Part shown: piece after piece, positions 1 through 64,000 of the stretch | Numbering within the stretch: the first letter of the stretch is position 1 | Layout of the letters: each line of letters begins with the position of its first letter | NCBI GenBank assembly: GCA_035548435.1 | Contig: DASZSY010000036.1 | Location: 1,262 to 65,261, forward strand | Length of the DNA: 64,000 nt | Direction: 5' to 3' | Source: Candidatus Nanoarchaeia archaeon | GTDB taxonomy: Archaea > Nanobdellota > Nanobdellia > Pacearchaeales > GW2011-AR1 | Notes under the pieces: model-generated | Seen by the model: only the letters and a program-made list of their open reading frames with translations | The model's database searches: none | What the model was told of the DNA's origin: nothing | Position numbers and translations under genes: made by a program

Positions 1-723
1 TATCTTGTTGAGCATAAAAAAGTGAACATTTTAATTACCACTGCTGGAGGAGTTGAAGAAGATTTCATAAAATGCTACGGAGACTTTATTCTAGGAGACT
101 TTAGGGCAAGTGGAAAAGAATTAAGGGAAAAAGGAATAAACAGAATAGGAAACATATATGTTCCAAATAATAGATATGTTGATTTTGAAAAGTTTGTACA
201 TCCAATACTTGAAGAGTTTTATGAAAGACAGAAGAAAGAAGGAAAGGTAACAACTGCATCAGAATTAATATGGAAACTAGGAGAGAAAATAAACAATGAG
301 AAAAGTATTTACTTTTGGGCATGGAAAAATAAAATTCCTGTTTTCTGTCCTGCGCTCACAGATGGAAGCTTGGGAGACATGATTTACTTCTTTAAGCATA
401 AACACAATGATTTTGTACTCGACATTGCAGACGATGTAAAAAAGTTAAATGATACCACCATCGGGCTAAAGAAAGCTGGAGCAATAATTCTAGGAGCAGG
501 TGTTGTTAAACATGCTGCGCTTAATGCTCTCATGATGAGAAATGGTGCAGACTATGCGGTTTACATTAATACTGAACAGGAATTCAACGGAAGCGATGCA
601 GGAGCAATGCCTGAAGAAGCTGTTTCATGGGGAAAAATACTTCCGCAGGCAAAAAGAGTCAAAGTTTATGGAGATGCTACAATTTTATTCCCATTATTAG
701 TTGCTGAAAGCTTTGCCAAGTAA
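1..723 (+). CDS. dys: deoxyhypusine synthase, 5'-truncated at the window edge (the reading frame is open from position 1)
   Basis: C-terminal roughly 240 aa with [17 protein letters not shown] ... [15 protein letters not shown], typical of deoxyhypusine synthase; no in-frame stop upstream of 22. Confidence 0.75.
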
Positions 724-780
724 TATTTGTAGTAACTTAAAAATAATAACATTTATATACACATTTCTATCAGAGTTTAT

Positions 781-1419
781 ATGAGTAAACAAGGAAAACT
801 TTCTGTTAAGGCAATGATTGCTTTAGTATTCATATTTGCAGGACTTGTTTCAGTAATAGCTTATGGAACAAGCAATCCTTCTGTTTTCGGTCACAGTGCT
901 AGTGAAATTGATTTTACTGGAATGTCTGGAAATGTTGTAACTAGTGGAGATGTTCAGGCAAGCAGAATTTGCATAGGCACTGATTGTAGAACTTCATGGC
1001 CTACAAGTACCTCTACAGTTTCAACAGGAAGTCCAAGTATAGTATTTCAAGCACAAAGATTTACAGATGACGATACAAATTATTACATTGATATAAACAC
1101 TGGAGCACACATTGGTGGAAACTGGGCTCTTGATGGAGACTTAAACGTTAACGGAAAAGTAGAGGCAGACAGATTATGCATAGGTAGTGATTGTATATCA
1201 AGTTGGCCAAGTACAAGCTCATCTTCAAGCGCAACAGTAATTCAAACAACTGTGGGAACTTTGGAATCAGGATGCCATCCATCTGAAGACAATACTGCAC
1301 AATTCATGAATACATGTGGACACAGATTCTGTACTGCAAGAGGATACAAAACAGGATTTGTTGTTGAATACATGAGTGATGCTGCTAGCGCGCTAGCAGA
1401 CGTTTCTTGCTTTAGTTAA
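781..1419 (+). CDS. secreted or membrane-anchored hypothetical protein with an internal Cys-repeat (CIGTDCRTSWPTS / CIGSDCISSWPSTS) and a Cys-rich C-terminus
   Basis: N-terminal charged segment then a hydrophobic helix (MSKQGK-LSVKAMIALVFIFAGLVSVIA); two repeats of about 60 aa; Ser/Thr-rich linkers; TATA-like box about 25 nt upstream. Confidence 0.5.
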   Translation: MSKQGKLSVKAMIALVFIFAGLVSVIAYGTSNPSVFGHSASEIDFTGMSGNVVTSGDVQASRICIGTDCRTSWPTSTSTVSTGSPSIVFQAQRFTDDDTNYYIDINTGAHIGGNWALDGDLNVNGKVEADRLCIGSDCISSWPSTSSSSSATVIQTTVGTLESGCHPSEDNTAQFMNTCGHRFCTARGYKTGFVVEYMSDAASALADVSCFS

Positions 1420-1452
1420 GTCTGAGAAGCATTTTTATAGCTAGCCTATTAT

Positions 1453-2811
1453 TTGCATATTATGAAAAAAGGAATGATTGGACTTGAGATACACACGTAT
1501 CTTGTTACGAAACAAAAACTTTTCTGCTCTTGTCTTAATTCAAGAAAGAAAGGAACCAAACCAAATGTCAATATTTGTCCTATTTGCACTGGACAGCCGG
1601 GAAGTAAACCTCTTTCGCCTTCTGAAGAAGCAGTTTTCAAGGCAACACAACTAGGAATGATGCTGGGTTGTAAGATAAATAATAAAATGCACTGGCAAAG
1701 AAAGCACTACAGTTGGCCTGATTTACCTAAAGGATATCAAATTACTTTGTCTGGGAGCGGGGCCATTCCTTTAGGAGTGAATGGAAAATTCCATGGAATA
1801 AGAATTGGAAGTATGCACCTTGAAGAAGATCCTGCCTCTTGGGATCCTGAAACTGGAGCAATAGACTATAATAGATCTGGACTGCCACTAGTCGAGATAG
1901 TTACAGACCCTGATTTTACAACTTCTGAGGAAGTTATTTCTTGGCTTGATAAACTTACAAAACATCTTTCTTACCTAGGAATTGTTGACAGTGATGCAGG
2001 AATAAAGGTAGATGTTAACGTAAATATTCCTGGGAAGACAGAAAGAGTTGAAATAAAAAATATCAACTCTATGGAAAATATTTCTGTTGCCATAGAATCT
2101 GAATTTGAAAGACAGGAAAAAGAAGGAAGCGTAAGAGAAACTAGAAGATTTAATCCAGAGACAGGAAAGACAGAAAGAATGAGATCAAAAGAAGGGGCGG
2201 AAGATTACAGGTTCTTAAGAGACCCAGATTTGCCACTGCTTTATTTGGATTCGCATTTTTTGGAATCTGCTTTGAAATTATTACCTGAAGATCCTGAAAA
2301 AAGAAAGAAAAGATTTATTGATGAGTTCAATATCTCTGAAAAAGAAGCAGACACGGTTACTAAAGATAGATATGTTGCAGATCTTTTCGAAAATGCAACA
2401 AAGGAAGTTGGGCGAGAGCTAGCTTTAACATGGGTTGCTGGAGAGCTTTTGAGATTACTTAATACAAATAACTGTAGACTACAGGATATTGAATTCAAAG
2501 ATGAGCATTTTTTAGCGCTGCTTAAAATGATAAAAAATGGAGACCTTACTCCACTAAAAGGAAAGGAAATATTAAAGCAATTTTATCCTAAGAGTTTTAT
2601 GCCTTCAAACACAGAAAAGAGAATAACTGATAAGAAAGAATTAGAGACAATAATAAAGAAAGTTATTTCTGAAAATCAGAAGGTTGCAGAGGATTACAAA
2701 CAAGGAAACAAAAATTCTCTTAATTTCTTGCTTGGGCAAGTAATGAAAGCCACAAAGAAGATGGCTGATAGTGCCACAAGCATAGATATTCTAACTTCTT
2801 TGTTAAGTTAA
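1453..2811 (+). CDS. gatB: Asp/Glu-tRNA amidotransferase subunit B (GatB)
   Basis: GLEIHTYL...KLFCSC N-terminus, EDYRFLRDPDLP motif, YqeY-like C-terminal tail; about 450 aa. Confidence 0.8.
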   Translation: MHIMKKGMIGLEIHTYLVTKQKLFCSCLNSRKKGTKPNVNICPICTGQPGSKPLSPSEEAVFKATQLGMMLGCKINNKMHWQRKHYSWPDLPKGYQITLSGSGAIPLGVNGKFHGIRIGSMHLEEDPASWDPETGAIDYNRSGLPLVEIVTDPDFTTSEEVISWLDKLTKHLSYLGIVDSDAGIKVDVNVNIPGKTERVEIKNINSMENISVAIESEFERQEKEGSVRETRRFNPETGKTERMRSKEGAEDYRFLRDPDLPLLYLDSHFLESALKLLPEDPEKRKKRFIDEFNISEKEADTVTKDRYVADLFENATKEVGRELALTWVAGELLRLLNTNNCRLQDIEFKDEHFLALLKMIKNGDLTPLKGKEILKQFYPKSFMPSNTEKRITDKKELETIIKKVISENQKVAEDYKQGNKNSLNFLLGQVMKATKKMADSATSIDILTSLLS

Positions 2812-2850
2812 TAAGATAGCTTTTAAAAGCCGAAACTGCGTTCTGAAATT

Positions 2851-2923
2851 GACCTCATAGTTTAACGGATTAGAACACGGGACTTCGGATCCCGGAATCG
2901 GGGTTCAATTCCTCGTGAGGTCA
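2851..2923 (+). tRNA. tRNA-Arg (anticodon TCG)
   Basis: Folded by hand into a cloverleaf: acceptor GACCUCA/UGAGGUC, anticodon stem CGGGA/UCCCG with loop CUUCGGA, T-stem CGGGG/CCUCG with loop UUCAAUU, discriminator A; no encoded CCA. Confidence 0.8.
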
Positions 2924-2959
2924 TAGAGTATCTTTAATAAAGTTAAATAAGGTAAAAAT

Positions 2960-5371
2960 ATGAAGTTATATATGAGAAAAGCAATTTTACTTATATTTGT
3001 ATTTTTTTTGGTAATTGCATCAGTGCAGGCATTAGTTTTAGATGATTCTTTGCAGGATTTGACTGCAAATGAAACTGTCAGGATAAGTTTGGCAATTTCC
3101 GACAATGTTTCTTCAAGTTTCTTTAAAGTAAAAACAGCCGTGGATAAAGATGAAGTTATAAACGATTTAAAAGAAAATTATAATGTTGAGTATGTTGCCC
3201 AAACATTCAATGCTTTAACAGTGGAAGTTAATGGAAGTGAACTTCAAGAGCTAAAGGAAAGGAAAGATATTCTTGAAATAAAGAAGGCCTTAGATTTTCA
3301 TACTCTTTTACAGGACTCAAATTCTATTATTAATTCAACTTTGGCAGGAAACTTGCAGACTTTTGGTGTTAATTTGACTGGACAAGGGCAAACGGTGTGC
3401 ATTATTGACTCTGGAGTAAATTATACTCATCCTTCACTAGGAAATTGTACGACACAGCAATTTTTAGCAGGAAATTGTAGTAAGGTTATTGGAGGCTGGG
3501 CATACTATAATCCTGTAAATGCTTCAAATCAAAACGATGTTATGGGTGATAGTGATCATGGAACACATGTGGCAGGAATTGCTGCAGGAAATGGGCAGAT
3601 AAGAGGAATTGCTCCAGATGCAAAAATTGTTTCAATAAAAGCTTGTGGACCAACTTCTTCCTGTGATGGAAATGCCATAATTGACGGAATAAACTGGTGC
3701 ACTTCAAATAAAACTTTGTTTAATATAAGTGTAATAAGTATAAGCATAGGTACTAGCGCTCCTGATTTGTATAATACTTATTGTGATGATGAAATTCCAA
3801 GCTTTACAAGCGCAATTAACGCTGCAGCCGCAAAAAATATTTCTGTAGTTGTTGCAGCAGGAAATGATGGAAATAGAACTCATATTTCTTTGCCTGCATG
3901 TATAACTAACGCTACTGCTGTTGGAGCAACTACAAAGAGCGATGCGCTAAACTTTAATAGAAACTATTTAGTTAAGCTTGTTGCACCAGGAGTTAATATT
4001 AATTCAACTTTTCTTTCTGGATATGGGCTTGATTCTGGAACTTCCATGGCTACCCCTCATGTTTCTGGAGCTTTGATTGTACTAAATCAATTAATTAATT
4101 TCTTGAATGTAAAGATGCAGCCATCTCAATTAACTCAAATTTTAAACAACTCTGGAAAAACTATTACAGATAGTACTGGAGTTAATTATTCAAGAATAAA
4201 CTTGTATTCTGCAGTTATGTCTTTAGATACAATTTCTCCAGAAGTTAATTTAATTTCTCCGTCTTTTTCTTCAGCTTTAGTAAATGATTCATATATCTTT
4301 AGCGCTAACATATCTGATTGGAATTTAACAAATATGTCTTTTCAACTCAGAAATTCCTCTGGATATTTGATTAATGAAACTCTGGCAAATATATCTGGAA
4401 CTTTCAATCAAACTAGCATTCTAATTTATAATCTTTCAAATGGAACTTACAATTATAGTTTTACTGGCTTTGACTTTAAATCAAACTCTGGAAGCTTTAA
4501 TGGAACTTTAACTCTTTCTTATTCTAACATTACTTTGATAAGCCCAATGGATGGTTATTCTGAAACATCCAACTCTGCAAATTTAATTTTTAACTTTTCA
4601 CTTCTTAAGAACTTTACAAACTGTAGTTTATTTTTAGATAACGTTTCTGTTAAGAATATAACTGTTGTTGATTTCACCTTAAATCAAAACGTTTCCTATA
4701 CTTTAGGAGCAGGCAATTACATTTGGGCAATTAATTGCAGTGTTGATAGTTTATCTGAGCAAACAAACTCAAGATCTATAACAATAAGTGCTCCTGCTGT
4801 GGAACAAGTAACTACAAGGTCTAGTGGAGGTGGCGGAGGAGGTGGCGGAGCAGCTCCTATAACTGTGGTAAATCAAAATCAAACAAATGAAGGTTATACT
4901 AGGGTGCTTGGGAAGCAGGAGATAGTTCAATTTGTTTTGTTTGACTTGAAATCAAGCAAGCATACTTTAACAGTTAATTCTATAGGAAAAGATTATGTCA
5001 ATATTACTATAAGAAGTGACCCTATTAAATTAACTTTAGGCATCGGACAAAGCATAAAACTAAATTTGACTTCTGCTGAGTTTTATGATTTATATGTTAA
5101 ACTTGAAAATATTGTTAATGGAAAAGCTGAGATTACAATACAAACAATAAACGAGCCTAGATTAAATACTAAAGAGCCTGAAAGAAATGTAGATGACTTT
5201 AACTTTACAACAATGAATCAAACTCAGAATGAAATTCCTTTAGGAGAAGAGAATAAATCAAACAATATGTGGTTTTATCTCTTAATTCTAGTTATCTTTG
5301 TTGTACTTACTGCTATAATTACTCATATTTTAGACAGACGCAAAAGAAAACGTGCCTGGCATATAGATTAA
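2960..5371 (+). CDS. subtilisin-like serine protease (S8 family), extracellular, heavily N-glycosylation-sequon-rich, with a poly-Gly linker and a C-terminal transmembrane anchor plus basic tail
   Basis: Asp/His/Ser triad contexts (VCIIDSGV, HGTHVAG, GTSMATPHVSG); N-terminal signal peptide; dozens of N-x-S/T sequons; SSGGGGGGGGAAP linker; C-terminal hydrophobic helix followed by RRKRKR. Confidence 0.85.
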   Translation: MKLYMRKAILLIFVFFLVIASVQALVLDDSLQDLTANETVRISLAISDNVSSSFFKVKTAVDKDEVINDLKENYNVEYVAQTFNALTVEVNGSELQELKERKDILEIKKALDFHTLLQDSNSIINSTLAGNLQTFGVNLTGQGQTVCIIDSGVNYTHPSLGNCTTQQFLAGNCSKVIGGWAYYNPVNASNQNDVMGDSDHGTHVAGIAAGNGQIRGIAPDAKIVSIKACGPTSSCDGNAIIDGINWCTSNKTLFNISVISISIGTSAPDLYNTYCDDEIPSFTSAINAAAAKNISVVVAAGNDGNRTHISLPACITNATAVGATTKSDALNFNRNYLVKLVAPGVNINSTFLSGYGLDSGTSMATPHVSGALIVLNQLINFLNVKMQPSQLTQILNNSGKTITDSTGVNYSRINLYSAVMSLDTISPEVNLISPSFSSALVNDSYIFSANISDWNLTNMSFQLRNSSGYLINETLANISGTFNQTSILIYNLSNGTYNYSFTGFDFKSNSGSFNGTLTLSYSNITLISPMDGYSETSNSANLIFNFSLLKNFTNCSLFLDNVSVKNITVVDFTLNQNVSYTLGAGNYIWAINCSVDSLSEQTNSRSITISAPAVEQVTTRSSGGGGGGGGAAPITVVNQNQTNEGYTRVLGKQEIVQFVLFDLKSSKHTLTVNSIGKDYVNITIRSDPIKLTLGIGQSIKLNLTSAEFYDLYVKLENIVNGKAEITIQTINEPRLNTKEPERNVDDFNFTTMNQTQNEIPLGEENKSNNMWFYLLILVIFVVLTAIITHILDRRKRKRAWHID

Positions 5372-5408
5372 TGATAAGGTTTAATAAACTGGTTTCATAG
5401 AGCATATT

Positions 5409-6872
5409 GTGGCTGCAAAAGATAAACAAAAAATTGATGAGAAGGGTATTACTGTAAAGAAAAACGATGACTTCTCTGAATGGTACACTCAAGTAGTACA
5501 GAAATGTGAACTTTGTGACCTAAGATATAATGTAAAGGGATTTGTTGTATTTCAACCTTGGTCAGTTTTATCAATGGAAAAGATGTACTCATATTTCCAC
5601 AATGTTTTGCAGAGAAAAGGGCACAAGCCTTACTTTTTCCCAACGGTTATACCTGAAGGAAATTTAAAGAAAGAATCAAGCCATATTGCAGGATTCACTC
5701 CTGAAGTATTTTGGGTTACTGGAGCAGGAGAAGACAAGTTTGAAGAGAAACTTGCTTTAAGACCTACAAGTGAAACTGCATTTTATCAAATGTTTGGAAC
5801 ATGGATAAGAAGTTACAAGGATTTGCCTTTCAAGACATATCAAAGGGCAAATGTTTTCAGATATGAAACTAAAGCTACAAGACCATTTTTACGAAGCAGA
5901 GAATTTCATTGGATTGAAGCACATTGTGCACATGCCACCAAGGAAGATGCAATGAAGCAAGTGCACGAAGATATGGAAACAACTCAAGAAATACTTCACG
6001 ATGTATTTGGATTACCTTTCATATTTTTCAAAAGGCCCCAGTGGGACAAGTTTGCAGGAGCAGAAAATACTTTTGCAGCTGATGTTTTGAACCCTGATGG
6101 AAGAGTAGTACAGCAGCCGTCAACTCATATACTTAAACAAGATTTTGCTAAAGCTTTCAATGTAACATTTACTGATAAGGATTCAGAGCAAAAGCATGTA
6201 TGGATTACTTGTTACGGTCCTGCAATATCAAGAATATTTGCAAGTATAGTTATAGTTCATGGAGATGATAAGGGATTGAGATTCCCTTGGGATATTGCTC
6301 CAGTTCAAATTGCAATAGTTCCAATTGTTGATGATTCTAAGGTAATTAAGAAAGCAGAGGAACTTAAGAAAAAACTTTCTCAAAAATACTCTGTAGAGTT
6401 AGATGTTAGCGAGAAAAGTGCTGGAGAAAAATTCAATTATTGGGAGATGAAGGGAACTCCACTAAGAATAGATATTGGACTCAAAGATTTAGAAAAGAAG
6501 CAGATTACACTATTTAGAAGAGATTTAAACAAAAAAGAATCTGTGTCTGAGAAAGACTTTGAAGAATATGTAGAGAAAATTGCAAAAGAGTTTACTCATA
6601 ATTTGATAAAGGAAGCAGATAAGGTATTTGATAATAGAATTAAAACTGTAAAGTCATTTTCAGATCTTAAGAAAGCAATAGAAGAAGGGAACATTGCACG
6701 TTGTGCATTTTGCTCTGATGAGATGTCTGGCGCTAAATGCGGAGAGAAAGTTGAGAAAGAAGTTGGAGCTACTGTTAGGGGAACCAAGCTTGAGACAGAG
6801 AAAGCTAGCGGAGAATGTGTTGTTTGCGGAAAGAAAGCCAGTACAATAGTGTATATTGCAAGGCAATACTAA
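5409..6872 (+). CDS. proS: prolyl-tRNA synthetase, archaeal/eukaryotic type (GTG start)
   Basis: Class II ProRS motifs; C-terminal zinc-binding domain ending in a conserved terminal Tyr (IARQY). Confidence 0.9.
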   Translation: MAAKDKQKIDEKGITVKKNDDFSEWYTQVVQKCELCDLRYNVKGFVVFQPWSVLSMEKMYSYFHNVLQRKGHKPYFFPTVIPEGNLKKESSHIAGFTPEVFWVTGAGEDKFEEKLALRPTSETAFYQMFGTWIRSYKDLPFKTYQRANVFRYETKATRPFLRSREFHWIEAHCAHATKEDAMKQVHEDMETTQEILHDVFGLPFIFFKRPQWDKFAGAENTFAADVLNPDGRVVQQPSTHILKQDFAKAFNVTFTDKDSEQKHVWITCYGPAISRIFASIVIVHGDDKGLRFPWDIAPVQIAIVPIVDDSKVIKKAEELKKKLSQKYSVELDVSEKSAGEKFNYWEMKGTPLRIDIGLKDLEKKQITLFRRDLNKKESVSEKDFEEYVEKIAKEFTHNLIKEADKVFDNRIKTVKSFSDLKKAIEEGNIARCAFCSDEMSGAKCGEKVEKEVGATVRGTKLETEKASGECVVCGKKASTIVYIARQY

Positions 6873-6877
6873 AAACA

Positions 6878-7408
6878 ATGACTTATACTTTTTCAAGTGA
6901 TTTGGAGGATTGTTCCAGAAAAGATTTCGATATTACTTCTAAAATGTCTGAAGATTTTTTTGGAATGACTACTGACTCTGAGCAGTTTCAGGCATCTGAG
7001 GAGAATAAAGACTTTTTATTTAAACATTTGAAAAATTTTGTTAATATAATCAGATTCAATAAAGAAGTTATAGGATATTCTTTTATTATTCCCTCTAATA
7101 AGAAACTAATGTCTTTGTTTTTGAAAGGTAAAATAACTGAGAGTGAATTATTTGATAGAGTCAAATCAGAAAAAATAAATGAAAATAATTTTGATTGCCT
7201 TTATCTTTGTTCGGCTATTATTAAAGAAGAACATAGAGGCAAGGGCTTGTCTATTGAAGGATTCAAAAAACTAATTGTTAACCTGATAAAAATTAGGGGG
7301 AATGTTAAACCAGACTTATTCTTTTGGGAGTATTCTAAAGAAGGAAGTATTGTCGCTAAAAAAATTTCAGAACATTTCGGTTTTAATTTATTTAAGAGCA
7401 ACAATTAG
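6878..7408 (+). CDS. hypothetical protein, possibly a GNAT-type acetyltransferase
   Basis: An ATG at 6878 avoids overlap with proS; EEHRGKGLSIEGFKKLI resembles GNAT motif A. Confidence 0.4.
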   Translation: MTYTFSSDLEDCSRKDFDITSKMSEDFFGMTTDSEQFQASEENKDFLFKHLKNFVNIIRFNKEVIGYSFIIPSNKKLMSLFLKGKITESELFDRVKSEKINENNFDCLYLCSAIIKEEHRGKGLSIEGFKKLIVNLIKIRGNVKPDLFFWEYSKEGSIVAKKISEHFGFNLFKSNN

Positions 7409-7442
7409 GAACTTTTTAATATGCTTATATTTAGTATCTTAT

Positions 7443-8711
7443 ATGGTAGAAATTGATTTTAAGGCAGGAGATAGAGTTAAATTAAGACTTGTAACAGAAG
7501 AAGTTGAAGGGCAGTATGTTGAAAGTTCTGATGCACAAATTGTTTTGCTTAAACTAGAATCAGGTTATAATATTGGTATAAAAAAGGAAAATATTCTTTC
7601 TTCAAGAAAATTACCTGATAAAGAAGAAAAAATTCAAGAGCCAAGACAACAAAGACAAAGTAAAAATCTCCCCAAAATAGCAATAGTTGTTACAGGAGGA
7701 ACTATAGCTAGTAAAGTTTCTTACAAGACTGGAGGAGTAGAGCCTATAGAGAATCCGCAAGACTTCCTTGATCTTTATCCTGAAGTTGAAGAGATTGCAG
7801 AAATAAAAAAGCTTGAAATGCCATTTAGAATGTTATCTGAAAATATGGACTCTGAACACTGGATAAATATTGCCCAGACCATAAAACCCTTGCTTGAGGA
7901 CAGTGAAATACAAGGAGTAATACTTACACATGGTACGGACACACTGCACTACACTGCTGCAGCTTTGAGTTTCTTTTTAGGAAGACTAAACAAACCTGTT
8001 GTTTTGACTTACAGTCAAAAAAGCATCGATAGGGCGAGTAGCGACGCTAAGTTAAACTTAATTTCAGCTGTGAAAATGGCCTTGAGTGATTGTGCAGAAG
8101 TAATGCTTGTTGGACACGGTACAACAAATGATGATTTTTGTTATGCACTACGTGGAACAAAAGTAAAAAAAATGCACAGTTCAAAGAGAGCAGCATTTTT
8201 ACCTGTAAATACAGAGCCACTAGCGAAGATTTCCAAAGATAAAATAGAATTCTTGCAAAAATATAATCCTCGAAGTGATAAAAAAGTTGAAGTTGACACT
8301 TCTTTTACAGATAAAGTAGCTTTGCTCAAGTTTTATCCAGGACAAGATCCTAGCATTCTTGATTATTATGCCTTAAGTTACAAGGGAATTGTAATTGAAG
8401 GAACTGGACTTGGACATGTTGCTGCTTCTGGAGCAAATAAGAGTTGGCTGGCTGCACTAAAGAAGCACATAAGAAATGGACTTGTTGTTTGTATGACAAG
8501 TCAAACAGTTTTTGGAAGAGTTGATCCTTATATTTATTCAGCAGGAAGAGAAATACTTGATGCAGGAGTGATTTATCTTGAAGATATGCTTTCAGAAACT
8601 GCTTTTGTTAAATTAGGGTTTGTACTAGGCCACGCAGGTTGGAAAGTTAAGGCAAAGGAAAAGATGCTACAGAATATGGCCTACGAGCTTAATCAAGTTC
8701 ATTCTAGTTAG
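7443..8711 (+). CDS. gatD: Glu-tRNA(Gln) amidotransferase subunit D (GatD), asparaginase-like
   Basis: IAIVVTGGTIASK, LTHGTDT and EGTGLGH asparaginase-family motifs; about 420 aa from the in-frame ATG at 7443. Confidence 0.85.
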   Translation: MVEIDFKAGDRVKLRLVTEEVEGQYVESSDAQIVLLKLESGYNIGIKKENILSSRKLPDKEEKIQEPRQQRQSKNLPKIAIVVTGGTIASKVSYKTGGVEPIENPQDFLDLYPEVEEIAEIKKLEMPFRMLSENMDSEHWINIAQTIKPLLEDSEIQGVILTHGTDTLHYTAAALSFFLGRLNKPVVLTYSQKSIDRASSDAKLNLISAVKMALSDCAEVMLVGHGTTNDDFCYALRGTKVKKMHSSKRAAFLPVNTEPLAKISKDKIEFLQKYNPRSDKKVEVDTSFTDKVALLKFYPGQDPSILDYYALSYKGIVIEGTGLGHVAASGANKSWLAALKKHIRNGLVVCMTSQTVFGRVDPYIYSAGREILDAGVIYLEDMLSETAFVKLGFVLGHAGWKVKAKEKMLQNMAYELNQVHSS

Positions 8712-8715
8712 TATA

Positions 8716-8734
8716 GTAACTTTTAAGGAGTTAC
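8716..8734 (+). promoter_or_regulatory. palindromic operator-like site GTAACT-N7-AGTTAC, immediately upstream of TATA (TTTAAATA at 8745-8752) of the 8774 gene
   Basis: GTAACTTTTAAGGAGTTAC, a perfect 6-bp inverted repeat; a near-identical site precedes the next gene. Confidence 0.5.
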
Positions 8735-8773
8735 AAAACAAATATTTAAATAGTGGACAAAATATTCTTACAT

Positions 8774-9514
8774 ATGAGATTTAGTCATCTTGACGCAGCA
8801 ATTCCTGAAGGAAGAGAAGAAGATTTCTTTTCATTGTTTGGTAGACTACAAGAACCAACAAAATCTAATTTTGAGTTAGTTTTAGATCTTGGCGCTTATA
8901 TGAATGGTACACCTTTCAATGATAGATATGCTGTTACTGGGAGCTATGCTATTTTGTCTCATTTGATGAAACTTCACTCTCCAGAAATTGCTTCAACTTG
9001 GAAAGGTTTCAGTAATCCTACAATTGTTGGAAATGGACAAGTTCTTGGAGCACTACGCGCAGGATATCATACTAAGGGTGGACCTCAAAACAGAACTGAT
9101 ATGGTTCCTGTTTTTGATATGCTATTAAAGCTTGAAGGAAAAGATGAAAGATTAACTTTTGTTTACAATGAAGTTAGAAAGAATCCTGGAAGTGTTGAAA
9201 CAAACGAACACTTCGGAGTTCCATTGAAGGTAAATTCTCCTGAATCTTTACTGGAGCATAGACTTGGAAGACCTATGACAAGCCAGGGAAACATAGGAGA
9301 CACTTTGACTTTAGTTCATATAATGGAACAAAGAGGGTATTCTCCCGACAGCGTTGCAGAATATGCTATTGCGAATAAACAAGCAGATGAGCTTGCAAAG
9401 AGAATTAAGACAGGATATGACAAATTTGGAAGAGATAGATTTGGAGTATTTCCAAGCGATAAGTTTGTAGCCACATTACTAAAAAGACTTCACAAAGTAC
9501 GCCCAGTAGCATAA
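8774..9514 (+). CDS. hypothetical protein, first gene of the atypical cassette
   Basis: Start placed at the ATG 22 nt downstream of the TATA box, because the upstream GTG at 8753 would overlap the TATA; GC and codon usage (CGT, CCG, GGT-rich) deviate from neighbours; no recognisable domain. Confidence 0.45.
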   Translation: MRFSHLDAAIPEGREEDFFSLFGRLQEPTKSNFELVLDLGAYMNGTPFNDRYAVTGSYAILSHLMKLHSPEIASTWKGFSNPTIVGNGQVLGALRAGYHTKGGPQNRTDMVPVFDMLLKLEGKDERLTFVYNEVRKNPGSVETNEHFGVPLKVNSPESLLEHRLGRPMTSQGNIGDTLTLVHIMEQRGYSPDSVAEYAIANKQADELAKRIKTGYDKFGRDRFGVFPSDKFVATLLKRLHKVRPVA

Positions 9515-9533
9515 TTCTAAAGGGTTATTAGTG

Positions 9534-9552
9534 TAACTATGCAGGAGTTACA
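9534..9552 (+). promoter_or_regulatory. palindromic operator-like site GTAACT-N7-AGTTAC upstream of TATA (TTTAAAAG at about 9562-9570) of the Fic-like gene
   Basis: GTAACTATGCAGGAGTTAC followed by CAAA, same architecture and spacing as 8716-8734. Confidence 0.5.
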
Positions 9553-9591
9553 AATAGGAAGGTTTAAAAGGTTATAAGTTTTCAGTGAAAT

Positions 9592-10593
9592 ATGCACATA
9601 ATTGAAGAAAAACTACTACTTGATATAGAATCTGCAAAATCTAGATTGGACAGAAAAAGGTTAGATGATTTTGTTAGGGAGATGTTTAAATGCTTGTCTA
9701 GAGAAACTATGGAAAATGCTACTATTCAAGATGCAGATAATGCTAGAAGAAAGTCAGAAGTTTTCGCAAATTTTGAGATTGCATGGGATTATGGTACCCG
9801 AAACTTCAAAGAACCGGTAGATTTTGCTTATTTAGGCGATGTTGCTGGAAGAGTTGAACCAGGTTTATGTGCTCCAGGACAACACTATGCAAGTTTTCGT
9901 AATGGTTCTGCAACTTGTTTTGCAGGTTATTTACCTCCTGCTGATGAATCTAGAGTCAGAGAACATCTAGCTAGATCTCTTGATGTTTTGGAAAGTCAAG
10001 ATTGGCATCCTATTGAAAAAGCAGTTTTCTTGAATTTTCACATAACAAGAATTCAACCATTCCAAAATGGAAATAAAAGAACTGCAAATATAGTAACAAA
10101 TGCTACTTTAAAAAATAATGATTTTTTCCCAATTTCTATAAGTCAAAAGAACAAATCTCGTTATCAAGGATACTTGGCAGGTGCACTTAAAGACTTTGAA
10201 AACATGGGCGCAACTGTAGACGATCCTCTCCAACCTTATAAGTTTCCGGGCTTTGGTCAAAGACAATTTTACGATTTTCTTGCTAGAATAGAACTGTCTG
10301 AATTAAAGTGCGCAGAGGATAAATTATCAGGTTTATCTCATTACACTTTATCTTTCAATAATGCTCCAATAAATACTTTGTATGGAGTAAAGCATCATGT
10401 TAGAAATTGGCTTCAAGGACATAACATGTTACATCAGGTTAGATTAGATGTTGCTAGAAAGGAAATTACCGTTGCTGGAGATATTCCTCTTCATTCTTTA
10501 GAAATTGCAGTGGGAAAAATAAAAGGAATTGGTAAATATGAGATTAAGCCGTATAAACCTGCGAATGGTTCTTCAGGTCCCTTTAGTGTATAA
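9592..10593 (+). CDS. Fic/Doc-fold protein with a degenerate active-site motif (QPFQNGNKRTAN instead of HPFx[DE]GNGRxxR)
   Basis: The motif region is encoded at about 10038-10090; the NGNKR core resembles Doc-type HxFx(D/N)(A/G)NKR, but the canonical catalytic His position is Gln. Confidence 0.55.
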   Translation: MHIIEEKLLLDIESAKSRLDRKRLDDFVREMFKCLSRETMENATIQDADNARRKSEVFANFEIAWDYGTRNFKEPVDFAYLGDVAGRVEPGLCAPGQHYASFRNGSATCFAGYLPPADESRVREHLARSLDVLESQDWHPIEKAVFLNFHITRIQPFQNGNKRTANIVTNATLKNNDFFPISISQKNKSRYQGYLAGALKDFENMGATVDDPLQPYKFPGFGQRQFYDFLARIELSELKCAEDKLSGLSHYTLSFNNAPINTLYGVKHHVRNWLQGHNMLHQVRLDVARKEITVAGDIPLHSLEIAVGKIKGIGKYEIKPYKPANGSSGPFSV

Positions 10594-10594
10594 A

Positions 10595-11197
10595 ATGACA
10601 ACTAAAAAATGTAAGGGGCACAATTTTCTCGATGGGTATTATTCTACACAGAGGGGCTTAGCAGATTATTCAAGAGTTCATCAATTGGATTTTATTAGAC
10701 TTATAGAAGAAGCTAAATTGCAAGAAGGCACAGTAGTTGATTTGGGATGTGGTAATGCAAATTTTTTGGCTGATTTAAAGAAACTATTCCCAAATATGAA
10801 AGTTTATGGAGTTGACAAAGTACAGTATGAATCCAGACTTTCCGAGGATGAATTAATACAAGCAGATATCTCTAGAGGCGTTAAATGTCTAGATAGTGAA
10901 ATTGCAGACCTCGTTGTTAGCACTACTTTAGTGCAATGGTTGCCTGCAGACTCGGTGGACCCTTTTTATGTTGAAGTAAATCGTTTAATGAAAAAAGAAG
11001 GAAGAGGAATAGTTTTTCCTTTAGCTTCTAAAGAAGTATCTGAAGAAAGGGGAAGGTATTTTGTTAACGGATTAGAGTTTGAGAGACCAGTAAATATTAG
11101 AAAGATTAAGTTACCTGAAACTTTAGATGGTAAACTAGCTTCAGCATATCAGGTTTTATTTGGAGATTTTAGCGGCTTTCTAGACCTACATAATTAG
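10595..11197 (+). CDS. class I SAM-dependent methyltransferase
   Basis: VVDLGCGNANFLADL glycine-rich motif I; start at the ATG 1 nt after the Fic-like stop. Confidence 0.6.
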   Translation: MTTKKCKGHNFLDGYYSTQRGLADYSRVHQLDFIRLIEEAKLQEGTVVDLGCGNANFLADLKKLFPNMKVYGVDKVQYESRLSEDELIQADISRGVKCLDSEIADLVVSTTLVQWLPADSVDPFYVEVNRLMKKEGRGIVFPLASKEVSEERGRYFVNGLEFERPVNIRKIKLPETLDGKLASAYQVLFGDFSGFLDLHN

Positions 11198-11444
11198 CTC
11201 TATTGAAAATATCGTTTATTTTTTCTTCACTGAAGTTGTAGGGATTTAATTTCAATAGGTGTTTTATTTCAGAATCACTAGGTTTTAATTCAGGTTCCAT
11301 CCAATAAAATTCTCTCATATCTATTCCTTTTCTTTGAAATCCTTCTAATAGTGCACTTATTTCAGAATCATTCTCCCTATGTTTTAAGTAAAATGTTATA
11401 AAATCTAAGGTAAACTGTTCTGTTGGTTTTCTTAACAGAGACAT
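11169..11444 (-). CDS. hypothetical small protein (91 aa), convergent with and slightly overlapping the methyltransferase 3' end
   Basis: ORF only; no recognisable motif. Confidence 0.3.
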   Translation of the reverse strand: MSLLRKPTEQFTLDFITFYLKHRENDSEISALLEGFQRKGIDMREFYWMEPELKPSDSEIKHLLKLNPYNFSEEKINDIFNRANYVGLESR

Positions 11445-11534
11445 AAGGTTATATGGTGCCCAACTATATATTCTTTGTTGTGTTTTATTTTAAATTACCG
11501 CAACCTTTAATACCTCTAGCTTGTATTTTTTTGT

Positions 11535-12983
11535 ATGGACTATAGTAAGATAGGACTTAAAGCTGGAATTGAAATACATCAGCAGTTGGAAACAAGTGAA
11601 AAGCTTTTTTCTCATGCTCCTAGTTACTTAAGAAATGAAAAAGCAGATTATATTGTGCAAAGAAAACTACACAAAGTAGCTGGAGAACAGGGACAGGTTG
11701 ACGCAGCTGTTAAACATGAGGCCGAGCAAGACAGAGAATTTCATTATGAAGGATATAATGACACAGTTTCTCTTGTGGAACTAGACGAAGAGCCACCATA
11801 TATGGTAAATCAAGAAGCTTTGGAAGAATGTTTGAAAGTTGCACTGCTTTTGAATTGTGAAATTTATCAAAACACGCAAATAATGAGAAAGACGGTTATT
11901 GACGGAAGCAACACTTCTGGCTTTCAGAGAACTGTTCTAATAGGCCACGATGGATACGTTGAAACAAGTTTTGGTAAGGTAAGAATAGATACTGTTGTTT
12001 TAGAAGAAGACAGCGCTAGAATAATAAGCAAAGATGAAAGAAAGGCAGTTTACAGACTTGATAGACTTGGAATTCCATTAATTGAAATTGCTACTGCTCC
12101 TGATATGAACACTCCAGAGCAAATAAAAGAAACTGCATTAAAGATAGGAGAAATACTAAGAGCCTGTAATGTTAAAAGAGGACTTGGAACAATAAGACAG
12201 GACGTTAACGTTTCTATAAAAGGACATGACAGAGTAGAAATAAAGGGATTTCAAGATCCTAAGATGATGATTGAAACTGTAAATAAGGAAATCTTAAGAC
12301 AACAAAAAGATATTTCCGAAGGAAAAGTTAAAGGAGAAGTGCGTGGAGCATTGGAAACAGGAGAAACTGAATTTTTAAGACCTATGCCTGGAAAAGCAAG
12401 AATGTATCCTGAGACAGATTTACCTTTACTTTATGTTTCTCTTGATTTAATAAATAAATTAAAGAAAAATCTTCCTAAATTAAAGCAGGAAATAAAAGTT
12501 GAATTAAAGAAGAAAGGTTTGAATGATGAAATGATTAAACTTGTTTTGGAAGATGGAGTTGATGAGTTTGAGACATTACTTAACGTATATGACAAAGATG
12601 CTAATCTTGTTGCTAAAATGATAACTTTATGGAGACAAGAATTTTCAAGCAAAACAAAGAAGAATTTGGATGAAGTAAAACAAATACTAAATGAAAAAAT
12701 ACTGGAAAAAATACTTGAAAACTTAGCTACTGGAAAAATAAGCGATGGAGATGTTAAGACAATAATGCTTAAGGTCTTGGAAGGAAAGAATGTAGAAGAT
12801 GCTTTGAAAGTTGAAAAAAGCGATGATAATACACTTGAACATGGAATAAGAGAAATTGTTAAAGAAAAACCTGGACTAAGAGCAAATGCTTATATGGGGC
12901 TTGTAATTGCAAAGTTTGGAGCAAGCGTTGATAAAAGAAAAGCAATGGAAATCTTAAACAAAGTTGTGGGGGACGGGAAATGA
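11535..12983 (+). CDS. gatE: Glu-tRNA(Gln) amidotransferase subunit E (GatE), compact form
   Basis: GIEIHQQL N-terminus and RPMPGKARMYPETDLP motif (GatE-specific versus GatB EDYRY); only 482 aa, so it lacks most of the canonical GatE insertion. Confidence 0.7.
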   Translation: MDYSKIGLKAGIEIHQQLETSEKLFSHAPSYLRNEKADYIVQRKLHKVAGEQGQVDAAVKHEAEQDREFHYEGYNDTVSLVELDEEPPYMVNQEALEECLKVALLLNCEIYQNTQIMRKTVIDGSNTSGFQRTVLIGHDGYVETSFGKVRIDTVVLEEDSARIISKDERKAVYRLDRLGIPLIEIATAPDMNTPEQIKETALKIGEILRACNVKRGLGTIRQDVNVSIKGHDRVEIKGFQDPKMMIETVNKEILRQQKDISEGKVKGEVRGALETGETEFLRPMPGKARMYPETDLPLLYVSLDLINKLKKNLPKLKQEIKVELKKKGLNDEMIKLVLEDGVDEFETLLNVYDKDANLVAKMITLWRQEFSSKTKKNLDEVKQILNEKILEKILENLATGKISDGDVKTIMLKVLEGKNVEDALKVEKSDDNTLEHGIREIVKEKPGLRANAYMGLVIAKFGASVDKRKAMEILNKVVGDGK

Positions 12984-13234
12984 ACAAAACTTTAGTGGCA
13001 ATTGGAATGCTTGCACTTTTAGCATTTGGAGCAGGATTTTATGCTAAGGGAATTACGGGCAACGTTATTTTTGGGCAAAATGAGCAGAGTTATACTAAAG
13101 CCATATGCCATGAAAGCCAATGTTTAGATGTTTATGTTCAGTGTAATAATGGAAATCCTATAATTACTCCTATAACTCCATATACTCAAGTTAATACCAC
13201 TAAATTTAATATCACAAATGAGATAAAATGTTAG
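12980..13234 (+). CDS. small secreted protein (signal peptide plus about 60 aa)
   Basis: MNKTLVAIGMLALLAFGAGFYAKG signal-like N-terminus; start overlaps the gatE stop. Confidence 0.4.
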   Translation: MNKTLVAIGMLALLAFGAGFYAKGITGNVIFGQNEQSYTKAICHESQCLDVYVQCNNGNPIITPITPYTQVNTTKFNITNEIKC

Positions 13235-13242
13235 GATAGGAT

Positions 13243-13304
13243 AAATGAAAACTATTTTCATTTATGAAAATCATTTTCAATAATGTTTAAATACTTGAAA
13301 GTAT
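13243..13304 (+). promoter_or_regulatory. array of three palindromes flanking the TATA box (TTTAAATA at 13286-13293) of the 13320 gene
   Basis: AAATGAAAA-CTA-TTTTCATTT at 13243-13263; TGAAAAT-C-ATTTTCA at 13265-13279; ATACTT-GA-AAGTAT at 13291-13304; repeated TGAAAA/TTTTCA half-sites. Confidence 0.5.
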
Positions 13305-13319
13305 TGGATTTTATACTCT

Positions 13320-13919
13320 ATGGGCCCTAATTGGTGTTCTGCAGCGGATGCGAAAATATTTTATTATAGGTGCAAGTATGAAGAAGATTATCTAGGAGTT
13401 GAATGGGTACATGGAGCAGATACTTTACCATTTGTTTTAAATCCTGAAGAAGTTCTTTCTAAAGTAGATTATGATTTTCATAATATAAGTAGAGAAGACT
13501 TGGCAGTTAGAGCTTCTTTTATTTTAATGCCTGATAGTGTTAGACTGAGAGTAAGAGAAGGACACGCTCTTCTTCCTCCTCCAGAAAATTTATCTGAAGA
13601 AGAGAAAGTTAGGCTTGCAAGTAGAGAACTTCTAAGATATAATATTGAGCAAAGAGATTGGATGCTACGTGGAAAGAAGTTTCTTGCTGAAAGAGAGCAT
13701 CACGATCCTGATGTAAATGAGTTTGTTAGAGATTACTTTGCAAATGGTAGCCCTGTTTTCTATAAGATAAGAGATGTAATGTTGCATCCTGAAAGATATG
13801 TTAGAAGAGATGTTCTTCCACTATCTGAAGTGTTGCATGGCGGAATGGGTATTCAAGAAAGACTTTATGGGTCTCCAAGATTGCCTGATTTAGAAGCTCA
13901 GCCACCCGTCGCAGCATAG
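13320..13919 (+). CDS. hypothetical protein (199 aa, Arg/Pro-rich), apparently tightly regulated
   Basis: ORF with TATA 27 nt upstream and operator-like palindromes; no recognisable domain. Confidence 0.5.
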   Translation: MGPNWCSAADAKIFYYRCKYEEDYLGVEWVHGADTLPFVLNPEEVLSKVDYDFHNISREDLAVRASFILMPDSVRLRVREGHALLPPPENLSEEEKVRLASRELLRYNIEQRDWMLRGKKFLAEREHHDPDVNEFVRDYFANGSPVFYKIRDVMLHPERYVRRDVLPLSEVLHGGMGIQERLYGSPRLPDLEAQPPVAA

Positions 13920-13949
13920 ATTTTTAACTTTCTTTTTACTAATGAGGAG

Positions 13950-14801
13950 ATGAAGATATTAGCTATTGGAGATTTTCATGGAAATTTTCCTAAATCTATA
14001 AAAGAAATAATAAAAAAAGAAAAAATTGATTTTGTCTTATCTAACGGAGATTTTTTTCCTTTTTGGTACAGAAAGCTTTGGTTTAAGCATTGTTATGCAA
14101 AAAATGTTAATCTTTGGGAAGTTATTGGTAAGAACAAATACAAAAATTTTATTTTGAAAGATTTGAAAATGGGGGAGAAAGCAATTAAGGCACTTAATGA
14201 GCTGCCTGTTCCAGTTTATACTGTTGTAGGTAATCTTGATTATGCGAGATTGAATGATAGTTTAGATTTAGATGAATATTATGAAGAACATGGAGGAAAA
14301 ATTGCACATTGGGATTGGGGTGAACAGGACTTTTTTAGCAAGATAATAAAGAAATACAAGAATATTAGGAGAATTGATTACAAATCTGCAAGATTTGGAA
14401 ATTTTGTTTTGATTGGAGCCTATGGGGGAACTAACCCTGGTGAGCCTGAAAGTGAAACTTTTAAGAAATATCAAAAAAAATTGGCAAACATTTTTTTGAA
14501 GAATCGCGGGAAAAAAATAATTTTTGTTTCACATAATGTTCCTAATAATACTAAACTTGACAAGATTGGGAAACATGCACATAAACTTGTAAGAGGAAAG
14601 CATTATGGGTCCATACTTGTGAAAAAAGCAATTATAAAATTCAAACCTTTAGTTCATATTGGAGGGCATATTCATGAAGGTCGTGGAACTCAAAAGGTTG
14701 GAAAGACTGTCTGTGTGAATCCGGGAGCTGTTCATGAAGGGCAAGGGTCAATTGTTGAAATTGTTGAGGATAAAGTCAAAGTAAGGATGATTAAAGTTTA
14801 A
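13950..14801 (+). CDS. calcineurin-like metallophosphoesterase
   Basis: GDFHGN, GNLDY and GGHIHEG metallophosphatase motifs; GGAG ribosome-binding site upstream. Confidence 0.7.
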   Translation: MKILAIGDFHGNFPKSIKEIIKKEKIDFVLSNGDFFPFWYRKLWFKHCYAKNVNLWEVIGKNKYKNFILKDLKMGEKAIKALNELPVPVYTVVGNLDYARLNDSLDLDEYYEEHGGKIAHWDWGEQDFFSKIIKKYKNIRRIDYKSARFGNFVLIGAYGGTNPGEPESETFKKYQKKLANIFLKNRGKKIIFVSHNVPNNTKLDKIGKHAHKLVRGKHYGSILVKKAIIKFKPLVHIGGHIHEGRGTQKVGKTVCVNPGAVHEGQGSIVEIVEDKVKVRMIKV

Positions 14802-14851
14802 TTTTTGTAGTAAATCTAAAGCTTTATTAAACTTGAAACATAAAGAAGAAT

Positions 14852-15088
14852 ATGTTCGACGAAATACAAAAGGATGCTATAAGAGTTCAGGCGCATGCAA
14901 TACTGCAGAGATTTAGTGAAAAACTTGCAGACGTTAAAACTGCAGATGTTGTTGAGAAGCCATCAAGCAGTGGAATGAGGCATAACGAAATAATTAAAAC
15001 TGCAGATTCTGACTTTAGAGAAATGATTTTTAAGAATGCAATAAAGAAAGATGAAAGTTTCATATATGGAGAGACAAAGAAATGGTAG
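14852..15088 (+). CDS. gatC: putative Asp/Glu-tRNA amidotransferase subunit C (GatC), short form
   Basis: ILQRFSEKLADVKTADVVEKP and MRHNE...FKNAIKKDESFI resemble the conserved GatC core (ILxFxExLNEVDTxxVEP ... MREDE ... NAP); lies 2 genes upstream of gatA. Confidence 0.35.
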   Translation: MFDEIQKDAIRVQAHAILQRFSEKLADVKTADVVEKPSSSGMRHNEIIKTADSDFREMIFKNAIKKDESFIYGETKKW

Positions 15089-15639
15089 TAAAAAAGAAGC
15101 AAGCTAAGGAAGTTAAGAAATCTAAGCCTTCAAAGGTAGTTAAACCTTCAAAGGTCTTGACAAAGAAAGCCCAGAAGGAAGAGGAAGAAGAGCATAGCGG
15201 AGGAGCCAGCTTAGATGATGCTTTCGGTGATGATGAAGATGTTTCCTATGCAGAAGCAAAGCCTAAAAAAGAAAAGAAAAAGAAAGTGGATGAAGATGAA
15301 GAGCTTGATGATGAAGTTGAAGATGAACTTGATGAAATACAACATGCTGAAAATTCTGTTGAGAGAGGAGAAATAGAAATCAATCAATCAAAGCCAGTTT
15401 CTAAAATAAAGAAGGGCGATAAGATAAAAATTGACGGAGTCGAGTATGAAGTTGATGCTCATTACGTTCTTATCGACCATGGAACAACAAAGGAAATGAC
15501 TATTGAAATTTTTGATCCTAAGAGAGATAAAGATTTCCAACTTAGATATTTTGACGATCAACTTGAAGCAACTCTTGACTTGTATGAACTACAAGAAATT
15601 CTTTATATCAAGAGGGCTTTCAAGAAAGTAGAATGGTAA
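15082..15639 (+). CDS. Lys/Glu-rich low-complexity protein with a conserved-looking C-terminal domain, embedded between gatC-like and gatA
   Basis: Overlaps both neighbours by 7 nt (operon-like); KKEKKKK / DEDEELDDEVEDELDE tracts; C-terminal roughly 90 aa not low-complexity. Confidence 0.45.
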   Translation: MVVKKKQAKEVKKSKPSKVVKPSKVLTKKAQKEEEEEHSGGASLDDAFGDDEDVSYAEAKPKKEKKKKVDEDEELDDEVEDELDEIQHAENSVERGEIEINQSKPVSKIKKGDKIKIDGVEYEVDAHYVLIDHGTTKEMTIEIFDPKRDKDFQLRYFDDQLEATLDLYELQEILYIKRAFKKVEW

Positions 15640-16943
15640 TCGGACCAATTGAGCAAAAGGCAGCTACTCTTATGCAGAAAATAAGAAATGAGAATAAGAA
15701 GCTGAACATTCTTTTACAAGTTAACGATAAGCTGATTGAACAGGCTGCAGCACTGGATGCTAAAAAGGCAAAGGGCAAGCTTGCTGGAAAGTTTATTGTT
15801 GTTAAAAGTAATATAATGGTTAAAGGAATGATTGCAAATTGTGCTTCTAAGACTGTTGAAAACTTTGTTTGTCCTTATGATGCTACAGTAATTGAAAAAA
15901 TAAAAGCAGAAGACGGACTTATTGTTGGAATGGCGAACATGGATGAGTTTGCATGTGGAGGAAGCGGAGAGAACAGTGCATACGGAGCTACAGAAAACCC
16001 TGCCGCCTTAGGATATATTCCTGGAGGTTCAAGTTCTGGAAGCGTTGCAGCTGTTGCAGCTGGATTCTGTGATATTTCTCTTGGAAGCGATACCGGGGGA
16101 AGTATAAGAAATCCTGCAAGTCATTGTGGAGTTGTTGGACTAAAACCAAGCTATGGATGCGTTAGTAGATATGGACTGGTTGATTTGGCCATGTCTTTAG
16201 ACCAGATAGGGCCAGTTTCAAAGAACGTAGGAGATGTTTTTCTTTTACTTGATATAATAAAAGGAAAGGACCCAAGGGATCCTACAACTCTTGATTTTGT
16301 TTCTCATTCTTCTCCTTTGAATAATGCAAGAATAGGAATTTTGAGGATAAACGGAGTTGACTCTAAAATACAGAAGATGATTGATGTGCAAGTTAAAAAC
16401 TTACATAAAATATATGGATGGCAAGTTAAGGAAGTTAACATTGATGCAATAGACTTGGCAGTTGAGGCATATTATCCATTAGTTTATTCTGAATGTTTTT
16501 CTTCAACAAGAAAATTTGATGGAAGAAGATATGGACTAAATATAAACGAATCTGCTGGGCCAGAATTACTTCGAAGAATGATTGGAGGAAGTGAAATAAC
16601 TGAGGCTGAACATGCTGGAGCTTACTATCAGAAGGCACTAGAAGTTAAAAGATACATAAAAAAACAGTTTGAAGAGGTTTTCAAGAGCTTTGATGCAATT
16701 ATCTTACCTACTTGCCCTGGACTTCCTTGGAAAATAGGAGAAAAAATGAAAGTTGAAGAAGTTTATGCATATGATGCCTGTACAATTCCTGCAAACTTGG
16801 CTGGAATTTGCGCCATATCTATTCCTCTAGGAACCTTAAACAAAATTCCTGTAGGTATGCAGATATTCTGTAAATCTGGAGATGAAACAAAACTTCGCAC
16901 AATATCCGAATTGACCTCTAAATTAGCACCATTATCTTTATAA
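15633..16943 (+). CDS. gatA: Asp/Glu-tRNA amidotransferase subunit A (GatA), amidase-signature family
   Basis: GGSSSGSVAAVAAGFCDISLGSDTGGSIRNPASHCGVVGLKPSYG amidase signature; GatA-like N-terminus. Confidence 0.85.
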   Translation: MVIGPIEQKAATLMQKIRNENKKLNILLQVNDKLIEQAAALDAKKAKGKLAGKFIVVKSNIMVKGMIANCASKTVENFVCPYDATVIEKIKAEDGLIVGMANMDEFACGGSGENSAYGATENPAALGYIPGGSSSGSVAAVAAGFCDISLGSDTGGSIRNPASHCGVVGLKPSYGCVSRYGLVDLAMSLDQIGPVSKNVGDVFLLLDIIKGKDPRDPTTLDFVSHSSPLNNARIGILRINGVDSKIQKMIDVQVKNLHKIYGWQVKEVNIDAIDLAVEAYYPLVYSECFSSTRKFDGRRYGLNINESAGPELLRRMIGGSEITEAEHAGAYYQKALEVKRYIKKQFEEVFKSFDAIILPTCPGLPWKIGEKMKVEEVYAYDACTIPANLAGICAISIPLGTLNKIPVGMQIFCKSGDETKLRTISELTSKLAPLSL

Positions 16944-16965
16944 CAAACGAAAAGTTATCTTACAT

Positions 16966-17637
16966 ATGCGCTTTCAAGATATAGACATTGCATTTTTAGG
17001 ACATTCAGGTTTTTTGATTACCACTGATAAGGGTAAGAGGATTGCAATAGATCCATATGAAGTGTCTTCTAATTTGGGAAAGGTAGACATTCTTTTGATA
17101 ACTCATAGCCATTATGACCATTGTAGTTTTCCAGCAATACAATCTTTAGCTAAACCTGAAACCATAATAATTGCTACGGCAGACTCTCAAAGTAAAATAG
17201 CAAAGCTTGAGAAGGCAGATATGCAAATAATAGAGTCTGGAGACGAGTTTGACTTTGAAGATTTGAAGATTGAGGCAGTTCCTGCTTACAATCTTGAAAA
17301 GCCGCACCATCCTAAGAAGGAAGGAGGGGTAGGTTTTGTTATAAAGATAGGTAAACAGATTATTTATCATGCAGGAGACACAGATAATATTCCAGAAATG
17401 CAAAAGCTTACTGGATATAGCAAACATGACAACCATTTCTTGATTTTATTGCCTGTTTCTGGAGAAACAGTAATGGATGTAGAACAAGCAGTTGAGGTTG
17501 CTGATATGCTAAAACCTGATTTGGCAGTTCCAATGCATTACGGTGCAGGAGTTGTGGGTAATATTGAGCAGGCAAAGAAATTTGTTGAAATGTGTGTTGA
17601 GAAAGGAATAAGAGCAGAGGTAATGGATAAAATATGA
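16966..17637 (+). CDS. metallo-beta-lactamase-fold hydrolase
   Basis: LLITHSHYDHCS (HxHxDH) motif. Confidence 0.7.
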   Translation: MRFQDIDIAFLGHSGFLITTDKGKRIAIDPYEVSSNLGKVDILLITHSHYDHCSFPAIQSLAKPETIIIATADSQSKIAKLEKADMQIIESGDEFDFEDLKIEAVPAYNLEKPHHPKKEGGVGFVIKIGKQIIYHAGDTDNIPEMQKLTGYSKHDNHFLILLPVSGETVMDVEQAVEVADMLKPDLAVPMHYGAGVVGNIEQAKKFVEMCVEKGIRAEVMDKI

Positions 17638-18662
17638 GTATAGAATTTGTTATTGGAGATAGGAAAAGATTTTCTAACTTTATTTCAGGCATAGGAAAGG
17701 GAAGAATGGCCTTGATAAGTCATACTGACTGTGACGGAATTGCTTCTGCAAGGGTTGTGGACATAGCTTTGCAGCCAGATGAGGTTTTCTTTGTGGATTA
17801 TAAGGACTTAAACCAAGATTTTCTAAATAAAATTACTAAAGAGAACTTTGAAAGCGTTGTAATAACTGATTTGTTCTTTAAGAGCAAAGATGACTTGAAA
17901 GAATTAAGTAAAAAGTCAAAAGTTCTTATTATTGACCATCATAGCCCGGATGTTGACTTAAATTCAGAGAATATAGTTCATTTGAACTCCCAAGGGCATT
18001 GCGCAGCCATGATTGCGTATGAACTTTTCTCTAAAGTTACAAATTTAAAAGGTCTTGATTGGCTTGTGGCATGTGCATGTGCTGCAGATTGGCTTGTTGT
18101 TAACGACGCCGAGTTTCTAACTGAGGTTTATATGAAATATGGTGATAAATTCGAAATTATCGACGGAGAATTAAGAAAAACAGGACAAATATGGCAATGG
18201 AGTAGTGATATTTCATCTGGACTTGCTTATTTTAGAGGATTAAATTTGAAAGAAGGATACAAAGAGATTGGAAATAATCCCGGAGACTTTGGAAATTTTG
18301 CGAGGGCAGTGAAATTAGTTAATCAAGAAATAGATGAATTTAGAAAAAAATTTCAAAAAGAAAAAAAAGAAATTCCAAATGGATATTTTTTTGAATTAAA
18401 TCCAAAATATGAAATAAAAGGAATGCTAATAAGTGAATTATCATCACTAGAAAAAAATAAAACTTTAATTTTTGCAACTCCTTCAAAAGATAAAATTTTA
18501 TTGTCTTCCCGTCGACAAGATGGACTTGTGGACTTGAATAAATTTATGTTTGAAGCAACGGAGGGTATTGGAAGTGGTGGTGGACACAAAAGAGCAGCAG
18601 GTGGTTTTGTTAAAATTGAAAATTATTCTGAATTTAAGAAAAGAATTGGATTGAAAGACTGA
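17634..18662 (+). CDS. DHH/DHHA1 phosphoesterase (RecJ/NrnA-like)
   Basis: DCDGIAS (DHH motif I), IIDHH (motif III), C-terminal GGGHKRAAG (DHHA1). Confidence 0.7.
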   Translation: MSIEFVIGDRKRFSNFISGIGKGRMALISHTDCDGIASARVVDIALQPDEVFFVDYKDLNQDFLNKITKENFESVVITDLFFKSKDDLKELSKKSKVLIIDHHSPDVDLNSENIVHLNSQGHCAAMIAYELFSKVTNLKGLDWLVACACAADWLVVNDAEFLTEVYMKYGDKFEIIDGELRKTGQIWQWSSDISSGLAYFRGLNLKEGYKEIGNNPGDFGNFARAVKLVNQEIDEFRKKFQKEKKEIPNGYFFELNPKYEIKGMLISELSSLEKNKTLIFATPSKDKILLSSRRQDGLVDLNKFMFEATEGIGSGGGHKRAAGGFVKIENYSEFKKRIGLKD

Positions 18663-18767
18663 AAACTTTTCATAAAAATGTGAAAAAATATTGTATTTTT
18701 TCCTATAATCAAATATTTAAACTCTTATTATATTAATATTTCAACAAGGTGAAAGGAGGTTATACAA

Positions 18768-19847
18768 ATGGTACTAGATTTTGCAAAAGAAGCACTGAAA
18801 AACGTTGAGACACACAGTATCAACTTCGACGAGCTTAGAGCAGGAAAGGCTAACATCAAAGTATTTGGTTGCGGAGGATCGGGCTGTAACACAATTACAT
18901 GGCTTTTCAACAAAGGAATTAACGGCGCATCTATCTACGGAATAAACACTGACGCATTGCACTTGAGTATTACCAAAGCTGATGAGAAGATCCTCATAGG
19001 TAAGGAGCTTACAAGAGGGCTAGGTTGCGGTGGATATCCAACAAAGGGTAGAGAAGCTGCTAAGGAATCACTATCTGAGCTAAAGAGGGCTGCTACTGGT
19101 GCTGATATGGCTTTCGTACTTGCAGGAATGGGTGGAGGAACCGGAACTGGAGCTGCACCTGTTGTTGCACAACTTGCTAAGGAAAGCGGAGCAGTAGTCA
19201 TTGGTGTTGTTACAATGCCATTCGACTGCGAGAAAGCTAGACTTGACAAGGCTGAGTTCGGACTACAAGAGCTATCTGATGTTGTTGACACAGTTATTGT
19301 TATCGATAACAACAGACTAGTTGACATCGCTGGAAACTTGCCAATGGAGCAAGCATTCGCGGTAGCAAACGAGCTAGTTTCAACAATGATTAAAGGAATT
19401 GTAGAAACAATTACTTTGCCTTCATTGATTAACTTGGACTATGCTGACGTTAGCGCTATCATGAAGAACGGAGATGTTGCAGTTATTGGAGTTGGAGAAG
19501 CTGACACAACTGACAGAGTTGAATCTGCAGTTAAGCAAGCTTTGACACACCCATTACTGGATGTAGACTACAAGGGAGCTACAGGCGCATTGATTCACAT
19601 CACATGTGGACCAGACTTCAAGCTTGAGGAATTCTCAGGAGTTGGAGAGCTTGTAACTGAAAACATAAGCCAAGACGCACAAGTAATCATCGGAGCAAGA
19701 GTTAACAAGGACTTCGCAAACAAGGTAAGAGTTATTACTATCATGACTGGAGTTAAGTCTCCATACATTATGGGTAAGAAGTCTCACCAAGAAGAAGTTC
19801 AACACGCTCGCTCTGAGATGTCTGACTTAGGAATTCAGATCTTCTGA
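18768..19847 (+). CDS. ftsZ: cell division GTPase FtsZ (tubulin superfamily)
   Basis: GGGTGTGAAPVVA tubulin signature; strong ribosome-binding site AAAGGAGG 7 nt upstream. Confidence 0.9.
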   Translation: MVLDFAKEALKNVETHSINFDELRAGKANIKVFGCGGSGCNTITWLFNKGINGASIYGINTDALHLSITKADEKILIGKELTRGLGCGGYPTKGREAAKESLSELKRAATGADMAFVLAGMGGGTGTGAAPVVAQLAKESGAVVIGVVTMPFDCEKARLDKAEFGLQELSDVVDTVIVIDNNRLVDIAGNLPMEQAFAVANELVSTMIKGIVETITLPSLINLDYADVSAIMKNGDVAVIGVGEADTTDRVESAVKQALTHPLLDVDYKGATGALIHITCGPDFKLEEFSGVGELVTENISQDAQVIIGARVNKDFANKVRVITIMTGVKSPYIMGKKSHQEEVQHARSEMSDLGIQIF

Positions 19848-19861
19848 ATAAGCTAATTTGA

Positions 19862-19920
19862 GGCGTTAGCCTCTATTTTTGTTTTTTTTAAATTCAAGGG
19901 CCGCTCGAAAGGGCGGCCTT
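19862..19920 (+). terminator. two GC-rich hairpins with an oligo-T tract downstream of ftsZ
   Basis: GAGGC-GTTA-GCCTC followed by a T-run, then GGCCGC-tcgaaagg-GCGGCC; unusually GC-rich for this genome. Confidence 0.4.
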
Positions 19921-19965
19921 CATTCTCTTGGAATATTTTATTAACTGGTTGGTTTTGTTTATTTT

Positions 19966-20241
19966 ATGGAACATGTAAAGAAAGTTTTACCTGAATATTT
20001 TCAAAATATTTTAGAGGGAAAGAAAAATTATGAATTACGTCTTGCAGATTGGAAATGTAATGAAGGAGACGTTTTGTTGCTAAAAGAATGGGATTCAAAA
20101 TCAAAAAAATTTACTGGAAGAGAGATAAGAAAGAGAGTTACTTATGTAGGAAAAACTAAAGATATGTCTTTTTGGTCCAAAGAGGATGTAGAAAAGTATG
20201 GATACCAAATAATCTCTCTTGGAGATATCTCTAAGAAATAA
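19966..20241 (+). CDS. small ASCH/PUA-like (DUF3850-type) protein
   Basis: 91 aa; PEYFQNILEGKKNYELRL...GDVLLLKEWD...TGREI pattern as in DUF3850 family. Confidence 0.4.
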   Translation: MEHVKKVLPEYFQNILEGKKNYELRLADWKCNEGDVLLLKEWDSKSKKFTGREIRKRVTYVGKTKDMSFWSKEDVEKYGYQIISLGDISKK

Positions 20242-20247
20242 TTAAGA

Positions 20248-21423
20248 TTATCTAACAGAATTCTTTACTGCTTCTAAACCTGGAAGTGGCTTTCCGGCTA
20301 GGTAGGTTATTAGAGCTCCGCCTGAAGTTGAAATATGAGTGAATTTACCGTTGAGTTTAGCTCGTTTTATTGTGGTAGTTAGATGGCCTCCACCGATAAG
20401 GGTGTTTTTATCACCTTTTGAAATTGCTTTTAGAACTTGAATGGTTGCTTTCTCGAATTGTCTGTTTTCAGTGAAACCTATAGGTCCTTTCATGAAAACG
20501 CTCTTTTTGTCTTTGAGTTCTTTTTCTAGGAGCTTTATGGTTTCGTCTCCTAGGTCATATATTTTATAATTTAATGGAAATTCCCGAAGGGCAAAATTTT
20601 GTCTTTTTTTCTTTACATCACAGGCGAGATCAATTGGGAGAACTATATTATTTGGATATTTGTTGTATATTTCTTTGAGTTTAGGAACAAGCTGGGAGAA
20701 TCCATTTTCTGCAATCCACTTGTTTTCAAGTCCAAGGTCATGTCCTTTAGCTATGAGGAAAAGGTTTGCGAGGACTCCGCCGACAATTATTTTTCTATTT
20801 TCAGGAATATTTTCAAAAAGTTGTAAGTAATCAGGTATTTTCATTCCTGCAATTATGTAGCATGTTTTGTCTTGAATATTGAATTTACTAAGAATATTAA
20901 GTTCGGCTTCAAATGCAAGTCCAAGATAGGAAGGTATTATTTGAGGAGGAAGGGTTATACTTGCGGCATCTCTGTGTGATACAGAGAAAGCTTCATTAAT
21001 GAATAGGCTGAAATTTTTTGAAAAGTTTTTATATAAATTACCGGGGTTTTTTGTGTTTTTTTCATCATCATAATGACGAACGTTCTTTAGGAGTAAAACT
21101 TGGGAAGGTTTCATTTTGTTTATTTCTTCTTGCGCTTGTTCCTCAAACAATGAATCAACATACTTTACTTTCTGTTTTGTATATTTTGAAAGAATTTTTG
21201 CGTGTTCTTTAAGTTCTGTAAAATCACTGTCTCCTTGACGACCTTGATGAGCTATAATAACTATTTTAGATTTATTTTTTATAAGAAAATTAATTGTTTT
21301 TGAAGCTTCCTGGAATCTAGGGGAATCTTCCACTTTTCCTTTTGATACAGGAGAATTTAAGTCAAGACGAACAAGAACTTTTTTATTTTGCAGTTCTTTT
21401 TTTGAAAGTTTTGAAAGAAACAT
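20248..21423 (-). CDS. pgk: phosphoglycerate kinase
   Basis: N-terminal KKVLVRLDLNSPV and C-terminal GGGHLTT ... STSGGA PGK motifs. Confidence 0.9.
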   Translation of the reverse strand: MFLSKLSKKELQNKKVLVRLDLNSPVSKGKVEDSPRFQEASKTINFLIKNKSKIVIIAHQGRQGDSDFTELKEHAKILSKYTKQKVKYVDSLFEEQAQEEINKMKPSQVLLLKNVRHYDDEKNTKNPGNLYKNFSKNFSLFINEAFSVSHRDAASITLPPQIIPSYLGLAFEAELNILSKFNIQDKTCYIIAGMKIPDYLQLFENIPENRKIIVGGVLANLFLIAKGHDLGLENKWIAENGFSQLVPKLKEIYNKYPNNIVLPIDLACDVKKKRQNFALREFPLNYKIYDLGDETIKLLEKELKDKKSVFMKGPIGFTENRQFEKATIQVLKAISKGDKNTLIGGGHLTTTIKRAKLNGKFTHISTSGGALITYLAGKPLPGLEAVKNSVR

Positions 21424-21424
21424 T

Positions 21425-22411
21425 TTACACCAACATCTTTGCTACATCAACTAATCTGTTTGAATATCCCCACTCATTGTCATACCATCCTGCTATTGAA
21501 ACAAGATTTTCATTTACAAATGTTAAAGCAGAATCAAATGTACATGATGCAGGATTATAATGAATATCTGTGGAAACTAATTGTTCTTCAGTATATGCTA
21601 ATATCTTTTTGTATTCTTTTTGAGACATGCTCTTGAATAGGGAGTTTATTTCTTCTACAGTTGTTTTTCTGCCAAGTTCTGCAACAACGGTAGAGATTGA
21701 TCCATCCACTACAGGAACTCTAAGAGCATAACCTTGCAACTTTCCTTTCAAATCTGGAATTGCTTCAATAACTGACTGTGAAGCTCCAGAAGTTGAGGGA
21801 ATAATATTTTGACTTGCTGCTCTACCTCTGCGTAAATCTTTGTTATCTATTCCATCAATAAGTCTTTGAGTTGCAGTGTATGCGTGTGTTGTAACGAAAT
21901 GAGCTTTTTTTATTTTGAATTTATCATTTAGAATCTTAACCATTGGAGAAATACAGTTTGTTGTACAACTCCCGGCAGAAACTATTTTGTGTTCTTTCTT
22001 TAATTTTTCATCGTTTACTCCGTAAACTACTGTAATATCATGTCCTTTTGCAGGGGCAGAAATTAAAACTCTCTTTGCTCCAACATCTAGGTGTTTCTTA
22101 GCGTCTTCTCCCTTAGTATAGAATCCAGTGCAATCAACTACAAGGTCAATTTTCTCAGCTTTCCATGGCAATAATGCAGGATCTTTTATCGAATAAACTT
22201 TTATTTTCTTACCGTTTACAATTAAATGTTCTTTGTCTGTCTTAACATCAATTTTTTCGTAATGTATAGTATCATACTTTAGAAGGTAAGCTAAATTTTC
22301 TATGGAAGAAAGGTCATTTATTATAAAATTCCAGTTAACATTGTTCTTAAGGCAGGCAAGAAAGAACTTTTTACCTATTCTACCAAAGCCGTTTATTGCT
22401 ATATTCACCAT
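21425..22411 (-). CDS. gap: glyceraldehyde-3-phosphate dehydrogenase, class I (bacterial/eukaryotic type)
   Basis: INGFGRIGK N-terminus and SAGSCTTNCISP active-site signature (class I ASCTTNCLAP); directly abuts pgk. Confidence 0.9.
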   Translation of the reverse strand: MVNIAINGFGRIGKKFFLACLKNNVNWNFIINDLSSIENLAYLLKYDTIHYEKIDVKTDKEHLIVNGKKIKVYSIKDPALLPWKAEKIDLVVDCTGFYTKGEDAKKHLDVGAKRVLISAPAKGHDITVVYGVNDEKLKKEHKIVSAGSCTTNCISPMVKILNDKFKIKKAHFVTTHAYTATQRLIDGIDNKDLRRGRAASQNIIPSTSGASQSVIEAIPDLKGKLQGYALRVPVVDGSISTVVAELGRKTTVEEINSLFKSMSQKEYKKILAYTEEQLVSTDIHYNPASCTFDSALTFVNENLVSIAGWYDNEWGYSNRLVDVAKMLV

Positions 22412-22497
22412 CTTTAATCTTAAAGGAATAGGGGTTATTTAAATTCTATTCTCAGCTAAGGAGATAGCTTTTTATAAACAGGTTTCTTTAAAGTTGT

Positions 22498-23490
22498 ATG
22501 AATATAGCTTTTTTTGAGCTAAATGAAGAAGAGGGTAATGCATTCAAGAAAGAACTTAAGGGCAATCAGGTATCTTTCTTTAACGAACTTCTTACAAATG
22601 AGAATGTAACCAAGGCAAAGGACTGTGAAATTTTATCTGTCTTTATTGCTTCAAAGGTAAGCAGAGAAGTTTTAGACAACTTGCCTAATCTTAAACTTGT
22701 AGTTACAAGATCTACAGGATTTGATCATATAGACCTAGAGGAATGTAAAAAAAGAAAGATAAGAGTTTGCAATGTTCCAACCTATGGAGAAAACAGTGTA
22801 GCTGAGCATGCATTTGCATTACTTCTTTCCATATCAAGAAATGTACACAAGGCATATCTTAGATGTTTAACTGACGATTATGATATTCATGGACTGAAGG
22901 GATGGGATTTGCAGGACAAAACTATTGGGGTTTTGGGAACAGGACATATTGGACAGCATGTTATAAGAATGGCTAAAGGATTTGGAATGAACGTAATTGC
23001 ATATGATTTGTTTCAAAATAAACCCTTACAAAAGAAACTAGGTTTCAAATACGCTAAACTTGATGAAGTAATAAAAAAGAGCGATGTTATTACCTTGCAC
23101 TTACCATACAACAAGGGAACGCACCATATCATAGATGAAAAAATGATTTCTAAGATGAAAGATGGAGTTATAATAATAAACACTGCACGTGGAGGATTAA
23201 TTGACACTCACGCGCTTCTCAAAGCAATTGAAAATAAGAAGATTGGGGGAGCAGGACTAGATGTTATTGAATGCGAGGAAATAATTCATGAAGACAAGTC
23301 ACATTTGCCTAAGAATAGAATGGAAATGAAGAAAAGAATTGATGAATATAGACTTTTGAAGAATGAAAATGTTGTTTTCACTCCACATATTGCTTTCTTT
23401 AGTCAGGAAGCACTTGGAAGGATACATGACACTTCTCTTGAAAATATTCAAATGTTTCTAAAGAAGAAATTGCAAAACTCTGTAGTTTAA
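22498..23490 (+). CDS. D-isomer-specific 2-hydroxyacid dehydrogenase (D-lactate dehydrogenase-like)
   Basis: GVLGTGHIGQHV NAD-binding fold, catalytic R/E/H arrangement typical of the family. Confidence 0.8.
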   Translation: MNIAFFELNEEEGNAFKKELKGNQVSFFNELLTNENVTKAKDCEILSVFIASKVSREVLDNLPNLKLVVTRSTGFDHIDLEECKKRKIRVCNVPTYGENSVAEHAFALLLSISRNVHKAYLRCLTDDYDIHGLKGWDLQDKTIGVLGTGHIGQHVIRMAKGFGMNVIAYDLFQNKPLQKKLGFKYAKLDEVIKKSDVITLHLPYNKGTHHIIDEKMISKMKDGVIIINTARGGLIDTHALLKAIENKKIGGAGLDVIECEEIIHEDKSHLPKNRMEMKKRIDEYRLLKNENVVFTPHIAFFSQEALGRIHDTSLENIQMFLKKKLQNSVV

Positions 23491-23491
23491 T

Positions 23492-24070
23492 TTATCTATT
23501 TTCAGAATGATAAGTTAATTCGTGTTCTTCTGTTGCTGTAGGTCTTCTTTCCCCTTCAAATGTTTCCCATTTCACTGATGGAGTTAAAGATAATTTTCTT
23601 TTCTTTTTTTGTTTTAAAGCAGGATAACCTACGGGGATAATTGCTTCCACTTGCATATGTCCCGGGATTTTTAGAATGTGTCTTATCATTTCATCCGTAT
23701 AGGCTCCAACCCAGCATCCTGAAAGACCTTGATCAACAAGTTTAAACAAAATAGTATTTATTGCTGCTCCAGCTTGTTGGCGAGAGTAAACTCTTCCTCT
23801 ATCTCCATACATATCTTCTTGAATTGTATCGTCAGAGCAAACAACTATTGTTAGCTTTGAAGTTGCAATCCAGTTTTGTTGTGCGTGTTTTGCAAGTTGC
23901 TTTATCGTGTCTGGATGTTCTACAATTATGAATTTCAAATTATTCTTGTTTCCTGCAAATGGGCCTTGAAGAGCAGCATCTATTGCAAGCATAGCAGCTT
24001 TCCAGCTTGGTTTTTTAGAAGTGAACTCAGTTACAGAGGTTCTTTTTTCTACTATCTTGTCAAAGTCCAT
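23492..24070 (-). CDS. nitroreductase-family protein
   Basis: Nitroreductase fold pattern; start moved to an internal ATG (MDFDK) to remove overlap with the upstream GNAT gene. Confidence 0.65.
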   Translation of the reverse strand: MDFDKIVEKRTSVTEFTSKKPSWKAAMLAIDAALQGPFAGNKNNLKFIIVEHPDTIKQLAKHAQQNWIATSKLTIVVCSDDTIQEDMYGDRGRVYSRQQAGAAINTILFKLVDQGLSGCWVGAYTDEMIRHILKIPGHMQVEAIIPVGYPALKQKKKRKLSLTPSVKWETFEGERRPTATEEHELTYHSENR

Positions 24071-24107
24071 GGTATATTCTGACTTACTATATATAAAAAG
24101 ATGTTGA

Positions 24108-24656
24108 TTAGAGGTCTGAAACTGGGGAAGATAGGCCATATACTTTAAGATGTAATGCATTTCTTAGCTTATAGTAATCTTTTTCAGCTATTTCAGAAGG
24201 AGAAGTCATAAGATTCATTCTTACTGGAGATTTTCCATTGCCGTATGAAGGTTGAACATAACTATATTTGTTTAGTTGGAATCCTAATCTTTTATAAAAA
24301 TTAATTCTTCTCTTCGCTATATGGCTTGTTTCAGGTCTTTCGACTTCGACTAATATCTTTTTGTTTTTCTTTAAAAGCATTTTTACTACTTTTGTTCCAA
24401 GTCCTTGATTTCTAAGATCTTGTCTTATGGCAAAATGTTCAAAAAATTGATAACCTGATAATTCCCAAAGAGCAATAAAACCTACACATTCTTTATCTTC
24501 TATAATTGCATAAAAAGAGTAATCTTTATTTTTTAATAATTCAACTTGTTTGTCTTTTGTTCTTCTTTCATCTGAAGGAAAAGCTTCTTCATATATATTC
24601 CAAACGAGGCTGAAATTCGAGTCTTTCTCGTCGTTTATTTTCTTTATATCAATCAT
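24108..24656 (-). CDS. GNAT family N-acetyltransferase
   Basis: RQDLRNQGLGTKVV acetyl-CoA binding motif A. Confidence 0.7.
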   Translation of the reverse strand: MIDIKKINDEKDSNFSLVWNIYEEAFPSDERRTKDKQVELLKNKDYSFYAIIEDKECVGFIALWELSGYQFFEHFAIRQDLRNQGLGTKVVKMLLKKNKKILVEVERPETSHIAKRRINFYKRLGFQLNKYSYVQPSYGNGKSPVRMNLMTSPSEIAEKDYYKLRNALHLKVYGLSSPVSDL

Positions 24657-25747
24657 AGTTTAATTTCTCCACCTGCAATAAGAGTTTTCTGCCTATATAG
24701 AACAATGCTTTGGCCCTGCGCTATTGCTTCTTGAGGTTTTGAAAATGTGAAAGTCCAAAGATTGTTTTTCTTTTTTAGAGTACCTTGAATTATGGGGCCT
24801 AAATGTCTGTATCTTGCACCATATTTTCCTTGCTTAATCTTGTCTTTTGATGGAGAATACAGCTTAGGTATTTTTATTTCTCTTATTTTAAGTAAATCAT
24901 TATTTTCTGGAGCTACTTGGATAACATTTTTAGGTAATTTCTTTGCAACGTAATATCTTAGTTGAGAGTTTTCCTTTGGTTTGTTTATTTTAATTCCTAT
25001 GTTTTCAGCTGCTTTTTGCCCTATAGTATAAAAACTAGAACCTTCATGTGTTCCTAGAAGGTTTCCTTTTTCATCTATTACTTTACCTTGTTTTTTCTTT
25101 ATATGCCGCTTTAGATATGATTGCAATGGAACATTTCCTATGAAACATACTCCTGCAGATCCATGTTTGTCCCAGTTGGGAAATCTTTTTTCTTCAGCGA
25201 TTTTCCTTACTTTTTCTTTTGTTAATTTTCCAAGTGGAAATATGGCTATAGAAAGTTCTTTTTCAGTTAATTTGTAAAGAAAATATGATTGATCTTTTGT
25301 TTTATCTTTTCCTTGCTGTAGGTAGAATTTTTTGCCTATTTTTTTAACATTGGCATAGTGTCCTGTAGAAATAAAATCTGCACTAAATTGCTTTTTTGCT
25401 TTTAGAAGAGCAGGGAATTTTGTTTCATTATTGCACTCAATGTCAGGATTAGGGGTTTTATTTGCAGCATAGTCTGAAATCATTGGCTTAATTACTTTAT
25501 TTTTGTACTCTGATTCATAGTCGAGAACATGAAGTTCTATGTTTAACATATTTGCTATTGTTCTTGCTGTTCTTAGTTCGTCTTGCCACCAACATTCTCC
25601 TGTGAACTTGTTCTTCGTGTCTGAGAAATTTTTCATGAAAACTCCAATTACTTTGTATCCTTGCTTTTGAAGTAGCAATGCAGCAACACTGCTATCTACT
25701 CCGCCAGACATACCCAAAATTACTGTTTTTTGAAGATTCATATTCAA
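24653..25747 (-). CDS. mnmA: tRNA-specific 2-thiouridylase MnmA (bacterial-type)
   Basis: ILGMSGGVDSSVAA PP-loop and overall MnmA/TrmU pattern; overlaps the downstream GNAT gene by 4 nt. Confidence 0.85.
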   Translation of the reverse strand: MNMNLQKTVILGMSGGVDSSVAALLLQKQGYKVIGVFMKNFSDTKNKFTGECWWQDELRTARTIANMLNIELHVLDYESEYKNKVIKPMISDYAANKTPNPDIECNNETKFPALLKAKKQFSADFISTGHYANVKKIGKKFYLQQGKDKTKDQSYFLYKLTEKELSIAIFPLGKLTKEKVRKIAEEKRFPNWDKHGSAGVCFIGNVPLQSYLKRHIKKKQGKVIDEKGNLLGTHEGSSFYTIGQKAAENIGIKINKPKENSQLRYYVAKKLPKNVIQVAPENNDLLKIREIKIPKLYSPSKDKIKQGKYGARYRHLGPIIQGTLKKKNNLWTFTFSKPQEAIAQGQSIVLYRQKTLIAGGEIKL

Positions 25748-25781
25748 GGAAGTACTAGTGAGTATAAAAATATAGAGAAAA

Positions 25782-25854
25782 CGTCCCCTGGAAGACTCGA
25801 ACTTCCGACCCCATGATTAACAGTCATGTGCTCTACCGGCTGAGCTAAGGGGAC
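25782..25854 (-). tRNA. tRNA-Asn (anticodon GTT)
   Basis: Reverse complement folds: acceptor GUCCCCU/AGGGGAC, anticodon stem CAUGA/UCAUG with loop CUGUUAA, T-stem GGAAG/CUUCC. Confidence 0.8.
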
Positions 25855-25875
25855 ATACTAAAGGCAAATAAAATT

Positions 25876-25943
25876 GTTATTTAAAAGTTCCTGTTTGGAA
25901 CTTTTAAGCCACAAAAATCTTTGATTTTTGATGTTTAAAGCTT
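25876..25943 (-). promoter_or_regulatory. conserved ~70-nt element, copy 1 (perfect palindrome AAAAGTTCC-N5-GGAACTTTT), carrying the TATA box TTTTAAATA about 25 nt upstream of tRNA-Asn
   Basis: Near-identical to 48396-48472; on the minus strand reads GGCTTAAAAGTTCC...GGAACTTTTAAATAAC. Confidence 0.5.
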
Positions 25944-25959
25944 ATTATCTAAAGAAATA

Positions 25960-26256
25960 TTACTTAAATTTGGTCATTTGCTCAGCATCTGAGAATGGGA
26001 ATGGTCTTATATTTGATACAAATGTTATATATCTTACAAACTTGTAAGCTTCAGTGTTCCACCATTCACAAAGTTCTGCCATTCCTTTATGTCTCTTATT
26101 CTTTATTAGAACGTAAATAAAGTTGGCAACTATTAAAACACGAACAAGAAGATTCCAAACCCCAAGAATTATACCTGAAACTATTGCAACTAGAATTCTG
26201 AAAAGCAATTCTTTTCTTTCACTAAATTTTTCCATAGATATATTTAATTTTTCCAT
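25960..26256 (-). CDS. small membrane protein (2 transmembrane helices)
   Basis: Hydrophobic helices ILVAIVSGIILGVWNLLV and VLIVANFIYVLI; two candidate ATG starts. Confidence 0.4.
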   Translation of the reverse strand: MEKLNISMEKFSERKELLFRILVAIVSGIILGVWNLLVRVLIVANFIYVLIKNKRHKGMAELCEWWNTEAYKFVRYITFVSNIRPFPFSDAEQMTKFK

Positions 26257-26458
26257 TATATAAACTTGTTCCTTTAATATAATTTATAAAAAATAATTTT
26301 TTTTCGAAATTTTTTTAGAAAAAACCGGATTTTTGTAATTTTCACAATTTTTTCTTGTCGTCGATAAAAATATTTTTAATTTTTTAATTTTCTGAAAAAA
26401 TTAATTTTTTTGGTAAAACTATATAAAGAAAAGATGTTTTAATAATAAAAGGAGAAAA

Positions 26459-26530
26459 ATGCCAGCAAAGAAAAAAGCATCTAGAAGAACTTCTGCAAAG
26501 AAATCTTCTAAGAAGAAAAAGAAAAGATAA
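26459..26530 (+). CDS. 23-aa ultra-basic mini-protein MPAKKKASRRTSAKKSSKKKKKR
   Basis: Ribosome-binding site AAAAGGAG 6 nt upstream of the ATG; followed by a T-rich terminator region; too short for the ORF track. Confidence 0.3.
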   Translation: MPAKKKASRRTSAKKSSKKKKKR

Positions 26531-26582
26531 TTTATTCTTTTCATATTAAAAATAAATATTTTATTTTTTTATTTTCTATTTT

Positions 26583-27146
26583 TTAATCTTCTTCTGCTTC
26601 AGAATCTATGTCTTCAGCTTGTTGTTTCTTTTTATCAGACTTTATTCCTAAATCTCCACGATATTTCTTTTTCTCAGCGTTCATTCTCTCTAAAAATCTG
26701 TAAACATTGGCTTGTTTTGACCCTTTTATTAGGTTAGTTACTGCTTCAGTTGCTTTTTCTATGCTTTCTGCATGACAAATTATTCCTACTGCGCTTTCTC
26801 CAACTAATATTTCAGCATCTGCAGTTTCTTCAATTGTATTTCTTGTTCTTCCATGAGTTCCTATAAGTCTTCCTCTTACCTCATCCATATCTTTTCTTCT
26901 TGTATAGTCTTTAAGGTTGATTTTTCTAAATATTACATCTGGATCCGTTAAAAGAAGAGCCTTATTCACAGAGAAACCGAATTGTATGGCCTCAAAAATT
27001 ACTGAAGCTTCATATTCGTTCATTCCATCTGATGAATCAATTGTAACTTGTTTACCTTTTATGACTACTTTTACTTTTAACTTTCTTTCAAGTTCTTCAA
27101 TATTTGCCTTGACGTCAGATATCTTATCTATGTAGAATGTTTGCAT
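26583..27146 (-). CDS. KH-domain RNA-binding protein (aDim2/Pno1-like), with an acidic C-terminal tail
   Basis: Two KH-like segments (GKQVTIDS; IGTHGRTRNTIEE with a GxxG-like loop); lies in a cluster with aIF2-beta. Confidence 0.6.
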   Translation of the reverse strand: MQTFYIDKISDVKANIEELERKLKVKVVIKGKQVTIDSSDGMNEYEASVIFEAIQFGFSVNKALLLTDPDVIFRKINLKDYTRRKDMDEVRGRLIGTHGRTRNTIEETADAEILVGESAVGIICHAESIEKATEAVTNLIKGSKQANVYRFLERMNAEKKKYRGDLGIKSDKKKQQAEDIDSEAEED

Positions 27147-27166
27147 GTTATTTGTAGTACTCCAAA

Positions 27167-27466
27167 TTATATAAGTTTAAGTGCAAAGGGTATCTTAGCC
27201 ACTTTAGAAGTTGAATTACTTCCTATAATTCCTGCTGCGAATGCAGCTTTAACTGATTTTTCTCCAACTATGTTAAATGTAGCATCTTCAACAGAATGCC
27301 TTTGTAGTTGTTTAACTGCTTCTTCTTCAGTGAATTCGCTGCCTCTGTAGAAGTTTTCTCTTACATCTAATTGTTTATTCCCTTCTTCAAATTTTTTACC
27401 TATTATTTCTTTGTCGGCAACGGCAACTACTCTACGATAGGAATCATGGACTTTTATTGAAATCAT
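27167..27466 (-). CDS. DUF424-like small archaeal protein
   Basis: ISIKVHDSYRRVVAVADKEIIGKKFEEG ... FYRGSEFTEEEAVKQL ... VGEKSVKAA pattern. Confidence 0.4.
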   Translation of the reverse strand: MISIKVHDSYRRVVAVADKEIIGKKFEEGNKQLDVRENFYRGSEFTEEEAVKQLQRHSVEDATFNIVGEKSVKAAFAAGIIGSNSTSKVAKIPFALKLI

Positions 27467-27467
27467 A

Positions 27468-27878
27468 TTAGATTGATGCACGAACAGGAGATTTTGCTCC
27501 GCATGCAAGACAGTGTTTGTATTTAATTCCCTTTTCAGTTACTATTTCTGTATCTGGCTTTCCACATTCTTTACATATTACAAATTCTTTTGTATATTGT
27601 AGAACTTTATCATTAACTTTAACTGAATTTACTTTTGTGTTAAGTACAAGTCTATCTCCTTCAATCTTTCCAGATGTTGCAAGCTCTTTTAGTAGGAACT
27701 TGGACAAGTGATCTACAGGTCTACGTACATAATCTGCAATTTGTTTTATGTTTGTTATTAGAGTGTTTTTACCTGAAACTGCTCCAGCTACTTTTGGAAC
27801 CTCAAATCTATCAGAGGTTTTATCAGAAGTTTTGACTTTTGCCATTGCTTCCTTAAGCATTTCTTCGTAGGTTTTCAT
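27468..27878 (-). CDS. translation initiation factor 2 subunit beta (aIF2-beta)
   Basis: C-terminal C4 zinc ribbon CKECGKPDT ... CLACGA and conserved N-terminal helix. Confidence 0.85.
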   Translation of the reverse strand: MKTYEEMLKEAMAKVKTSDKTSDRFEVPKVAGAVSGKNTLITNIKQIADYVRRPVDHLSKFLLKELATSGKIEGDRLVLNTKVNSVKVNDKVLQYTKEFVICKECGKPDTEIVTEKGIKYKHCLACGAKSPVRASI

Positions 27879-27926
27879 AGAATTATGTAGATGATTGGTT
27901 TTTAAAACCTCTCTATTGTTATTTAA

Positions 27927-28541
27927 TTAACCTAAATATCTCAGTTTTCCCGGACGAGGCTCGTAAATCATTCCTTCTTCAAGAAGTTTCTTTATTTCAT
28001 TGTTTATTGCTTCTGGAGGCTCTTTTAGCTCTGTTATCAGCTTTTCAGTTTCAATTCCGCTGTCTTTTTCTGCATCCTTTATCATTGAAAGCATTTTGTC
28101 TTTTAGAGCTGCAATTTGTTCTCTTGGAAGTGCCTTAGGTAAGTTCTTTTCAACTTCAATTTTTCTTACAAGTAGAAATCCAGGTTCTTTTTTCTTTATG
28201 CTTTCTGGAGTAATATAAAGTTCATCTTTCCAGCTGCGCATAAGACCTATAACTTGAATTGTGTCTCCCTGGTTTAGCTGTTCGAATTGGTGAATATCTT
28301 CTCCAAAAACCTTCATTTTTAGCTGCCCTGAACCATCATCGAGTGTGAGGGAAGCGAATTTCTTCTCTCCATCTTGGATATATTTGTCTATAACATTGGC
28401 TATTACGTTTACTCTGACAACATTCTTATTATCTATCTCTATATGCTTTAATTTTTCTCCTTCAGCAACTTGCTTTCCATTTAATATGCTTCCAATTCTA
28501 TATTTGTAAGCTACATTTCTTTTGAATTGTTGTTCCACCAT
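27927..28541 (-). CDS. OB-fold plus winged-helix protein, RPA32-like
   Basis: Central OB-fold-like beta-rich region and C-terminal winged-helix-like segment; adjacent to mcm. Confidence 0.4.
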   Translation of the reverse strand: MVEQQFKRNVAYKYRIGSILNGKQVAEGEKLKHIEIDNKNVVRVNVIANVIDKYIQDGEKKFASLTLDDGSGQLKMKVFGEDIHQFEQLNQGDTIQVIGLMRSWKDELYITPESIKKKEPGFLLVRKIEVEKNLPKALPREQIAALKDKMLSMIKDAEKDSGIETEKLITELKEPPEAINNEIKKLLEEGMIYEPRPGKLRYLG

Positions 28542-28577
28542 CTTTTTTTACTTTTTATCCTTATAAGCTTTTATTTA

Positions 28578-30593
28578 TTACAAACGTTGTATAAATTTGG
28601 CCTTAGGTCTAAATAAGTCTCCTGATTTTATTAGTTGATTTATACTATCTTCAAGTTCCATTGGAGAAACTTTTCCTTCAAGTTCCTTTTCAAGTTCCTC
28701 AAGAGGAATTAATTTACCTATTTTTGCTTCAAGTTGAGATATTGTGTCCCTAACAAGCACTATTTTTCCTCTCTTTGACGATGTGATTCCTGTTGCAATT
28801 TTATCTATATCAAATGTTTTTGTTTCTTCATCATATCCTACTTGCATTAGTGAACTCTTTAGCAGGTCTATTGCTTTTTTTGCATCAAGTGCAGATACTT
28901 CTTCACTCAATCTTACTTTAGCGCATGCTTCAGCTAAACGAATTATTCCTTCAAGCTGTCTTGCAGTTATGGATATAGGTTTTACAGCAGAATCAGAACT
29001 TGTTGATTGATTTCTTAATTTGACGTAAAATTCTCTTATTTCGTCAACTGCACCTTTTGATAATTTAGGTTTTATTTTTTGTTTTGCATATGAAATGTAT
29101 TTTCTTAGAAGGTTTGGAGAAAGAATGTCTCTTATTACTTCTTGCTGGTGTTCTTCAAGAACGTGGGTTGCAATGGCTGCGTCTTGAACTTTATTCGGAA
29201 TATCTTTAATTATAAAGATTATATCGAATCTGCTAAGAAGTGAAGGAGAAATGTCTATTTGGCTTGAAATTGGAGAGTATGGGTCGAATCTTCCAAGTTT
29301 TGGGTTTCCTGCAGCAAGAACTGTTGTTTCTGCTCTTAGTGTAGCATGGATATTTGCTTTAGAAATAGTAACTGTTTGCTGCTCCATAGCTTCGTGCATT
29401 GTTGAACGATCTGTTTCGTTCATTTTTTCTATCTCATCTACGCAAACTGTTCCTTTGTTTGCTAGAACCATTGCTCCAGCTTCTAGTGACCAACCACGAA
29501 GAAATTCATCTTTAATTACCGAAGCTGTAAGTCCGGCCCCGGTTGTGGATTTTCCAGATACGAAACGTCCTTTTGGAGCGATTGAAGAAATAAATCTAAG
29601 TAGAACTGATTTAGCTACTCCTGGATCTCCAACTAAAAGCATGTGCATGTCTCCTCTTGTTGTTCCTCCGTCAGATTTCTTTTTCTTAACTCCTCCAAAC
29701 AATTGTAATAGTACTGCTTCCTTTATTTTATCAAATCCATAAATACTTGGAGCTACGCTGCTTGACAATCTATGTAATACCTTAGGGTCTGCGGCAAGTT
29801 CATGAATTTGTCTTTCTTCTTCTTCAGAGATGTTTAGATCTTCAAATGTTTCTTCCATTGGAATAACATTATTTGCTTCAACTGCAATGTCATATCTTGT
29901 TGAAATTGAACCTGTTTTCAATGGAACTGGAACTTCTTTTAGAACTCCATATATCTTAACTCTGCTTCCAGGGTTTGTTCTATCTTCCATCTTTGGATCT
30001 ACAAGGTCTTCCTTAAGGAAAACAGATATTCTTCTTGGCTGGGCTCCACCTTCAAGTGCGTCAGGGCTTTCTTCAATAACTAAACGCTGTACGTCTACCA
30101 TTTCCTTTGAAAGAATCTTAAATTCCCCTTTCCATCCGCAACTACATCTGTTAGGTTCACGGAATTTACTTTCTATTTGTAATACTGAAAGGATTGCTCC
30201 ACAATTAGGACACTCGAAACGCGCATTTACTACCTGTGGACGGACATCTGAAGTATTTCTTACTATTCCTTCCATTGAAAGGAATTTGTCAAGATGTTTT
30301 GCTCTTATTTCTCTTATTTTAACTTCACAGCTTTTAGGAAGATCGAGGATTCTTATTCTAGGACTCTTTATCAAACCCGATTCTTCTAAAGCATTTTCAA
30401 GTATTTCAAGAGTTTCTTCAGGCATTTCAAGCAAGCTTTCAGTTATTGCAGGAGAAGATTCTGAAAGTGGAAGAAAAGAAATCTTAACCACTCTTTCTCC
30501 AGAACGAATTGATTGTCCTATCTCTTTTTTGTAATCTTCAAAGAAACTTTTTGCTTCAAGTGCAAGTTCCTCATGTTTCTTCTTTCTTTCCAT
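28578..30593 (-). CDS. mcm: MCM replicative helicase
   Basis: C4 zinc finger (CPNCG ... CSCG), Walker A GDPGVAKS, Walker B and arginine finger regions, C-terminal winged helix. Confidence 0.9.
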   Translation of the reverse strand: MERKKKHEELALEAKSFFEDYKKEIGQSIRSGERVVKISFLPLSESSPAITESLLEMPEETLEILENALEESGLIKSPRIRILDLPKSCEVKIREIRAKHLDKFLSMEGIVRNTSDVRPQVVNARFECPNCGAILSVLQIESKFREPNRCSCGWKGEFKILSKEMVDVQRLVIEESPDALEGGAQPRRISVFLKEDLVDPKMEDRTNPGSRVKIYGVLKEVPVPLKTGSISTRYDIAVEANNVIPMEETFEDLNISEEEERQIHELAADPKVLHRLSSSVAPSIYGFDKIKEAVLLQLFGGVKKKKSDGGTTRGDMHMLLVGDPGVAKSVLLRFISSIAPKGRFVSGKSTTGAGLTASVIKDEFLRGWSLEAGAMVLANKGTVCVDEIEKMNETDRSTMHEAMEQQTVTISKANIHATLRAETTVLAAGNPKLGRFDPYSPISSQIDISPSLLSRFDIIFIIKDIPNKVQDAAIATHVLEEHQQEVIRDILSPNLLRKYISYAKQKIKPKLSKGAVDEIREFYVKLRNQSTSSDSAVKPISITARQLEGIIRLAEACAKVRLSEEVSALDAKKAIDLLKSSLMQVGYDEETKTFDIDKIATGITSSKRGKIVLVRDTISQLEAKIGKLIPLEELEKELEGKVSPMELEDSINQLIKSGDLFRPKAKFIQRL

Positions 30594-30679
30594 AGGAAAT
30601 GCAGGCTGGGGGCGTTTAAATGATTTGTTATTTTTTGGACTACATATTGGTTTATATTCTATATTGAATATATTTTAGC

Positions 30680-31180
30680 ATGGAATTTGTTAAGATTATA
30701 CTGTTTTCTTTACTATTTTTGATGTTAACTTTATTTTTTGTAAGGTTATTTTCACATTCTGAACTTGACGATGTACATCCAGATATTCAATGCGATAGGG
30801 AACTTATAGAAATGAGCGATGTTCTTTGGGTTATACCTAATTTTAACAATACTGATATTTCAAAAAATGTTGAATGGACTGCCTACATAAAAAGTACCAA
30901 CAAGAAATTGGGAATGCACGGAGTTTATCATAGCTACAAGGAATTTAATGAAGAAAGAGATGAAAATTATATTAATAATGGAATAAAAATTTTTGAAAAA
31001 TCTTTTTTTGAGAAACCCGCGATTTTTAAGGCTCCTCAGTTAGCATTTAATGAGAAAAATAAAAATTTAATTGAAAGCAGTGGAATGAAAGTAAAGGGAA
31101 AGTGGAATCAGCTTACACATAAGGTCTATCATTGCTCAGACACAGGAGTATTTCCTAATTGGTTGATTAGAATATTTTAA
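30680..31180 (+). CDS. membrane-anchored hypothetical protein, possibly polysaccharide-deacetylase-like
   Basis: N-terminal transmembrane helix; MHGVYHSY resembles the DUF2334 LHGYxH motif; weak. Confidence 0.3.
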   Translation: MEFVKIILFSLLFLMLTLFFVRLFSHSELDDVHPDIQCDRELIEMSDVLWVIPNFNNTDISKNVEWTAYIKSTNKKLGMHGVYHSYKEFNEERDENYINNGIKIFEKSFFEKPAIFKAPQLAFNEKNKNLIESSGMKVKGKWNQLTHKVYHCSDTGVFPNWLIRIF

Positions 31181-32286
31181 TGTTCAAACTCTATCTGGAA
31201 TCTTAGAATTCCTCCAACACCTTTTGTTACGTTGTTGAATTGTTCTCCATCCTGGTTGTCAAGTGAAATGAATTCTACTGTGGTTCCAGCATCATTTGCA
31301 AGTTTTTCAAGCTCTTCAGCCTGGTTTTTAGGAAGATTTTTTGAAATCATTAGCAAGTCTACAGCTCCACGCTCTAGAGCTATTTTTGTTTTTTCGTATG
31401 TATATGTTGTTTTTCCAGGGTTTTTTCCTAATGTTTCAAAGAACTTTGTAATTAGATTTTTTTCTTTAACCATCTCTTGCTGAGCTATTTCTTCTTGGGA
31501 GGCTTCCACAAGCAGCTTAAGTCCATGTTCATCTGTATATCCTAAATCTTTTGTTGCAATTATTTTTTCTTTTAATTTTACAGGAAGATCTCCATCACGA
31601 ATAAATTCGTCTTTTGTAGGCATTGGACCTCCAATTAAAATTCCCTTGAGTTTAGGCATGTCAAAGAATATGTTTTTTACTCCTTCAGATACTTCTTTGA
31701 AGAATGCTTTAGCCATGTCTTCTCTTATTCTTTCAAATCTTTGAGCAGACTGTCCTCCAGCTTTGTATTTTCCAGGAACGGAAGATTCAATTGTTCTAAG
31801 AACATCTATTTTCTTACCTTCAAGTATTCCTATTGTTGCTTGTTGTCTATCAATTACTATAAGGCCATATACTTCATCTACATCAAGCATTTCTTGTAAG
31901 GGTTCTATAACAAATTCTTTGTCGCATCGGTATATTCTAACACGTAGTTGTTTGAAGGGTTCTATTGCCCATATTCTAATATCTTGGTTACCTTCTTTTT
32001 CTGAAACATTTCCACAGAATAATGCCAAACCATTTGGAGGAGTTAATTTATAGTTTTTTAATTCTCTTATTATCATATCGAGGGCGTCAGTTACTGCAGT
32101 TCTTGTTGCTTTTGACTTTATGTTTTCTGCTGTGCTTCTTTCCGCAAATAATTGTGTTGAAACTTGATGAATATTTGAGCCTCCAGGTATTAGAACTGTT
32201 ACAAGTTCTGTGTGACTTCCACGAATACCTCCAAGTAGCTTAACGAGTTCTTCAAGTTCTTGGCGTTTTTTATCTTCTTTGCTCAT
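31177..32286 (-). CDS. prf1: peptide chain release factor aRF1
   Basis: NIKS motif (ENIKSKATR) and GGQ motif (KAGGQSAQRF). Confidence 0.85.
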   Translation of the reverse strand: MSKEDKKRQELEELVKLLGGIRGSHTELVTVLIPGGSNIHQVSTQLFAERSTAENIKSKATRTAVTDALDMIIRELKNYKLTPPNGLALFCGNVSEKEGNQDIRIWAIEPFKQLRVRIYRCDKEFVIEPLQEMLDVDEVYGLIVIDRQQATIGILEGKKIDVLRTIESSVPGKYKAGGQSAQRFERIREDMAKAFFKEVSEGVKNIFFDMPKLKGILIGGPMPTKDEFIRDGDLPVKLKEKIIATKDLGYTDEHGLKLLVEASQEEIAQQEMVKEKNLITKFFETLGKNPGKTTYTYEKTKIALERGAVDLLMISKNLPKNQAEELEKLANDAGTTVEFISLDNQDGEQFNNVTKGVGGILRFQIEFEH

Positions 32287-32321
32287 GATTTAATGCGAAT
32301 TTGAAGGGTTATAAATTTTGG

Positions 32322-33059
32322 CTATTGGGACCTTGCCATTTTCCATAAAAATTCAAAGTAAACTTTAAAGGAGTCAGCTATTTTCTTATTTTTAATCATG
32401 AAAACGAACGGCTTTTCTTCCCACATAAATATGTATACATACTCATCGAAAATATCCATTGCTATTGGAGAAACGTATCCCTTAGGCATGTATTTTATTT
32501 CAGCGTTATTTGACTTGATTGTTTCTTTTTGAAATTCTTTAGAAGAAATATCTGCAATTATCTTTAGTTTTTGTTTTTTCTCACAAGATCTTATGTTCAT
32601 ATTAGATAGGAATGTTTGTAAGTTTTCTGAATTGTACTGCTGGTGTGAAAAACCTATTATTTTAATTTCCCCCTTGTTTGGGCAGTCATCAATTATCTTC
32701 TTGAAAGCCGTTTTGAATCCTTCATATCCTTCATATATTGCAGTTATTGTGTTATTTTTGTCTGTGGACTGGATATCTTTTAATTGAGGTAATAATTTTT
32801 CTATTTTTGTAATCTTTTCTGTTTCTATTTCTTTTAATTTCTGAGGGTTGGAAGCACTAAAGTGTTTGCCGTCTTTTTGTATATTATATTTAACTAGACC
32901 CTTTATTGTAAGGCTATTAAGAGTTTCATATACTCTAGAATTTGCTATTTTTGTTTCTTTTATTATACTTCCTGTGGTGGTTTCTCCATTTTTTAATAAA
33001 AATAGATAGATTTTGCTTTCGTTTTTTGTTAGCCCCAATGATTCTAGTTCTTTTTCCAT
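32322..33059 (-). CDS. TrmB-family transcriptional regulator
   Basis: N-terminal TrmB-type winged helix-turn-helix (LGLTKNESKIYLFLLKNGETTTGSI...SRVYETLNSL). Confidence 0.7.
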   Translation of the reverse strand: MEKELESLGLTKNESKIYLFLLKNGETTTGSIIKETKIANSRVYETLNSLTIKGLVKYNIQKDGKHFSASNPQKLKEIETEKITKIEKLLPQLKDIQSTDKNNTITAIYEGYEGFKTAFKKIIDDCPNKGEIKIIGFSHQQYNSENLQTFLSNMNIRSCEKKQKLKIIADISSKEFQKETIKSNNAEIKYMPKGYVSPIAMDIFDEYVYIFMWEEKPFVFMIKNKKIADSFKVYFEFLWKMARSQ

Positions 33060-33143
33060 ATCTATTAGAGATTTTTCTTCTATTTATAGTTTCTCCTTAA
33101 CGGGAGAAATATAAGATAAATATGCCTTTTCTGTTACCACTGT

Positions 33144-33848
33144 ATGAAAACAACTTTACCTGAGATAACACAAAGCTTTATTGCAAAGATAAAGCAAGAT
33201 GCTGCAAAAGGTACGTACTCTGTAGATGTATCTGGAATTAAAATTGATGTATTTCCTTACATTTTCCCTCCTTGTTCTCCATTTTCTGAAAGTACTCATA
33301 CTGTTTATGATCAATTTGGAGATTTAAACGGAAAAGAAGTACTAGATATAGGTACAGGTACAGGGATTCAAGCAATACAGGCTAGTTTAGCCGGTGCTAA
33401 GCAGGTTGATGCCTGCGACATATTGTCTGAGGCAGTAGATTGTGCAAAACATAATGTGAATATAAATGGATTATCTCAAAAAATAAACTGTTTCCAAAGC
33501 GATTTATTTTCAAATGTTCTATTAAAAAGATATGATTTAATTATTGCTAATCTTCCAATAGTTGATTGTGCTGAGACTGATTTAAGATTACATTCTTTAA
33601 TTGATCCCTCATTCATGTATCACGAAAGATTGTTTGCAGATTCTAAACCTTATCTTTCAGACACAGGTAAAATAACTTTATGTCATGCAGATTTACAATC
33701 AAAAGATGATTTTGGCAAGCTTGAAGGTCTTGCCACTAAAAACGGTTTCGATTATACTATACGAAAAGAAGTATGCTCTTTAGGACATACCTGGAGAAAT
33801 TACGAATTTAGTTTATCAAAGAAAATAGGTGCAGTTAAAGATGACTGA
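33144..33848 (+). CDS. SAM-dependent methyltransferase of the HemK/PrmC small-domain type, with a degenerate NPPY motif (NLPI)
   Basis: VLDIGTGTGIQAI motif I; DLIIANLPIV where PrmC/Mtq2 has DLIVSNPPYI. Confidence 0.55.
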   Translation: MKTTLPEITQSFIAKIKQDAAKGTYSVDVSGIKIDVFPYIFPPCSPFSESTHTVYDQFGDLNGKEVLDIGTGTGIQAIQASLAGAKQVDACDILSEAVDCAKHNVNINGLSQKINCFQSDLFSNVLLKRYDLIIANLPIVDCAETDLRLHSLIDPSFMYHERLFADSKPYLSDTGKITLCHADLQSKDDFGKLEGLATKNGFDYTIRKEVCSLGHTWRNYEFSLSKKIGAVKDD

Positions 33849-34212
33849 AAATAAATTTGCAAGTTGGGGATGCAGTAGGATTTCAAAGCCCGATTTGGCT
33901 CAAACAGTATCGGACTTAAGACCTACTTTATTGCATCGTCTTGATCTTACAGAAGATCCTTTCTCTGGCAAACCCATAGTTTATGATAGCTATAGGGACT
34001 GTTACTGTCTAGAAGGAGCTTTTAAGATTAAAGTTAGACTTTCAGATAAAAAATATGGGGAATTTATTGCAGAGACAGATACATGTAATACTTATTTCAG
34101 AAGTTGTCATGCAGTACGAGAATATTCTTTGGTTGCACAAGGTCTCGGAAAAAGTAGACTCGAGGCATTTGATAATATGCTTGAAACTCTTCAGCGAGAA
34201 GCATATCGATAA
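33841..34212 (+). CDS. hypothetical protein, possibly dsRBD-like at the C-terminus
   Basis: ATGACTGA overlap with the upstream methyltransferase stop; C-terminal AQGLGKSRLEAFDNMLETL resembles a dsRBD region-3 motif. Confidence 0.35.
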   Translation: MTENKFASWGCSRISKPDLAQTVSDLRPTLLHRLDLTEDPFSGKPIVYDSYRDCYCLEGAFKIKVRLSDKKYGEFIAETDTCNTYFRSCHAVREYSLVAQGLGKSRLEAFDNMLETLQREAYR

Positions 34213-34218
34213 CAAAAT

Positions 34219-36633
34219 TTATATCAAGTTATGGCAGGCTTTCAAGTCTTGTTCAAATGCTTTGAGTTCTTTTGGAACTTCTATGCCTGAAATAGATTCT
34301 TTTAGTGAAATGTTTTTTTCACGCTTAGCTTTCCACACATTCGAATTAAACTGCGCTATTTTTTCTATTAACTTAAGGTCTTTTTCTTTTGCTTCTTTGC
34401 CTTTTGGAAATTCTGCCACGTGTAGGTCAATTCCAAGATCTGTGGAAATAACTGAAGTAATTTGAGGTATAATTGGATATAAAATAGTTAAGAGATTTTC
34501 AAGTAAATAGTACAAAGTGTATTTTGCTGAATCTGATTGTTCTTTGCTAAATTTATTTTCTTGATTGTAAGCTCTATTTTTAACTATTTCAATATAATGC
34601 GACGCGTAAGCGTCCCACAAAAATGCTCTGGCTTTTAGAGCTGGGCCGTGGAAATCATAAATTTCGTATTGTTTATCTGCTTGTTTAATCATATCTTCTA
34701 TATATGATATAAATAATTCATCTATTTCAACTAATTTTGGTTTTTTATTAGGTTTCTCAAATTGCATTACGAACTTGGCAACGTTTAGAAGTTTGTTCAT
34801 TGTCTTTAGTTCTGCTTTTATTTTGTCTTTAGAACAAAGAAGGTCTTGTTTTGAAAGGTCTCCTTCTATTGCAGACCAGAATCTCATTGCTTCAGCTCCA
34901 AAGTCTCTTATTATTTCTTGAGGATCTATTCCATTTCCAAGAGACTTAGACATTTTTCTTCCTTGAGCATCTAAAATGTGCTGATGAATCCAGGTATCTG
35001 TAAAGCAAGGTTCTTTTGTTTCAAGATATCCACGAAGTATTGTGTAATAAAGCCAGGTTCTAACTATTTCCTTTCCTTGAGGACGAAGGTTAGCAGGATA
35101 TGCTTTCTTGAAAAACTTATCATCTTTCTTGTATTTTAGCATTACAAGTTCAGATATAGAAGAATCAAACCAAGTATCAAGAACACGAGTTTCTCCTGTC
35201 CACTTTACATCTTTAAATTTACTATCTTTAGCAATTCCTAGCTTTTCTCCAGTGTATTTATTATAAATTTCTGCATCTTTAGGTACTTCTTGTTTCCAAG
35301 GTTGATAATATGGTCCAGGCTTAGGGATTGCTATAAGTTCACTTCCAAGTTTATCTTCTTGCTCATTCCAAAGAGGAACTGGAGTAGCATAAAATCTTCT
35401 CCTTGATATTGGCCAATCTATTGCAACTGAATCTATCCAAGAATCTAATATCTTTTTTGATTCCTTAGGATAAAAGTTAATTTTGTTTGCAGTTTTTCTT
35501 ACTTCTTCCTTGAATTCTAATTGTTTTAAGTAAAATTCAGGCATTTCAATAAATTCTATCTCTGCTCCACTACGCTCTGAGACTGGAGTGTTATGCTTTA
35601 TTTGTTCTTGTTTTTGCAGCAAACTCAGTGATTTCAATTTTTCTATTGTTTTTTCTCTTGCTTCTCTTACTTTAAGTCCTGCAAATTCTCCAGCCAACTC
35701 ATTCATCTTTCCTTCTTGAGTTACTGCAATTTGAGGCTTGAGTTTCATTTCTCTGAAGAATTGAATATCTGTTAAGTCTCCTCCAGCACACATCATTACA
35801 AGTCCAGAACCCTTATCTATTTTAGCAAATGGGTGCGGCATTATTTGAACTTCCTTACCAAAAATAGGAGATATTGCTCTTTTACCTTTAAGATGTTGGT
35901 ATCTTTTATCTTCAGGATTGTATATAACTGCACCCACTGTACAAATTAATTCTGGTCTTGTTGTTGCAATTATTATTTCTTCATCACTTCCCTTTACTTT
36001 CCATTTTACATGATTAAATGTAGAATCAATGTCTTTGTATTCTATTTCAGCGTCAGCAACTGTTGTTCTTAGCTTAGGATCCCAATTATTTATTCTAGTG
36101 TTTTCATATATTAATCCTTTTTTGTAAAGATCAATGAAAGTTGCCTGAGTTACTGAACGGTATTCTGGAGAATCTGTATTGTATACTGAACCTATTTCTT
36201 CTCCTTCCTTGTAAGATGTGAAAGAAATTCCAAGTTTTGCAAAACTATCAATACTTTCTGCAGAAGTTTCTGCTAAAAGTTTCTCGCAAGCTGCAAGGAA
36301 CTCATCGCGAGTCATCTTAAAAGCTGAAATATTGTATTTCTTTTCTGCAGCCATTTCTATTGGAAGTCCGTTTCTATCAAGTCCTAGAGGGAAAAGAACG
36401 TCAAAACCTTTCATTCTTCTATATCTTGCAGTCATATCCATGAAAGCATAGGTTACTGCATGTCCCATATGGATTGGGCTGTTAATATAAGGGGGAGGAG
36501 TATCTATAGAATATATTTTCTTTGCTTTTTTTGCATCAAGTTTGAATCTTTCTTCTGCTTTCCAAACTGGAGTTATTTGTTTTTCTACTTCTGGAGACCA
36601 GTTCTTTATATCCGATAGCTTGGGTATAGACAT
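34219..36633 (-). CDS. valS: class I aminoacyl-tRNA synthetase, most likely valyl-tRNA synthetase
   Basis: HMGH (HIGH) and KMSKS motifs; PPPYINSPIHMGHA ... GLDRNGLPIE resembles archaeal ValRS. Confidence 0.7.
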   Translation of the reverse strand: MSIPKLSDIKNWSPEVEKQITPVWKAEERFKLDAKKAKKIYSIDTPPPYINSPIHMGHAVTYAFMDMTARYRRMKGFDVLFPLGLDRNGLPIEMAAEKKYNISAFKMTRDEFLAACEKLLAETSAESIDSFAKLGISFTSYKEGEEIGSVYNTDSPEYRSVTQATFIDLYKKGLIYENTRINNWDPKLRTTVADAEIEYKDIDSTFNHVKWKVKGSDEEIIIATTRPELICTVGAVIYNPEDKRYQHLKGKRAISPIFGKEVQIMPHPFAKIDKGSGLVMMCAGGDLTDIQFFREMKLKPQIAVTQEGKMNELAGEFAGLKVREAREKTIEKLKSLSLLQKQEQIKHNTPVSERSGAEIEFIEMPEFYLKQLEFKEEVRKTANKINFYPKESKKILDSWIDSVAIDWPISRRRFYATPVPLWNEQEDKLGSELIAIPKPGPYYQPWKQEVPKDAEIYNKYTGEKLGIAKDSKFKDVKWTGETRVLDTWFDSSISELVMLKYKKDDKFFKKAYPANLRPQGKEIVRTWLYYTILRGYLETKEPCFTDTWIHQHILDAQGRKMSKSLGNGIDPQEIIRDFGAEAMRFWSAIEGDLSKQDLLCSKDKIKAELKTMNKLLNVAKFVMQFEKPNKKPKLVEIDELFISYIEDMIKQADKQYEIYDFHGPALKARAFLWDAYASHYIEIVKNRAYNQENKFSKEQSDSAKYTLYYLLENLLTILYPIIPQITSVISTDLGIDLHVAEFPKGKEAKEKDLKLIEKIAQFNSNVWKAKREKNISLKESISGIEVPKELKAFEQDLKACHNLI

Positions 36634-36683
36634 ATTTTTCTCATGAAGAACAGGGTTAAAAAGCTGGCGGTTTTAGAGAATAT

Positions 36684-37292
36684 ATGAATTCAAACAAAGC
36701 CTTAAAGCAACTAAATGAGATAGAAAAATTATCTGATAAGCCTAGATTGGCAGCTGAAGGTTGGAATGAAGACTGGAAGACTCTTATTGCAATACTTATG
36801 AGTGCTAGAACACTGGATAAAACCACTATTCCTGTTGCCCAAGAGCTTTTTGACAAGTATACAAGTTTAGAAAAACTTTCAAAAGCTAAACTTGCCGAAA
36901 TAGGAAAGATAATATTTCCTGTTAACTTCTACAAACATAAATCAAGATACATAAGTGAGCTTTCTAAAATACTTTTAAGAGATTATGATGGAAATGTACC
37001 AAGAGAATTTGAAAAACTTATTGAGCTACCAGGAGTTGGAAGAAAGACTGCGAATGTTTTTTTAGCTGAACAGGGAGAAGGAAGAATAGGAGTTGATACA
37101 CACGTTAATTGGGTATCAAAACAAATGGGGTGGACTAAAAGCGATAAACAAGAACAGGTTGAAAAAGATCTTGCAAAGATATTTCCTAAAAAAATACATG
37201 GAAAAGTTAATGAAATATTGGTTAGATTTGGACAAACACATAGAAGTAGAGCAAAAAAGATAGAAATGCTAAAAAAGATAAAAAAGAACTGA
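36684..37292 (+). CDS. HhH-GPD DNA glycosylase (endonuclease III-like) lacking the C-terminal 4Fe-4S cysteine cluster
   Basis: LIELPGVGRKTANVFL helix-hairpin-helix with a catalytic Asp region; no CxxxxxxCxxCxxxxxC. Confidence 0.65.
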   Translation: MNSNKALKQLNEIEKLSDKPRLAAEGWNEDWKTLIAILMSARTLDKTTIPVAQELFDKYTSLEKLSKAKLAEIGKIIFPVNFYKHKSRYISELSKILLRDYDGNVPREFEKLIELPGVGRKTANVFLAEQGEGRIGVDTHVNWVSKQMGWTKSDKQEQVEKDLAKIFPKKIHGKVNEILVRFGQTHRSRAKKIEMLKKIKKN

Positions 37293-37532
37293 TTAAGGTA
37301 GTGGCCGGGCTAATTCTCTGCTTCTCATTGCCTCGTATTCTGCATCAGTGTAAAATGATCCTGTAGCTATTCGTACATCCGCTGGAGAGTATCTTCCAGA
37401 TTGTGCTGCTCTAACCGTTTCTTGTCTAGTTGCTTCTGTAAATCTCATAGGTGGGAAGTCTACGTCAATTAGGTTTTTCCAATCAGAAAGTTTAATCCTT
37501 GCACTTAGAGCCATAGAACATAACTCAAGCAT
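37293..37532 (-). CDS. hypothetical protein (79 aa), uncertain
   Basis: ORF only; locally elevated GC; no motif recognised. Confidence 0.2.
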   Translation of the reverse strand: MLELCSMALSARIKLSDWKNLIDVDFPPMRFTEATRQETVRAAQSGRYSPADVRIATGSFYTDAEYEAMRSRELARPLP

Positions 37533-37546
37533 AACTTTTTATATGT

Positions 37547-37732
37547 TTGTTTGCTAAATCTAGTATGGCAAAAGAAGAAGGATCACAAATACCTGGAGTT
37601 TTCGGGGGACTCATGAGATATGATGAAGAAATTGGAAGTAGGTTTCAACTTTCACCTATCCACGTAGTAGGTTTTGTAGTAGGTATCCTTGTTTTTGTTT
37701 TGCTCTTGAAATTTATTTTTCCAATAGCTTAA
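37547..37732 (+). CDS. preprotein translocase Sec61-beta (archaeal SecG/Sec-beta)
   Basis: GLMRYDEE ... LSPIHVVGFVVGILVFVLLL matches the archaeal Sec-beta pattern (GLMRYxxE ... SP ... transmembrane helix). Confidence 0.55.
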   Translation: MFAKSSMAKEEGSQIPGVFGGLMRYDEEIGSRFQLSPIHVVGFVVGILVFVLLLKFIFPIA

Positions 37733-37734
37733 AA

Positions 37735-38040
37735 TTAGTTTACTTCATCTAATATTATTCTTTCATTGAATGAACCTTTATATTCTGCTTTTAATTTTCT
37801 TATTTTCTCTAGTTTAGCTTTGCCTATACCGTCTATTTCTGCTAATTGATACACCACTTCAATTATATCTACAAGTTCTTCTGGGCTGCTGTCTTTGAGA
37901 TATTCAGAGACTTCTTCTTTTAATTTTTCACGTAATTTTTTTCTGAATTCCGCTTCTTTTGCAGTGTGCGTTTTAACTTTCTTACCTTTCTGCTCAAGTA
38001 TTTCAGGTAATTTATCATGAACTAGAATATTTAATGCCAT
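37735..38040 (-). CDS. MazG-like/HisE-like nucleotide pyrophosphohydrolase (all-alpha NTP-PPase)
   Basis: About 100 aa; KLVRDKLPEIL...EEL-rich helical pattern of the family. Confidence 0.45.
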   Translation of the reverse strand: MALNILVHDKLPEILEQKGKKVKTHTAKEAEFRKKLREKLKEEVSEYLKDSSPEELVDIIEVVYQLAEIDGIGKAKLEKIRKLKAEYKGSFNERIILDEVN

Positions 38041-38072
38041 AATAATTATAGGATAGCAATCTATAAATATTC

Positions 38073-38420
38073 TTGTTTTTTCAGTGGAAGATGTTTGGCG
38101 GAGTAAATCCTAAGCAAGTGCAGGCCCTGATGAAACAAATGGGCTTAAAGCAAGAAGAGATAGAAGCAGACAGAGTTATTATTGAACAGGGAGACAAGAG
38201 AATTGTAATCGAGCCTGCAAATGTACAAAAGATTACTATGCAAGGTCAAACTAGCTGGCAAATTACTGGAGAAAGCAGAGAAGAAACAAAGGCCGTAGAA
38301 TTCTCAGCTGAAGATGTGGAGCTGGTAATGGAAAAGACTGGAAAATCAAAGAAAGAAGTGGAAAAAGTTTTGAAAGAAACAAAAGATATTGCTTCTGCTA
38401 TCGTGCAGCTAAGCGAATAA
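38073..38420 (+). CDS. nac: nascent polypeptide-associated complex protein (archaeal alpha-NAC)
   Basis: MFGGVNPKQVQALMKQMG N-terminus, NAC beta-barrel region, UBA-like C-terminus (IASAIVQLSE). Confidence 0.75.
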   Translation: MFFQWKMFGGVNPKQVQALMKQMGLKQEEIEADRVIIEQGDKRIVIEPANVQKITMQGQTSWQITGESREETKAVEFSAEDVELVMEKTGKSKKEVEKVLKETKDIASAIVQLSE

Positions 38421-38421
38421 T

Positions 38422-39624
38422 ATGGTTTATCATCCACAGCAAGAAATTCTAGATAAATATGCAGATGTTCTTGTAAATTTTGCACTTGGAGGAGGTAAGG
38501 GAGTTAGGAAAGGAGAAGTTGTTTTTATTCAGGTGCCAGAATGTGCGAAACCTCTTCTTATCTCTTTACAAAAAGCTGTTCTAAAAGCAGGAGCACATTA
38601 TATAACTCAATACCTTCCAGATGAAACAGAAAGACATTTTTACGAACTTGCCCAAGATCATCATCTTGACTTTTTTCCAGAAGAATATCTCAAGGCGAGA
38701 GTAAACACAATGGATCACCTTGTTTCTATAATTGCTGACGTTAACAAGCAAATATTGAAGGGCATTCCTCCAGAAAAGATAATGAGAAAAAGTAGATCTC
38801 ATAAGCCCTACATGGATTGGAGAACCGAGAAAGAAAACAATGGAAAACTTACTTGGACCTTGGCACTTTATGGAACTGCGGCCGCTGCTAAAGAAGCAGG
38901 ACTTTCTGAAGAAGAATATTGGAATCAAATAATTAGTGCTTGTTATTTAGATAAGAAAGACCCTGTTGCAGAATGGAAGAAATCATTTGCTGAAACTGAG
39001 AGGGTAAAAAAAGTTCTTGATAATATGGAAATAGACAAGTTGCATGTTGAAGCAGAAGGAGTTGATTTATGGGTAGGGCTTGGAGAGAAAAGAAAGTGGC
39101 TTGCTGGAATGGGAAGAAATATTCCTAGTTTTGAATTGTTCATAAGTCCAGACTGGAGAAGGACCCAAGGGCACATAGAGTTTGATCAACCACTTTATAG
39201 ATATGGAAATATTGTAAAAGGAATAAAAATTGATTTCAAAGAAGGAAAAGTTGTAAACTGTTCTGCTGATGAAGGGGAAGAAGTGCTAAAAAAAATGATT
39301 GAAGAAAAAAATGCTGATAAAATAGGAGAATTTTCTCTTACAGATAAAAGGTTATCAAAAATTTCCAAGTTCATGGCAGAAACATTATTTGATGAAAACT
39401 TTGGAGGAGAGTATGGAAACACCCACATTGCTTTAGGAAATGCATACAAGGATTCTTATCCAGGAGATGCATCAAAAGTTAGCAAAGAAGAATGGGACAA
39501 GTTAGGTTATAATGAATCTGTTGTTCACACAGATATTGTTTCAACAAGAAATAGGAAAGTAACGGCATATATGAAAGATGGCAAAATGAAAATTATTTAC
39601 AAAGATGGAATATTTTTAGTCTAA
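38422..39624 (+). CDS. aminopeptidase, M29 (AmpS/PepS-like) family
   Basis: Length and N-terminal pattern (LDKYADVLVNFALGGGKGVRKGEVVFI ... LKAGAHY) typical of thermophilic-type M29 aminopeptidases. Confidence 0.65.
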   Translation: MVYHPQQEILDKYADVLVNFALGGGKGVRKGEVVFIQVPECAKPLLISLQKAVLKAGAHYITQYLPDETERHFYELAQDHHLDFFPEEYLKARVNTMDHLVSIIADVNKQILKGIPPEKIMRKSRSHKPYMDWRTEKENNGKLTWTLALYGTAAAAKEAGLSEEEYWNQIISACYLDKKDPVAEWKKSFAETERVKKVLDNMEIDKLHVEAEGVDLWVGLGEKRKWLAGMGRNIPSFELFISPDWRRTQGHIEFDQPLYRYGNIVKGIKIDFKEGKVVNCSADEGEEVLKKMIEEKNADKIGEFSLTDKRLSKISKFMAETLFDENFGGEYGNTHIALGNAYKDSYPGDASKVSKEEWDKLGYNESVVHTDIVSTRNRKVTAYMKDGKMKIIYKDGIFLV

Positions 39625-39736
39625 AGTTCGTTTAATACGAGATTTTAAGGGTATTTAAAGGGTTTTTTCTGAAACATTTAAATATCTGGGGGTTCTATGT
39701 TATCTTACTCTCGTCGGTCATTTTTGACCCAAATTC

Positions 39737-40162
39737 ATGGAACGAATTATAAAAGAAAAGATAAGTGCTGACCACTTGCTTTATGTCAGCTTAAAGTACA
39801 CCAAAACGTGCGACGTAATTATTAATCTACTTCTTAGATGGAAAATAATGATTGAGATGGCAATGGACATGCTTGTTGATAAGGCTAAAAAGAATAAGAA
39901 ATGGAAACCTGTTCCTGATGCACCAAGAGCTAAACTACTACAACTAAAGAAAATATATGCTGATGATGAAGTTATTTCTAAAACACTTGATCTTTATGAG
40001 TTGTTTAGAGATATAGAACAACTTGAGAAAGTTAGGGAAAATGAATTTAGGAAAGGAGTTACATTAAAAGTGGCGTATAAGGGACAAACTATCAATGTTA
40101 CTATCGATACTTTAAAGGAATATTCTAATTTGCTCGAAAGGTTTATAAGTTCGTTAAAGTAA
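39737..40162 (+). CDS. hypothetical helical protein immediately upstream of minD
   Basis: ORF with GGTCA-TTTT-TGACC palindrome just upstream of the start. Confidence 0.4.
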   Translation: MERIIKEKISADHLLYVSLKYTKTCDVIINLLLRWKIMIEMAMDMLVDKAKKNKKWKPVPDAPRAKLLQLKKIYADDEVISKTLDLYELFRDIEQLEKVRENEFRKGVTLKVAYKGQTINVTIDTLKEYSNLLERFISSLK

Positions 40163-40203
40163 ATTCATCTACTTGGCTGAACATTGTTTAGCTTTAAAAA
40201 GAA

Positions 40204-40959
40204 ATGGCACGAATTATAACTATAACTTCTGGAAAAGGTGGTGTTGGTAAGACCACAACTGCGATAAATCTTGGAGCAGCTTTAAATTCATTTGGAAAAG
40301 AGGTAGTTATTTTGGATGCAAACCTCACAACTCCTAACGTTGGACTTCATCTTGGAGCACCAATAGTTCCTGTTAGTTTAAATCACGTACTTCTCGGAAA
40401 AGCAAAGATATCTGACGCAATATATGAGCATAGCTCTGGAACAAAGATAGTTCCAAGTTCTTTATCATATAGAGAACTTAAGAGACTTAATCATGGAAAA
40501 CTAAAAGAAGTTGGAAAGAAACTTAGAAAGATGGCTGATTTTGTTATTTTTGACTCTGCTGCAGGACTTGGTCCTGAAGCAATCGCTTCTCTTGAAGCTG
40601 GAGACGAACTTATAATTGTAACAAATCCTGAAATCCCAGCTGTAACTGATGCACTTAAGACAAGCAAATTGATTGAGCAACTTGGAAAGGAAGTTAGAGG
40701 AGTTATTGTTACAAGAGTAAGAGGAGAGAAGACTGAAATGCCTCTTGCAAATATACGTGATTTGCTTGAATTGCCTATTCTTGGAGTTATTCCAGAGGAA
40801 AAGAACATGCAATCTGCTCTTGTAATGAAAGATGCAATTGTTCATACACATCCAAAGAGTAAGGCTTCAAGAGCTTACAAAAGACTTGCCTCAAAGATTG
40901 CAGGCGATGTGAATTACAAAGACAAGTATACTATTCTTGAGAGATTGTTTGGTTATTAA
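40204..40959 (+). CDS. minD: MinD/ParA-family ATPase (archaeal MinD-like)
   Basis: Deviant Walker A SGKGGVGKTT at the N-terminus. Confidence 0.8.
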   Translation: MARIITITSGKGGVGKTTTAINLGAALNSFGKEVVILDANLTTPNVGLHLGAPIVPVSLNHVLLGKAKISDAIYEHSSGTKIVPSSLSYRELKRLNHGKLKEVGKKLRKMADFVIFDSAAGLGPEAIASLEAGDELIIVTNPEIPAVTDALKTSKLIEQLGKEVRGVIVTRVRGEKTEMPLANIRDLLELPILGVIPEEKNMQSALVMKDAIVHTHPKSKASRAYKRLASKIAGDVNYKDKYTILERLFGY

Positions 40960-40979
40960 AGAATAATTTTTTATCGCGT

Positions 40980-42872
40980 TTAACTTATCTTAAGTCCAGA
41001 CTTTGTTTTCTTTTCAGGAGATATAAGAACTACCGTTGATTTGTCATCTGTTCCTGCTGCTAACAACATTCCCTGGCTTTCTAGACCTTTCATCTTTCTT
41101 GGCTCGAGGTTTACAATACATATTATCTGTTTTCCAACAAGCTCTTCTTTCTTGTAGTAAGGCTTTATTCCTGCTAGAATCTGACGCTTTTCAGTTCCAA
41201 TGTCTACCTGAAGCTTGTAAAGTTTGTCTGCTCCTTCTATGTCCTCTGCTTTTTCTATATTTCCAACTCTTAAATCTAGCTTTGCAAAATCGTCATACTT
41301 TATTTGTGAAACTGACATAATTCCTTCAATTTTAGCAGGTTTATTAGGTTTTTCATTTTCTTTTTTGTCTTCTTTTTCTTTGAATTCTATCTTTGAGAAT
41401 AAAACCGGAGATTTCTTTATTTTAGTTATTTTTAGAGGTTTACCTACTTGCTTTATATCTATATCAAAATTGAAAATTTTGGAAATTTTTTCTGTTGTTT
41501 CTGGAATAAACGGCGAGATAAGAATAGATATATCTTTTATTGCGCAGACAAGTTCATAAATAATTTTATTGTCTTTTGTTTCCCATGGCTTTTTTTCTTG
41601 AGCATATTCGTTTGTTTTGTCTACTTGATGCATGAGCAAGTTAAGCGCTTTGTCAAATTCAAGTCTAGAAAGCTTTTCTGCTAGTTCTTCTTCTAAATCG
41701 CTTATCTTTAATATTTGTTTTTTACTTTCCTGCATTCCGTGTTGCTCTGCTAATGCTGAAACTCTAGAAACAAGGTTTCCTAATTTATTTGCCAATTCAT
41801 TATTGTGACGTTCAATGAGCATTTTTTGTGAGAAATCTCCGTCGTCTCCAAATGATGCTTCTCTTAGAAGAAAGTATCTTGCGCTGTCTACTCCAGCGTA
41901 ATTTATTAGCTCATCTACTTTAATTGCATTTCCTGCAGACTTACCCATCTTTTCATTTTGTACTGTCCACCACCCGTGGGCAAAAACTTTTTTAGGCATA
42001 TCAATTTCTGCTGACATTAAAATTGCAGGCCATATAACTGCATGGAACCAAAGAATATCTTTTCCAACTATGTGTACGTCGGCAGGCCAATATTTATTAA
42101 ATTGTTTCTTATTTTCTAAATAATTTATTCCAGAAATATAATTGGCAAGGGCATCGAACCACACATAGCACACATGCTTTTTATCAAAAGGTAGTGGAAT
42201 TCCCCAGGAGAAACTTGTTCTTGAAATTGACAAATCTTGCAATCCTTCTTTTACTCTATTTATTATTTCTTTTTGCTTTGATTTAGGAGAAATAAACTGT
42301 GGATTCTTTTTATACAAAGCAAGAAGTTTTTTTTGATATTTTGAAAGTTTGAAGAAATAAGATTCTTCTTTTATTTTTTCAACTGGTTTTTTATGTATTG
42401 GACAGCAACCTTCAACTAAATCTTTTTCAGTGTAATAGGCTTCACAACCTACACAATATAATCCTTCATAATTTCCCTTGTAAATATCTTTATTTTTAAG
42501 AGACTTTTCAAGAATATACTCTACTACTTTTTCATGATCTTTGTCTGTTGTTCTTATAAATCGATTATACTGTATGTTTAATTTCTTCCAAGCATCAATA
42601 AATCCAGGGACAATTGAATCTACAAATTCTTTTGTATTTTTTTGTTGTTTTTGTGCAGTCTCTTCCATCTTTTTTCCATGTTCATCTGTACCTGTAAGAA
42701 AGAAAACATCATATCCGTTTAGTTTATGCCAACGAGAAAGGACGTCTGCAGCTATTGTAGTATATGCATGTCCGAGGTGGGGAATGTCATTTGGGTAGTA
42801 AATAGGGGTTGTTACGTAGAAGGTCTTGCTTTTTGGCATATCTAGCAAGAGGGAATAAGGTTTAAAAACCAT
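40980..42872 (-). CDS. metG: methionyl-tRNA synthetase with a C-terminal EMAP/Trbp111-like tRNA-binding domain
   Basis: PHLGHAYTT (HIGH), KMGKSAGN (KMSKS), Cys-knuckle zinc motifs; C-terminal OB-fold tRNA-binding domain. Confidence 0.9.
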   Translation of the reverse strand: MVFKPYSLLLDMPKSKTFYVTTPIYYPNDIPHLGHAYTTIAADVLSRWHKLNGYDVFFLTGTDEHGKKMEETAQKQQKNTKEFVDSIVPGFIDAWKKLNIQYNRFIRTTDKDHEKVVEYILEKSLKNKDIYKGNYEGLYCVGCEAYYTEKDLVEGCCPIHKKPVEKIKEESYFFKLSKYQKKLLALYKKNPQFISPKSKQKEIINRVKEGLQDLSISRTSFSWGIPLPFDKKHVCYVWFDALANYISGINYLENKKQFNKYWPADVHIVGKDILWFHAVIWPAILMSAEIDMPKKVFAHGWWTVQNEKMGKSAGNAIKVDELINYAGVDSARYFLLREASFGDDGDFSQKMLIERHNNELANKLGNLVSRVSALAEQHGMQESKKQILKISDLEEELAEKLSRLEFDKALNLLMHQVDKTNEYAQEKKPWETKDNKIIYELVCAIKDISILISPFIPETTEKISKIFNFDIDIKQVGKPLKITKIKKSPVLFSKIEFKEKEDKKENEKPNKPAKIEGIMSVSQIKYDDFAKLDLRVGNIEKAEDIEGADKLYKLQVDIGTEKRQILAGIKPYYKKEELVGKQIICIVNLEPRKMKGLESQGMLLAAGTDDKSTVVLISPEKKTKSGLKIS

Positions 42873-42889
42873 TCTTTGTACATGTCAGA

Positions 42890-43462
42890 ATGGTTAAAGG
42901 ATTATATCATCACCTAAGAGGGGCATGGAAGAAGCCAGACTCAAAAGTTGAGCAATCTCGCCTTATTGAATGGAGAGCTAGCGAAGCTGTTGTAGTTGTT
43001 GACAAGCCACTAAGACTTGACAGAGCTAGAACTGTAGGTTACAAGGCAAAGAAAGGAATTATCGTAGTTAGAGTTAGAGTTAAGAGAGGAGGAAGAACAA
43101 GACCAAGACATAAGCACGGAAGAAAGACAAGAAAACAGCACGTTAGAAAGATACTAAAGATGAACTACAGATGGGTTGCTGAACAAAGAGTTCAACAAAA
43201 GTTCCCTAACCTTGAGATACTTAATTCCTACAATCTTGGAAAAGATGGAAAGCATTATTTCTTCGAAGTTATACTTCTAGACCCTGAAATGCCAGAGATA
43301 AAGAATGATAAAGTTTACTCATGGATTACAAACCCTGCAAACAGAAGCAGAGTATACAGAGGATTGACAAGTGCTGCTAAGAAATCAAGAGGACTTAGAA
43401 GCAAGAGTCCAAATATGAAAGTACGTCCTTCACTAAGAGCTTGGAACAGACAAGGTAAGTAA
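42890..43462 (+). CDS. rpl15e: 50S ribosomal protein L15e
   Basis: Highly basic; GLYHHLRGAWKKP ... VRVRVKRGGRTRPRHKHGRK pattern. Confidence 0.85.
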   Translation: MVKGLYHHLRGAWKKPDSKVEQSRLIEWRASEAVVVVDKPLRLDRARTVGYKAKKGIIVVRVRVKRGGRTRPRHKHGRKTRKQHVRKILKMNYRWVAEQRVQQKFPNLEILNSYNLGKDGKHYFFEVILLDPEMPEIKNDKVYSWITNPANRSRVYRGLTSAAKKSRGLRSKSPNMKVRPSLRAWNRQGK

Positions 43463-43524
43463 CTTCTCTAAGATATATCTTTGACCTAGATTTTGTTTAA
43501 ATAGTTGTTTTATTGATTTAATTT

Positions 43525-43890
43525 ATGAGTGATGGGCATAGTGATGTTGAACAAGATAAAACGCTGAGTGAAAGATTATCTAATTTATTGAGCTTGGAAG
43601 ATAAACTCGTTGTTGATACTAATTTTTTTGCAGACTTGAGACTTGATGATGCGCAAAAGCTTCTAAGACAATGGATTGAATATTCAAATATGAGAAGAGG
43701 ATATGACCTAGCCCCTAGAAAAGAATTTGCTTATTTACATATATTGGCCCTTGGAGACTTTCTAGGTCAAAGAATAGACTCTGGTAAATTATGGGCGGTA
43801 GTTTCTGGAAATTTACCTAATTATATGAAAACAAAAGAAGATGAAGAAAGAGTTAAGGGATATATTGAGAGATATTCTGAAGAAAATTAA
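43525..43890 (+). CDS. hypothetical protein (121 aa)
   Basis: ORF only. Confidence 0.35.
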   Translation: MSDGHSDVEQDKTLSERLSNLLSLEDKLVVDTNFFADLRLDDAQKLLRQWIEYSNMRRGYDLAPRKEFAYLHILALGDFLGQRIDSGKLWAVVSGNLPNYMKTKEDEERVKGYIERYSEEN

Positions 43891-43892
43891 AT

Positions 43893-46121
43893 TTATTGTT
43901 TTTCTTCTCTTTTAGCAGCCCAATTTGCTTTTTTAGCTTCCCATTCTGCTCTTTGTTGTTTTACTAAAGTGCATTCGGAATTGAAACATAATTCCCAAGG
44001 GCGTTTTGCTTTTCTTATTGCCAGCACTTTATCAAATCCGCATGATTCGCACTTTTTGTCTGACTTTTTTATTAAAGCGTTTGGAGGAAGAGTGTATGTC
44101 TGAGTGCATTCAGGATAACTAGAGCAGGATATAAAGTATCTTTTTGTTTTCTTTGAATAAGTTATTCGGAGATTTCCTTTTTTACATCTCGGACATTGAT
44201 TAAGTAGGTTGGCTTCTCTTTCTGCTTCTCTTTGTTGCTGAAGTCCAGAAAGTAATTCAGCTCCTATTTCTTGTTCTTTAGGTTGGAATGTTTCTGCTAT
44301 TTTTTTTATTGTAGATTCAGCTTTCTTTATTATTCCTTTTTCTTTTTCTTCTAAACCAGCACTACTTTCTTGAAATTGCTCTATTTCATCTTCTATCTCT
44401 CTTGTTAAGTTTTCATCTATTATAACTGGAGAATATTTTTCAAGGGCAGATATAAGTTGAAGGCCGAGATTTGTGGCCTTTATTGATTGCCCATCAAGAT
44501 ATCCTCTATCAAATAAGGTATCTACTATGGATGAACGTGTGGCTTTAGTTCCAAGATTTTTCTTTTCAAGAAGGGAAATCAAGGAAGTTGGGGTGAATCT
44601 TTTAGGGGGCTGCGTCTGGTGTTCCTCTATCTTTGTTTCATCAATTTTTACATCTCCATTCAAATCTTCTAAATCCTCATCATCTTTTTTATAAGGGTAA
44701 ACTGCAGACCATCCTTTACTTATTACTTTATTACAGGATGCTGAAAAATCAAGGTCATTTGCAGTTATTGTAACTTTCTTGTGTGCAACAATTGCATCTT
44801 CACAAAACGCAGATATAAATCTTTTAACTATGAGATTGTAAAGTTTTTCTTCTTGACCTGTCAAACTTGCATATTCTCCTGTAGGATATATTGAAGGGTG
44901 CGCTGGGTCTGATTTCTTTCCTTCTACAGGTTTTTGTCTTTTAGCATGAGATACTTCTTTAAATGCTCCAGAAAGCATTTTCAATATTTCTTTTGGCTTT
45001 ATTGACTCAGGTATTTTTTGAGAGCTTGTTCTCGGATATGAAATAAGTCCATCAAGATAAAGTTGTTGAGCTATCTTTAGAGTATTTGAAGGGGAAAGTC
45101 CATGTAGTCTATATGCTTCTCTTTGCAAGGTTGTTAAGTCGAATGGTTCTGGAGGAGAAACTTTTTCTTCTTTGTCTTTTGTCTGTGCAGTTCCATCTTT
45201 TAGATTGTTGAATTTGGAAAGTTCTTGTTTATCAAATATGTCTATGTTATGATAAAATAAGGTGTTTCCAACTTTAATTGCCACTTTCCAGAAAGGTACA
45301 GGTTTGAAAGATTCTATTTCTCTTTCCCTATCTACTATTATTTTTAGTGCAGGTCCTTGTACACGCCCAATTGATAATACTTTGAAAGATCCTGTTTTTT
45401 TTATTGCAGACATAAGTGCACGAGAAAGGTTTATTCCATATAACCAATCTAGAACGTGTCTTGTTTCTCCAGCATAGGCGTTACCCCAATTTAATTCTGG
45501 AAGTGCTTTTTCATATGATTCTTTTAGTTCATCCTTTGTTAAAGTTGAGAATTTCATTCTCTTTGCATTCTGTTGTTTACATATGAAACGTAGGACATTC
45601 CATCCTATAACTTCTCCTTCTATATCGAAGTCTGTTGCTACTATGAAACTTTTAGCTCCTTTTGCAAGGTCTTCTATTAAATCGTAATATCTTTTTGTGA
45701 AGGAGGCAGATTTTGTTTTATAGGATGGCTGCCATTCAACTTTGAAAACTGGCCAACCCTTCTCACCTTTTGAATATGTAAGCCCGAAAAGATGCCCTAC
45801 TGCTGAAGCAACAACTATTTTCTCTCCACCTTTAACAATTTCATAGTATGCTACTCCACTGTCCTGACGTTTTATTGCGCTGCCAAGAGCATCTGCAATT
45901 TTTTGAGCTGCTTGAGGTTTCTCAGTTATAATAAGAGTATAATCTTTTGTTCTTTGAGGTTTCTTTTTAGGAGACTGAGTTTTTTTAGAGGGTCTAAAAT
46001 TGTTAGCTTCAACTATTCCTGGCTGTTCTATTACGGTTCTTTCATCTATGGAAGGCTTCTGTCTAACTTCCTTCTGTATGGTCATTTTTGCATCGGTAGG
46101 TATGTAGGTGTCTATTGCCAT
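43893..46121 (-). CDS. topA: DNA topoisomerase type IA with C-terminal zinc ribbons
   Basis: TOPRIM N-terminus (LIITEKPQAA), catalytic Tyr region, two to three C4 ribbons (CPRCKKG ... CSSYPEC; CESCG). Confidence 0.85.
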   Translation of the reverse strand: MAIDTYIPTDAKMTIQKEVRQKPSIDERTVIEQPGIVEANNFRPSKKTQSPKKKPQRTKDYTLIITEKPQAAQKIADALGSAIKRQDSGVAYYEIVKGGEKIVVASAVGHLFGLTYSKGEKGWPVFKVEWQPSYKTKSASFTKRYYDLIEDLAKGAKSFIVATDFDIEGEVIGWNVLRFICKQQNAKRMKFSTLTKDELKESYEKALPELNWGNAYAGETRHVLDWLYGINLSRALMSAIKKTGSFKVLSIGRVQGPALKIIVDREREIESFKPVPFWKVAIKVGNTLFYHNIDIFDKQELSKFNNLKDGTAQTKDKEEKVSPPEPFDLTTLQREAYRLHGLSPSNTLKIAQQLYLDGLISYPRTSSQKIPESIKPKEILKMLSGAFKEVSHAKRQKPVEGKKSDPAHPSIYPTGEYASLTGQEEKLYNLIVKRFISAFCEDAIVAHKKVTITANDLDFSASCNKVISKGWSAVYPYKKDDEDLEDLNGDVKIDETKIEEHQTQPPKRFTPTSLISLLEKKNLGTKATRSSIVDTLFDRGYLDGQSIKATNLGLQLISALEKYSPVIIDENLTREIEDEIEQFQESSAGLEEKEKGIIKKAESTIKKIAETFQPKEQEIGAELLSGLQQQREAEREANLLNQCPRCKKGNLRITYSKKTKRYFISCSSYPECTQTYTLPPNALIKKSDKKCESCGFDKVLAIRKAKRPWELCFNSECTLVKQQRAEWEAKKANWAAKREEKQ

Positions 46122-46167
46122 CAGTGGCTAGAAGGCGTATTGTATATAAATATATTCAGAATTATGA

Positions 46168-46773
46168 CTATATCTCAAATATTCTACCATTGCGACCCAC
46201 GTTGATTATGGTAGTGTTTCCCCACATTTCTTCAAGACCTGCAGCTTCATGTATATGTCCATGAATTGCAAAAGTAGGTTTGAATTTTTCTATTGCTTGC
46301 CTCACCGCTTCACTTCCAAGAAAACCTGAAAATTCAGATTTGCTTCCTGCAGGATGCATATGGGTAACAAGGATTTTCTTATTTATCATTTCAAGTCCCT
46401 TGTGCGCCTTGTTTAAGGCCTTTGAAAGGTCCTTATCTGTAATAAATCCTGGAGCTAAATCTGCGCCTCCGGCGCCAAAAATTCCTACTTCTTTGTATAT
46501 TGCGCTGGAGCCGTGAATATTTTTTATTCCATAATATGCAGTCAATGAGTTAAGGTCTTGAAAATTCTCATGATTTCCAGGGATTACTAAAACAGGTTTA
46601 TTTTTTTCTTTGAAAGGTTTAATTATATTTTTAGTTTCATTCCATCCAAAAATATCTCCGCACAATAAAACCAGATCTACTTTTTCTTTTTCAGCTTTTT
46701 CAGCTAAAGAAATAAATTTATCACTATCTCCGTGTACATCGGATGCTGCAAGTATTCTAAACTTTTTTTCCAT
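46168..46773 (-). CDS. metallophosphoesterase (YfcE/MJ0936-like)
   Basis: SDVHGD, LLCGDIF, GNHE, THMHP, GHIHE motifs. Confidence 0.7.
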   Translation of the reverse strand: MEKKFRILAASDVHGDSDKFISLAEKAEKEKVDLVLLCGDIFGWNETKNIIKPFKEKNKPVLVIPGNHENFQDLNSLTAYYGIKNIHGSSAIYKEVGIFGAGGADLAPGFITDKDLSKALNKAHKGLEMINKKILVTHMHPAGSKSEFSGFLGSEAVRQAIEKFKPTFAIHGHIHEAAGLEEMWGNTTIINVGRNGRIFEI

Positions 46774-46811
46774 GTTTTTTTCTCGATAATCGGTGTTTTA
46801 AGCTTTACGTT

Positions 46812-46833
46812 TTGTTACTGAAAAAGGTAACAA
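46812..46833 (+). promoter_or_regulatory. inverted repeat TTGTTAC-N8-GTAACAA in the divergent promoter region
   Basis: Perfect 7-bp arms in the intergenic region between the metallophosphoesterase (-) and the winged-helix regulator (+). Confidence 0.4.
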
Positions 46834-46897
46834 TTTTGCAGTAAGATTTAAAAGCCGATACAAAGTGCGATATATAGGTTACAACATATACATTAAA

Positions 46898-47170
46898 ATG
46901 GCAGAAGAAAACTTCGACATCTTTTTCAGAAGGAAACCAGCTTTGATGCTGATTGCCTTAAAGAAAATTTCCCGTGCTCGTTATGGAAGCCTGCTTGCAA
47001 AGGAAGCTGATTGCACATACAGTCACGCAGTTAAAATTCTACAGGCACTAGAAAAATTGAACCTTGTTGTGTTTGAAAAGAAAGGAAGAATTAAGTTAAT
47101 TAAGCTTACAAAGAAAGGAACTGAAGTTGCTGATAGTATAGAGAATATTAAAAGAATTGTAGGTGGATAA
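46898..47170 (+). CDS. small winged-helix transcriptional regulator
   Basis: About 90 aa with a helix-turn-helix-like segment (YGSLLAKEADCTYSHAVKILQALEKLNLV); start at the internal ATG with TATA upstream. Confidence 0.45.
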   Translation: MAEENFDIFFRRKPALMLIALKKISRARYGSLLAKEADCTYSHAVKILQALEKLNLVVFEKKGRIKLIKLTKKGTEVADSIENIKRIVGG

Positions 47171-47347
47171 CTTTGATTGAAGACCTTTTTGGAGATGAAT
47201 TTTGTTTAATAATGGGTACAGATTTTAATTCATATATTCCCCAATTTAATTCACGTGGAAGACAGGTTTTTCCTTCTGACCCTCTAGAAGTTCAAAGAGA
47301 GTATGAAGATTACTTTTCTATTGCTGATTCTTTAAGAAAATAAGAAA

Positions 47348-47441
47348 TGGCCCCGACGGGATTTGAACCCGCGACACCTGGATTTCGCCAACCATGAAGG
47401 TTTAAGAGTCCAGTACTCTGACCGGGCTGAGCTACGAGGCC
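47348..47441 (-). tRNA. tRNA-Lys (anticodon CTT) with a roughly 19-nt intron at the canonical 37/38 position
   Basis: Reverse complement folds: acceptor GGCCUCG/CGGGGCC, D-stem GCUC/GAGU, anticodon stem CUGGA/UCCAG with the loop interrupted by an intron (AACCUUCAUGGUUGGCGAA), T-stem GCGGG/CCCGU; ends GGGGCCA. Confidence 0.7.
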
Positions 47442-47480
47442 TTGTAGCTTTAATTAAATGAGCGTTTAAAAACGTATTGC

Positions 47481-47990
47481 TTAGATTTGATAGTCTAAAC
47501 GGGATTGGTCTTGCAGTGTTAAGTTTGTAATTCCTCTAGATTGTGTTGTGTGCGTTTGAGCTGCTGTAGGCAAGGTAGCTCTTGTTTCAGTATATCCTGC
47601 TGGAGAGCTTCCAAAATCTGTATTTGTCTTAAGAGATTTTTCAACTATATTTGTAAGAGTTTGAATAGATACAGGCTTATGAATTACTCTTATTCCAGAT
47701 AGCTCTATTTCTTTTTCTCTTCTATCACTTAAAACCGTAGTAATTAAAAAATAATTTTTGGCGGCTCTTCCTTCAGTACGTAGAATATTATATGCTTCAA
47801 GTCCATTCAATCTAGGCATATTATCATCGCTCAAAACAAGATCATAGCTTTCTTGCCTTGCCTTGCTTACCAGGTCTTCTCCATTAAAAACTACTTCTAT
47901 ATGTGCCAGAGGTAAAGCTCTAACTACAATTTCTCTATACATCTTACCTAAGATTTCGTCATCGTCTGCAATAATTATTTTATGACTCAT
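47481..47990 (-). CDS. stand-alone response-regulator receiver (CheY-like REC) domain protein with a Thr/Ser/Gln-rich C-terminal tail
   Basis: IIIADDDEIL ... DLVLSDDNMPRLNG ... KP pattern (phospho-acceptor Asp in LSDDNMP); no histidine kinase in the window. Confidence 0.65.
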   Translation of the reverse strand: MSHKIIIADDDEILGKMYREIVVRALPLAHIEVVFNGEDLVSKARQESYDLVLSDDNMPRLNGLEAYNILRTEGRAAKNYFLITTVLSDRREKEIELSGIRVIHKPVSIQTLTNIVEKSLKTNTDFGSSPAGYTETRATLPTAAQTHTTQSRGITNLTLQDQSRLDYQI

Positions 47991-48064
47991 GGGAAACCTT
48001 TGTAAAAAATACTCTATTTAAAGTTATTTAAAGAAATTTTTATGTCGAATGCAAAAAGAGATAT

Positions 48065-48373
48065 TTATCTGTAAACTCTCCAAGTGTGTCTGCACTTTGT
48101 ACACTTGTAGAATTTTGTTTCTGATTCATCTGAAGCTCTTGTTTGAGTGGTCCAAAAGAATGCTTTCTTGTTTTCACACTTTGGACACTCTATCTGTACA
48201 ATCGGATAGGTATTTTGCTTATCTTCATCAATTACTGCAATGCTTTCTTTTGATTCAACTTTTTCAGTGGATTCTATTTTTATCTTCTTTTTTGGTTTAT
48301 AATTACAATTAGCACAAACGGCCTTTCCGTCTTGCAATATTAGTAAAGCTCCACAGCGATCGCAAAATTCCAT
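48065..48373 (-). CDS. tfs: transcription factor S / RNA polymerase subunit M (TFIIS-type zinc ribbon)
   Basis: N-terminal C4 ribbon (CDRCGALL ... CANC) and C-terminal TFIIS-type ribbon CPKCENKKAFFWTTQTRASDE...YKCTKCRHTWR. Confidence 0.8.
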   Translation of the reverse strand: MEFCDRCGALLILQDGKAVCANCNYKPKKKIKIESTEKVESKESIAVIDEDKQNTYPIVQIECPKCENKKAFFWTTQTRASDESETKFYKCTKCRHTWRVYR

Positions 48374-48395
48374 AATTGGTTAGTAAAAGCTAAAT

Positions 48396-48472
48396 GTTAT
48401 TTAAAAGTTCCTATTGTTCTTTTTTTGAACTTTTAAGCCAAGAAAAGCTTTGCTTTTCTATGTTTAAACCTT
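48396..48472 (-). promoter_or_regulatory. conserved ~70-nt element, copy 2, carrying TATA TTTTAAATA about 30 nt upstream of tfs
   Basis: Roughly 85% identical to 25876-25943 outside a variable spacer; hairpin arms AAAAGTTC/GAACTTTT. Confidence 0.5.
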
Positions 48473-48519
48473 TAGTCTATATAGACTAAATGGTTATCAG
48501 AATTAGAATAATTCCGAGG

Positions 48520-48550
48520 AGTTCCTATTGTTCGTTTTTGAAGCTTTTAT
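48520..48550 (-). repeat. partial third copy (core about 30 nt) of the conserved element, overlapping the stop codon of the signal peptidase gene
   Basis: AGTTCCTATTGTTCgTTTTTGAAgCTTTTA versus AGTTCCTATTGTTCtTTTTTTGAACTTTTA at 48405-48434. Confidence 0.45.
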
Positions 48551-49107
48551 TTACAGAATCCACGTTCAGATGAGCTCTTGAAAGGCTCAAAGAATATTAA
48601 TTTCACCCATCCCAGAAGAGGTATTTTTCCTACGGCTTTGCCAAGTACTTTATTTCCACTTATAGATTTTTCAATATCTAACTGTTGAAGGTTGTTGTCT
48701 CCTTTCGTGTTTAAAGGAACTGTATCAATTACTCTATGGATTACAGGATATTTTGTCCCTGCTAGAAATATTATTACATCTCCCTGCTCTATTTTATCTG
48801 CACCCTTGACAAAAATAATATCTCCCTTTGTAAAACCGTTTTCTAGGGTAAACTTTCTAAAAGTTTCTTTACTTATTCCTTGATCTTCATACCAAAGTCC
48901 GTTTTGATTCCACCATCCTTCAAAGTTGGAATTGTGATGCATTGAACATGACTCAACTACTACAAGAGGAAGTGAAGTTCCAGTTATCCAGGATAGAGAA
49001 GGAAATAATATGAATTTTATAATTATAAATATCAAAACCAATGAAACTAGCCAGGATGAGAATGTGTCTTTTTTGAGAAATTCCCAGAATTTAGTTAAAT
49101 TATTCAT
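48547..49107 (-). CDS. signal peptidase I, archaeal Sec11-type
   Basis: N-terminal transmembrane helix, catalytic Ser region VVESCSMHH, and conserved His/Asp region (YPVIHRVID). Confidence 0.7.
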   Translation of the reverse strand: MNNLTKFWEFLKKDTFSSWLVSLVLIFIIIKFILFPSLSWITGTSLPLVVVESCSMHHNSNFEGWWNQNGLWYEDQGISKETFRKFTLENGFTKGDIIFVKGADKIEQGDVIIFLAGTKYPVIHRVIDTVPLNTKGDNNLQQLDIEKSISGNKVLGKAVGKIPLLGWVKLIFFEPFKSSSERGFCK

Positions 49108-49189
49108 TTAGCAGATAGGAATTAGTGTCTTTTAAATTATATGAATTATCAATACTAATCTTTAAGAATAGCAAATATGGAGAAATTCA

Positions 49190-49471
49190 ATGAAAAGAAT
49201 AGAACTAGGATATTTACCAATACTTGCTTTTGATCCAAATAGAAGAACATATGATATTGCAGAGATTGCAAAGGTTACTTTAGATGACTACACTGTTCTT
49301 GATAGAGTGTTTGTTGTAGGAACAAGAAATCATGAAACCTGGCACCTTGTTTATTCTGAATCTTCTTCAAGGGATGGAAATATTGAGGAAGAAAAATTGA
49401 AGAGCGTGTCTCTCGACAGAGTTGTGGGATATAATCCAAATGTTTCAACAGATGCGCCGTGCGGGAATTGA
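49190..49471 (+). CDS. doubtful ORF (93 aa) whose 3' end overlaps tRNA-Gly on the opposite strand
   Basis: ORF only; overlaps tRNA-Gly by 19 nt. Confidence 0.15.
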   Translation: MKRIELGYLPILAFDPNRRTYDIAEIAKVTLDDYTVLDRVFVVGTRNHETWHLVYSESSSRDGNIEEEKLKSVSLDRVVGYNPNVSTDAPCGN

Positions 49472-49523
49472 ACCCGCCTCTCGAACTTGGGAAGCTCGCA
49501 TTCTACCGATGAACTAACAGCGC
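49453..49523 (-). tRNA. tRNA-Gly (anticodon CCC)
   Basis: Reverse complement folds: acceptor GCGCUGU/ACGGCGC, anticodon stem CGAGC/GUUCG with loop UUCCCAA, T-stem GCGGG/CCCGC, discriminator A. Confidence 0.75.
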
Positions 49524-49601
49524 ACTAGAATGACTGCATATAGTTCTATTAAAAGTTATATAAGTAATGTTTATAAACGGATTTCTTATTTTTAAATTAG
49601 A

Positions 49602-49675
49602 GATCCCGTAGCTCAGCCTGGTAGAGCACTACTCTGATACGGTAGGGGTCCCAGGTTCAAATCCTGGCGGGATCA
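49602..49675 (+). tRNA. tRNA-Ile (anticodon GAT)
   Basis: Acceptor GAUCCCG/CGGGAUC, D-stem GCUC/GAGC, anticodon stem CUACU/GGUAG with loop CUGAUAC, T-stem CCAGG/CCUGG with loop UUCAAAU. Confidence 0.8.
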
Positions 49676-50296
49676 TTCTTGTTTAGTATTAAACTCAACA
49701 ATAACCTTGTTTTTTTCAAGAACTACCGTTTTTATTGGTAAACTTATTGGAAGGGTATTAACGTACATCTTTTTGCTTCCCAGTGCTTTTACTTCATATC
49801 CAGATTCAAGGCGAGAAACAAATACGTCTTCAGTTGCAACAACTCCTGGAGTCGTTAGTTCATATATTACTCTATCTCCTAATCTTTTTATGTTTGTTTT
49901 AGCAGGTTTTCTTGGAAGAGAAGAAAGTCTTTTCATTTGGTCTTCTGTTAATGTTCTTTTTACAATTTTAGGTTCTGCTTTCTTTTTTGGCAGGGCAGGA
50001 GATCCTATTTTTATTTTTATTCCGTTAGGTAGATTTGTTACTTGAGCGTTTTCTGTTAGTTGTTTATCTAAATTCTTTATTACGCTGTTTAGAAGTGAAG
50101 AAATCATTTTATCTGTGAAGCCAGGCATTTGTTCCATTTCTTCAAAACCATCGTGTGCTCCCAATAATCCATAGTCTTCTCTTTGCTTGGCCTTGGAAAT
50201 TAAAGATTTTCCACAATAAGGGCAATAGCTAAAGTCGTCCTGTATTTTTGAATTACAGTTTCCACACATTTCTCCAGATTTTTTCTTAAAGAACAT
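49673..50296 (-). CDS. zinc-ribbon protein with a C-terminal beta-sandwich (Hsp20-like?) domain
   Basis: N-terminal CGNC ... CPYCG ribbon; beta-strand-rich C-terminal half. Confidence 0.45.
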   Translation of the reverse strand: MFFKKKSGEMCGNCNSKIQDDFSYCPYCGKSLISKAKQREDYGLLGAHDGFEEMEQMPGFTDKMISSLLNSVIKNLDKQLTENAQVTNLPNGIKIKIGSPALPKKKAEPKIVKRTLTEDQMKRLSSLPRKPAKTNIKRLGDRVIYELTTPGVVATEDVFVSRLESGYEVKALGSKKMYVNTLPISLPIKTVVLEKNKVIVEFNTKQE

Positions 50297-50333
50297 AGTC
50301 TAGTTCGAAATGAAATGAAATTTTTAAATGTTC

Positions 50334-51680
50334 CTACTTCTCTATGAGATTTTTTATCATTCTTGTATCGTGATGAATTGTTTTTAGAGGATGAATTAAA
50401 TCAAAATTTAATGTTTTAGAGTGAGAACTTCTTACATCTTTTAGTTTAGATAGGAACAATAAACTTACTGCTCCTCTAAATATCATTGCAATCAAGAATA
50501 CTATAAAGAAGATGTTTGGAACTGTTCTAAATGAAGTCAAAAGTAATCCTCCTAAAATAGATCCTACGACTGTTCCAAATCCACCTAGAACGTTTACGTG
50601 AGCTACAGTTGTTCCTCTGGTCTGAGTTGGAGTGTTTGCATAAATATAATTGGTTAATCCTATGTTAAGTGCGGCGTTGGCAATACCGTTTAACAATTGA
50701 GGAATTAATAATATTAGAATAGGGTTTTGGAATATTATCCACATTGGAGGAGTTATTGCGAAAAGAAATCCTGCCAAACTTAAAAGTGAAGCATTTCCAT
50801 ATCTATCAGAGAATTTTCCTATGAGTGGAAGAAAGATTAAGCTCCAAGCTGCGCTTCCCATTATCAAAATAGTATATATCAAATAGCTGTATTGTCTTTC
50901 TTGCAAAAGATAGACTGAGAAAAAAGGAGATGCAATCATTAAAGCAAAATTGAATGCAGCCATTCCTATTGTGAACTGTCCCATCTTGTCTTTTACTGAA
51001 AAGAATTTTTTCCAGGGCAATTCAATTATTTTTATTTTACCTTTTGGAGGATCGTACTGCCTTTTAAGATACATAAATGAAATTGCTCTGAAAATTGCAG
51101 CCAGAATAAATAGCAGAGCGAATCCGTAAATTACCTTGCTTATATCTTTGAAATAATCTAGAATCACTGCCCCCAGTAGAATACTTATCATTCCAACAAT
51201 CCCGATTATAACTCCGCGTTTACTGAAATATTTTCCACGTTCTTGTTTCTTTACAAGAGAACCCATCCAGGAGAAGAAAGCTGGGTGCAGCAAACCGCCG
51301 AGAATTCCTCCAAGAATATACAAAGTCATTATTGAATACAAGGGGATTTTATTTATCATCAAAGCAGGGATGATTAGAACTGCTCCAAGTAGCATCCAAC
51401 CTATTACTTGAAGAAATACGAAATTCAAAACTATTTTTTTATTAGGGTATTTTTTTTCTAGTTTATTTCCCCAGAGTTGAGCTAGTGGTCCCATTATTCC
51501 AGTAATTGCACTTAGAAAACCTACGTGTCCTGCAGTTCCTCCAACAGCTAACATTGCTGGAGTAACATACTGATCTCCAAAACCCATCATGGCGTTTGCA
51601 GCACAACCTTCTTTTATGCTAATTTCTAGAGCTTCTTTTTTTTGTCTTTCCTCTTTTATGGGCATAAAGCGAATAAACAA
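50334..51680 (-). CDS. major facilitator superfamily transporter (12 transmembrane helices)
   Basis: About 12 hydrophobic helices; MFS-like loop motifs. Confidence 0.7.
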   Translation of the reverse strand: MFIRFMPIKEERQKKEALEISIKEGCAANAMMGFGDQYVTPAMLAVGGTAGHVGFLSAITGIMGPLAQLWGNKLEKKYPNKKIVLNFVFLQVIGWMLLGAVLIIPALMINKIPLYSIMTLYILGGILGGLLHPAFFSWMGSLVKKQERGKYFSKRGVIIGIVGMISILLGAVILDYFKDISKVIYGFALLFILAAIFRAISFMYLKRQYDPPKGKIKIIELPWKKFFSVKDKMGQFTIGMAAFNFALMIASPFFSVYLLQERQYSYLIYTILIMGSAAWSLIFLPLIGKFSDRYGNASLLSLAGFLFAITPPMWIIFQNPILILLIPQLLNGIANAALNIGLTNYIYANTPTQTRGTTVAHVNVLGGFGTVVGSILGGLLLTSFRTVPNIFFIVFLIAMIFRGAVSLLFLSKLKDVRSSHSKTLNFDLIHPLKTIHHDTRMIKNLIEK

Positions 51681-51798
51681 AAAGTGTTTATAGATGTTTT
51701 TGATTTTTCATATTACGTCGATAAATAAGAATATGTTTATTTTACTTTCATAAAGTTTAAATAGTATATACGCTCCCGTGTATACATAAAAGAATAAC

Positions 51799-52167
51799 AT
51801 GACAGACATATTTGATACCACCATATTATGCAAGAAATGTAATATTAAAATGCAGCCTGGAATAGTAAATAGACAAGGCTTTGAACTTAGAGCAGTAAAG
51901 TGTAACAAATGCGGAGATACTATAATTCATCCGGCAGATATGAATGGTTTAGAACATTATAATAATATAAAGGGTAAAACTTTTAATGTTAAGCTGAGAG
52001 TTGTTGGAAATAGCCACGCCATCAGCATACCTAAAGAAATAATCAATTTTATGGAGGAACAACACAAACTTATGAGAAAGGACATGGATGACATGGTTAG
52101 ACTATGTTTTGAAGATTTTGATAAGTTGAGTGTTAAATTTGGAGATGAAGATGAAGAAAAATACTGA
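51799..52167 (+). CDS. zinc-ribbon plus AbrB/MazE-like swapped-hairpin domain protein, overlapping the start of cdc48
   Basis: CKKCN ... CNKCG ribbon; VVGNSHAISIPKEIINF resembles the AbrB/SpoVT motif. Confidence 0.5.
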   Translation: MTDIFDTTILCKKCNIKMQPGIVNRQGFELRAVKCNKCGDTIIHPADMNGLEHYNNIKGKTFNVKLRVVGNSHAISIPKEIINFMEEQHKLMRKDMDDMVRLCFEDFDKLSVKFGDEDEEKY

Positions 52168-54439
52168 ATTTAAGTTGAAAGTTGTTGAGGCATTGCAAGA
52201 CGATGCTTACAAGGGAGTTGCTAGAATAGATCCTCAGATAATGAGAAATCTTGGACTTAGTAGAGGAGACATAATTACAATAAAGGGTGGAAAGGAAACT
52301 GTTGCACTAGTTGATAGAGCTTACCCGGCCGATGTTGGGGAAACAATAATTAGAATTGATGGACTTATAAGAAGAAATGCAAAAACTTCTGTTGGAGAAA
52401 GTGTTAGCATTGCAAAGGCTGCAATAAAATCTGCAAATAAGGTTTCAATTGCTCCAGCACAACAGGGAGTTGTTGTACAGACAGACCCAGAAATATTCAA
52501 AAACGCTTTGCTTGGAAGACCTGTAGTAAAAGGAGATATAATTGCTCTAGGAGGAGTAAGACAAAGAAGAGATTTCCAAATGCAAGACGGTATGCCAGAT
52601 TTCTTTGGAGACTTGAATGATTTGTTTGGGCAGGGTCTTGGAGGATTTGCAGGATTCCAGAATCTGAAGTTCCACGTTTTTAGTACAAGCCCTAGTGCTC
52701 CTTGTGTTATAACTGAAGATACAGAAATAATTCTAAGCCCTAAAGCAGTGGACATGGCTGAGGAAACTTTCCCAGATGTAACTTATGAAGACATTGGAGG
52801 ATTAACAGATGAAGTAAAGAAGATAAGAGAAATGGTAGAATTACCTTTGAAGCATCCAGAAGTGTTTGATAAACTTGGAATTGAGCCGCCAAAAGGAGTT
52901 CTTTTGCACGGACCTCCAGGAACAGGAAAAACTTTACTTGCTAAAGCAGTTGCAAATGAATCTGAAGCACACTTTATATTATTAAATGGACCTGAAATAA
53001 TGTCTAAGTTTTATGGAGAAAGTGAAAAGAAAATAAGAGATATATTTGAAGATGCAGAAAAAAATGCTCCTGCAATTATATTCATAGACGAAGTTGACGC
53101 CATTGCCCCAAAGAGAGAAGAAGTTCAGGGAGAAGTTGAAAGACGTGTTGTAAGTCAATTGCTAACAATGATGGATGGACTTAAGTCTAGAGGAAAGATT
53201 GTTGTTATTGGAGCAACAAACAGACCTAATTCAATAGATCCTGCATTGAGAAGACCTGGAAGATTTGACAGAGAAGTTGAAATTTCTGTTCCTGATAAAA
53301 AAGGAAGATTGAACATTTTGAAGATACATACAAGAAATATGCCGTTGTCTAAAGATGTTAACTTAGAGATACTTGCTGGAAAAACACACGGATTTGTTGG
53401 AGCAGATTTAAATGCTTTGACAAAAGAGGCTGCTATGAGTGTACTAAGAAAACTTTTACCTGAAATGAAGCTTGAAGATGATCAGCCTGTTTCACAGGAA
53501 TTGCTTGATAAGATAGTAATCAAAGCTACTGACTTTGAAGAAGCTCTTAGAGTTGTTCGCCCTAGTGCAATGAGAGAAGTTTTAGTTGAAGCCCCTAATG
53601 TGGGTTGGAACGATATTGGAGGACTTGATGAAACCAAACAACAATTAAAGGAAGCAGTTGAGTGGCCTATTAAACATCCTGAAAGCTTTAGAAGACTTGG
53701 AATAAGACCTCCAAGAGGAATATTGCTTTACGGACCTCCAGGAACAGGAAAAACTTTACTTGCTAAGGCAGTTGCAAAAGAAAGCGAAGCCAATTTCATA
53801 AACGTTAAAGGACCAAGTTTACTAAGTATGTGGGTTGGAAAATCTGAAGAAGGAGTCAGAAAAGTATTTGAGAGAGCAAGACAAGTTTCTCCTTGCGTAG
53901 TATTCTTTGATGAAATAGATGCTTTGGCAGGAAGAAGAGGAGCAGATAGTGGACAGAAAGTTACTGAGAGAGTGTTGAATCAATTACTTGCTGAAGTGGA
54001 TGGACTTGAGGGACTCAAGGATGTAACTATAATTGGAGCAACAAATAGACCTGACATGCTGGATCCAGCACTGATGAGACCTGGAAGATTTGACAGAATA
54101 ATACTTGTAGATGTTCCAGATGAAGAATCAAGAAAGAAAATATTTGAAGTACATACAAAGAGTATGCCTTTGGCAAAAGATGTAAGCTTAACAGAGCTTG
54201 TTAAACAAACAGAAGGATTTGTTGGAGCAGATATTGAGGGACTAATAAGAGAAGCAGCTATGAATGCACTAAGAGCAAATCCAGAGTCAAAGGAAGTAAC
54301 AAAGAAAGACTTTGATGAGGCACTGAAGAAGATTAGACCTTCTGTTTCACCAGAGACGGCAAAGAGATACAAGAAAATGGAAGATTATTACATAAAGAGT
54401 GCTAAAGCTGGAATTGAAGTCGGACCAATGTATACTTAA
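52145..54439 (+). CDS. cdc48: CDC48/VCP-like AAA+ ATPase (double-psi N domain plus two AAA cassettes)
   Basis: Two Walker A sites GPPGTGKT, two Walker B DEVDA/DEIDA, SRH regions; N-terminal CDC48-N pattern. Confidence 0.9.
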
Positions 54440-54924
54440 TGGGAATAGAAGAAGTTGAAAGAGTGAAGAAAATATTTTCTGAATTACATCTTAATCCGAT
54501 ATACATGGAGCACGAAGCTGTTTTAACAAGTCAACAGGCAGCTGAGACAAGAGGATTTGAATTAAAACAAGGAATAAAGGCAATATTATTTGCAAATGGA
54601 CTTGGAGATTTTGCTTTAGTAAACGTTCCGGCTGATAAAAAAATAAATCAAAAGAAAGTTGCTGAAGTTTTAGGTTGGAACAAGAAAGACATAAGGATGG
54701 CTACCGAAGAAGAAGTTTTAGAGCAGACAGGGTGTCAAATTGGCAGTGTTCCTCCCTTTGGACATAAAAATAAAATTAAATTGCTTTTGGATGTTGGAGT
54801 TTATGATAATGAAGAAAGTGATTTTAATATAGGATTAAGAACTCAGTCTGTAAAAATAAAAACAGAAGAGATGAGAAGAGTTTTTCATTTTGTTGACGCG
54901 GAAGAAGGCCAATTTGCTAAGTAA
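54439..54924 (+). CDS. YbaK/ProX-type aminoacyl-tRNA trans-editing deacylase
   Basis: KAILFANG ... GCQIGSVPPFG pattern of the YbaK family. Confidence 0.65.
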   Translation: MGIEEVERVKKIFSELHLNPIYMEHEAVLTSQQAAETRGFELKQGIKAILFANGLGDFALVNVPADKKINQKKVAEVLGWNKKDIRMATEEEVLEQTGCQIGSVPPFGHKNKIKLLLDVGVYDNEESDFNIGLRTQSVKIKTEEMRRVFHFVDAEEGQFAK

Positions 54925-55998
54925 TTAAATAAATTTCTTTAAACTTTCCTGATTATTTCCGTTAAGTAATGTATGAGGTATAGATTCTCTCATTCCTGCC
55001 GATGTTATTTCAATAAAATCTGCTTTCCCTCTTAATTTTTCTATACTATCTGTTCCAACATAAGTCATTCCCGATGCAAGGCCTCCGAGGAATTTTTTTA
55101 TTATATTCTCAACAGGACCTTTGTAATCTATTGTATTGGATTCTCCTTCTACATTAAATGTTTCAGTTTCTTTACTTCCGTCAAGTTGTTTCTTTTTCAT
55201 TGTTGCTTCATAGCTGGCCATTCCGCGATAATTTTTGTATTTCTTTCCATTCTTTTCAATTATTTCTCCAGGAGCTTCTTCTGTTCCACAGAAAATACTT
55301 CCACTCATAATAGTGTCTGCTCCAGCTCCTATTGCTTTTGTTATATCTCCTGGATGTTTTATTCCTCCATCAGCACATAGAGGAACACGTCCTTGAGTTG
55401 CTTCAAATGCATCCATTATTGCTGTTACTTGCGGGACTCCAGCACCAGTCATTATTCTTGTGGAACATACAGAACCCGGACCTACTCCTATTTTTATTGC
55501 ATCAGCGCCCTTGGAAACAAAATACTCTGCTGCATCTTTTGTTGCTATATTTCCAATCATTACATCAATTTTAGGGTAGTTTTGCTTAACCCACTCTAAA
55601 GTTTTTCCAACGTATTTTGAATGTCCATGAGCTATGTCTATAACAATTATATTTACTCCCGCTCTTACAAGGGCCGGGACTCTTTCTGTGTAATCTTTAA
55701 CACCTACTGCTGCTGCAGCAATCAAGTTTTGTGCTTTAACTTTGATTACTTCTTTGGCTTGTTCTTCTACAGTTAAGAATCTGTGAATGACTCCTAGCCC
55801 TCCAAGCTTGCCCACTGCAATTGCCATTTTACTTTCGCATACTGTGTCCATATTAGCTGCAATAAGAGGCATATCTAACCAATAATTTTTTGTAACTCTT
55901 GTTTTGAAAGAAACATCTTTGCGGGATTGAATTTTATTATATTTAGGAACAATTAGAACATCATCATAGCTATATCCTTTACCTATTATGCGAGCCAT
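54925..55998 (-). CDS. guaB: IMP dehydrogenase/GMP reductase family protein lacking the CBS subdomain
   Basis: Catalytic loop [11 protein letters not shown] (IMPDH GIGPGSICTTR); only 357 aa, so no CBS pair. Confidence 0.7.
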
Positions 55999-56061
55999 CC
56001 ATGAAAATTCAAGGAACTTGAGTTTAAAAGAATATATGTTGCTAAATTATTTGGATTATTT

Positions 56062-56715
56062 TTAGGCAGCTTCCCTGAGTCCGTATCTTGAAAGATGCAT
56101 ATCTAAAACATCTGCAGGATTGGCTCCCCTTTCTTTTTCAAAGTCTATTAAAAGAGATGAAACAAGCTTTTTGTTTTTCTCAAGTCCAGCATTTCTGAGT
56201 GCTTTGCCAGTTGGAGTATAGAATTTTTGCTTATCTAGGAATCCTAAAACTTGAGAGTACCATCTTTGAAGATCAGTCAGGCCATATTCCTGTCTAACGG
56301 CTTCAGTTGATTTCCAAAATTCATTTCCTCCAATATTCCATATATCTGAGTCACATATTATTTTTTCTAGTAGTGTTGAAGGGTTTGTTGGTAGTTTTGT
56401 GGACATTACTAGAAGATCATTTACAGCTATTTCTTCATTTTTATAACCTATTTCTTTAAGATATTCACTAGCAAGGGCAGCGCTTCTTTCCTCATTATCA
56501 GTTCTTCCAGGGATTACAATTAGGTCGTGAGTGTATCCTCCAGTCTCTAGTAAAAATATTTCCTTGGATGTGCATCCTTCCATATATCCTAAAGCAGTGG
56601 CGTTGGCAACTACATATAATCCATGTTCAAAGTTGTGGTATGGAAGTTTAGGCATGATTTTTCTTGAGAAAGCTCTAACTTGCTCAAGTTTTTCTCTGTC
56701 TTTTTGGTTTATCAT
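56062..56715 (-). CDS. HD-domain phosphohydrolase
   Basis: HNFEHG ... HD metal-binding motifs. Confidence 0.6.
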   Translation of the reverse strand: MINQKDREKLEQVRAFSRKIMPKLPYHNFEHGLYVVANATALGYMEGCTSKEIFLLETGGYTHDLIVIPGRTDNEERSAALASEYLKEIGYKNEEIAVNDLLVMSTKLPTNPSTLLEKIICDSDIWNIGGNEFWKSTEAVRQEYGLTDLQRWYSQVLGFLDKQKFYTPTGKALRNAGLEKNKKLVSSLLIDFEKERGANPADVLDMHLSRYGLREAA

Positions 56716-56809
56716 GGTAATTATAGAGATATTAGGTATATGAAATAACGCTTCAATTATTGCGTATAAACCTAAATATTTATATATTAAATTAGTTTAT
56801 GTAGGATAA

Positions 56810-57841
56810 ATGAGATTCTTACCCCATTTAGAACCTGAAGGAGTTTCTTTGAAACAAAAAATTGATTTAAAGGATAGAAAAATACTTTATCATTTAAGTG
56901 AGAATGCAAGAATGCCTGCTTCCTCTATTGCAAAATTGACGGGACTATCAAGAGACAGCGTTTTATATAGAATGAAAAAATTAGAGGAAAAGAAAATAAT
57001 TAACTGTACTAGAACTTTAGTTGATGTTTCAAAATTGGGCTATGAAAACTTCCATCTTTTTGTGACCTTGAATAACCCTGAGAAACACATTGAAGATAAA
57101 ATTGTTAAAGAATTGTCTGGGCATGAATCTGTCAGAGTAATATTAAAATTCCATGGGAGCTATGACTTCGAGATAGGATTCATTGCAAAAGATTTGCATG
57201 AATGTGATAAAATAATGCAGGATTTAGTAAATATTATGGGTTCAAATTTAAGGTATCATGATTTATTTATAATTACTAAAACTTTGAGAGCAGGCGCTTT
57301 TCCTAATAGTTTTTTTGATAAATCAAATATTAAAAGAGAGCTGAGAAAAAACCAATTTTCCAAGGAAATTTCTAAATTGGATAAAAAAGATTTAGATTTA
57401 TTGAATTCATTAAGAGAAGATGCTCGCGTTCCTTTAATTGATATAGCAAAAAAATTGAAAATCTCTCCAGATAGCGTTTCCTATAGGCTTAGAGCTCTGG
57501 AGAAGTCTGGAGTAATCATCTCCTATTCTCCTGTGATTAATTACTCTGCTTTAGGCTACAGGGTTCATGCATTAATGTTTTCTATAAAACAATTTAATTC
57601 TGATAGGGAAAATATGATAAAGCGATTTATGGAATCTAATCCTCATGTCCTTTGGGCTGTTAAAACCCTTGGAAGATATGATGTGCTGCTTTATCTTTGT
57701 ACGGAAAGCGAAGAAGATTTTCATTCTTTTATATCTGAATTGAGAAAATTATTTCCAGAACAATTATTGCGTTATGATTCTCTACATGCATTTGCAGAAT
57801 ACAAGTATTTGTATGCTCCAGATGTTATTTTTAAAAATTAG
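56810..57841 (+). CDS. tandem (fused) Lrp/AsnC-family transcriptional regulator
   Basis: Two AsnC-type helix-turn-helix segments (DRKILYHLSENARMPASSIAKLTGLSRDSVLYRM; DLDLLNSLREDARVPLIDIAKKLKISPDSVSYRL), each followed by a RAM-like domain. Confidence 0.6.
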   Translation: MRFLPHLEPEGVSLKQKIDLKDRKILYHLSENARMPASSIAKLTGLSRDSVLYRMKKLEEKKIINCTRTLVDVSKLGYENFHLFVTLNNPEKHIEDKIVKELSGHESVRVILKFHGSYDFEIGFIAKDLHECDKIMQDLVNIMGSNLRYHDLFIITKTLRAGAFPNSFFDKSNIKRELRKNQFSKEISKLDKKDLDLLNSLREDARVPLIDIAKKLKISPDSVSYRLRALEKSGVIISYSPVINYSALGYRVHALMFSIKQFNSDRENMIKRFMESNPHVLWAVKTLGRYDVLLYLCTESEEDFHSFISELRKLFPEQLLRYDSLHAFAEYKYLYAPDVIFKN

Positions 57842-58851
57842 AGGGTAGTTACTATAACCTTTCCGTCTTTAATCAATATGGTATGTTCACTTTGAGCTAC
57901 AATTCCATTTCCCTGTTCAACAAGCATAGGATACTGGTGAAGGATTCCTGCCTGTTCTATTTGTTTTAATGCAATGAGTGCACGAGTTCCAAATTTTTTT
58001 ACAAGCCATCTACTTGAGAAAGGTAGGCTTATGTATTCTTCAGCAATAAAAGTTAAAACTTCTCTTGCAAATGAGTCTCTAACTGAACCTGCTTTTTGCA
58101 CGGCATATATTCCAGACATTCTGCTATCTCTAACTGAACCTGATCCATTTGTAACGAAAGGTTCTATTGCAAATAGGCCCTCTTCCATCTTGTGTGGTTG
58201 CTTAGTGTCATAGTTTGGAACCATCATACCTGCATGAAGGTCATAATGTTCAATCGAGTGTCCTGAAAGATTATGTATTGGAAGAAAGTTTTCTTTCTTT
58301 GTGGTGTTTTCTATTGTTTTTCCAATTTCTCCAAGGGAAATCTCTGCATTCACTATTTTAAGTGCATTTGACAAAGAATCTTGAGAATTTTTTATCAACT
58401 TTTTATTTAATTCAGAGTTTTCAAGATCTACTGAAACGGCCGTATCTGCAATCCATCCCTGAATATGAACTCCAAGGTCTATTTTCAAAAGGCCAAAGGC
58501 AACTCTCTTATCGTCATGTGAAGGTGTGTCGTGTGCAGCTACTTCGTTAATTGAAAGATTTACTGGGAATGCCGGTTTTCCACCAAGTTCAATTATCTTC
58601 GATTCTATTTTTTCAGCCAACTCTAGAAGAGGAACGCCTTTTTTTGCTATTGATAGAGCATATGCTCTAGCTTGAGAAGCTATTTGTCCTGCTTTAATTA
58701 TTTCAGAATATCCTTCAAATTCCATTTTAGTATTCTTTTCTTGAGGTTTATCTTTCTTTTGTTTTTGTTCAATATTTGTTTGTTTTATAGGTTTTACTTT
58801 TGTATTCTTAGCTCCAAAGGAAGAACTTCCACCGTAGTGTTTTTCAGTCAT
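57838..58851 (-). CDS. map: methionine aminopeptidase type 2 (archaeal MetAP) with a Lys-rich N-terminal extension
   Basis: Pita-bread fold motifs (FPVNLSINEVAAH, DLGVHIQGWIADTA, HSIE); the true start may be an internal ATG about 42 codons in. Confidence 0.7.
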   Translation of the reverse strand: MTEKHYGGSSSFGAKNTKVKPIKQTNIEQKQKKDKPQEKNTKMEFEGYSEIIKAGQIASQARAYALSIAKKGVPLLELAEKIESKIIELGGKPAFPVNLSINEVAAHDTPSHDDKRVAFGLLKIDLGVHIQGWIADTAVSVDLENSELNKKLIKNSQDSLSNALKIVNAEISLGEIGKTIENTTKKENFLPIHNLSGHSIEHYDLHAGMMVPNYDTKQPHKMEEGLFAIEPFVTNGSGSVRDSRMSGIYAVQKAGSVRDSFAREVLTFIAEEYISLPFSSRWLVKKFGTRALIALKQIEQAGILHQYPMLVEQGNGIVAQSEHTILIKDGKVIVTTL

Positions 58852-59297
58852 CTGTTTATCCTCCTATTCTTGGGAACGTAATTGAATATAACCTTTCCGT
58901 TAGATTTTCCGCATCCTAGGAAATAATCGTTGAATTTTATTACCACTACACCAGATTGAGTTTCAATATTCAAGTCTTTACCTCTCATCCAGTCGTTTGC
59001 TTGTTCTTCAGTTATCTCTACAACGTTTTTTGTTATTTGATCTTCAAATAGATATATTGAATCTAAACTTATTCTATAGGTGTCTTCTTTCTTTACTGCA
59101 TATAGTCCAATTAGCTCTATTCTACAAATCTTGTCAAGTTCAATTAATTGTTCACGTGTTAAACTTCCTGTGAACAGTCTTGTTTTCTCTCTGCCTGCTT
59201 CTATTAACATGCCTGGAATTTTTTTAATTCCAAATTGATTTTCAAGGTCAGTTATTACTTGTTTTTTCTCTCCTGCAGGAAGGAAATGAGTTCTCAT
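58848..59297 (-). CDS. Nip7-like PUA-domain RNA-binding protein
   Basis: GVVVIKFNDYFLGCGKS resembles the Nip7 C-terminal PUA region; overlaps the upstream NSUN gene by 4 nt. Confidence 0.45.
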   Translation of the reverse strand: MRTHFLPAGEKKQVITDLENQFGIKKIPGMLIEAGREKTRLFTGSLTREQLIELDKICRIELIGLYAVKKEDTYRISLDSIYLFEDQITKNVVEITEEQANDWMRGKDLNIETQSGVVVIKFNDYFLGCGKSNGKVIFNYVPKNRRINR

Positions 59298-60271
59298 TGT
59301 TCTATCTCCTTTTCTCTTATTTCTTCTAAAAGTTTTATCTTGGCTACAAAGAAACCCTCAGAGTCATTATCTTGAGGATATATTCTATGCGCGTTTTTTA
59401 CCTGTTCGTCGTATTTTTCTCCATTCCACTGCGTAACTCCAGGTCTTGTTTTCAAGGGAAGAGATATTTTTTCTATTTTAATTGGAAAGTTTTTTATTGC
59501 AAAATCAAGAACTTCTTCATTTTCTTCTGGTGCATGTGTACACGTTGAATAAACTAGTTCTCCACCAACTTTTAGGACTTTAAGGGCGTTGGCGATCATC
59601 TTTTTTTGCATTCTTGAAAGAGATTTAATCATTTTTGGATTCCACATAAGAAATGTTTTTGCACTACTTCTTAGAGTTCCTTCTCCAGAACAGGGAACGT
59701 CAAGCAAAATTTTATCGAACTTCATATCAGTTTTTTGAAATCTTTGACAAAGCTGAACTCCATCCATCCTAGTAATTACAGTGTTGGAGCAACCGCAGCG
59801 TTCAAGGTTTGATGCAAGAATTATTATTCTGTCCATCTTAAAGTCATTCGTTATTAAAGTTCCTTGATTTTCCATGCTTGCAGAAAGTTGAGTTGATTTA
59901 CTTCCAGGAGAGGCACACATGTCGAAAACTAACTCTCCTGCTTTAGGCTTGAGAGCAACTCCGGACATCATACTTGATATTTCCTGTACATAATAATATC
60001 CTAAAACATGTTCAATTGAACTTCCCAAATCTCCAGGCCCTAATTTAGAATTTATAAGCATTATTTCAGGATTTTCCTTGAAAGGTTGTATTACTTCCCA
60101 CTTCTTGTTTAACTTTTCCATTAGCTTCTCAGGAGTTATTTTAAGAGTGTTGCAACGAATGAAATTTCTTGGAATTTTGTGAATTATTTCTTGAAATTCT
60201 TCAAAGTCTTTGCTATCTTTAAGTAATAATTGCATTCTATCTTTGAATAGAGGTTTAAGTTCAGGTTTCAT
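59294..60271 (-). CDS. NOL1/NOP2/Sun-family RNA (m5C) methyltransferase
   Basis: VFDMCASPGSKSTQ SAM motif, DVPCSGEG and TCT catalytic cysteines. Confidence 0.8.
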   Translation of the reverse strand: MKPELKPLFKDRMQLLLKDSKDFEEFQEIIHKIPRNFIRCNTLKITPEKLMEKLNKKWEVIQPFKENPEIMLINSKLGPGDLGSSIEHVLGYYYVQEISSMMSGVALKPKAGELVFDMCASPGSKSTQLSASMENQGTLITNDFKMDRIIILASNLERCGCSNTVITRMDGVQLCQRFQKTDMKFDKILLDVPCSGEGTLRSSAKTFLMWNPKMIKSLSRMQKKMIANALKVLKVGGELVYSTCTHAPEENEEVLDFAIKNFPIKIEKISLPLKTRPGVTQWNGEKYDEQVKNAHRIYPQDNDSEGFFVAKIKLLEEIREKEIEQ

Positions 60272-60321
60272 TATTTTGATAACGGCGGCTGATTTTTAAA
60301 CTATAGTATGCTCTTGCTGCA

Positions 60322-60666
60322 ATGGCAAAGGGAAGTGCAGTTATGCATCATATAAGTGTTAGGAAAAGAATACATGAAAGAAATGAAGTTTATCCTCATC
60401 CTCAGATATTTAAGAGAATTATAGACAAAACGGTTTATTTTATAGGATTATTTGCTGTTTTAATTAGTATACCTCAGCTTTGGCAAATATGGCATTATCA
60501 AGATGCTTCTGGAGTTTCTGTTATAACCTGGGGATCTTATCTATTTATAGAGTTAATTTGGATAATGTATGGATTTTTACATAGAATTAAACCTATAATT
60601 TTTGCTTATTTTGCTATTTTTGTGGTTGACTTGTTTATAGTCATTGGAACCTTAATTTATAGTTAA
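60322..60666 (+). CDS. small 3-transmembrane membrane protein, possibly SemiSWEET/PQ-loop
   Basis: PQ motif in the first helix (ISIPQLWQIW), three hydrophobic helices in about 100 aa. Confidence 0.4.
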   Translation: MAKGSAVMHHISVRKRIHERNEVYPHPQIFKRIIDKTVYFIGLFAVLISIPQLWQIWHYQDASGVSVITWGSYLFIELIWIMYGFLHRIKPIIFAYFAIFVVDLFIVIGTLIYS

Positions 60667-60883
60667 ATTTTTTAAAATATTAAAAAAATTTTTTTGAAAA
60701 ATTTTCTTTTATATATTGCGCGCGAAATTTTTTTTTTGAAAATATCGAGGATTTTTTGCTATTTTTTCTTTTTTATATGATAATTAAGTATTTAGTTAAA
60801 TAATATCTTTTGTCTAAATAATATTGATAATTATTTTCATAATTGAACTAAATAAACAAAAAGCTTAAATACTTTCATTTTCT

Positions 60884-61507
60884 ATGGATGGTATGGAAAT
60901 TGATAGCTTCTTGACATTACCGAGGTGGAGAATTCTAGAAATTTTGTCTGCGCAACCTTCTTCCCCTATTGAAATTTCTGCTAAAATTAACACCTCAACT
61001 GCATATGTTAGTCAGCAGCTGAAGCTACTTGAGGCAGCCAACATTGTTAAAAAACATAAAACCGGGGCTGCAGACAAGGGAAAGCCTAGAGTGGTGTTTT
61101 CCATAGCTAAAGACATAGTTTATTTGACAATATTATCTGATAAATTTTCAACTAAAAAAGTAATTAGTATTGATGAGAAAAATAAAGTTATATTAAGAAT
61201 CTGGTTGGTTGATGACGTACATTTAAGACATTCTTTGGAGAAAGCCTATTGGCTTGTAGAAAAGAATCTTGATGATATCCAGGCAATTTATTTAGATCAA
61301 AGTGGAAAGAAGCCAGTTTTTGTTATTTTGACTGAATCTGATAAACTTAAGGCAAAACTCAATCTTATTTTCAAAGAAGGAGCAGAAGATTTAGATATAT
61401 CTATCAAAAATCCAGAATCTTGGAAGCGCTCTGAAAACCTCATTGTTCTCTATGAATCTAATTCATCAATGAACGAAATAAAAATGAAAGGAGGTATAGC
61501 CAAATGA
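60884..61507 (+). CDS. winged-helix (ArsR-like) transcriptional regulator with an uncharacterised C-terminal domain
   Basis: RWRILEILSAQPSSPIEISAKINTSTAYVSQQLKLL helix-turn-helix. Confidence 0.45.
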   Translation: MDGMEIDSFLTLPRWRILEILSAQPSSPIEISAKINTSTAYVSQQLKLLEAANIVKKHKTGAADKGKPRVVFSIAKDIVYLTILSDKFSTKKVISIDEKNKVILRIWLVDDVHLRHSLEKAYWLVEKNLDDIQAIYLDQSGKKPVFVILTESDKLKAKLNLIFKEGAEDLDISIKNPESWKRSENLIVLYESNSSMNEIKMKGGIAK

Positions 61508-62301
61508 TTAGTAACAAATTTAACTTTTTATTAAGTATAACTTTACTTATTGCAGTTTTGTCATTCATGCCTCTTGCACTTGCAGATCCTAATGGAGCTA
61601 AAGTTGTGAATGGAACTTCAAGTTCAGCAGCAGTAGACTCAACACCAGATGGAAACAATGCAATTGCAGGAAATGTAACAGAATTAACAATTTCAGGAAC
61701 AGTTACAACTCAAGCTTGGCAGGGATACTTCGGAAATGTATCTGGAGTAGTTAGACTTGCAAATTCTGCAGGACAAGCTATGTACAACTGGACTCAAGCA
61801 AGCCCCCAGGGAGAAGTTTATGCTTCTACCAACAGTACAGTTTATTGGACAAATATCCAATGCTTTAACTTTACAGCAGTTGGAGATTACACTTCAGAGA
61901 CTGGAAATGGAGGAACAACAAGCCTTTACGGTACTAATTTGACTCAGTTGCAAGCTCAATATGGAATTACAGCAGGAGATGCTGATACAGTTAATGGTAC
62001 ATTTAACTTAATTGGAGCTGGAACACACGATGCATTTTTCACAGCAAGTCAAGACTTCGCTGAAGGAGAATGTCAAAGTACAAGAGTTTATGATGATACT
62101 GGAGCTGGAGTTGCCAATAAGTTTGAAGAAGTTCTTCTTTACGAGCCAGATAGTGCTAGCGTAGTCTTCGCTTCCCTTTTAGAACAGGATGCGGATGGAT
62201 TTGACGCTGGAACACACGACTTTGAAATGCTTGTACTTGAGAATGGTCATGGAGTCGATGTTGCATCAACACCATACTACTTCTTCGTAGAGCTGCAATA
62301 A
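61504..62301 (+). CDS. secreted acidic Thr/Gly/Ala-rich protein (signal peptide), putative surface protein
   Basis: Sec-type signal MISNKFNFLLSITLLIAVLSFMPLALA; numerous N-x-S/T sequons. Confidence 0.5.
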   Translation: MISNKFNFLLSITLLIAVLSFMPLALADPNGAKVVNGTSSSAAVDSTPDGNNAIAGNVTELTISGTVTTQAWQGYFGNVSGVVRLANSAGQAMYNWTQASPQGEVYASTNSTVYWTNIQCFNFTAVGDYTSETGNGGTTSLYGTNLTQLQAQYGITAGDADTVNGTFNLIGAGTHDAFFTASQDFAEGECQSTRVYDDTGAGVANKFEEVLLYEPDSASVVFASLLEQDADGFDAGTHDFEMLVLENGHGVDVASTPYYFFVELQ

Positions 62302-62364
62302 AAAGATATATATTTATTGATTTTATTATTTTATAATGTTTGATAGGGAAAGAGAGGAAGAAAA

Positions 62365-63441
62365 GTGATACTGCTAGTAATAAACGTCCTAGTTTTATTA
62401 GCAGTTATTCTCTTTTTTGTAAAAGGTGCTGTTATTAATTATAGGAAGCACAGAGAATTTTCTTATCTTGAAATATTCTTAGCTTTCTTGGCATTTGTTT
62501 GTGCATTTCTCAATACTTTCTGGATTTTTGGAGTTTATTCTTACAGTACTAGCGATTTACTAACGCTCATTAATCTTTCAGCAGTGCTACAGGCAGTAAT
62601 CTTTTATTTTTTTGCTAGAATCTTCAAGAAAAATACTTTATCTAATATTACCTTATTTCTGTATATTTCTAGCTTAATTTTAATTTTTATATCTCCTCTT
62701 AATTTTAGACCTTTCTCAATAATACTTTCTTTCTTCTTTATGCTGCTGATGTTTACAAATTTGCTTGATTCAGTAAACCAGAATGTTAAAAGAATAGGAT
62801 ATGTAGGTATTTTGTATGCAGGAATATCTGTAATTCTTTTCTTTTTGTATATGTTTGGAATAGATAATCTTTCTTTATTTAACTTGATTTCTAACTTTGT
62901 ATTACTTTTAGTTGCAATGCTTTCTTCTATGGAGATTATTGAACTTCCTAAAAGCTTGAAGTTGGCGCGAGACGATTATTCTGTCTTTTTGGTTTTTGTT
63001 AGATATTTCATATTTATTCTAGCTTTTACAAACTTGGTTCTTATTGGGACTTTAGGATTACATGAATTCAGCCACGTACTTGTTGCTCGCTATTATGATT
63101 GTGATGCCCGAGCAATATTTTTTGAAAAAGGAATCTATCCCTACTCTGAAATAAATTGCACGAATTTGGCAGGTAAAAATATGATTGCTCTTGCAGGACC
63201 AGTTTTACCTATACTTTTAGCTATGATTTTATTTTTTGTTGAAAATTCAATTACCCGGGCTGTTGCTTTACTTGCAATAGGATTTAATCTAGTATCGGGG
63301 TATCAGGACTTCAAGGGAGTTGGAATTTCAGATAGCATAATTTTAGTTTTCACTTTATTTGGAATCTTTTTGCTTGTTTTGGGTGTTGTTGATCTTGCAA
63401 AGTTTATATTCAAGAGACAGATTAATACTCCTCAGCACTAA
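62365..63441 (+). CDS. polytopic membrane protein with a C-terminal M50/site-2-protease-like HExxH domain
   Basis: Roughly 8 hydrophobic helices; HEFSHVLVA in a membrane helix and downstream LAGP motif as in the S2P family. Confidence 0.45.
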   Translation: MILLVINVLVLLAVILFFVKGAVINYRKHREFSYLEIFLAFLAFVCAFLNTFWIFGVYSYSTSDLLTLINLSAVLQAVIFYFFARIFKKNTLSNITLFLYISSLILIFISPLNFRPFSIILSFFFMLLMFTNLLDSVNQNVKRIGYVGILYAGISVILFFLYMFGIDNLSLFNLISNFVLLLVAMLSSMEIIELPKSLKLARDDYSVFLVFVRYFIFILAFTNLVLIGTLGLHEFSHVLVARYYDCDARAIFFEKGIYPYSEINCTNLAGKNMIALAGPVLPILLAMILFFVENSITRAVALLAIGFNLVSGYQDFKGVGISDSIILVFTLFGIFLLVLGVVDLAKFIFKRQINTPQH

Positions 63442-63512
63442 AATTCATTAATTTTCTGTTTTATTATCGGCATTTTAACAAGATTTATATATTATCTAAA
63501 GGTTACAGCTAA

Positions 63513-64000
63513 ATGAACAAGAGGTTGATGTTTTTGTTGTTTGCCTGTCTAATATCTTTTATACAAATTACTAGTTTTGTTAGTTCTGCAGACGAAGATT
63601 ATAGTTATATTATAGCCAATTCAAATGACTGGAAAGATACATATTCTATATTACATTATTCAAATTTAAAAGAAATCTCTAGTGATTTTCTTGTTGGGCA
63701 GAATGATGGGCCTTTATTGGTTAAGGACCTAAATAAGGCAAATATTGTTAGAGTTATGTCTTCAAGGGACAATAATTTTATCATAAACTATGACGGTTAT
63801 TTGAAAGATCAGGATTTCAATGGAGCTTTTGAGACCACTTTCAAGGATGCAAATCTTGAGCTTATTGATGAGCTACCGGAAATAAATAATTTCATTATAG
63901 TAAATAATCAGTATGGATATAACGGTATTGCTGTTGCACCATATGCTGTTTTAAATAAGTCTTGGGTTTTTTTTGCTAGCAGAGCAAATATTGCTGAAAT
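63513..64000 (+). CDS. secreted hypothetical protein, 3'-truncated at the window edge
   Basis: Signal peptide MNKRLMFLLFACLISFIQITSFVSSA; open reading frame runs to the window end. Confidence 0.35.
   Translation, partial: MNKRLMFLLFACLISFIQITSFVSSADEDYSYIIANSNDWKDTYSILHYSNLKEISSDFLVGQNDGPLLVKDLNKANIVRVMSSRDNNFIINYDGYLKDQDFNGAFETTFKDANLELIDELPEINNFIIVNNQYGYNGIAVAPYAVLNKSWVFFASRANIAE

Follow-up and report, generated by a model that had tools for sequence, protein, structure and literature searches.

Gene neighborhood and core promoter of the 199-aa gene

The window, which here means the whole 64,000-nt stretch of DNA that was analyzed, is part of a Candidatus Nanoarchaeia (DPANN) MAG; it corresponds to contig CAZZNA010000201.1 (GCA_964655315.1) and has a GC content of about 33–37%. 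The region of interest lies in front of a forward-strand gene (13320–13919) encoding a 199-aa orphan protein, hereafter X, whose sequence exactly matches that of a hypothetical protein from such a MAG. The X gene lies inside a run of same-strand genes. The 5' part of this run reads ProRS, GatD, a 246-aa protein, Fic, a methyltransferase, GatE, an 84-aa small protein and X, and it continues after X with a metallophosphoesterase, a GatC-like 78-aa protein, a 185-aa protein, GatA, an MBL hydrolase, a DHH protein and FtsZ. At all recovered loci the X gene retains its neighbors AspRS/GatE and phosphoesterase/GatC-like, and the aaRS/amidotransferase cluster that holds X is a conserved one.

For a promoter survey, the 70 nt upstream of each called gene in the window were aligned. 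Most window genes carry a TTTAAATA-like box that starts about 29–34 nt before the ATG and are without a Shine-Dalgarno sequence, and this TATA-to-ATG architecture is that of leaderless or near-leaderless archaeal transcripts. The promoter of X follows the same layout. Its TATA box TTTAAATA (13286–13293, + strand) begins 34 nt before the ATG at 13320 and is identical in L001, L005 and L008, where L001 and L005 are the loci of the relatives with 82% and 46% identical X proteins. The X orthologues have a TATA box at a like distance from the ATG (about 29–34 nt). Based on the TATA-to-ATG distance, transcription of X would start near 13316. Directly in front of the box, the purine- and A-rich AATAATG (13279–13285, + strand) resembles the pre-TATA segments of other window genes and is a putative BRE. 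With this purine-rich BRE and TTTAAATA, the core promoter of X looks as strong as the promoters of housekeeping genes. The sequence-only reading of this region had placed the palindromes around a TATA box, and the array does lie on a genuine archaeal BRE/TATA promoter with the layout found at most window genes.

A second, T-rich TATA-like box, TTTTTAAC (13921–13928, + strand), follows right after the stop codon of X, 29 nt 5' of the metallophosphoesterase ATG (13950), and is found at equal distance in the window, L001, L006 and L008. It is a candidate promoter element, and the metallophosphoesterase gene is probably transcribed from a promoter of its own. This makes a monocistronic X transcript probable, and the palindromes in front of X would control X alone.

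Three inverted repeats surround the TATA box of X

The sequence and a repeat finder gave three inverted repeats upstream of the X gene, none of which is assigned to a strand. IR1, ATAAATGAAAA-CTA-TTTTCATTTAT (13241–13265), has perfect 11-nt arms around the core TGAAAA-CTA-TTTTCA (13246–13260), and its symmetry reaches past the A-tracts (ATAAATG.../...CATTTAT). IR2, TGAAAAT-C-ATTTTCA, occupies 13265–13279. IR3, AATACTT-GA-AAGTATT (13290–13305), has 7-nt arms and shares bases with the 3' end of the TATA box and with the interval up to the predicted transcription start (about 13316). The half-site TGAAAA/TTTTCA occurs four times, starting at 13246, 13255, 13265 and 13274 in alternating orientations, with start-to-start steps of 9, 10 and 9 bp. 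All these repeats and half-sites, and the TATA box as well, had been described before at these positions, with shorter arms for IR1 (9 nt rather than 11) and IR3 (6 nt rather than 7).

IR1 and IR2 together form two tandem 19-nt units that are 79% identical according to the repeat finder. TGAAAA-N3-TTTTCA is present twice in the array, with its arms exactly 3 bp apart in each copy. The junction of the two units contains an inverse palindrome, ATTTTCAT-TT-ATGAAAAT (13254–13271, no strand), which is a by-product of the juxtaposed units; 13255–13270 is identical in L001 at 16 of 16 positions. Relative to the predicted start, IR1 lies at -75 to -51, IR2 at about -51 to -37 and IR3 at -26 to -11. 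The distance from IR1 to the TATA box is 25 nt. IR2 ends 6 nt before the TATA box in the window as well as in L001 and L005, and thus abuts the BRE.

The palindrome cluster is non-random

Palindrome coverage (arms of at least 6 nt, spacers of at most 4 nt) was calculated for the 85-nt intergenic region and for 20,000 dinucleotide-preserving local shuffles. Palindromes covered 55 of the 85 nt, compared with 5.8 ± 8.8 nt in the shuffled sequences. The earlier claim had been staked on shuffled sequence not reaching the same palindrome density, and a coverage of 55 nt was reached by only 1 of the 20,000 local shuffles. Across the 64 kb, the array is the 85-nt segment with the highest coverage, followed by the intergenic regions 48440–48524 (54 nt) and 60625–60709 (52 nt), and IR1 is the longest perfect inverted repeat with a short spacer.

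The TGAAAA/TTTTCA hexamers are common in the window (166 copies). Four of them inside 40 nt were found in the array only, and the number of such clusters expected in the window is 0.03. A motif-free test, in which any identical 6+6 palindrome repeated 12–32 nt apart was counted, gave the array as the sole tandem pair in the window, and none of 300 whole-window shuffles contained any. Palindromes as a class are hardly enriched in the window (179 versus 160 ± 15). IR3 alone is not significant, since a palindrome with arms of at least 7 nt appeared in 12% of the local shuffles. These results indicate that the palindrome cluster as a whole is real, non-random and statistically solid.

IR2 is conserved in two relatives

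Homologues of X are rare. A word search found one (82% identity), and an exhaustive HMMER search against 1.8 billion representatives added four more (46, 34, 32 and 27%), while two scans of the GTDB species representatives, a set that does not include this MAG, gave zero. Because the X gene family is so small, only two relatives are informative.

Between the window and L001, the identity at 4-fold (neutral) sites is 0.575 and promoters overall are 77–94% identical. With promoters conserved to this degree between two close genomes, L001 alone says little. The X intergenic region is 80% identical to that of L001 overall, and the identity is unevenly spread. The segment 13255–13305, containing the right arm of IR1, IR2, the BRE, the TATA box and IR3, is identical at 47 of 51 positions (15 of 16 within IR3), and the left arm and center of IR1 (13241–13254) show the neutral level of identity. 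In that left arm TGAAAA is changed to TGTGAA, and the partner arm has no compensating change. The counterpart of IR2 in L001 is TGAAAACTATTTTCA, and the flanking TG/CA positions are conserved there.

In L005, the counterpart of IR2 is TGATAATAGTTTTCA, at an unchanged distance from the TATA box. Together with the TATA box, the 26 nt on its 5' side are kept (22/26 identical), including 9/10 in the 10 nt directly next to the box. The segment 11–26 nt upstream of the TATA box, which covers IR2, is identical at 13 of 16 positions. The same segment is randomized in the control promoters of GatD (4/16), GatE (1/16) and the GatC-like gene (5/16), and reaches 12/16 in the Fic promoter, where the palindrome GTAAC-N9-GTTAC is obviously conserved. 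The A-tract of the L005 site is broken (TGATAA), with the palindromic register and the TATA distance retained. IR1 and IR3 are absent from the L005 locus. The 32–34% relatives, in which the X gene directly follows AspRS, have the TATA box only and zero palindromes. Conservation of the sites in front of orthologues, the lack of which had been named earlier as a refutation, is seen for IR2 in the 82% and 46% relatives but not in the 32–34% relatives.

The half-site arms are kept while the centers vary (CTA and TCA in the window, CTA in L001, TAG in L005). The kept arms, the free center and the uncompensated arm changes point to a protein-binding site rather than a hairpin. IR2 is selectively conserved, and by these comparisons it is an old site under selective constraint, with IR1 a younger, lineage-specific tandem copy that would act as a distal auxiliary site. 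IR3 is possibly a second, different operator; the evidence is weak and this role is doubtful. The description of the region as a triple array is too strong, since IR3 alone is not significant and has no counterpart in the 46% relative, and the left arm of IR1 is only at neutral identity in the 82% relative.

The motif elsewhere in the window

A search for TGAAAA-N3-TTTTCA, suggested earlier on the genome-wide scale, was run over the 64 kb and returned only the two exact sites of the array. One-mismatch matches were at the chance level (5 versus 2.3 expected). Within the 64 kb, therefore, no regulon is visible.

A related site had been proposed upstream of ftsZ. It is present, one base off the earlier position, as TTTTCA (18667–18672), N8 and TGAAAA (18681–18686), to which TGAAAA-C-TTTTCA (18660–18672) is joined, so that the whole cluster TGAAAA-C-TTTTCA-N8-TGAAAA spans 18660–18686 (no strand). 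Its link to the array is not borne out. The N1/N8 spacing and the orientation are unlike the N3/N4 arrangement, the site is partly kept in L001, and it is compatible with chance (about 0.8 three-hexamer clusters are expected per window). The cluster is probably unrelated to the array.

One of the one-mismatch sites, TGATAATTATTTTCA (60825–60839, no strand), belongs to the promoter of a gene for an ArsR/MarR-like winged-helix protein (60893–61507). It is 24 nt from its TATA box, compared with 25 nt for IR1, and there is a shared TTAAATACTT. Over its 68 nt, the ArsR/MarR-like promoter shows 100% identity to those of the 77% and 80% relatives. The motif is missing in about 35 orthologous promoters (37–61% identity), which keep TTAATTAAACAAAAGNTTTAAATA instead, and the site overlaps a different palindrome, AAATAAT-N7-ATTATTT. 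These two observations and the chance-level number of one-mismatch matches count against the ArsR/MarR-like protein as an autoregulated cognate factor, and it and its near-match site are a lead only.

Interpretation of the array as a probable operator

The array is probably a cis-regulatory region to which a dimeric, sequence-specific transcription factor, probably of the winged-helix type, would bind on the promoter of a near-leaderless and probably monocistronic gene. The functional core would be IR2 (TGAWAA-N3-TTTTCA), which adjoins the BRE, and IR1 would be its lineage-specific tandem copy 19 bp upstream. The four half-sites, 9–10 bp apart, would fall in successive major grooves, which would allow cooperative binding of two adjacent dimers. 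The center-to-center spacing of 19 bp (about 1.8 helical turns) gives an inexact same-face arrangement, which counts against this interpretation. A factor bound at IR2 would repress by occluding TFB/TBP, IR1 would sharpen the response, and IR3 might serve a second factor by blocking the recruitment of RNA polymerase.

The sign of regulation may be either. The housekeeping-like core promoter and the contact of IR2 with the BRE give a slight lean to repression, and activation through these sites is almost equally probable. The earlier description spoke of a repressor. However, IR1 and IR2 sit upstream of BRE/TATA, a position from which activation is frequent among characterized archaeal regulators (PMC4706686, PMC6737238). 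TrmBL1 is an activator at sites upstream of the TATA box and a repressor at sites downstream of it (PMC4706686), and Tar activates from sites upstream of BRE/TATA, a placement called typical of archaeal activators (PMC6737238). These position rules make activation a serious alternative, and an upstream activating sequence, in which a dimer or tetramer at IR2/IR1 would recruit TFB/TBP to a gene that is otherwise off, is a possible reading that differs from the preferred one only in sign. No part of IR1 or IR2 reaches into BRE/TATA; both lie upstream, between about -37 and -75 relative to the predicted start, like the sites from which TrmBL1 (PMC4706686) and Tar (PMC6737238) activate, and the conserved palindrome of the Fic promoter is similarly upstream. 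Against activation, the consensus-like core promoter (TTTAAATA and a purine-rich BRE) has no obvious need of an activator, the closeness of IR2 to the BRE makes a steric clash as plausible as recruitment, and distant orthologues have this TATA box but no site upstream of it.

A structural reading of the array, in place of a factor-specific site, is improbable. Since each of the four half-sites is an A4 or T4 tract about one helical turn from the next, in a region that is extremely AT-rich, phased tracts might produce intrinsic curvature, or position or exclude a chromatin protein upstream of the promoter. However, the symmetry exceeds the A-tracts and the flanking TG/CA positions are conserved, the interrupted tract of L005 (TGATAA) left the palindromic register and the TATA distance intact, and tracts of this kind are missing from the window's other promoters.

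It is equally improbable that the array is the terminator of the upstream GatE/84-aa transcript, or another RNA structure, rather than a DNA operator. Archaeal termination uses oligo-T tracts, IR1 begins 6 nt past the stop codon of the 84-aa gene (13232–13234), and it could form an 11-bp A-U hairpin followed by T4 tracts. This fold is weak, with A-U pairs only (-13.8 kcal/mol, z = -2.0), and gave no Rfam match; the changes in the IR1 stem of L001 affect one side only and are uncompensated. Conservation falls on IR2, close to the promoter, rather than on the hairpin, and the TGAAAA partners would be superfluous for a terminator. The T4 tracts could also contribute to termination of the upstream transcript, in a dual role.

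Still less credible is a non-functional by-product, left by a recent 19-nt slippage duplication of AT-rich sequence that is palindromic by chance. The tandem 19-mers at 79% identity, the neutral drift of the left arm of IR1 in L001 and the chance-level IR3 agree with such an origin. A duplication leaves the perfect 6+6 palindromy of each unit unexplained, however; the tandem palindrome pair appeared in 0/300 window shuffles, and IR2 is kept at 13/16 positions in a genome with a 46% identical protein, where control promoters are randomized. An ORB replication origin or a dif recombination site would fit poorly with the 3-bp spacer, with the location at a promoter and with Pfam listings of the window that contain neither an Orc1/Cdc6 nor a Xer gene.

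Comparison with known archaeal operators and candidate regulators

That archaeal promoters carry palindromic sites for transcription factors is textbook knowledge, and the window encodes three winged-helix regulators as candidates for the factor that would bind the operator. They are a TrmB-like protein (32322–33059), a 343-aa fusion with tandem double Lrp/AsnC modules (56810–57841) and the ArsR/MarR-like protein described above (60893–61507). A literature search for the exact string TGAAAWWWTTTCA gave zero matches.

The NrpR system is similar in having two adjacent copies of one short palindrome on an archaeal promoter. Lie, Wood and Leigh are said to have described in 2005 (J Biol Chem) tandem NrpR operators at the nif promoter of Methanococcus maripaludis, with a primary and an auxiliary site and cooperative repression. 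These operators (GGAA-N6-TTCC) reportedly lie downstream of the TATA box and around the transcription start, whereas the tandem sites of the array precede BRE/TATA. Among the window's genes, no homologue of NrpR was seen.

Lrp octamers wrap DNA at a longer site spacing than the 19 bp, center to center, of the array. The sites of FFRP/Lrp proteins have the general form abcdeWWWedcba, and the natural consensus of Pyrococcus FL11 is TGAAA-WWW-TTTCA (PMC2715240). The array resembles FL11 sites in its 5–6-nt arms 3 bp apart, its GAAA/TTTC arm and its AT-rich center, in having several sites per promoter, and in that the window encodes an Lrp/AsnC-type protein. In contrast, the TGAAA/TTTCA pentamers of the array are 5 bp apart rather than 3, and each center of the array has one G:C pair where the FFRP form has A/T only. 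FL11 binding is lost only when all three central positions are G:C (PMC2715240), which makes the mismatch at the center a soft one. The DNA-contact residues of FL11 (L24, A34, E35, S36, T37 and H39) correspond to A24/S34/R35/D36/S37/L39 in domain 1 and L24/S34/P35/D36/S37/S39 in domain 2 of the local Lrp protein. Because these residues differ, an FL11-like specificity is not predicted, and the FL11 contact code was set aside as a guide to the specificity of the local tandem Lrp. By its sequence features, the array bears a resemblance to FFRP sites rather than belonging to them.

In Thermococcales, the motifs of TrmBL1 and Tar are TATCAC-N5-GTGATA (PMC4706686) and TGGACA-N8-TGTCCA (PMC6737238). 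They are palindromic sites of winged-helix regulators as well, and the window has a TrmB-family gene, but they differ from the array in sequence and spacer, and they serve many-site regulons whereas the motif of the array marks one promoter in 64 kb.

Another palindrome of the same genome, GTAAC-N9-GTTAC, was observed upstream of the promoters of Fic and the 246-aa gene. Like the array it lies just upstream of the BRE, and its arms are kept with a free spacer in L005 and L006. It differs in having its own half-site and spacer, in occurring as a single copy per promoter at two promoters, and in being conserved into more distant relatives than the array of X.

Properties of protein X

X had been described as Arg/Pro-rich and without a recognizable domain, and both properties were confirmed. 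Among the 69 proteins of the window it ranks second for arginine (9.5%) and first for proline (7.5%). Lysine is scarce (3.5% versus 9.9% in the window proteome), and the acidic protein has a net charge of -8. Zero matches were obtained in Pfam, NCBIfam, PADLOC and a PDB sequence profile. Structure prediction, also suggested at the outset, gave an all-helical AlphaFold2 model from a 6-sequence alignment with low confidence (pLDDT 57), and Foldseek found no fold match for it in the PDB (best E = 1.9).

X and its closest homologue share 82% amino-acid identity with 63% identity at 4-fold sites, which points to purifying selection on X. All six members of the family end in Ala-Ala (6/6), with otherwise variable C-terminal regions. 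The window encodes another protein ending in Ala-Ala; comparison of the two showed that X is not its paralogue.

A reading that joins the array, the gene neighborhood and the protein is highly speculative. It would make the array the control switch of a lineage-restricted module within the ProRS-GatD-Fic-GatE-(AspRS)-X-phosphoesterase-GatC-like-GatA cluster. The Ala-Ala end would be a degron for Cdc48 or the proteasome that makes X deliberately short-lived, the role of X in these DPANN archaea would be to tune tRNA-dependent amidation or aminoacylation, and the four-half-site operator would keep X under tight cooperative transcriptional control.

Significance

The array is best explained as a fresh example of a well-known type of element, an operator with IR2 as its core and IR1 as a cooperative partner confined to the lineage. 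Its target is an orphan gene of a rare family, and the reach of the finding would be small unless X is tied to the surrounding tRNA amidotransferase and synthetase genes. To our knowledge, almost nothing has been established experimentally about the regulation of transcription in DPANN archaea. With four perfect half-sites beside a consensus BRE/TATA and three candidate regulators within 50 kb, this promoter would offer a simple test case for binding and transcription.

Gene cluster around X and a palindrome shared by two of its promoters

X, the 199-aa Arg/Pro-rich orphan protein, lies in a cluster running from ProRS to GatA (5409-16943). The gene order ProRS-GatD-Fic-GatE-(AspRS)-X-metallophosphoesterase-GatC-like-small ORF(s)-GatA is conserved in the window and in the relatives' X loci L001, L005, L006 and L008, and this synteny holds over a range of 32-82% identity in the X protein. 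Both the window and L001 carry an 84-aa ORF, hydrophobic at its N-terminus, in place of AspRS. GatE of the window is short (482 aa versus the 630-position NCBIfam model), and its match covers model positions 4-262.

Within this cluster, the promoters of the 246-aa gene and the adjacent Fic gene (8716-8734 and 9532-9552) each carry the palindrome GTAAC(T)-N7-9-(A)GTTAC immediately 5' of BRE/TATA. It was also observed in L005 (about 1638-1660) and L006 (about 2330-2352). The Fic-promoter copy persists down to relatives with only 34-46% identity in X; its arms are constant and its spacer is free to vary. The palindrome looks like an operator common to the two promoters, and it appears better conserved than the array on the X promoter.

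Regulator genes and their promoters

The 343-aa protein encoded at 56810-57841 consists of two complete Lrp/AsnC units fused in tandem, each containing HTH_AsnC and a ligand-binding-like domain. LrpC and FL11 are its top PDB sequence matches, and it also resembles the fused architecture of NirD-like siroheme decarboxylase (4ch7).

For the ArsR/MarR-like gene (204 aa), the 68 nt of promoter at 60816-60883 are matched at 100% by relatives with a protein identity of 77-80%, and TTAATTAAACAAAAGNTTTAAATA is common to about 35 orthologous metagenome loci (among L011-L053). The shared stretch is unusually conserved and represents an extended promoter or a putative autoregulatory site. Translation of this gene probably starts from the ATG at 60893 rather than at 60884. 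A palindrome, TTTCTCC-TTAACG-GGAGAAA (33090-33109), lies in the divergent promoter region that separates the TrmB-family gene from one for a methyltransferase and is a candidate TrmB autoregulatory site.

Other palindromes, repeats and a tRNA

A palindrome with 9-nt arms, GAAAAAATA-TTG-TATTTTTTC (18682-18702), lies 5' of the ftsZ TATA box and is only loosely conserved in L001. In contrast to most genes of the window, ftsZ has a leader and a GGAGG Shine-Dalgarno sequence.

The region 48407-48549, with the TFS/RPB9 gene on one side and a 186-aa gene on the other, contains three palindromes: AGAAAAGC-TTT-GCTTTTCT, TTTAGTCTATATAGACTAAA and GAATTA-GAA-TAATTC. They are flanked by a pair of direct repeats of 29 nt, GTTCCTATTGTTCTTTTTTTGAACTTTTA and GTTCCTATTGTTCGTTTTTGAAGCTTTTA, at a distance of about 114 nt from each other. 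The palindrome density here ranks second in the window, and the region has no match in Rfam. The 94-nt tRNA at 47348-47441, for which ARAGORN called an ambiguous anticodon and the Rfam tRNA model scored 55.7 bits, is probably an archaeal tRNA containing an intron.

C-terminus of the X family

All six X-family proteins (P0001-P0006, 24-82% identical to X of the window) end in Ala-Ala (13914-13919 in the window), and the preceding 10-15 residues are variable. Such a terminus is rare, occurring in two of the 74 window proteins, and the second one (56062-56715) shows no relationship to X. The Ala-Ala end of the family could serve as a C-terminal signal for recognition or degradation.

Follow-up and report, generated by a model that had tools for sequence, protein, structure and literature searches.

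Correia repeat enclosed elements (CREE) are bacterial, have 26-bp terminal inverted repeats and a TA target duplication, contain an IHF site and are a substrate for RNase III. REPs are found mostly after genes and are not known to carry a promoter. In Neisseria, CREE are MITEs that give rise to promoters beside genes (PMC2649163), and both the reuse of promoters and putative mobile promoters have been described in prokaryotes (PMC3575422); the REP, BIME and REPIN sequences of bacteria are mobilised by RAYT transposases (PMC8049555). Among archaeal systems, halovirus HF2 has intergenic repeats of 29-58 bp with promoter-active AT-rich motifs (PMC8707807), promoters built on a symmetric TTTAAA fire bidirectionally in Pyrococcus furiosus (PMC6640164), and in Nanoarchaeum equitans a box A of sequence TTTAAA lies 26 nt before the start of tRNA transcription (PMC3491384).

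The 64-kb stretch of DNA analysed here (the window) holds two copies of a palindromic element, both on the minus strand, each following the end of one gene and preceding the start of another. The features of the tRNA-Asn locus, which has copy 1, are the following.

25781 to 25855, minus strand: tRNA-Asn, served by copy 1 (ARAGORN; Rfam tRNA, 70.9 bits), with its 5' end 27 nt from AAAAGTT.
25876 to 25885, minus strand: Box1 (TTTAAA, 25880-25885) with TAAC, the probable promoter P1 of tRNA-Asn (sequence; in register with the general promoter profile, which has TTTAAA at -29..-24).
25880 to 25908, no strand: hairpin 1, with arms 25880-25891 and 25897-25908 and loop 25892-25896 (fold; covariation). 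Its left arm holds BRE1 (AA, minus strand, 25888-25889) and Box1; its right arm holds a mirrored BRE and Box2 (TTTAAG, 25903-25908).
25908 to 25911, no strand: linker GCCA (gene strand TGGC), part of both collection patterns.
25912 to 25930, no strand: hairpin 2, CAAAAATC-TTT-GATTTTTG, of 8 pairs (family covariation).
25931 to 25943, minus strand: the conserved ATG, Box3 (TTTAAA, 25934-25939) and the flank nnTT (gene-strand AA, 25942-25943).
25960 to 26256, minus strand: upstream co-directional gene of the DUF4389 family, ending 20 nt from Box3 (list of open reading frames; Pfam on syntenic orthologues).

The tfs locus, which has copy 2, is more elaborate.

48065 to 48373, minus strand: tfs (transcription factor S), served by copy 2, with its start codon 29 nt from AAAAGTT (open reading frame; Pfam Zn_ribbon_TFIIS).
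48396 to 48405, minus strand: Box1 (TTTAAA, 48400-48405) with TAAC, the probable promoter P1 of tfs (sequence; promoter-profile register).
48400 to 48437, no strand: hairpin 1, with arms 48400-48410 and 48427-48437 and a 16-nt loop at 48411-48426; Box2 is at 48432-48437 (sequence, fold).
48437 to 48459, no strand: linker GCCA (48437-48440) and hairpin 2, AGAAAAGC-TTT-GCTTTTCT (48441-48459) (sequence, fold).
48460 to 48472, minus strand: ATG, Box3 (48463-48468) and the nnTT flank (48471-48472).
48469 to 48520, minus strand: module Y, a second palindromic module with two hairpins, including the perfect palindrome TTTAGTCTATATAGACTAAA.
48520 to 48549, minus strand: relic of an older hairpin 1 copy, on the gene strand AAAAGCTTC-AAAAACGAACAATA-GGAACT, overlapping the stop codon of the upstream gene (direct repeat of 48406-48435; orthologous comparison).
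48547 to 49107, minus strand: upstream co-directional gene of 186 aa with no Pfam hit (open reading frame, Pfam).

The preliminary description had aligned 25876-25943 with 48396-48472 over about 70 nt, and this is borne out: the two copies are 84% similar and have in common exact blocks of 17 and 14 nt (GTTATTTAAAAGTTCCT and GAACTTTTAAGCCA) and then ATGTTTAAA-n-CTT. The 9-bp palindrome that it saw in copy 1 is genuine and longer than claimed, with 12 pairs (25880-25891 with 25897-25908), and both strands of the element fold better than shuffled sequence (z -3.0 to -4.5). The statement that only the hairpin spacer differs between the copies is wrong, in that hairpin 2 (25912-25930 versus 48441-48459) also differs at three base pairs, which from copy 1 to copy 2 read C-G to A-T, A-T to G-C and T-A to G-C, both sides being changed each time; nor is the spacer of copy 2 one of 14 nt, the loop having 16 nt and one pair having been lost. 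Scored with a covariance model, copy 1 reaches 91.7 bits (E 8e-18) and copy 2 reaches 80.6 bits (E 2e-15). Neither exact block recurs elsewhere in the 64 kb at up to 2 mismatches, and matches with 3 mismatches occur at the chance rate.

Two copies only in the window, together with the partial duplicate beside copy 2, are what chance similarity or a recent local duplication private to one genome would leave, and the preliminary description had itself named uniqueness to these two loci as the outcome that would overturn its claim. That explanation is excluded by 49 copies from other genomes and metagenomes, all of the Woesearchaeota/Pacearchaeota type (Nanoarchaeota), which span dozens of unrelated contigs and more than 30 different genes with E values down to 8e-18; the loci checked have a G+C content of 27-42%. 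Species-representative genomes were scanned with a pattern for hairpin 1, and metagenomes with a pattern anchored on the right half only; duplicate removal left 47 pattern-defined copies, and the 49 are hits of the covariance model at E below 1e-8, scoring 55-92 bits. The genome scan gave nine true hits, all in Woesearchaeota or Nanoarchaeota MAGs, and in all nine the second hairpin and ATG(T/G)TTAAA follow, though they lie outside the pattern. About 60 further hits came from the metagenome scan, every one with the left arm TTTAAAAGTT, which was likewise outside the pattern. Several copies are from groundwater and sediment, the Hainich wells being one such source. The linker was required by the patterns (GCC in the genome pattern, GCCA in the metagenome pattern), and its final A alone is shown independently, by its presence in 9/9 archaeal hits from the genome scan.

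Read on the gene strand, the family has the anatomy AAnn-TTTAAA(Box3)-CAT-hairpin2-TGGC-TTAAAAGTTnn-loop-nnAACT-TTTAAA(Box1)-TAAC, with the gene following after about 20 nt. The genes served include a tRNA-Ala/23S rRNA unit, tRNA-Asn and tRNA-Val, L35Ae (three contigs), S10, S17e and S6e, as well as SerRS, GatE, eIF1A, TFS, the tRNA-splicing endonuclease EndA, NDK and SMC; in five contigs the element has a 620-aa protein downstream. A search of Rfam 15 returned only tRNAs at gathering score and no match to the element up to E 10, the best sub-threshold scores being at most 17 bits against cut-offs of at least 40, and a known RNA family was rejected for this reason. A viral origin was rejected too, viral contigs being without a copy. 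No description of the element was found in the literature on DPANN promoters, Woesearchaeota intergenic motifs, archaeal MITEs at TATA boxes or bidirectional promoters. The two-hairpin, three-TATA-box module is a previously undescribed family in the promoters of DPANN housekeeping genes, one that is absent from Rfam and from this literature.

The position of the element relative to genes is strikingly regular. A gene start on the same strand adjoins Box1 in all 46 copies with enough flanking sequence, with a distance from AAAAGTT to the start codon of exactly 26 nt in 29 of 47 copies, and of 23-29 nt in 4 more; relative to the start codon, TTTAAA of Box1 accordingly occupies -29..-24 in those 29 and is at most 3 nt off in the other 4, and for three tRNA 5' ends the distance from AAAAGTT is 27-28 nt, a shift of 1-2 nt. 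A general promoter profile made from 174 element-free genes on contigs that carry the element has TTTAAA at the same -29..-24 and A at -33/-32. The arm nnAACT-TTTAAA-TAAC matches this BRE/TATA profile base for base, its AA coming to lie on -33/-32, the most A-rich BRE positions of the profile, and the other side of Box1 is G/T-rich; both the TATA spacing and the direction-setting BRE of an archaeal core promoter are thus present. Leaderless TATA spacing is seen at nearly all genes of the window, and the position of Box1 agrees with that of box A in the tRNA genes of Nanoarchaeum equitans (PMC3491384). This positional evidence is strong, and Box1 is very probably the working promoter of the downstream gene, from which transcription should start at or beside the start codon or the tRNA 5' end.

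The earlier proposal of a conserved promoter module with an extended upstream element, placing TTTTAAATA 25-30 nt before a gene, is therefore supported by the same-strand gene, the start-codon spacing and the BRE/TATA register. That the promoter is also a strong one was read solely from the genes served (the tRNA-Ala/23S operon, tRNAs, ribosomal proteins and SerRS), so that the promoter part of the claim stands and its strength is a presumption. The other role suggested for the element, that of a bidirectional terminator, may apply, and nothing speaks for it specifically.

Two further TATA-like units lie upstream. On the gene strand Box3 reads AA-nn-TTTAAA and, some 53 nt farther upstream than Box1, is a second canonical unit; its plus-strand flank nnTT has T at frequencies of 0.87 and 0.70 at +3 and +4 (47 copies), so that the BRE-core A is present at Box3 in 87% and 70% of copies against 52% and 61% in ordinary promoters. 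In copy 1, Box3 with its AA flank is, to judge by its sequence, a second BRE/TATA unit aimed at the gene, and with the same geometry as at Box1 its start is predicted on the G of the conserved TGGC. The Box2 unit is the right arm of hairpin 1, with a mirrored BRE and TTTAAG-CCA; its TATA box is spoiled just where real promoters are richest in A, the spoiling linker GCCA coinciding with the start site predicted for Box3, and its own start is predicted on the conserved ATG. A mini-ORF from this ATG (ATG TTT AAA) was rejected: its length has a median of 10 codons, which argues that it is not coding, and the only common residues are MFK.

An arrangement of this kind could be a purely host-selected, non-mobile design, in which tandem promoters (Box3 and Box1, some 53 nt apart) serve highly expressed genes and are combined with an insulator; we consider this unlikely, while giving it appreciable weight as the main rival to our best explanation. 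Hairpin 2 (A5...T5) and hairpin 1 would then halt both read-in from upstream and divergent transcription off the symmetric TATA box, and TBP/TFB bound at Box2 and Box3 might act as a roadblock. The high frequency of the BRE-core A at Box3, the consistent weakening of Box2 to TTTAAG-CCA and the genes served (the tRNA-Ala/23S operon, tRNAs, L35Ae, S10, S17e, S6e, SerRS, TFS and NDK) are all in keeping with such a design, as is the finding that symmetric TTTAAA boxes fire both ways in Pyrococcus furiosus (PMC6640164). The upstream co-directional gene, moreover, often ends 0-20 nt from Box3, which makes hairpin 2 the first hairpin and T-run past its stop codon. The T-run of hairpin 2 has at least 5 T on both strands in 36 of 47 copies, 4 in 6 and at most 3 in 5. 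These last 5 copies nevertheless still pair (for example CGAGGAC...GTCCTCG and CAAGAATC...GATTCTTG), whereas an archaeal terminator based on T-runs predicts the opposite. Nor does the window have an excess of GC-rich hairpin terminators (10 against an expected 11.1, and 9 against an expected 11.1), for which reason their general use in the window's genome was rejected; convergent genes in the window abut, with 0-20 nt between them; and hairpin 2 is kept even where the upstream neighbour is divergent.

The hairpins themselves show compensatory changes. Standard pairs fill 96.9% of pair cells when the 49 copies are aligned, and both-side changes occur at 11 of 20 pairs (76 cells) and in both hairpins; on four of five measures 0/500 shuffles match the observed value, and pairing falls to about 60% when partners are slid by one column. 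Hairpin 2 shows both-side changes at 7 of its 8 pairs across the family, with sequences as diverse as CAAAAATC/GATTTTTG, AGAAAAGC/GCTTTTCT, CGAGGAC/GTCCTCG and CAAGAATC/GATTCTTG. In hairpin 1 two inner pairs vary as GC, CG, UA and AU among the 49 copies, and in the copy of L099 the outer stem covaries as well (AAAGATTGC/GCAATCTTT). Lengths vary too, from 6 to 18 nt for the inner segment of hairpin 1 (inner stem and loop) and from 18 to 29 nt for hairpin 2. Wobble is nearly absent: 351 of 366 pair cells of hairpin 2 are Watson-Crick, G.T and A.C being no more frequent than other mismatches, and the loops are sometimes mutual complements (TTT versus AAA). Near-strict Watson-Crick pairing together with these loop flips, we infer, fits a palindrome at the level of DNA, or hairpins needed on both strands, better than an RNA made from one strand.

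A structured RNA, either a 5' leader made from the Box3 start (5'-GGCUUAAAAGUU..., with hairpin 1 at its 5' end) or a small non-coding RNA, with a role in stability, processing or translation, is very unlikely in our judgement. Strong covariation of both helices is what such an RNA would give, both strands fold better than shuffles, and the start predicted from Box3 coincides with the conserved TGGC that immediately precedes hairpin 1. Wobble pairs, however, are unusually scarce for RNA helices, with just 15 of the 366 hairpin 2 cells being non-Watson-Crick; plus-strand A.C, which is gene-strand G.U, does exceed G.T by 11 to 4, a difference based on too few pairs to decide the strand of a putative RNA. 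Both hairpins would be in one predicted transcript only if it started inside the upstream gene, the genes of these genomes are leaderless, Rfam has no match at gathering threshold or up to E 10, and one and the same element stands before tRNAs, an rRNA operon and numerous unrelated proteins. Several specific candidates were also dropped: a C/D box, K-turn or bulge-helix-bulge, none of which, by eye, suits the conserved bases of the element; a tRNA-like minihelix (12-bp stem and GCCA), the transcript of which would have to begin inside the downstream gene; and an integron attC site, the GTT/AAC core order being reversed and the copies lying at housekeeping promoters.

An operator or activating site, through which a transcription factor contacting GCCA, GATG and TTTAAA would control a regulon for translation and transcription, is highly improbable. 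The gene set is rich in information-processing functions and the single-stranded-looking motifs are invariant, both of which speak for an operator, though most of these motifs were required by the collection patterns. The lengths of the hairpin 1 inner segment and of hairpin 2 vary, however, and L072, L004 and L133 have extra hairpins, so that the motifs shift relative to one another and to the TATA box. The stems also change in sequence and yet stay paired, which a dimer that reads sequence would not need, and the orthologous promoters of relatives lack the element, an observation that counts also against a host-selected design.

This turnover at orthologous sites is seen most fully at tfs. 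Syntenic loci were reached through TFS homologues and have in common the order 185-190-aa gene, tfs, response regulator; the spacers before tfs compare as follows.

L135, TFS identity 77%, spacer 40 nt: empty, TAG-ACAGCAAAT-TTTAAATAAC-21 nt-ATG.
L137, TFS identity 74%, spacer 38 nt: empty.
L132, TFS identity 95%, spacer 109 nt: a single element abutting TTTAAATAAC.
L140, TFS identity 79%, spacer 148 nt: element, the 52-nt palindromic module Y, TTTAAATAAC.
L133, TFS identity 82%, spacer 200 nt: three hairpin 2 units, hairpin 1, Y, TATA box.
Window, TFS identity 100%, spacer 173 nt: relic hairpin 1, Y, full element abutting the TATA box.

All compared tfs loci have TTTAAATAAC or TTTAAATAAT about 21 nt before the ATG, and the empty sites, too, retain TTTAAATAAC (TTTAAATAAT in L137-L139). 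Module Y lies between element and TATA box in L140 and L133 and upstream of the element in the window; as a second dispersed family it was rejected, its blastn matches being at the tfs locus only. A direct repeat of about 22 nt, CCCAARGGGACTAAAGGTTTAAA, that ends in TTTAAA encloses the inserted block of L140, the first copy of the repeat being the 3' end of the upstream gene. The tRNA-Asn locus shows a comparable series. The window has the full element; L141 (MnmA 81%) keeps Box3 and Box1 and is without hairpin 2, TGGC and the 5' arm of hairpin 1; and L143 (65%) is without the upstream unit and has the same GCAACT-TTTAAA-TAAC only, TTTAAATAAC of Box1 being kept also in relatives that are without the remaining parts of the element. 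Orthologous promoters of L35Ae, S10, SerRS, GatE, eIF1A and EndA likewise include some with and some without the element, and for L35Ae the distance from the upstream stop codon is 11 nt to Box3 in a filled site (L005) and 13 nt to the TATA box in an empty one (L129).

Expansion takes several forms. The locus of L099 is a tandem dimer in which Box3 of one unit doubles as Box1 of the next, L072 and L004 have extra hairpins, and hairpin 2 units number one to three in L072, L004 and L133; orthologous copies may also differ wholly in the sequence of hairpin 2, as do those of L030 and L088. Empty, partial, filled and expanded loci around a fixed TATA box mark the unit TTTAAA-CAT-hairpin2-TGGC-hairpin1-AACT as an add-on, and this upstream unit behaves, as far as the compared sequences tell, as one subject to gain, loss and duplication at a stationary TATA box. 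These filled and empty contrasts hold only between genomes at 65-95% protein identity; presence/absence polymorphism was not seen, the single other sample with the same TFS protein having an identical intergenic region. At other orthologous loci the element is near-invariant in spite of diverged flanks (the 620-aa protein in 5 contigs, SerRS in 3 and L35Ae in 3), which points to selection in place or gene conversion; such retention fits a host-selected design and counts against a mobile cassette.

Our best explanation, which we put forward tentatively and with slightly less than even confidence, is that the element is a dispersed, duplicative promoter cassette, similar to REP/BIME sequences or MITEs, of Woesearchaeota/Pacearchaeota-type DPANN archaea, entering and multiplying at the palindromic TTTAAA. 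The gene-proximal arm nnAACT-TTTAAA-TAAC is very probably the BRE/TATA promoter of a leaderless protein gene or tRNA, and upstream of it lies a unit U, TTTAAA-CAT-hairpin2-TGGC-TTAAAAGTTnn-loop-nnAACT. We infer that U is added, lost or duplicated at the palindromic hexamer TTTAAA in a way that leaves TTTAAA on both sides, and the route could be a transposition-like insertion, or else the TATA-like boxes could recombine unequally or serve for template switching from one to another. Survival would be restricted to units oriented so as to supply the gene with a good BRE. The two hairpins would be DNA-level palindromes that are needed for propagation or produced by it, which fits strict Watson-Crick pairing, loop flips and module duplications alike, and they may in addition shield the promoter from upstream read-in and from divergent transcription off the symmetric TATA box.

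We note that TTTAAA is found on both sides of U in every copy and that the same hexamer is the functional TATA box; the invariance of TTTAAA and its function as TATA box make a target-site duplication inseparable from function. The preliminary description had suggested a MITE-like repeat that inserts at promoters, and the empty, partial, filled and expanded orthologous sites speak for this. Presence and absence at orthologous sites are as in a MITE; terminal inverted repeats were not found, the ends inside the TTTAAA boxes (AGTTnn... and ...TTTTGATG) not being mutually inverted and the palindromes being internal. Some traits of REP-type sequences are present, in that hairpin 2 has the conserved flanks GCCA and GATG and is clustered in numbers that vary from locus to locus. 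The loci of the copies themselves showed no linked transposase or other enzyme, and the 47 copies gave no sign of an autonomous partner, no long open reading frame following the conserved ATG and no copy having its halves split by a gene.

Some observations count against a cassette. The element has one orientation and is always at promoters, which is also expected of a purely regulatory device; its copy number is low, at 2 in 64 kb, and a recent burst is excluded by the two window copies being only 84% alike. Box3 also has a better conserved BRE-like flank than ordinary promoters do, and the empty sites could be Box3-Box1 deletions rather than the state before insertion. A cassette and a host-selected design are nonetheless compatible if a spreading module was domesticated. 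A bolder version, which we hold to be distinctly improbable, is an archaeal mobile promoter that targets and duplicates the TTTAAA of leaderless genes, swaps in its own BRE, spreads by a mechanism based on DNA hairpins (through an enzyme or through template switching nucleated by TTTAAA) and so would rewire housekeeping genes across DPANN.

DPANN archaea are mostly uncultured, and for this reason, to our knowledge, almost nothing is known of how their transcription is controlled. The element provides a concrete and testable design for a DPANN promoter, with three BRE/TATA units and two hairpins, that is reused before rRNA, tRNA, ribosomal-protein and other housekeeping genes. If U truly inserts or duplicates at the TATA box, archaea would offer a clear example of promoters that spread as mobile DNA, and palindromic core-promoter hexamers would be shown to be capable of seeding genome rearrangement. 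The covariance model, moreover, marks the starts of transcription units in DPANN metagenome bins, and the element is a compact candidate promoter for genetic tools.

The element behaves like known mobile families and has the defining features of none of those that were tested. It resembles CREE in being a small, non-coding, palindromic dispersed repeat that provides the gene beside it with promoter sequences and is variably present at orthologous sites; it differs from them in having no terminal inverted repeats, in being bounded by TTTAAA and archaeal, and in occurring in one orientation, always in TATA-box register. As with REP, BIME and REPIN sequences, we see short extragenic palindromes with conserved flanking bases, mosaic clusters of variable hairpin number, long persistence and concerted evolution; unlike REPs, the element carries a promoter, precedes genes and was seen at low copy number (2 in the 64-kb window). 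The likeness to archaeal BRE/TATA promoters lies in a TTTAAA at Box1 that has an A-rich BRE two bases upstream and the standard distance to the gene, and in the symmetric hexamer with its mirrored units (PMC3491384, PMC6640164); what sets the element apart from these is that its promoter sits in a module of about 70 nt with two covarying hairpins and with tandem and spoiled mirrored TATA boxes, found at many genes and in many genomes. The halovirus HF2 repeats are viral, are limited to one genome and have no reported two-hairpin covariation, unlike the element, which has no copy in viral contigs; in both cases, nevertheless, a module is repeated between the genes of an archaeal system and carries AT-rich promoter motifs.

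At the tfs locus, where a 186-aa gene is followed by tfs on the minus strand, the ~70-nt promoter element is accompanied by a second palindromic module, Y, which is 52 nt long and is made up of two hairpins. We find it at the following positions:

Window 48469-48520: module Y, tfs locus
L133 (related locus) 5917-5968: module Y, tfs locus
L140 (related locus) about 2913-2964: module Y, tfs locus

The 3' hairpin of Y is made from an inverted copy of the sequence immediately upstream of the TATA box, and the module lies now on one side of the element and now on the other among relatives. Searching the collected loci with blastn revealed no Y outside the tfs locus. Window 48520-48549, a stretch that takes in the stop codon of the 186-aa gene, holds a degenerate duplicate of hairpin 1 of the tfs copy of the element, its unusual long loop included; this duplicate was probably left behind by an earlier copy of the element. 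In a related locus, L139, a DDE_Tnp_1 (IS4/IS5-type) transposase gene (2250-3338) is located 2 kb away from a tfs promoter that lacks the element, and no tie between this gene and the element is evident.

A diverged unit also adjoins a canonical element copy in L045 (5154-5241; contig shared with L006/L007), and carries a hairpin-2-like stem, CGAGAAT-TGAAA-ATTCTCG, on the opposite side of hairpin 1. Between the canonical copy and the diverged unit is an A4-stem-T5 hairpin, AAAATCTTC-TGAG-GAAGATTTT.

RNA genes in the element-carrying contigs L061 and L053, and two long tRNA calls, have these positions:

L061 88-153: element
L061 174-244: tRNA-Ala
L061 675-2144: 23S rRNA
L053 759-825: element
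L053 668-738: tRNA
L053 1072-1395: archaeal RNase P RNA gene
Window 47348-47441, minus strand: long tRNA call, 94 nt, four-base 'anticodon'
L142 1516-1613: long tRNA call, 98 nt, four-base 'anticodon'

Gene order in L061 is element, tRNA-Ala, 23S rRNA; in L053 the RNase P RNA gene lies directly upstream of the element and the tRNA downstream of it. At least L053, an element-bearing contig of the group, thus encodes RNase P RNA, yet the tRNAs look leaderless. Both long calls are probably intron-containing tRNAs. The one in L142 is the orthologue of tRNA-Asn (GTT anticodon region) with an intron, and since its TATA box is ~50 nt upstream it would carry a 5' leader.

Another hairpin, GTAACT-n7-AGTTAC, is common to two successive intergenic regions of the window (8712-8773 and 9515-9591). 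AAA comes directly after it, with the next gene's TATA box 6-11 nt further on; these hairpins seem to represent a second small promoter-upstream module in paralogous copies. Terminator-like sequence of the classical type occurs in the window at 19860-19920 alone, where GAGGC-GTTA-GCCTC is succeeded by TATTTTTGTTTTTTTT and then by a 10-pair GC-rich hairpin, AGGGCCGCTC-GAAA-GGGCGGCCTT. Upstream of the DUF4389 gene, the 326-nt intergenic region 26257-26582 consists very largely of A and T, often in long runs of one base, and contains no convincing ORF.

Three divergent gene pairs are separated by exactly 50 nt (window 36634-36683, 38041-38090 and 60272-60321), each spacer having one central TATA-like box (e.g. 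GGTTAAAAAGC); both leaderless genes of such a pair apparently depend on one symmetric TATA box. Spacers of 84-86 nt in other divergent pairs (window 33060-33143 and 22412-22497) have two TATA boxes each, and the sequences on the BRE side of both boxes form a palindrome (TTTCTCC-TTAACG-GGAGAAA; CTATTCTC...GAGATAG). The back-to-back geometry of these 84-86 nt spacers is identical to that of hairpin 1 of the element.
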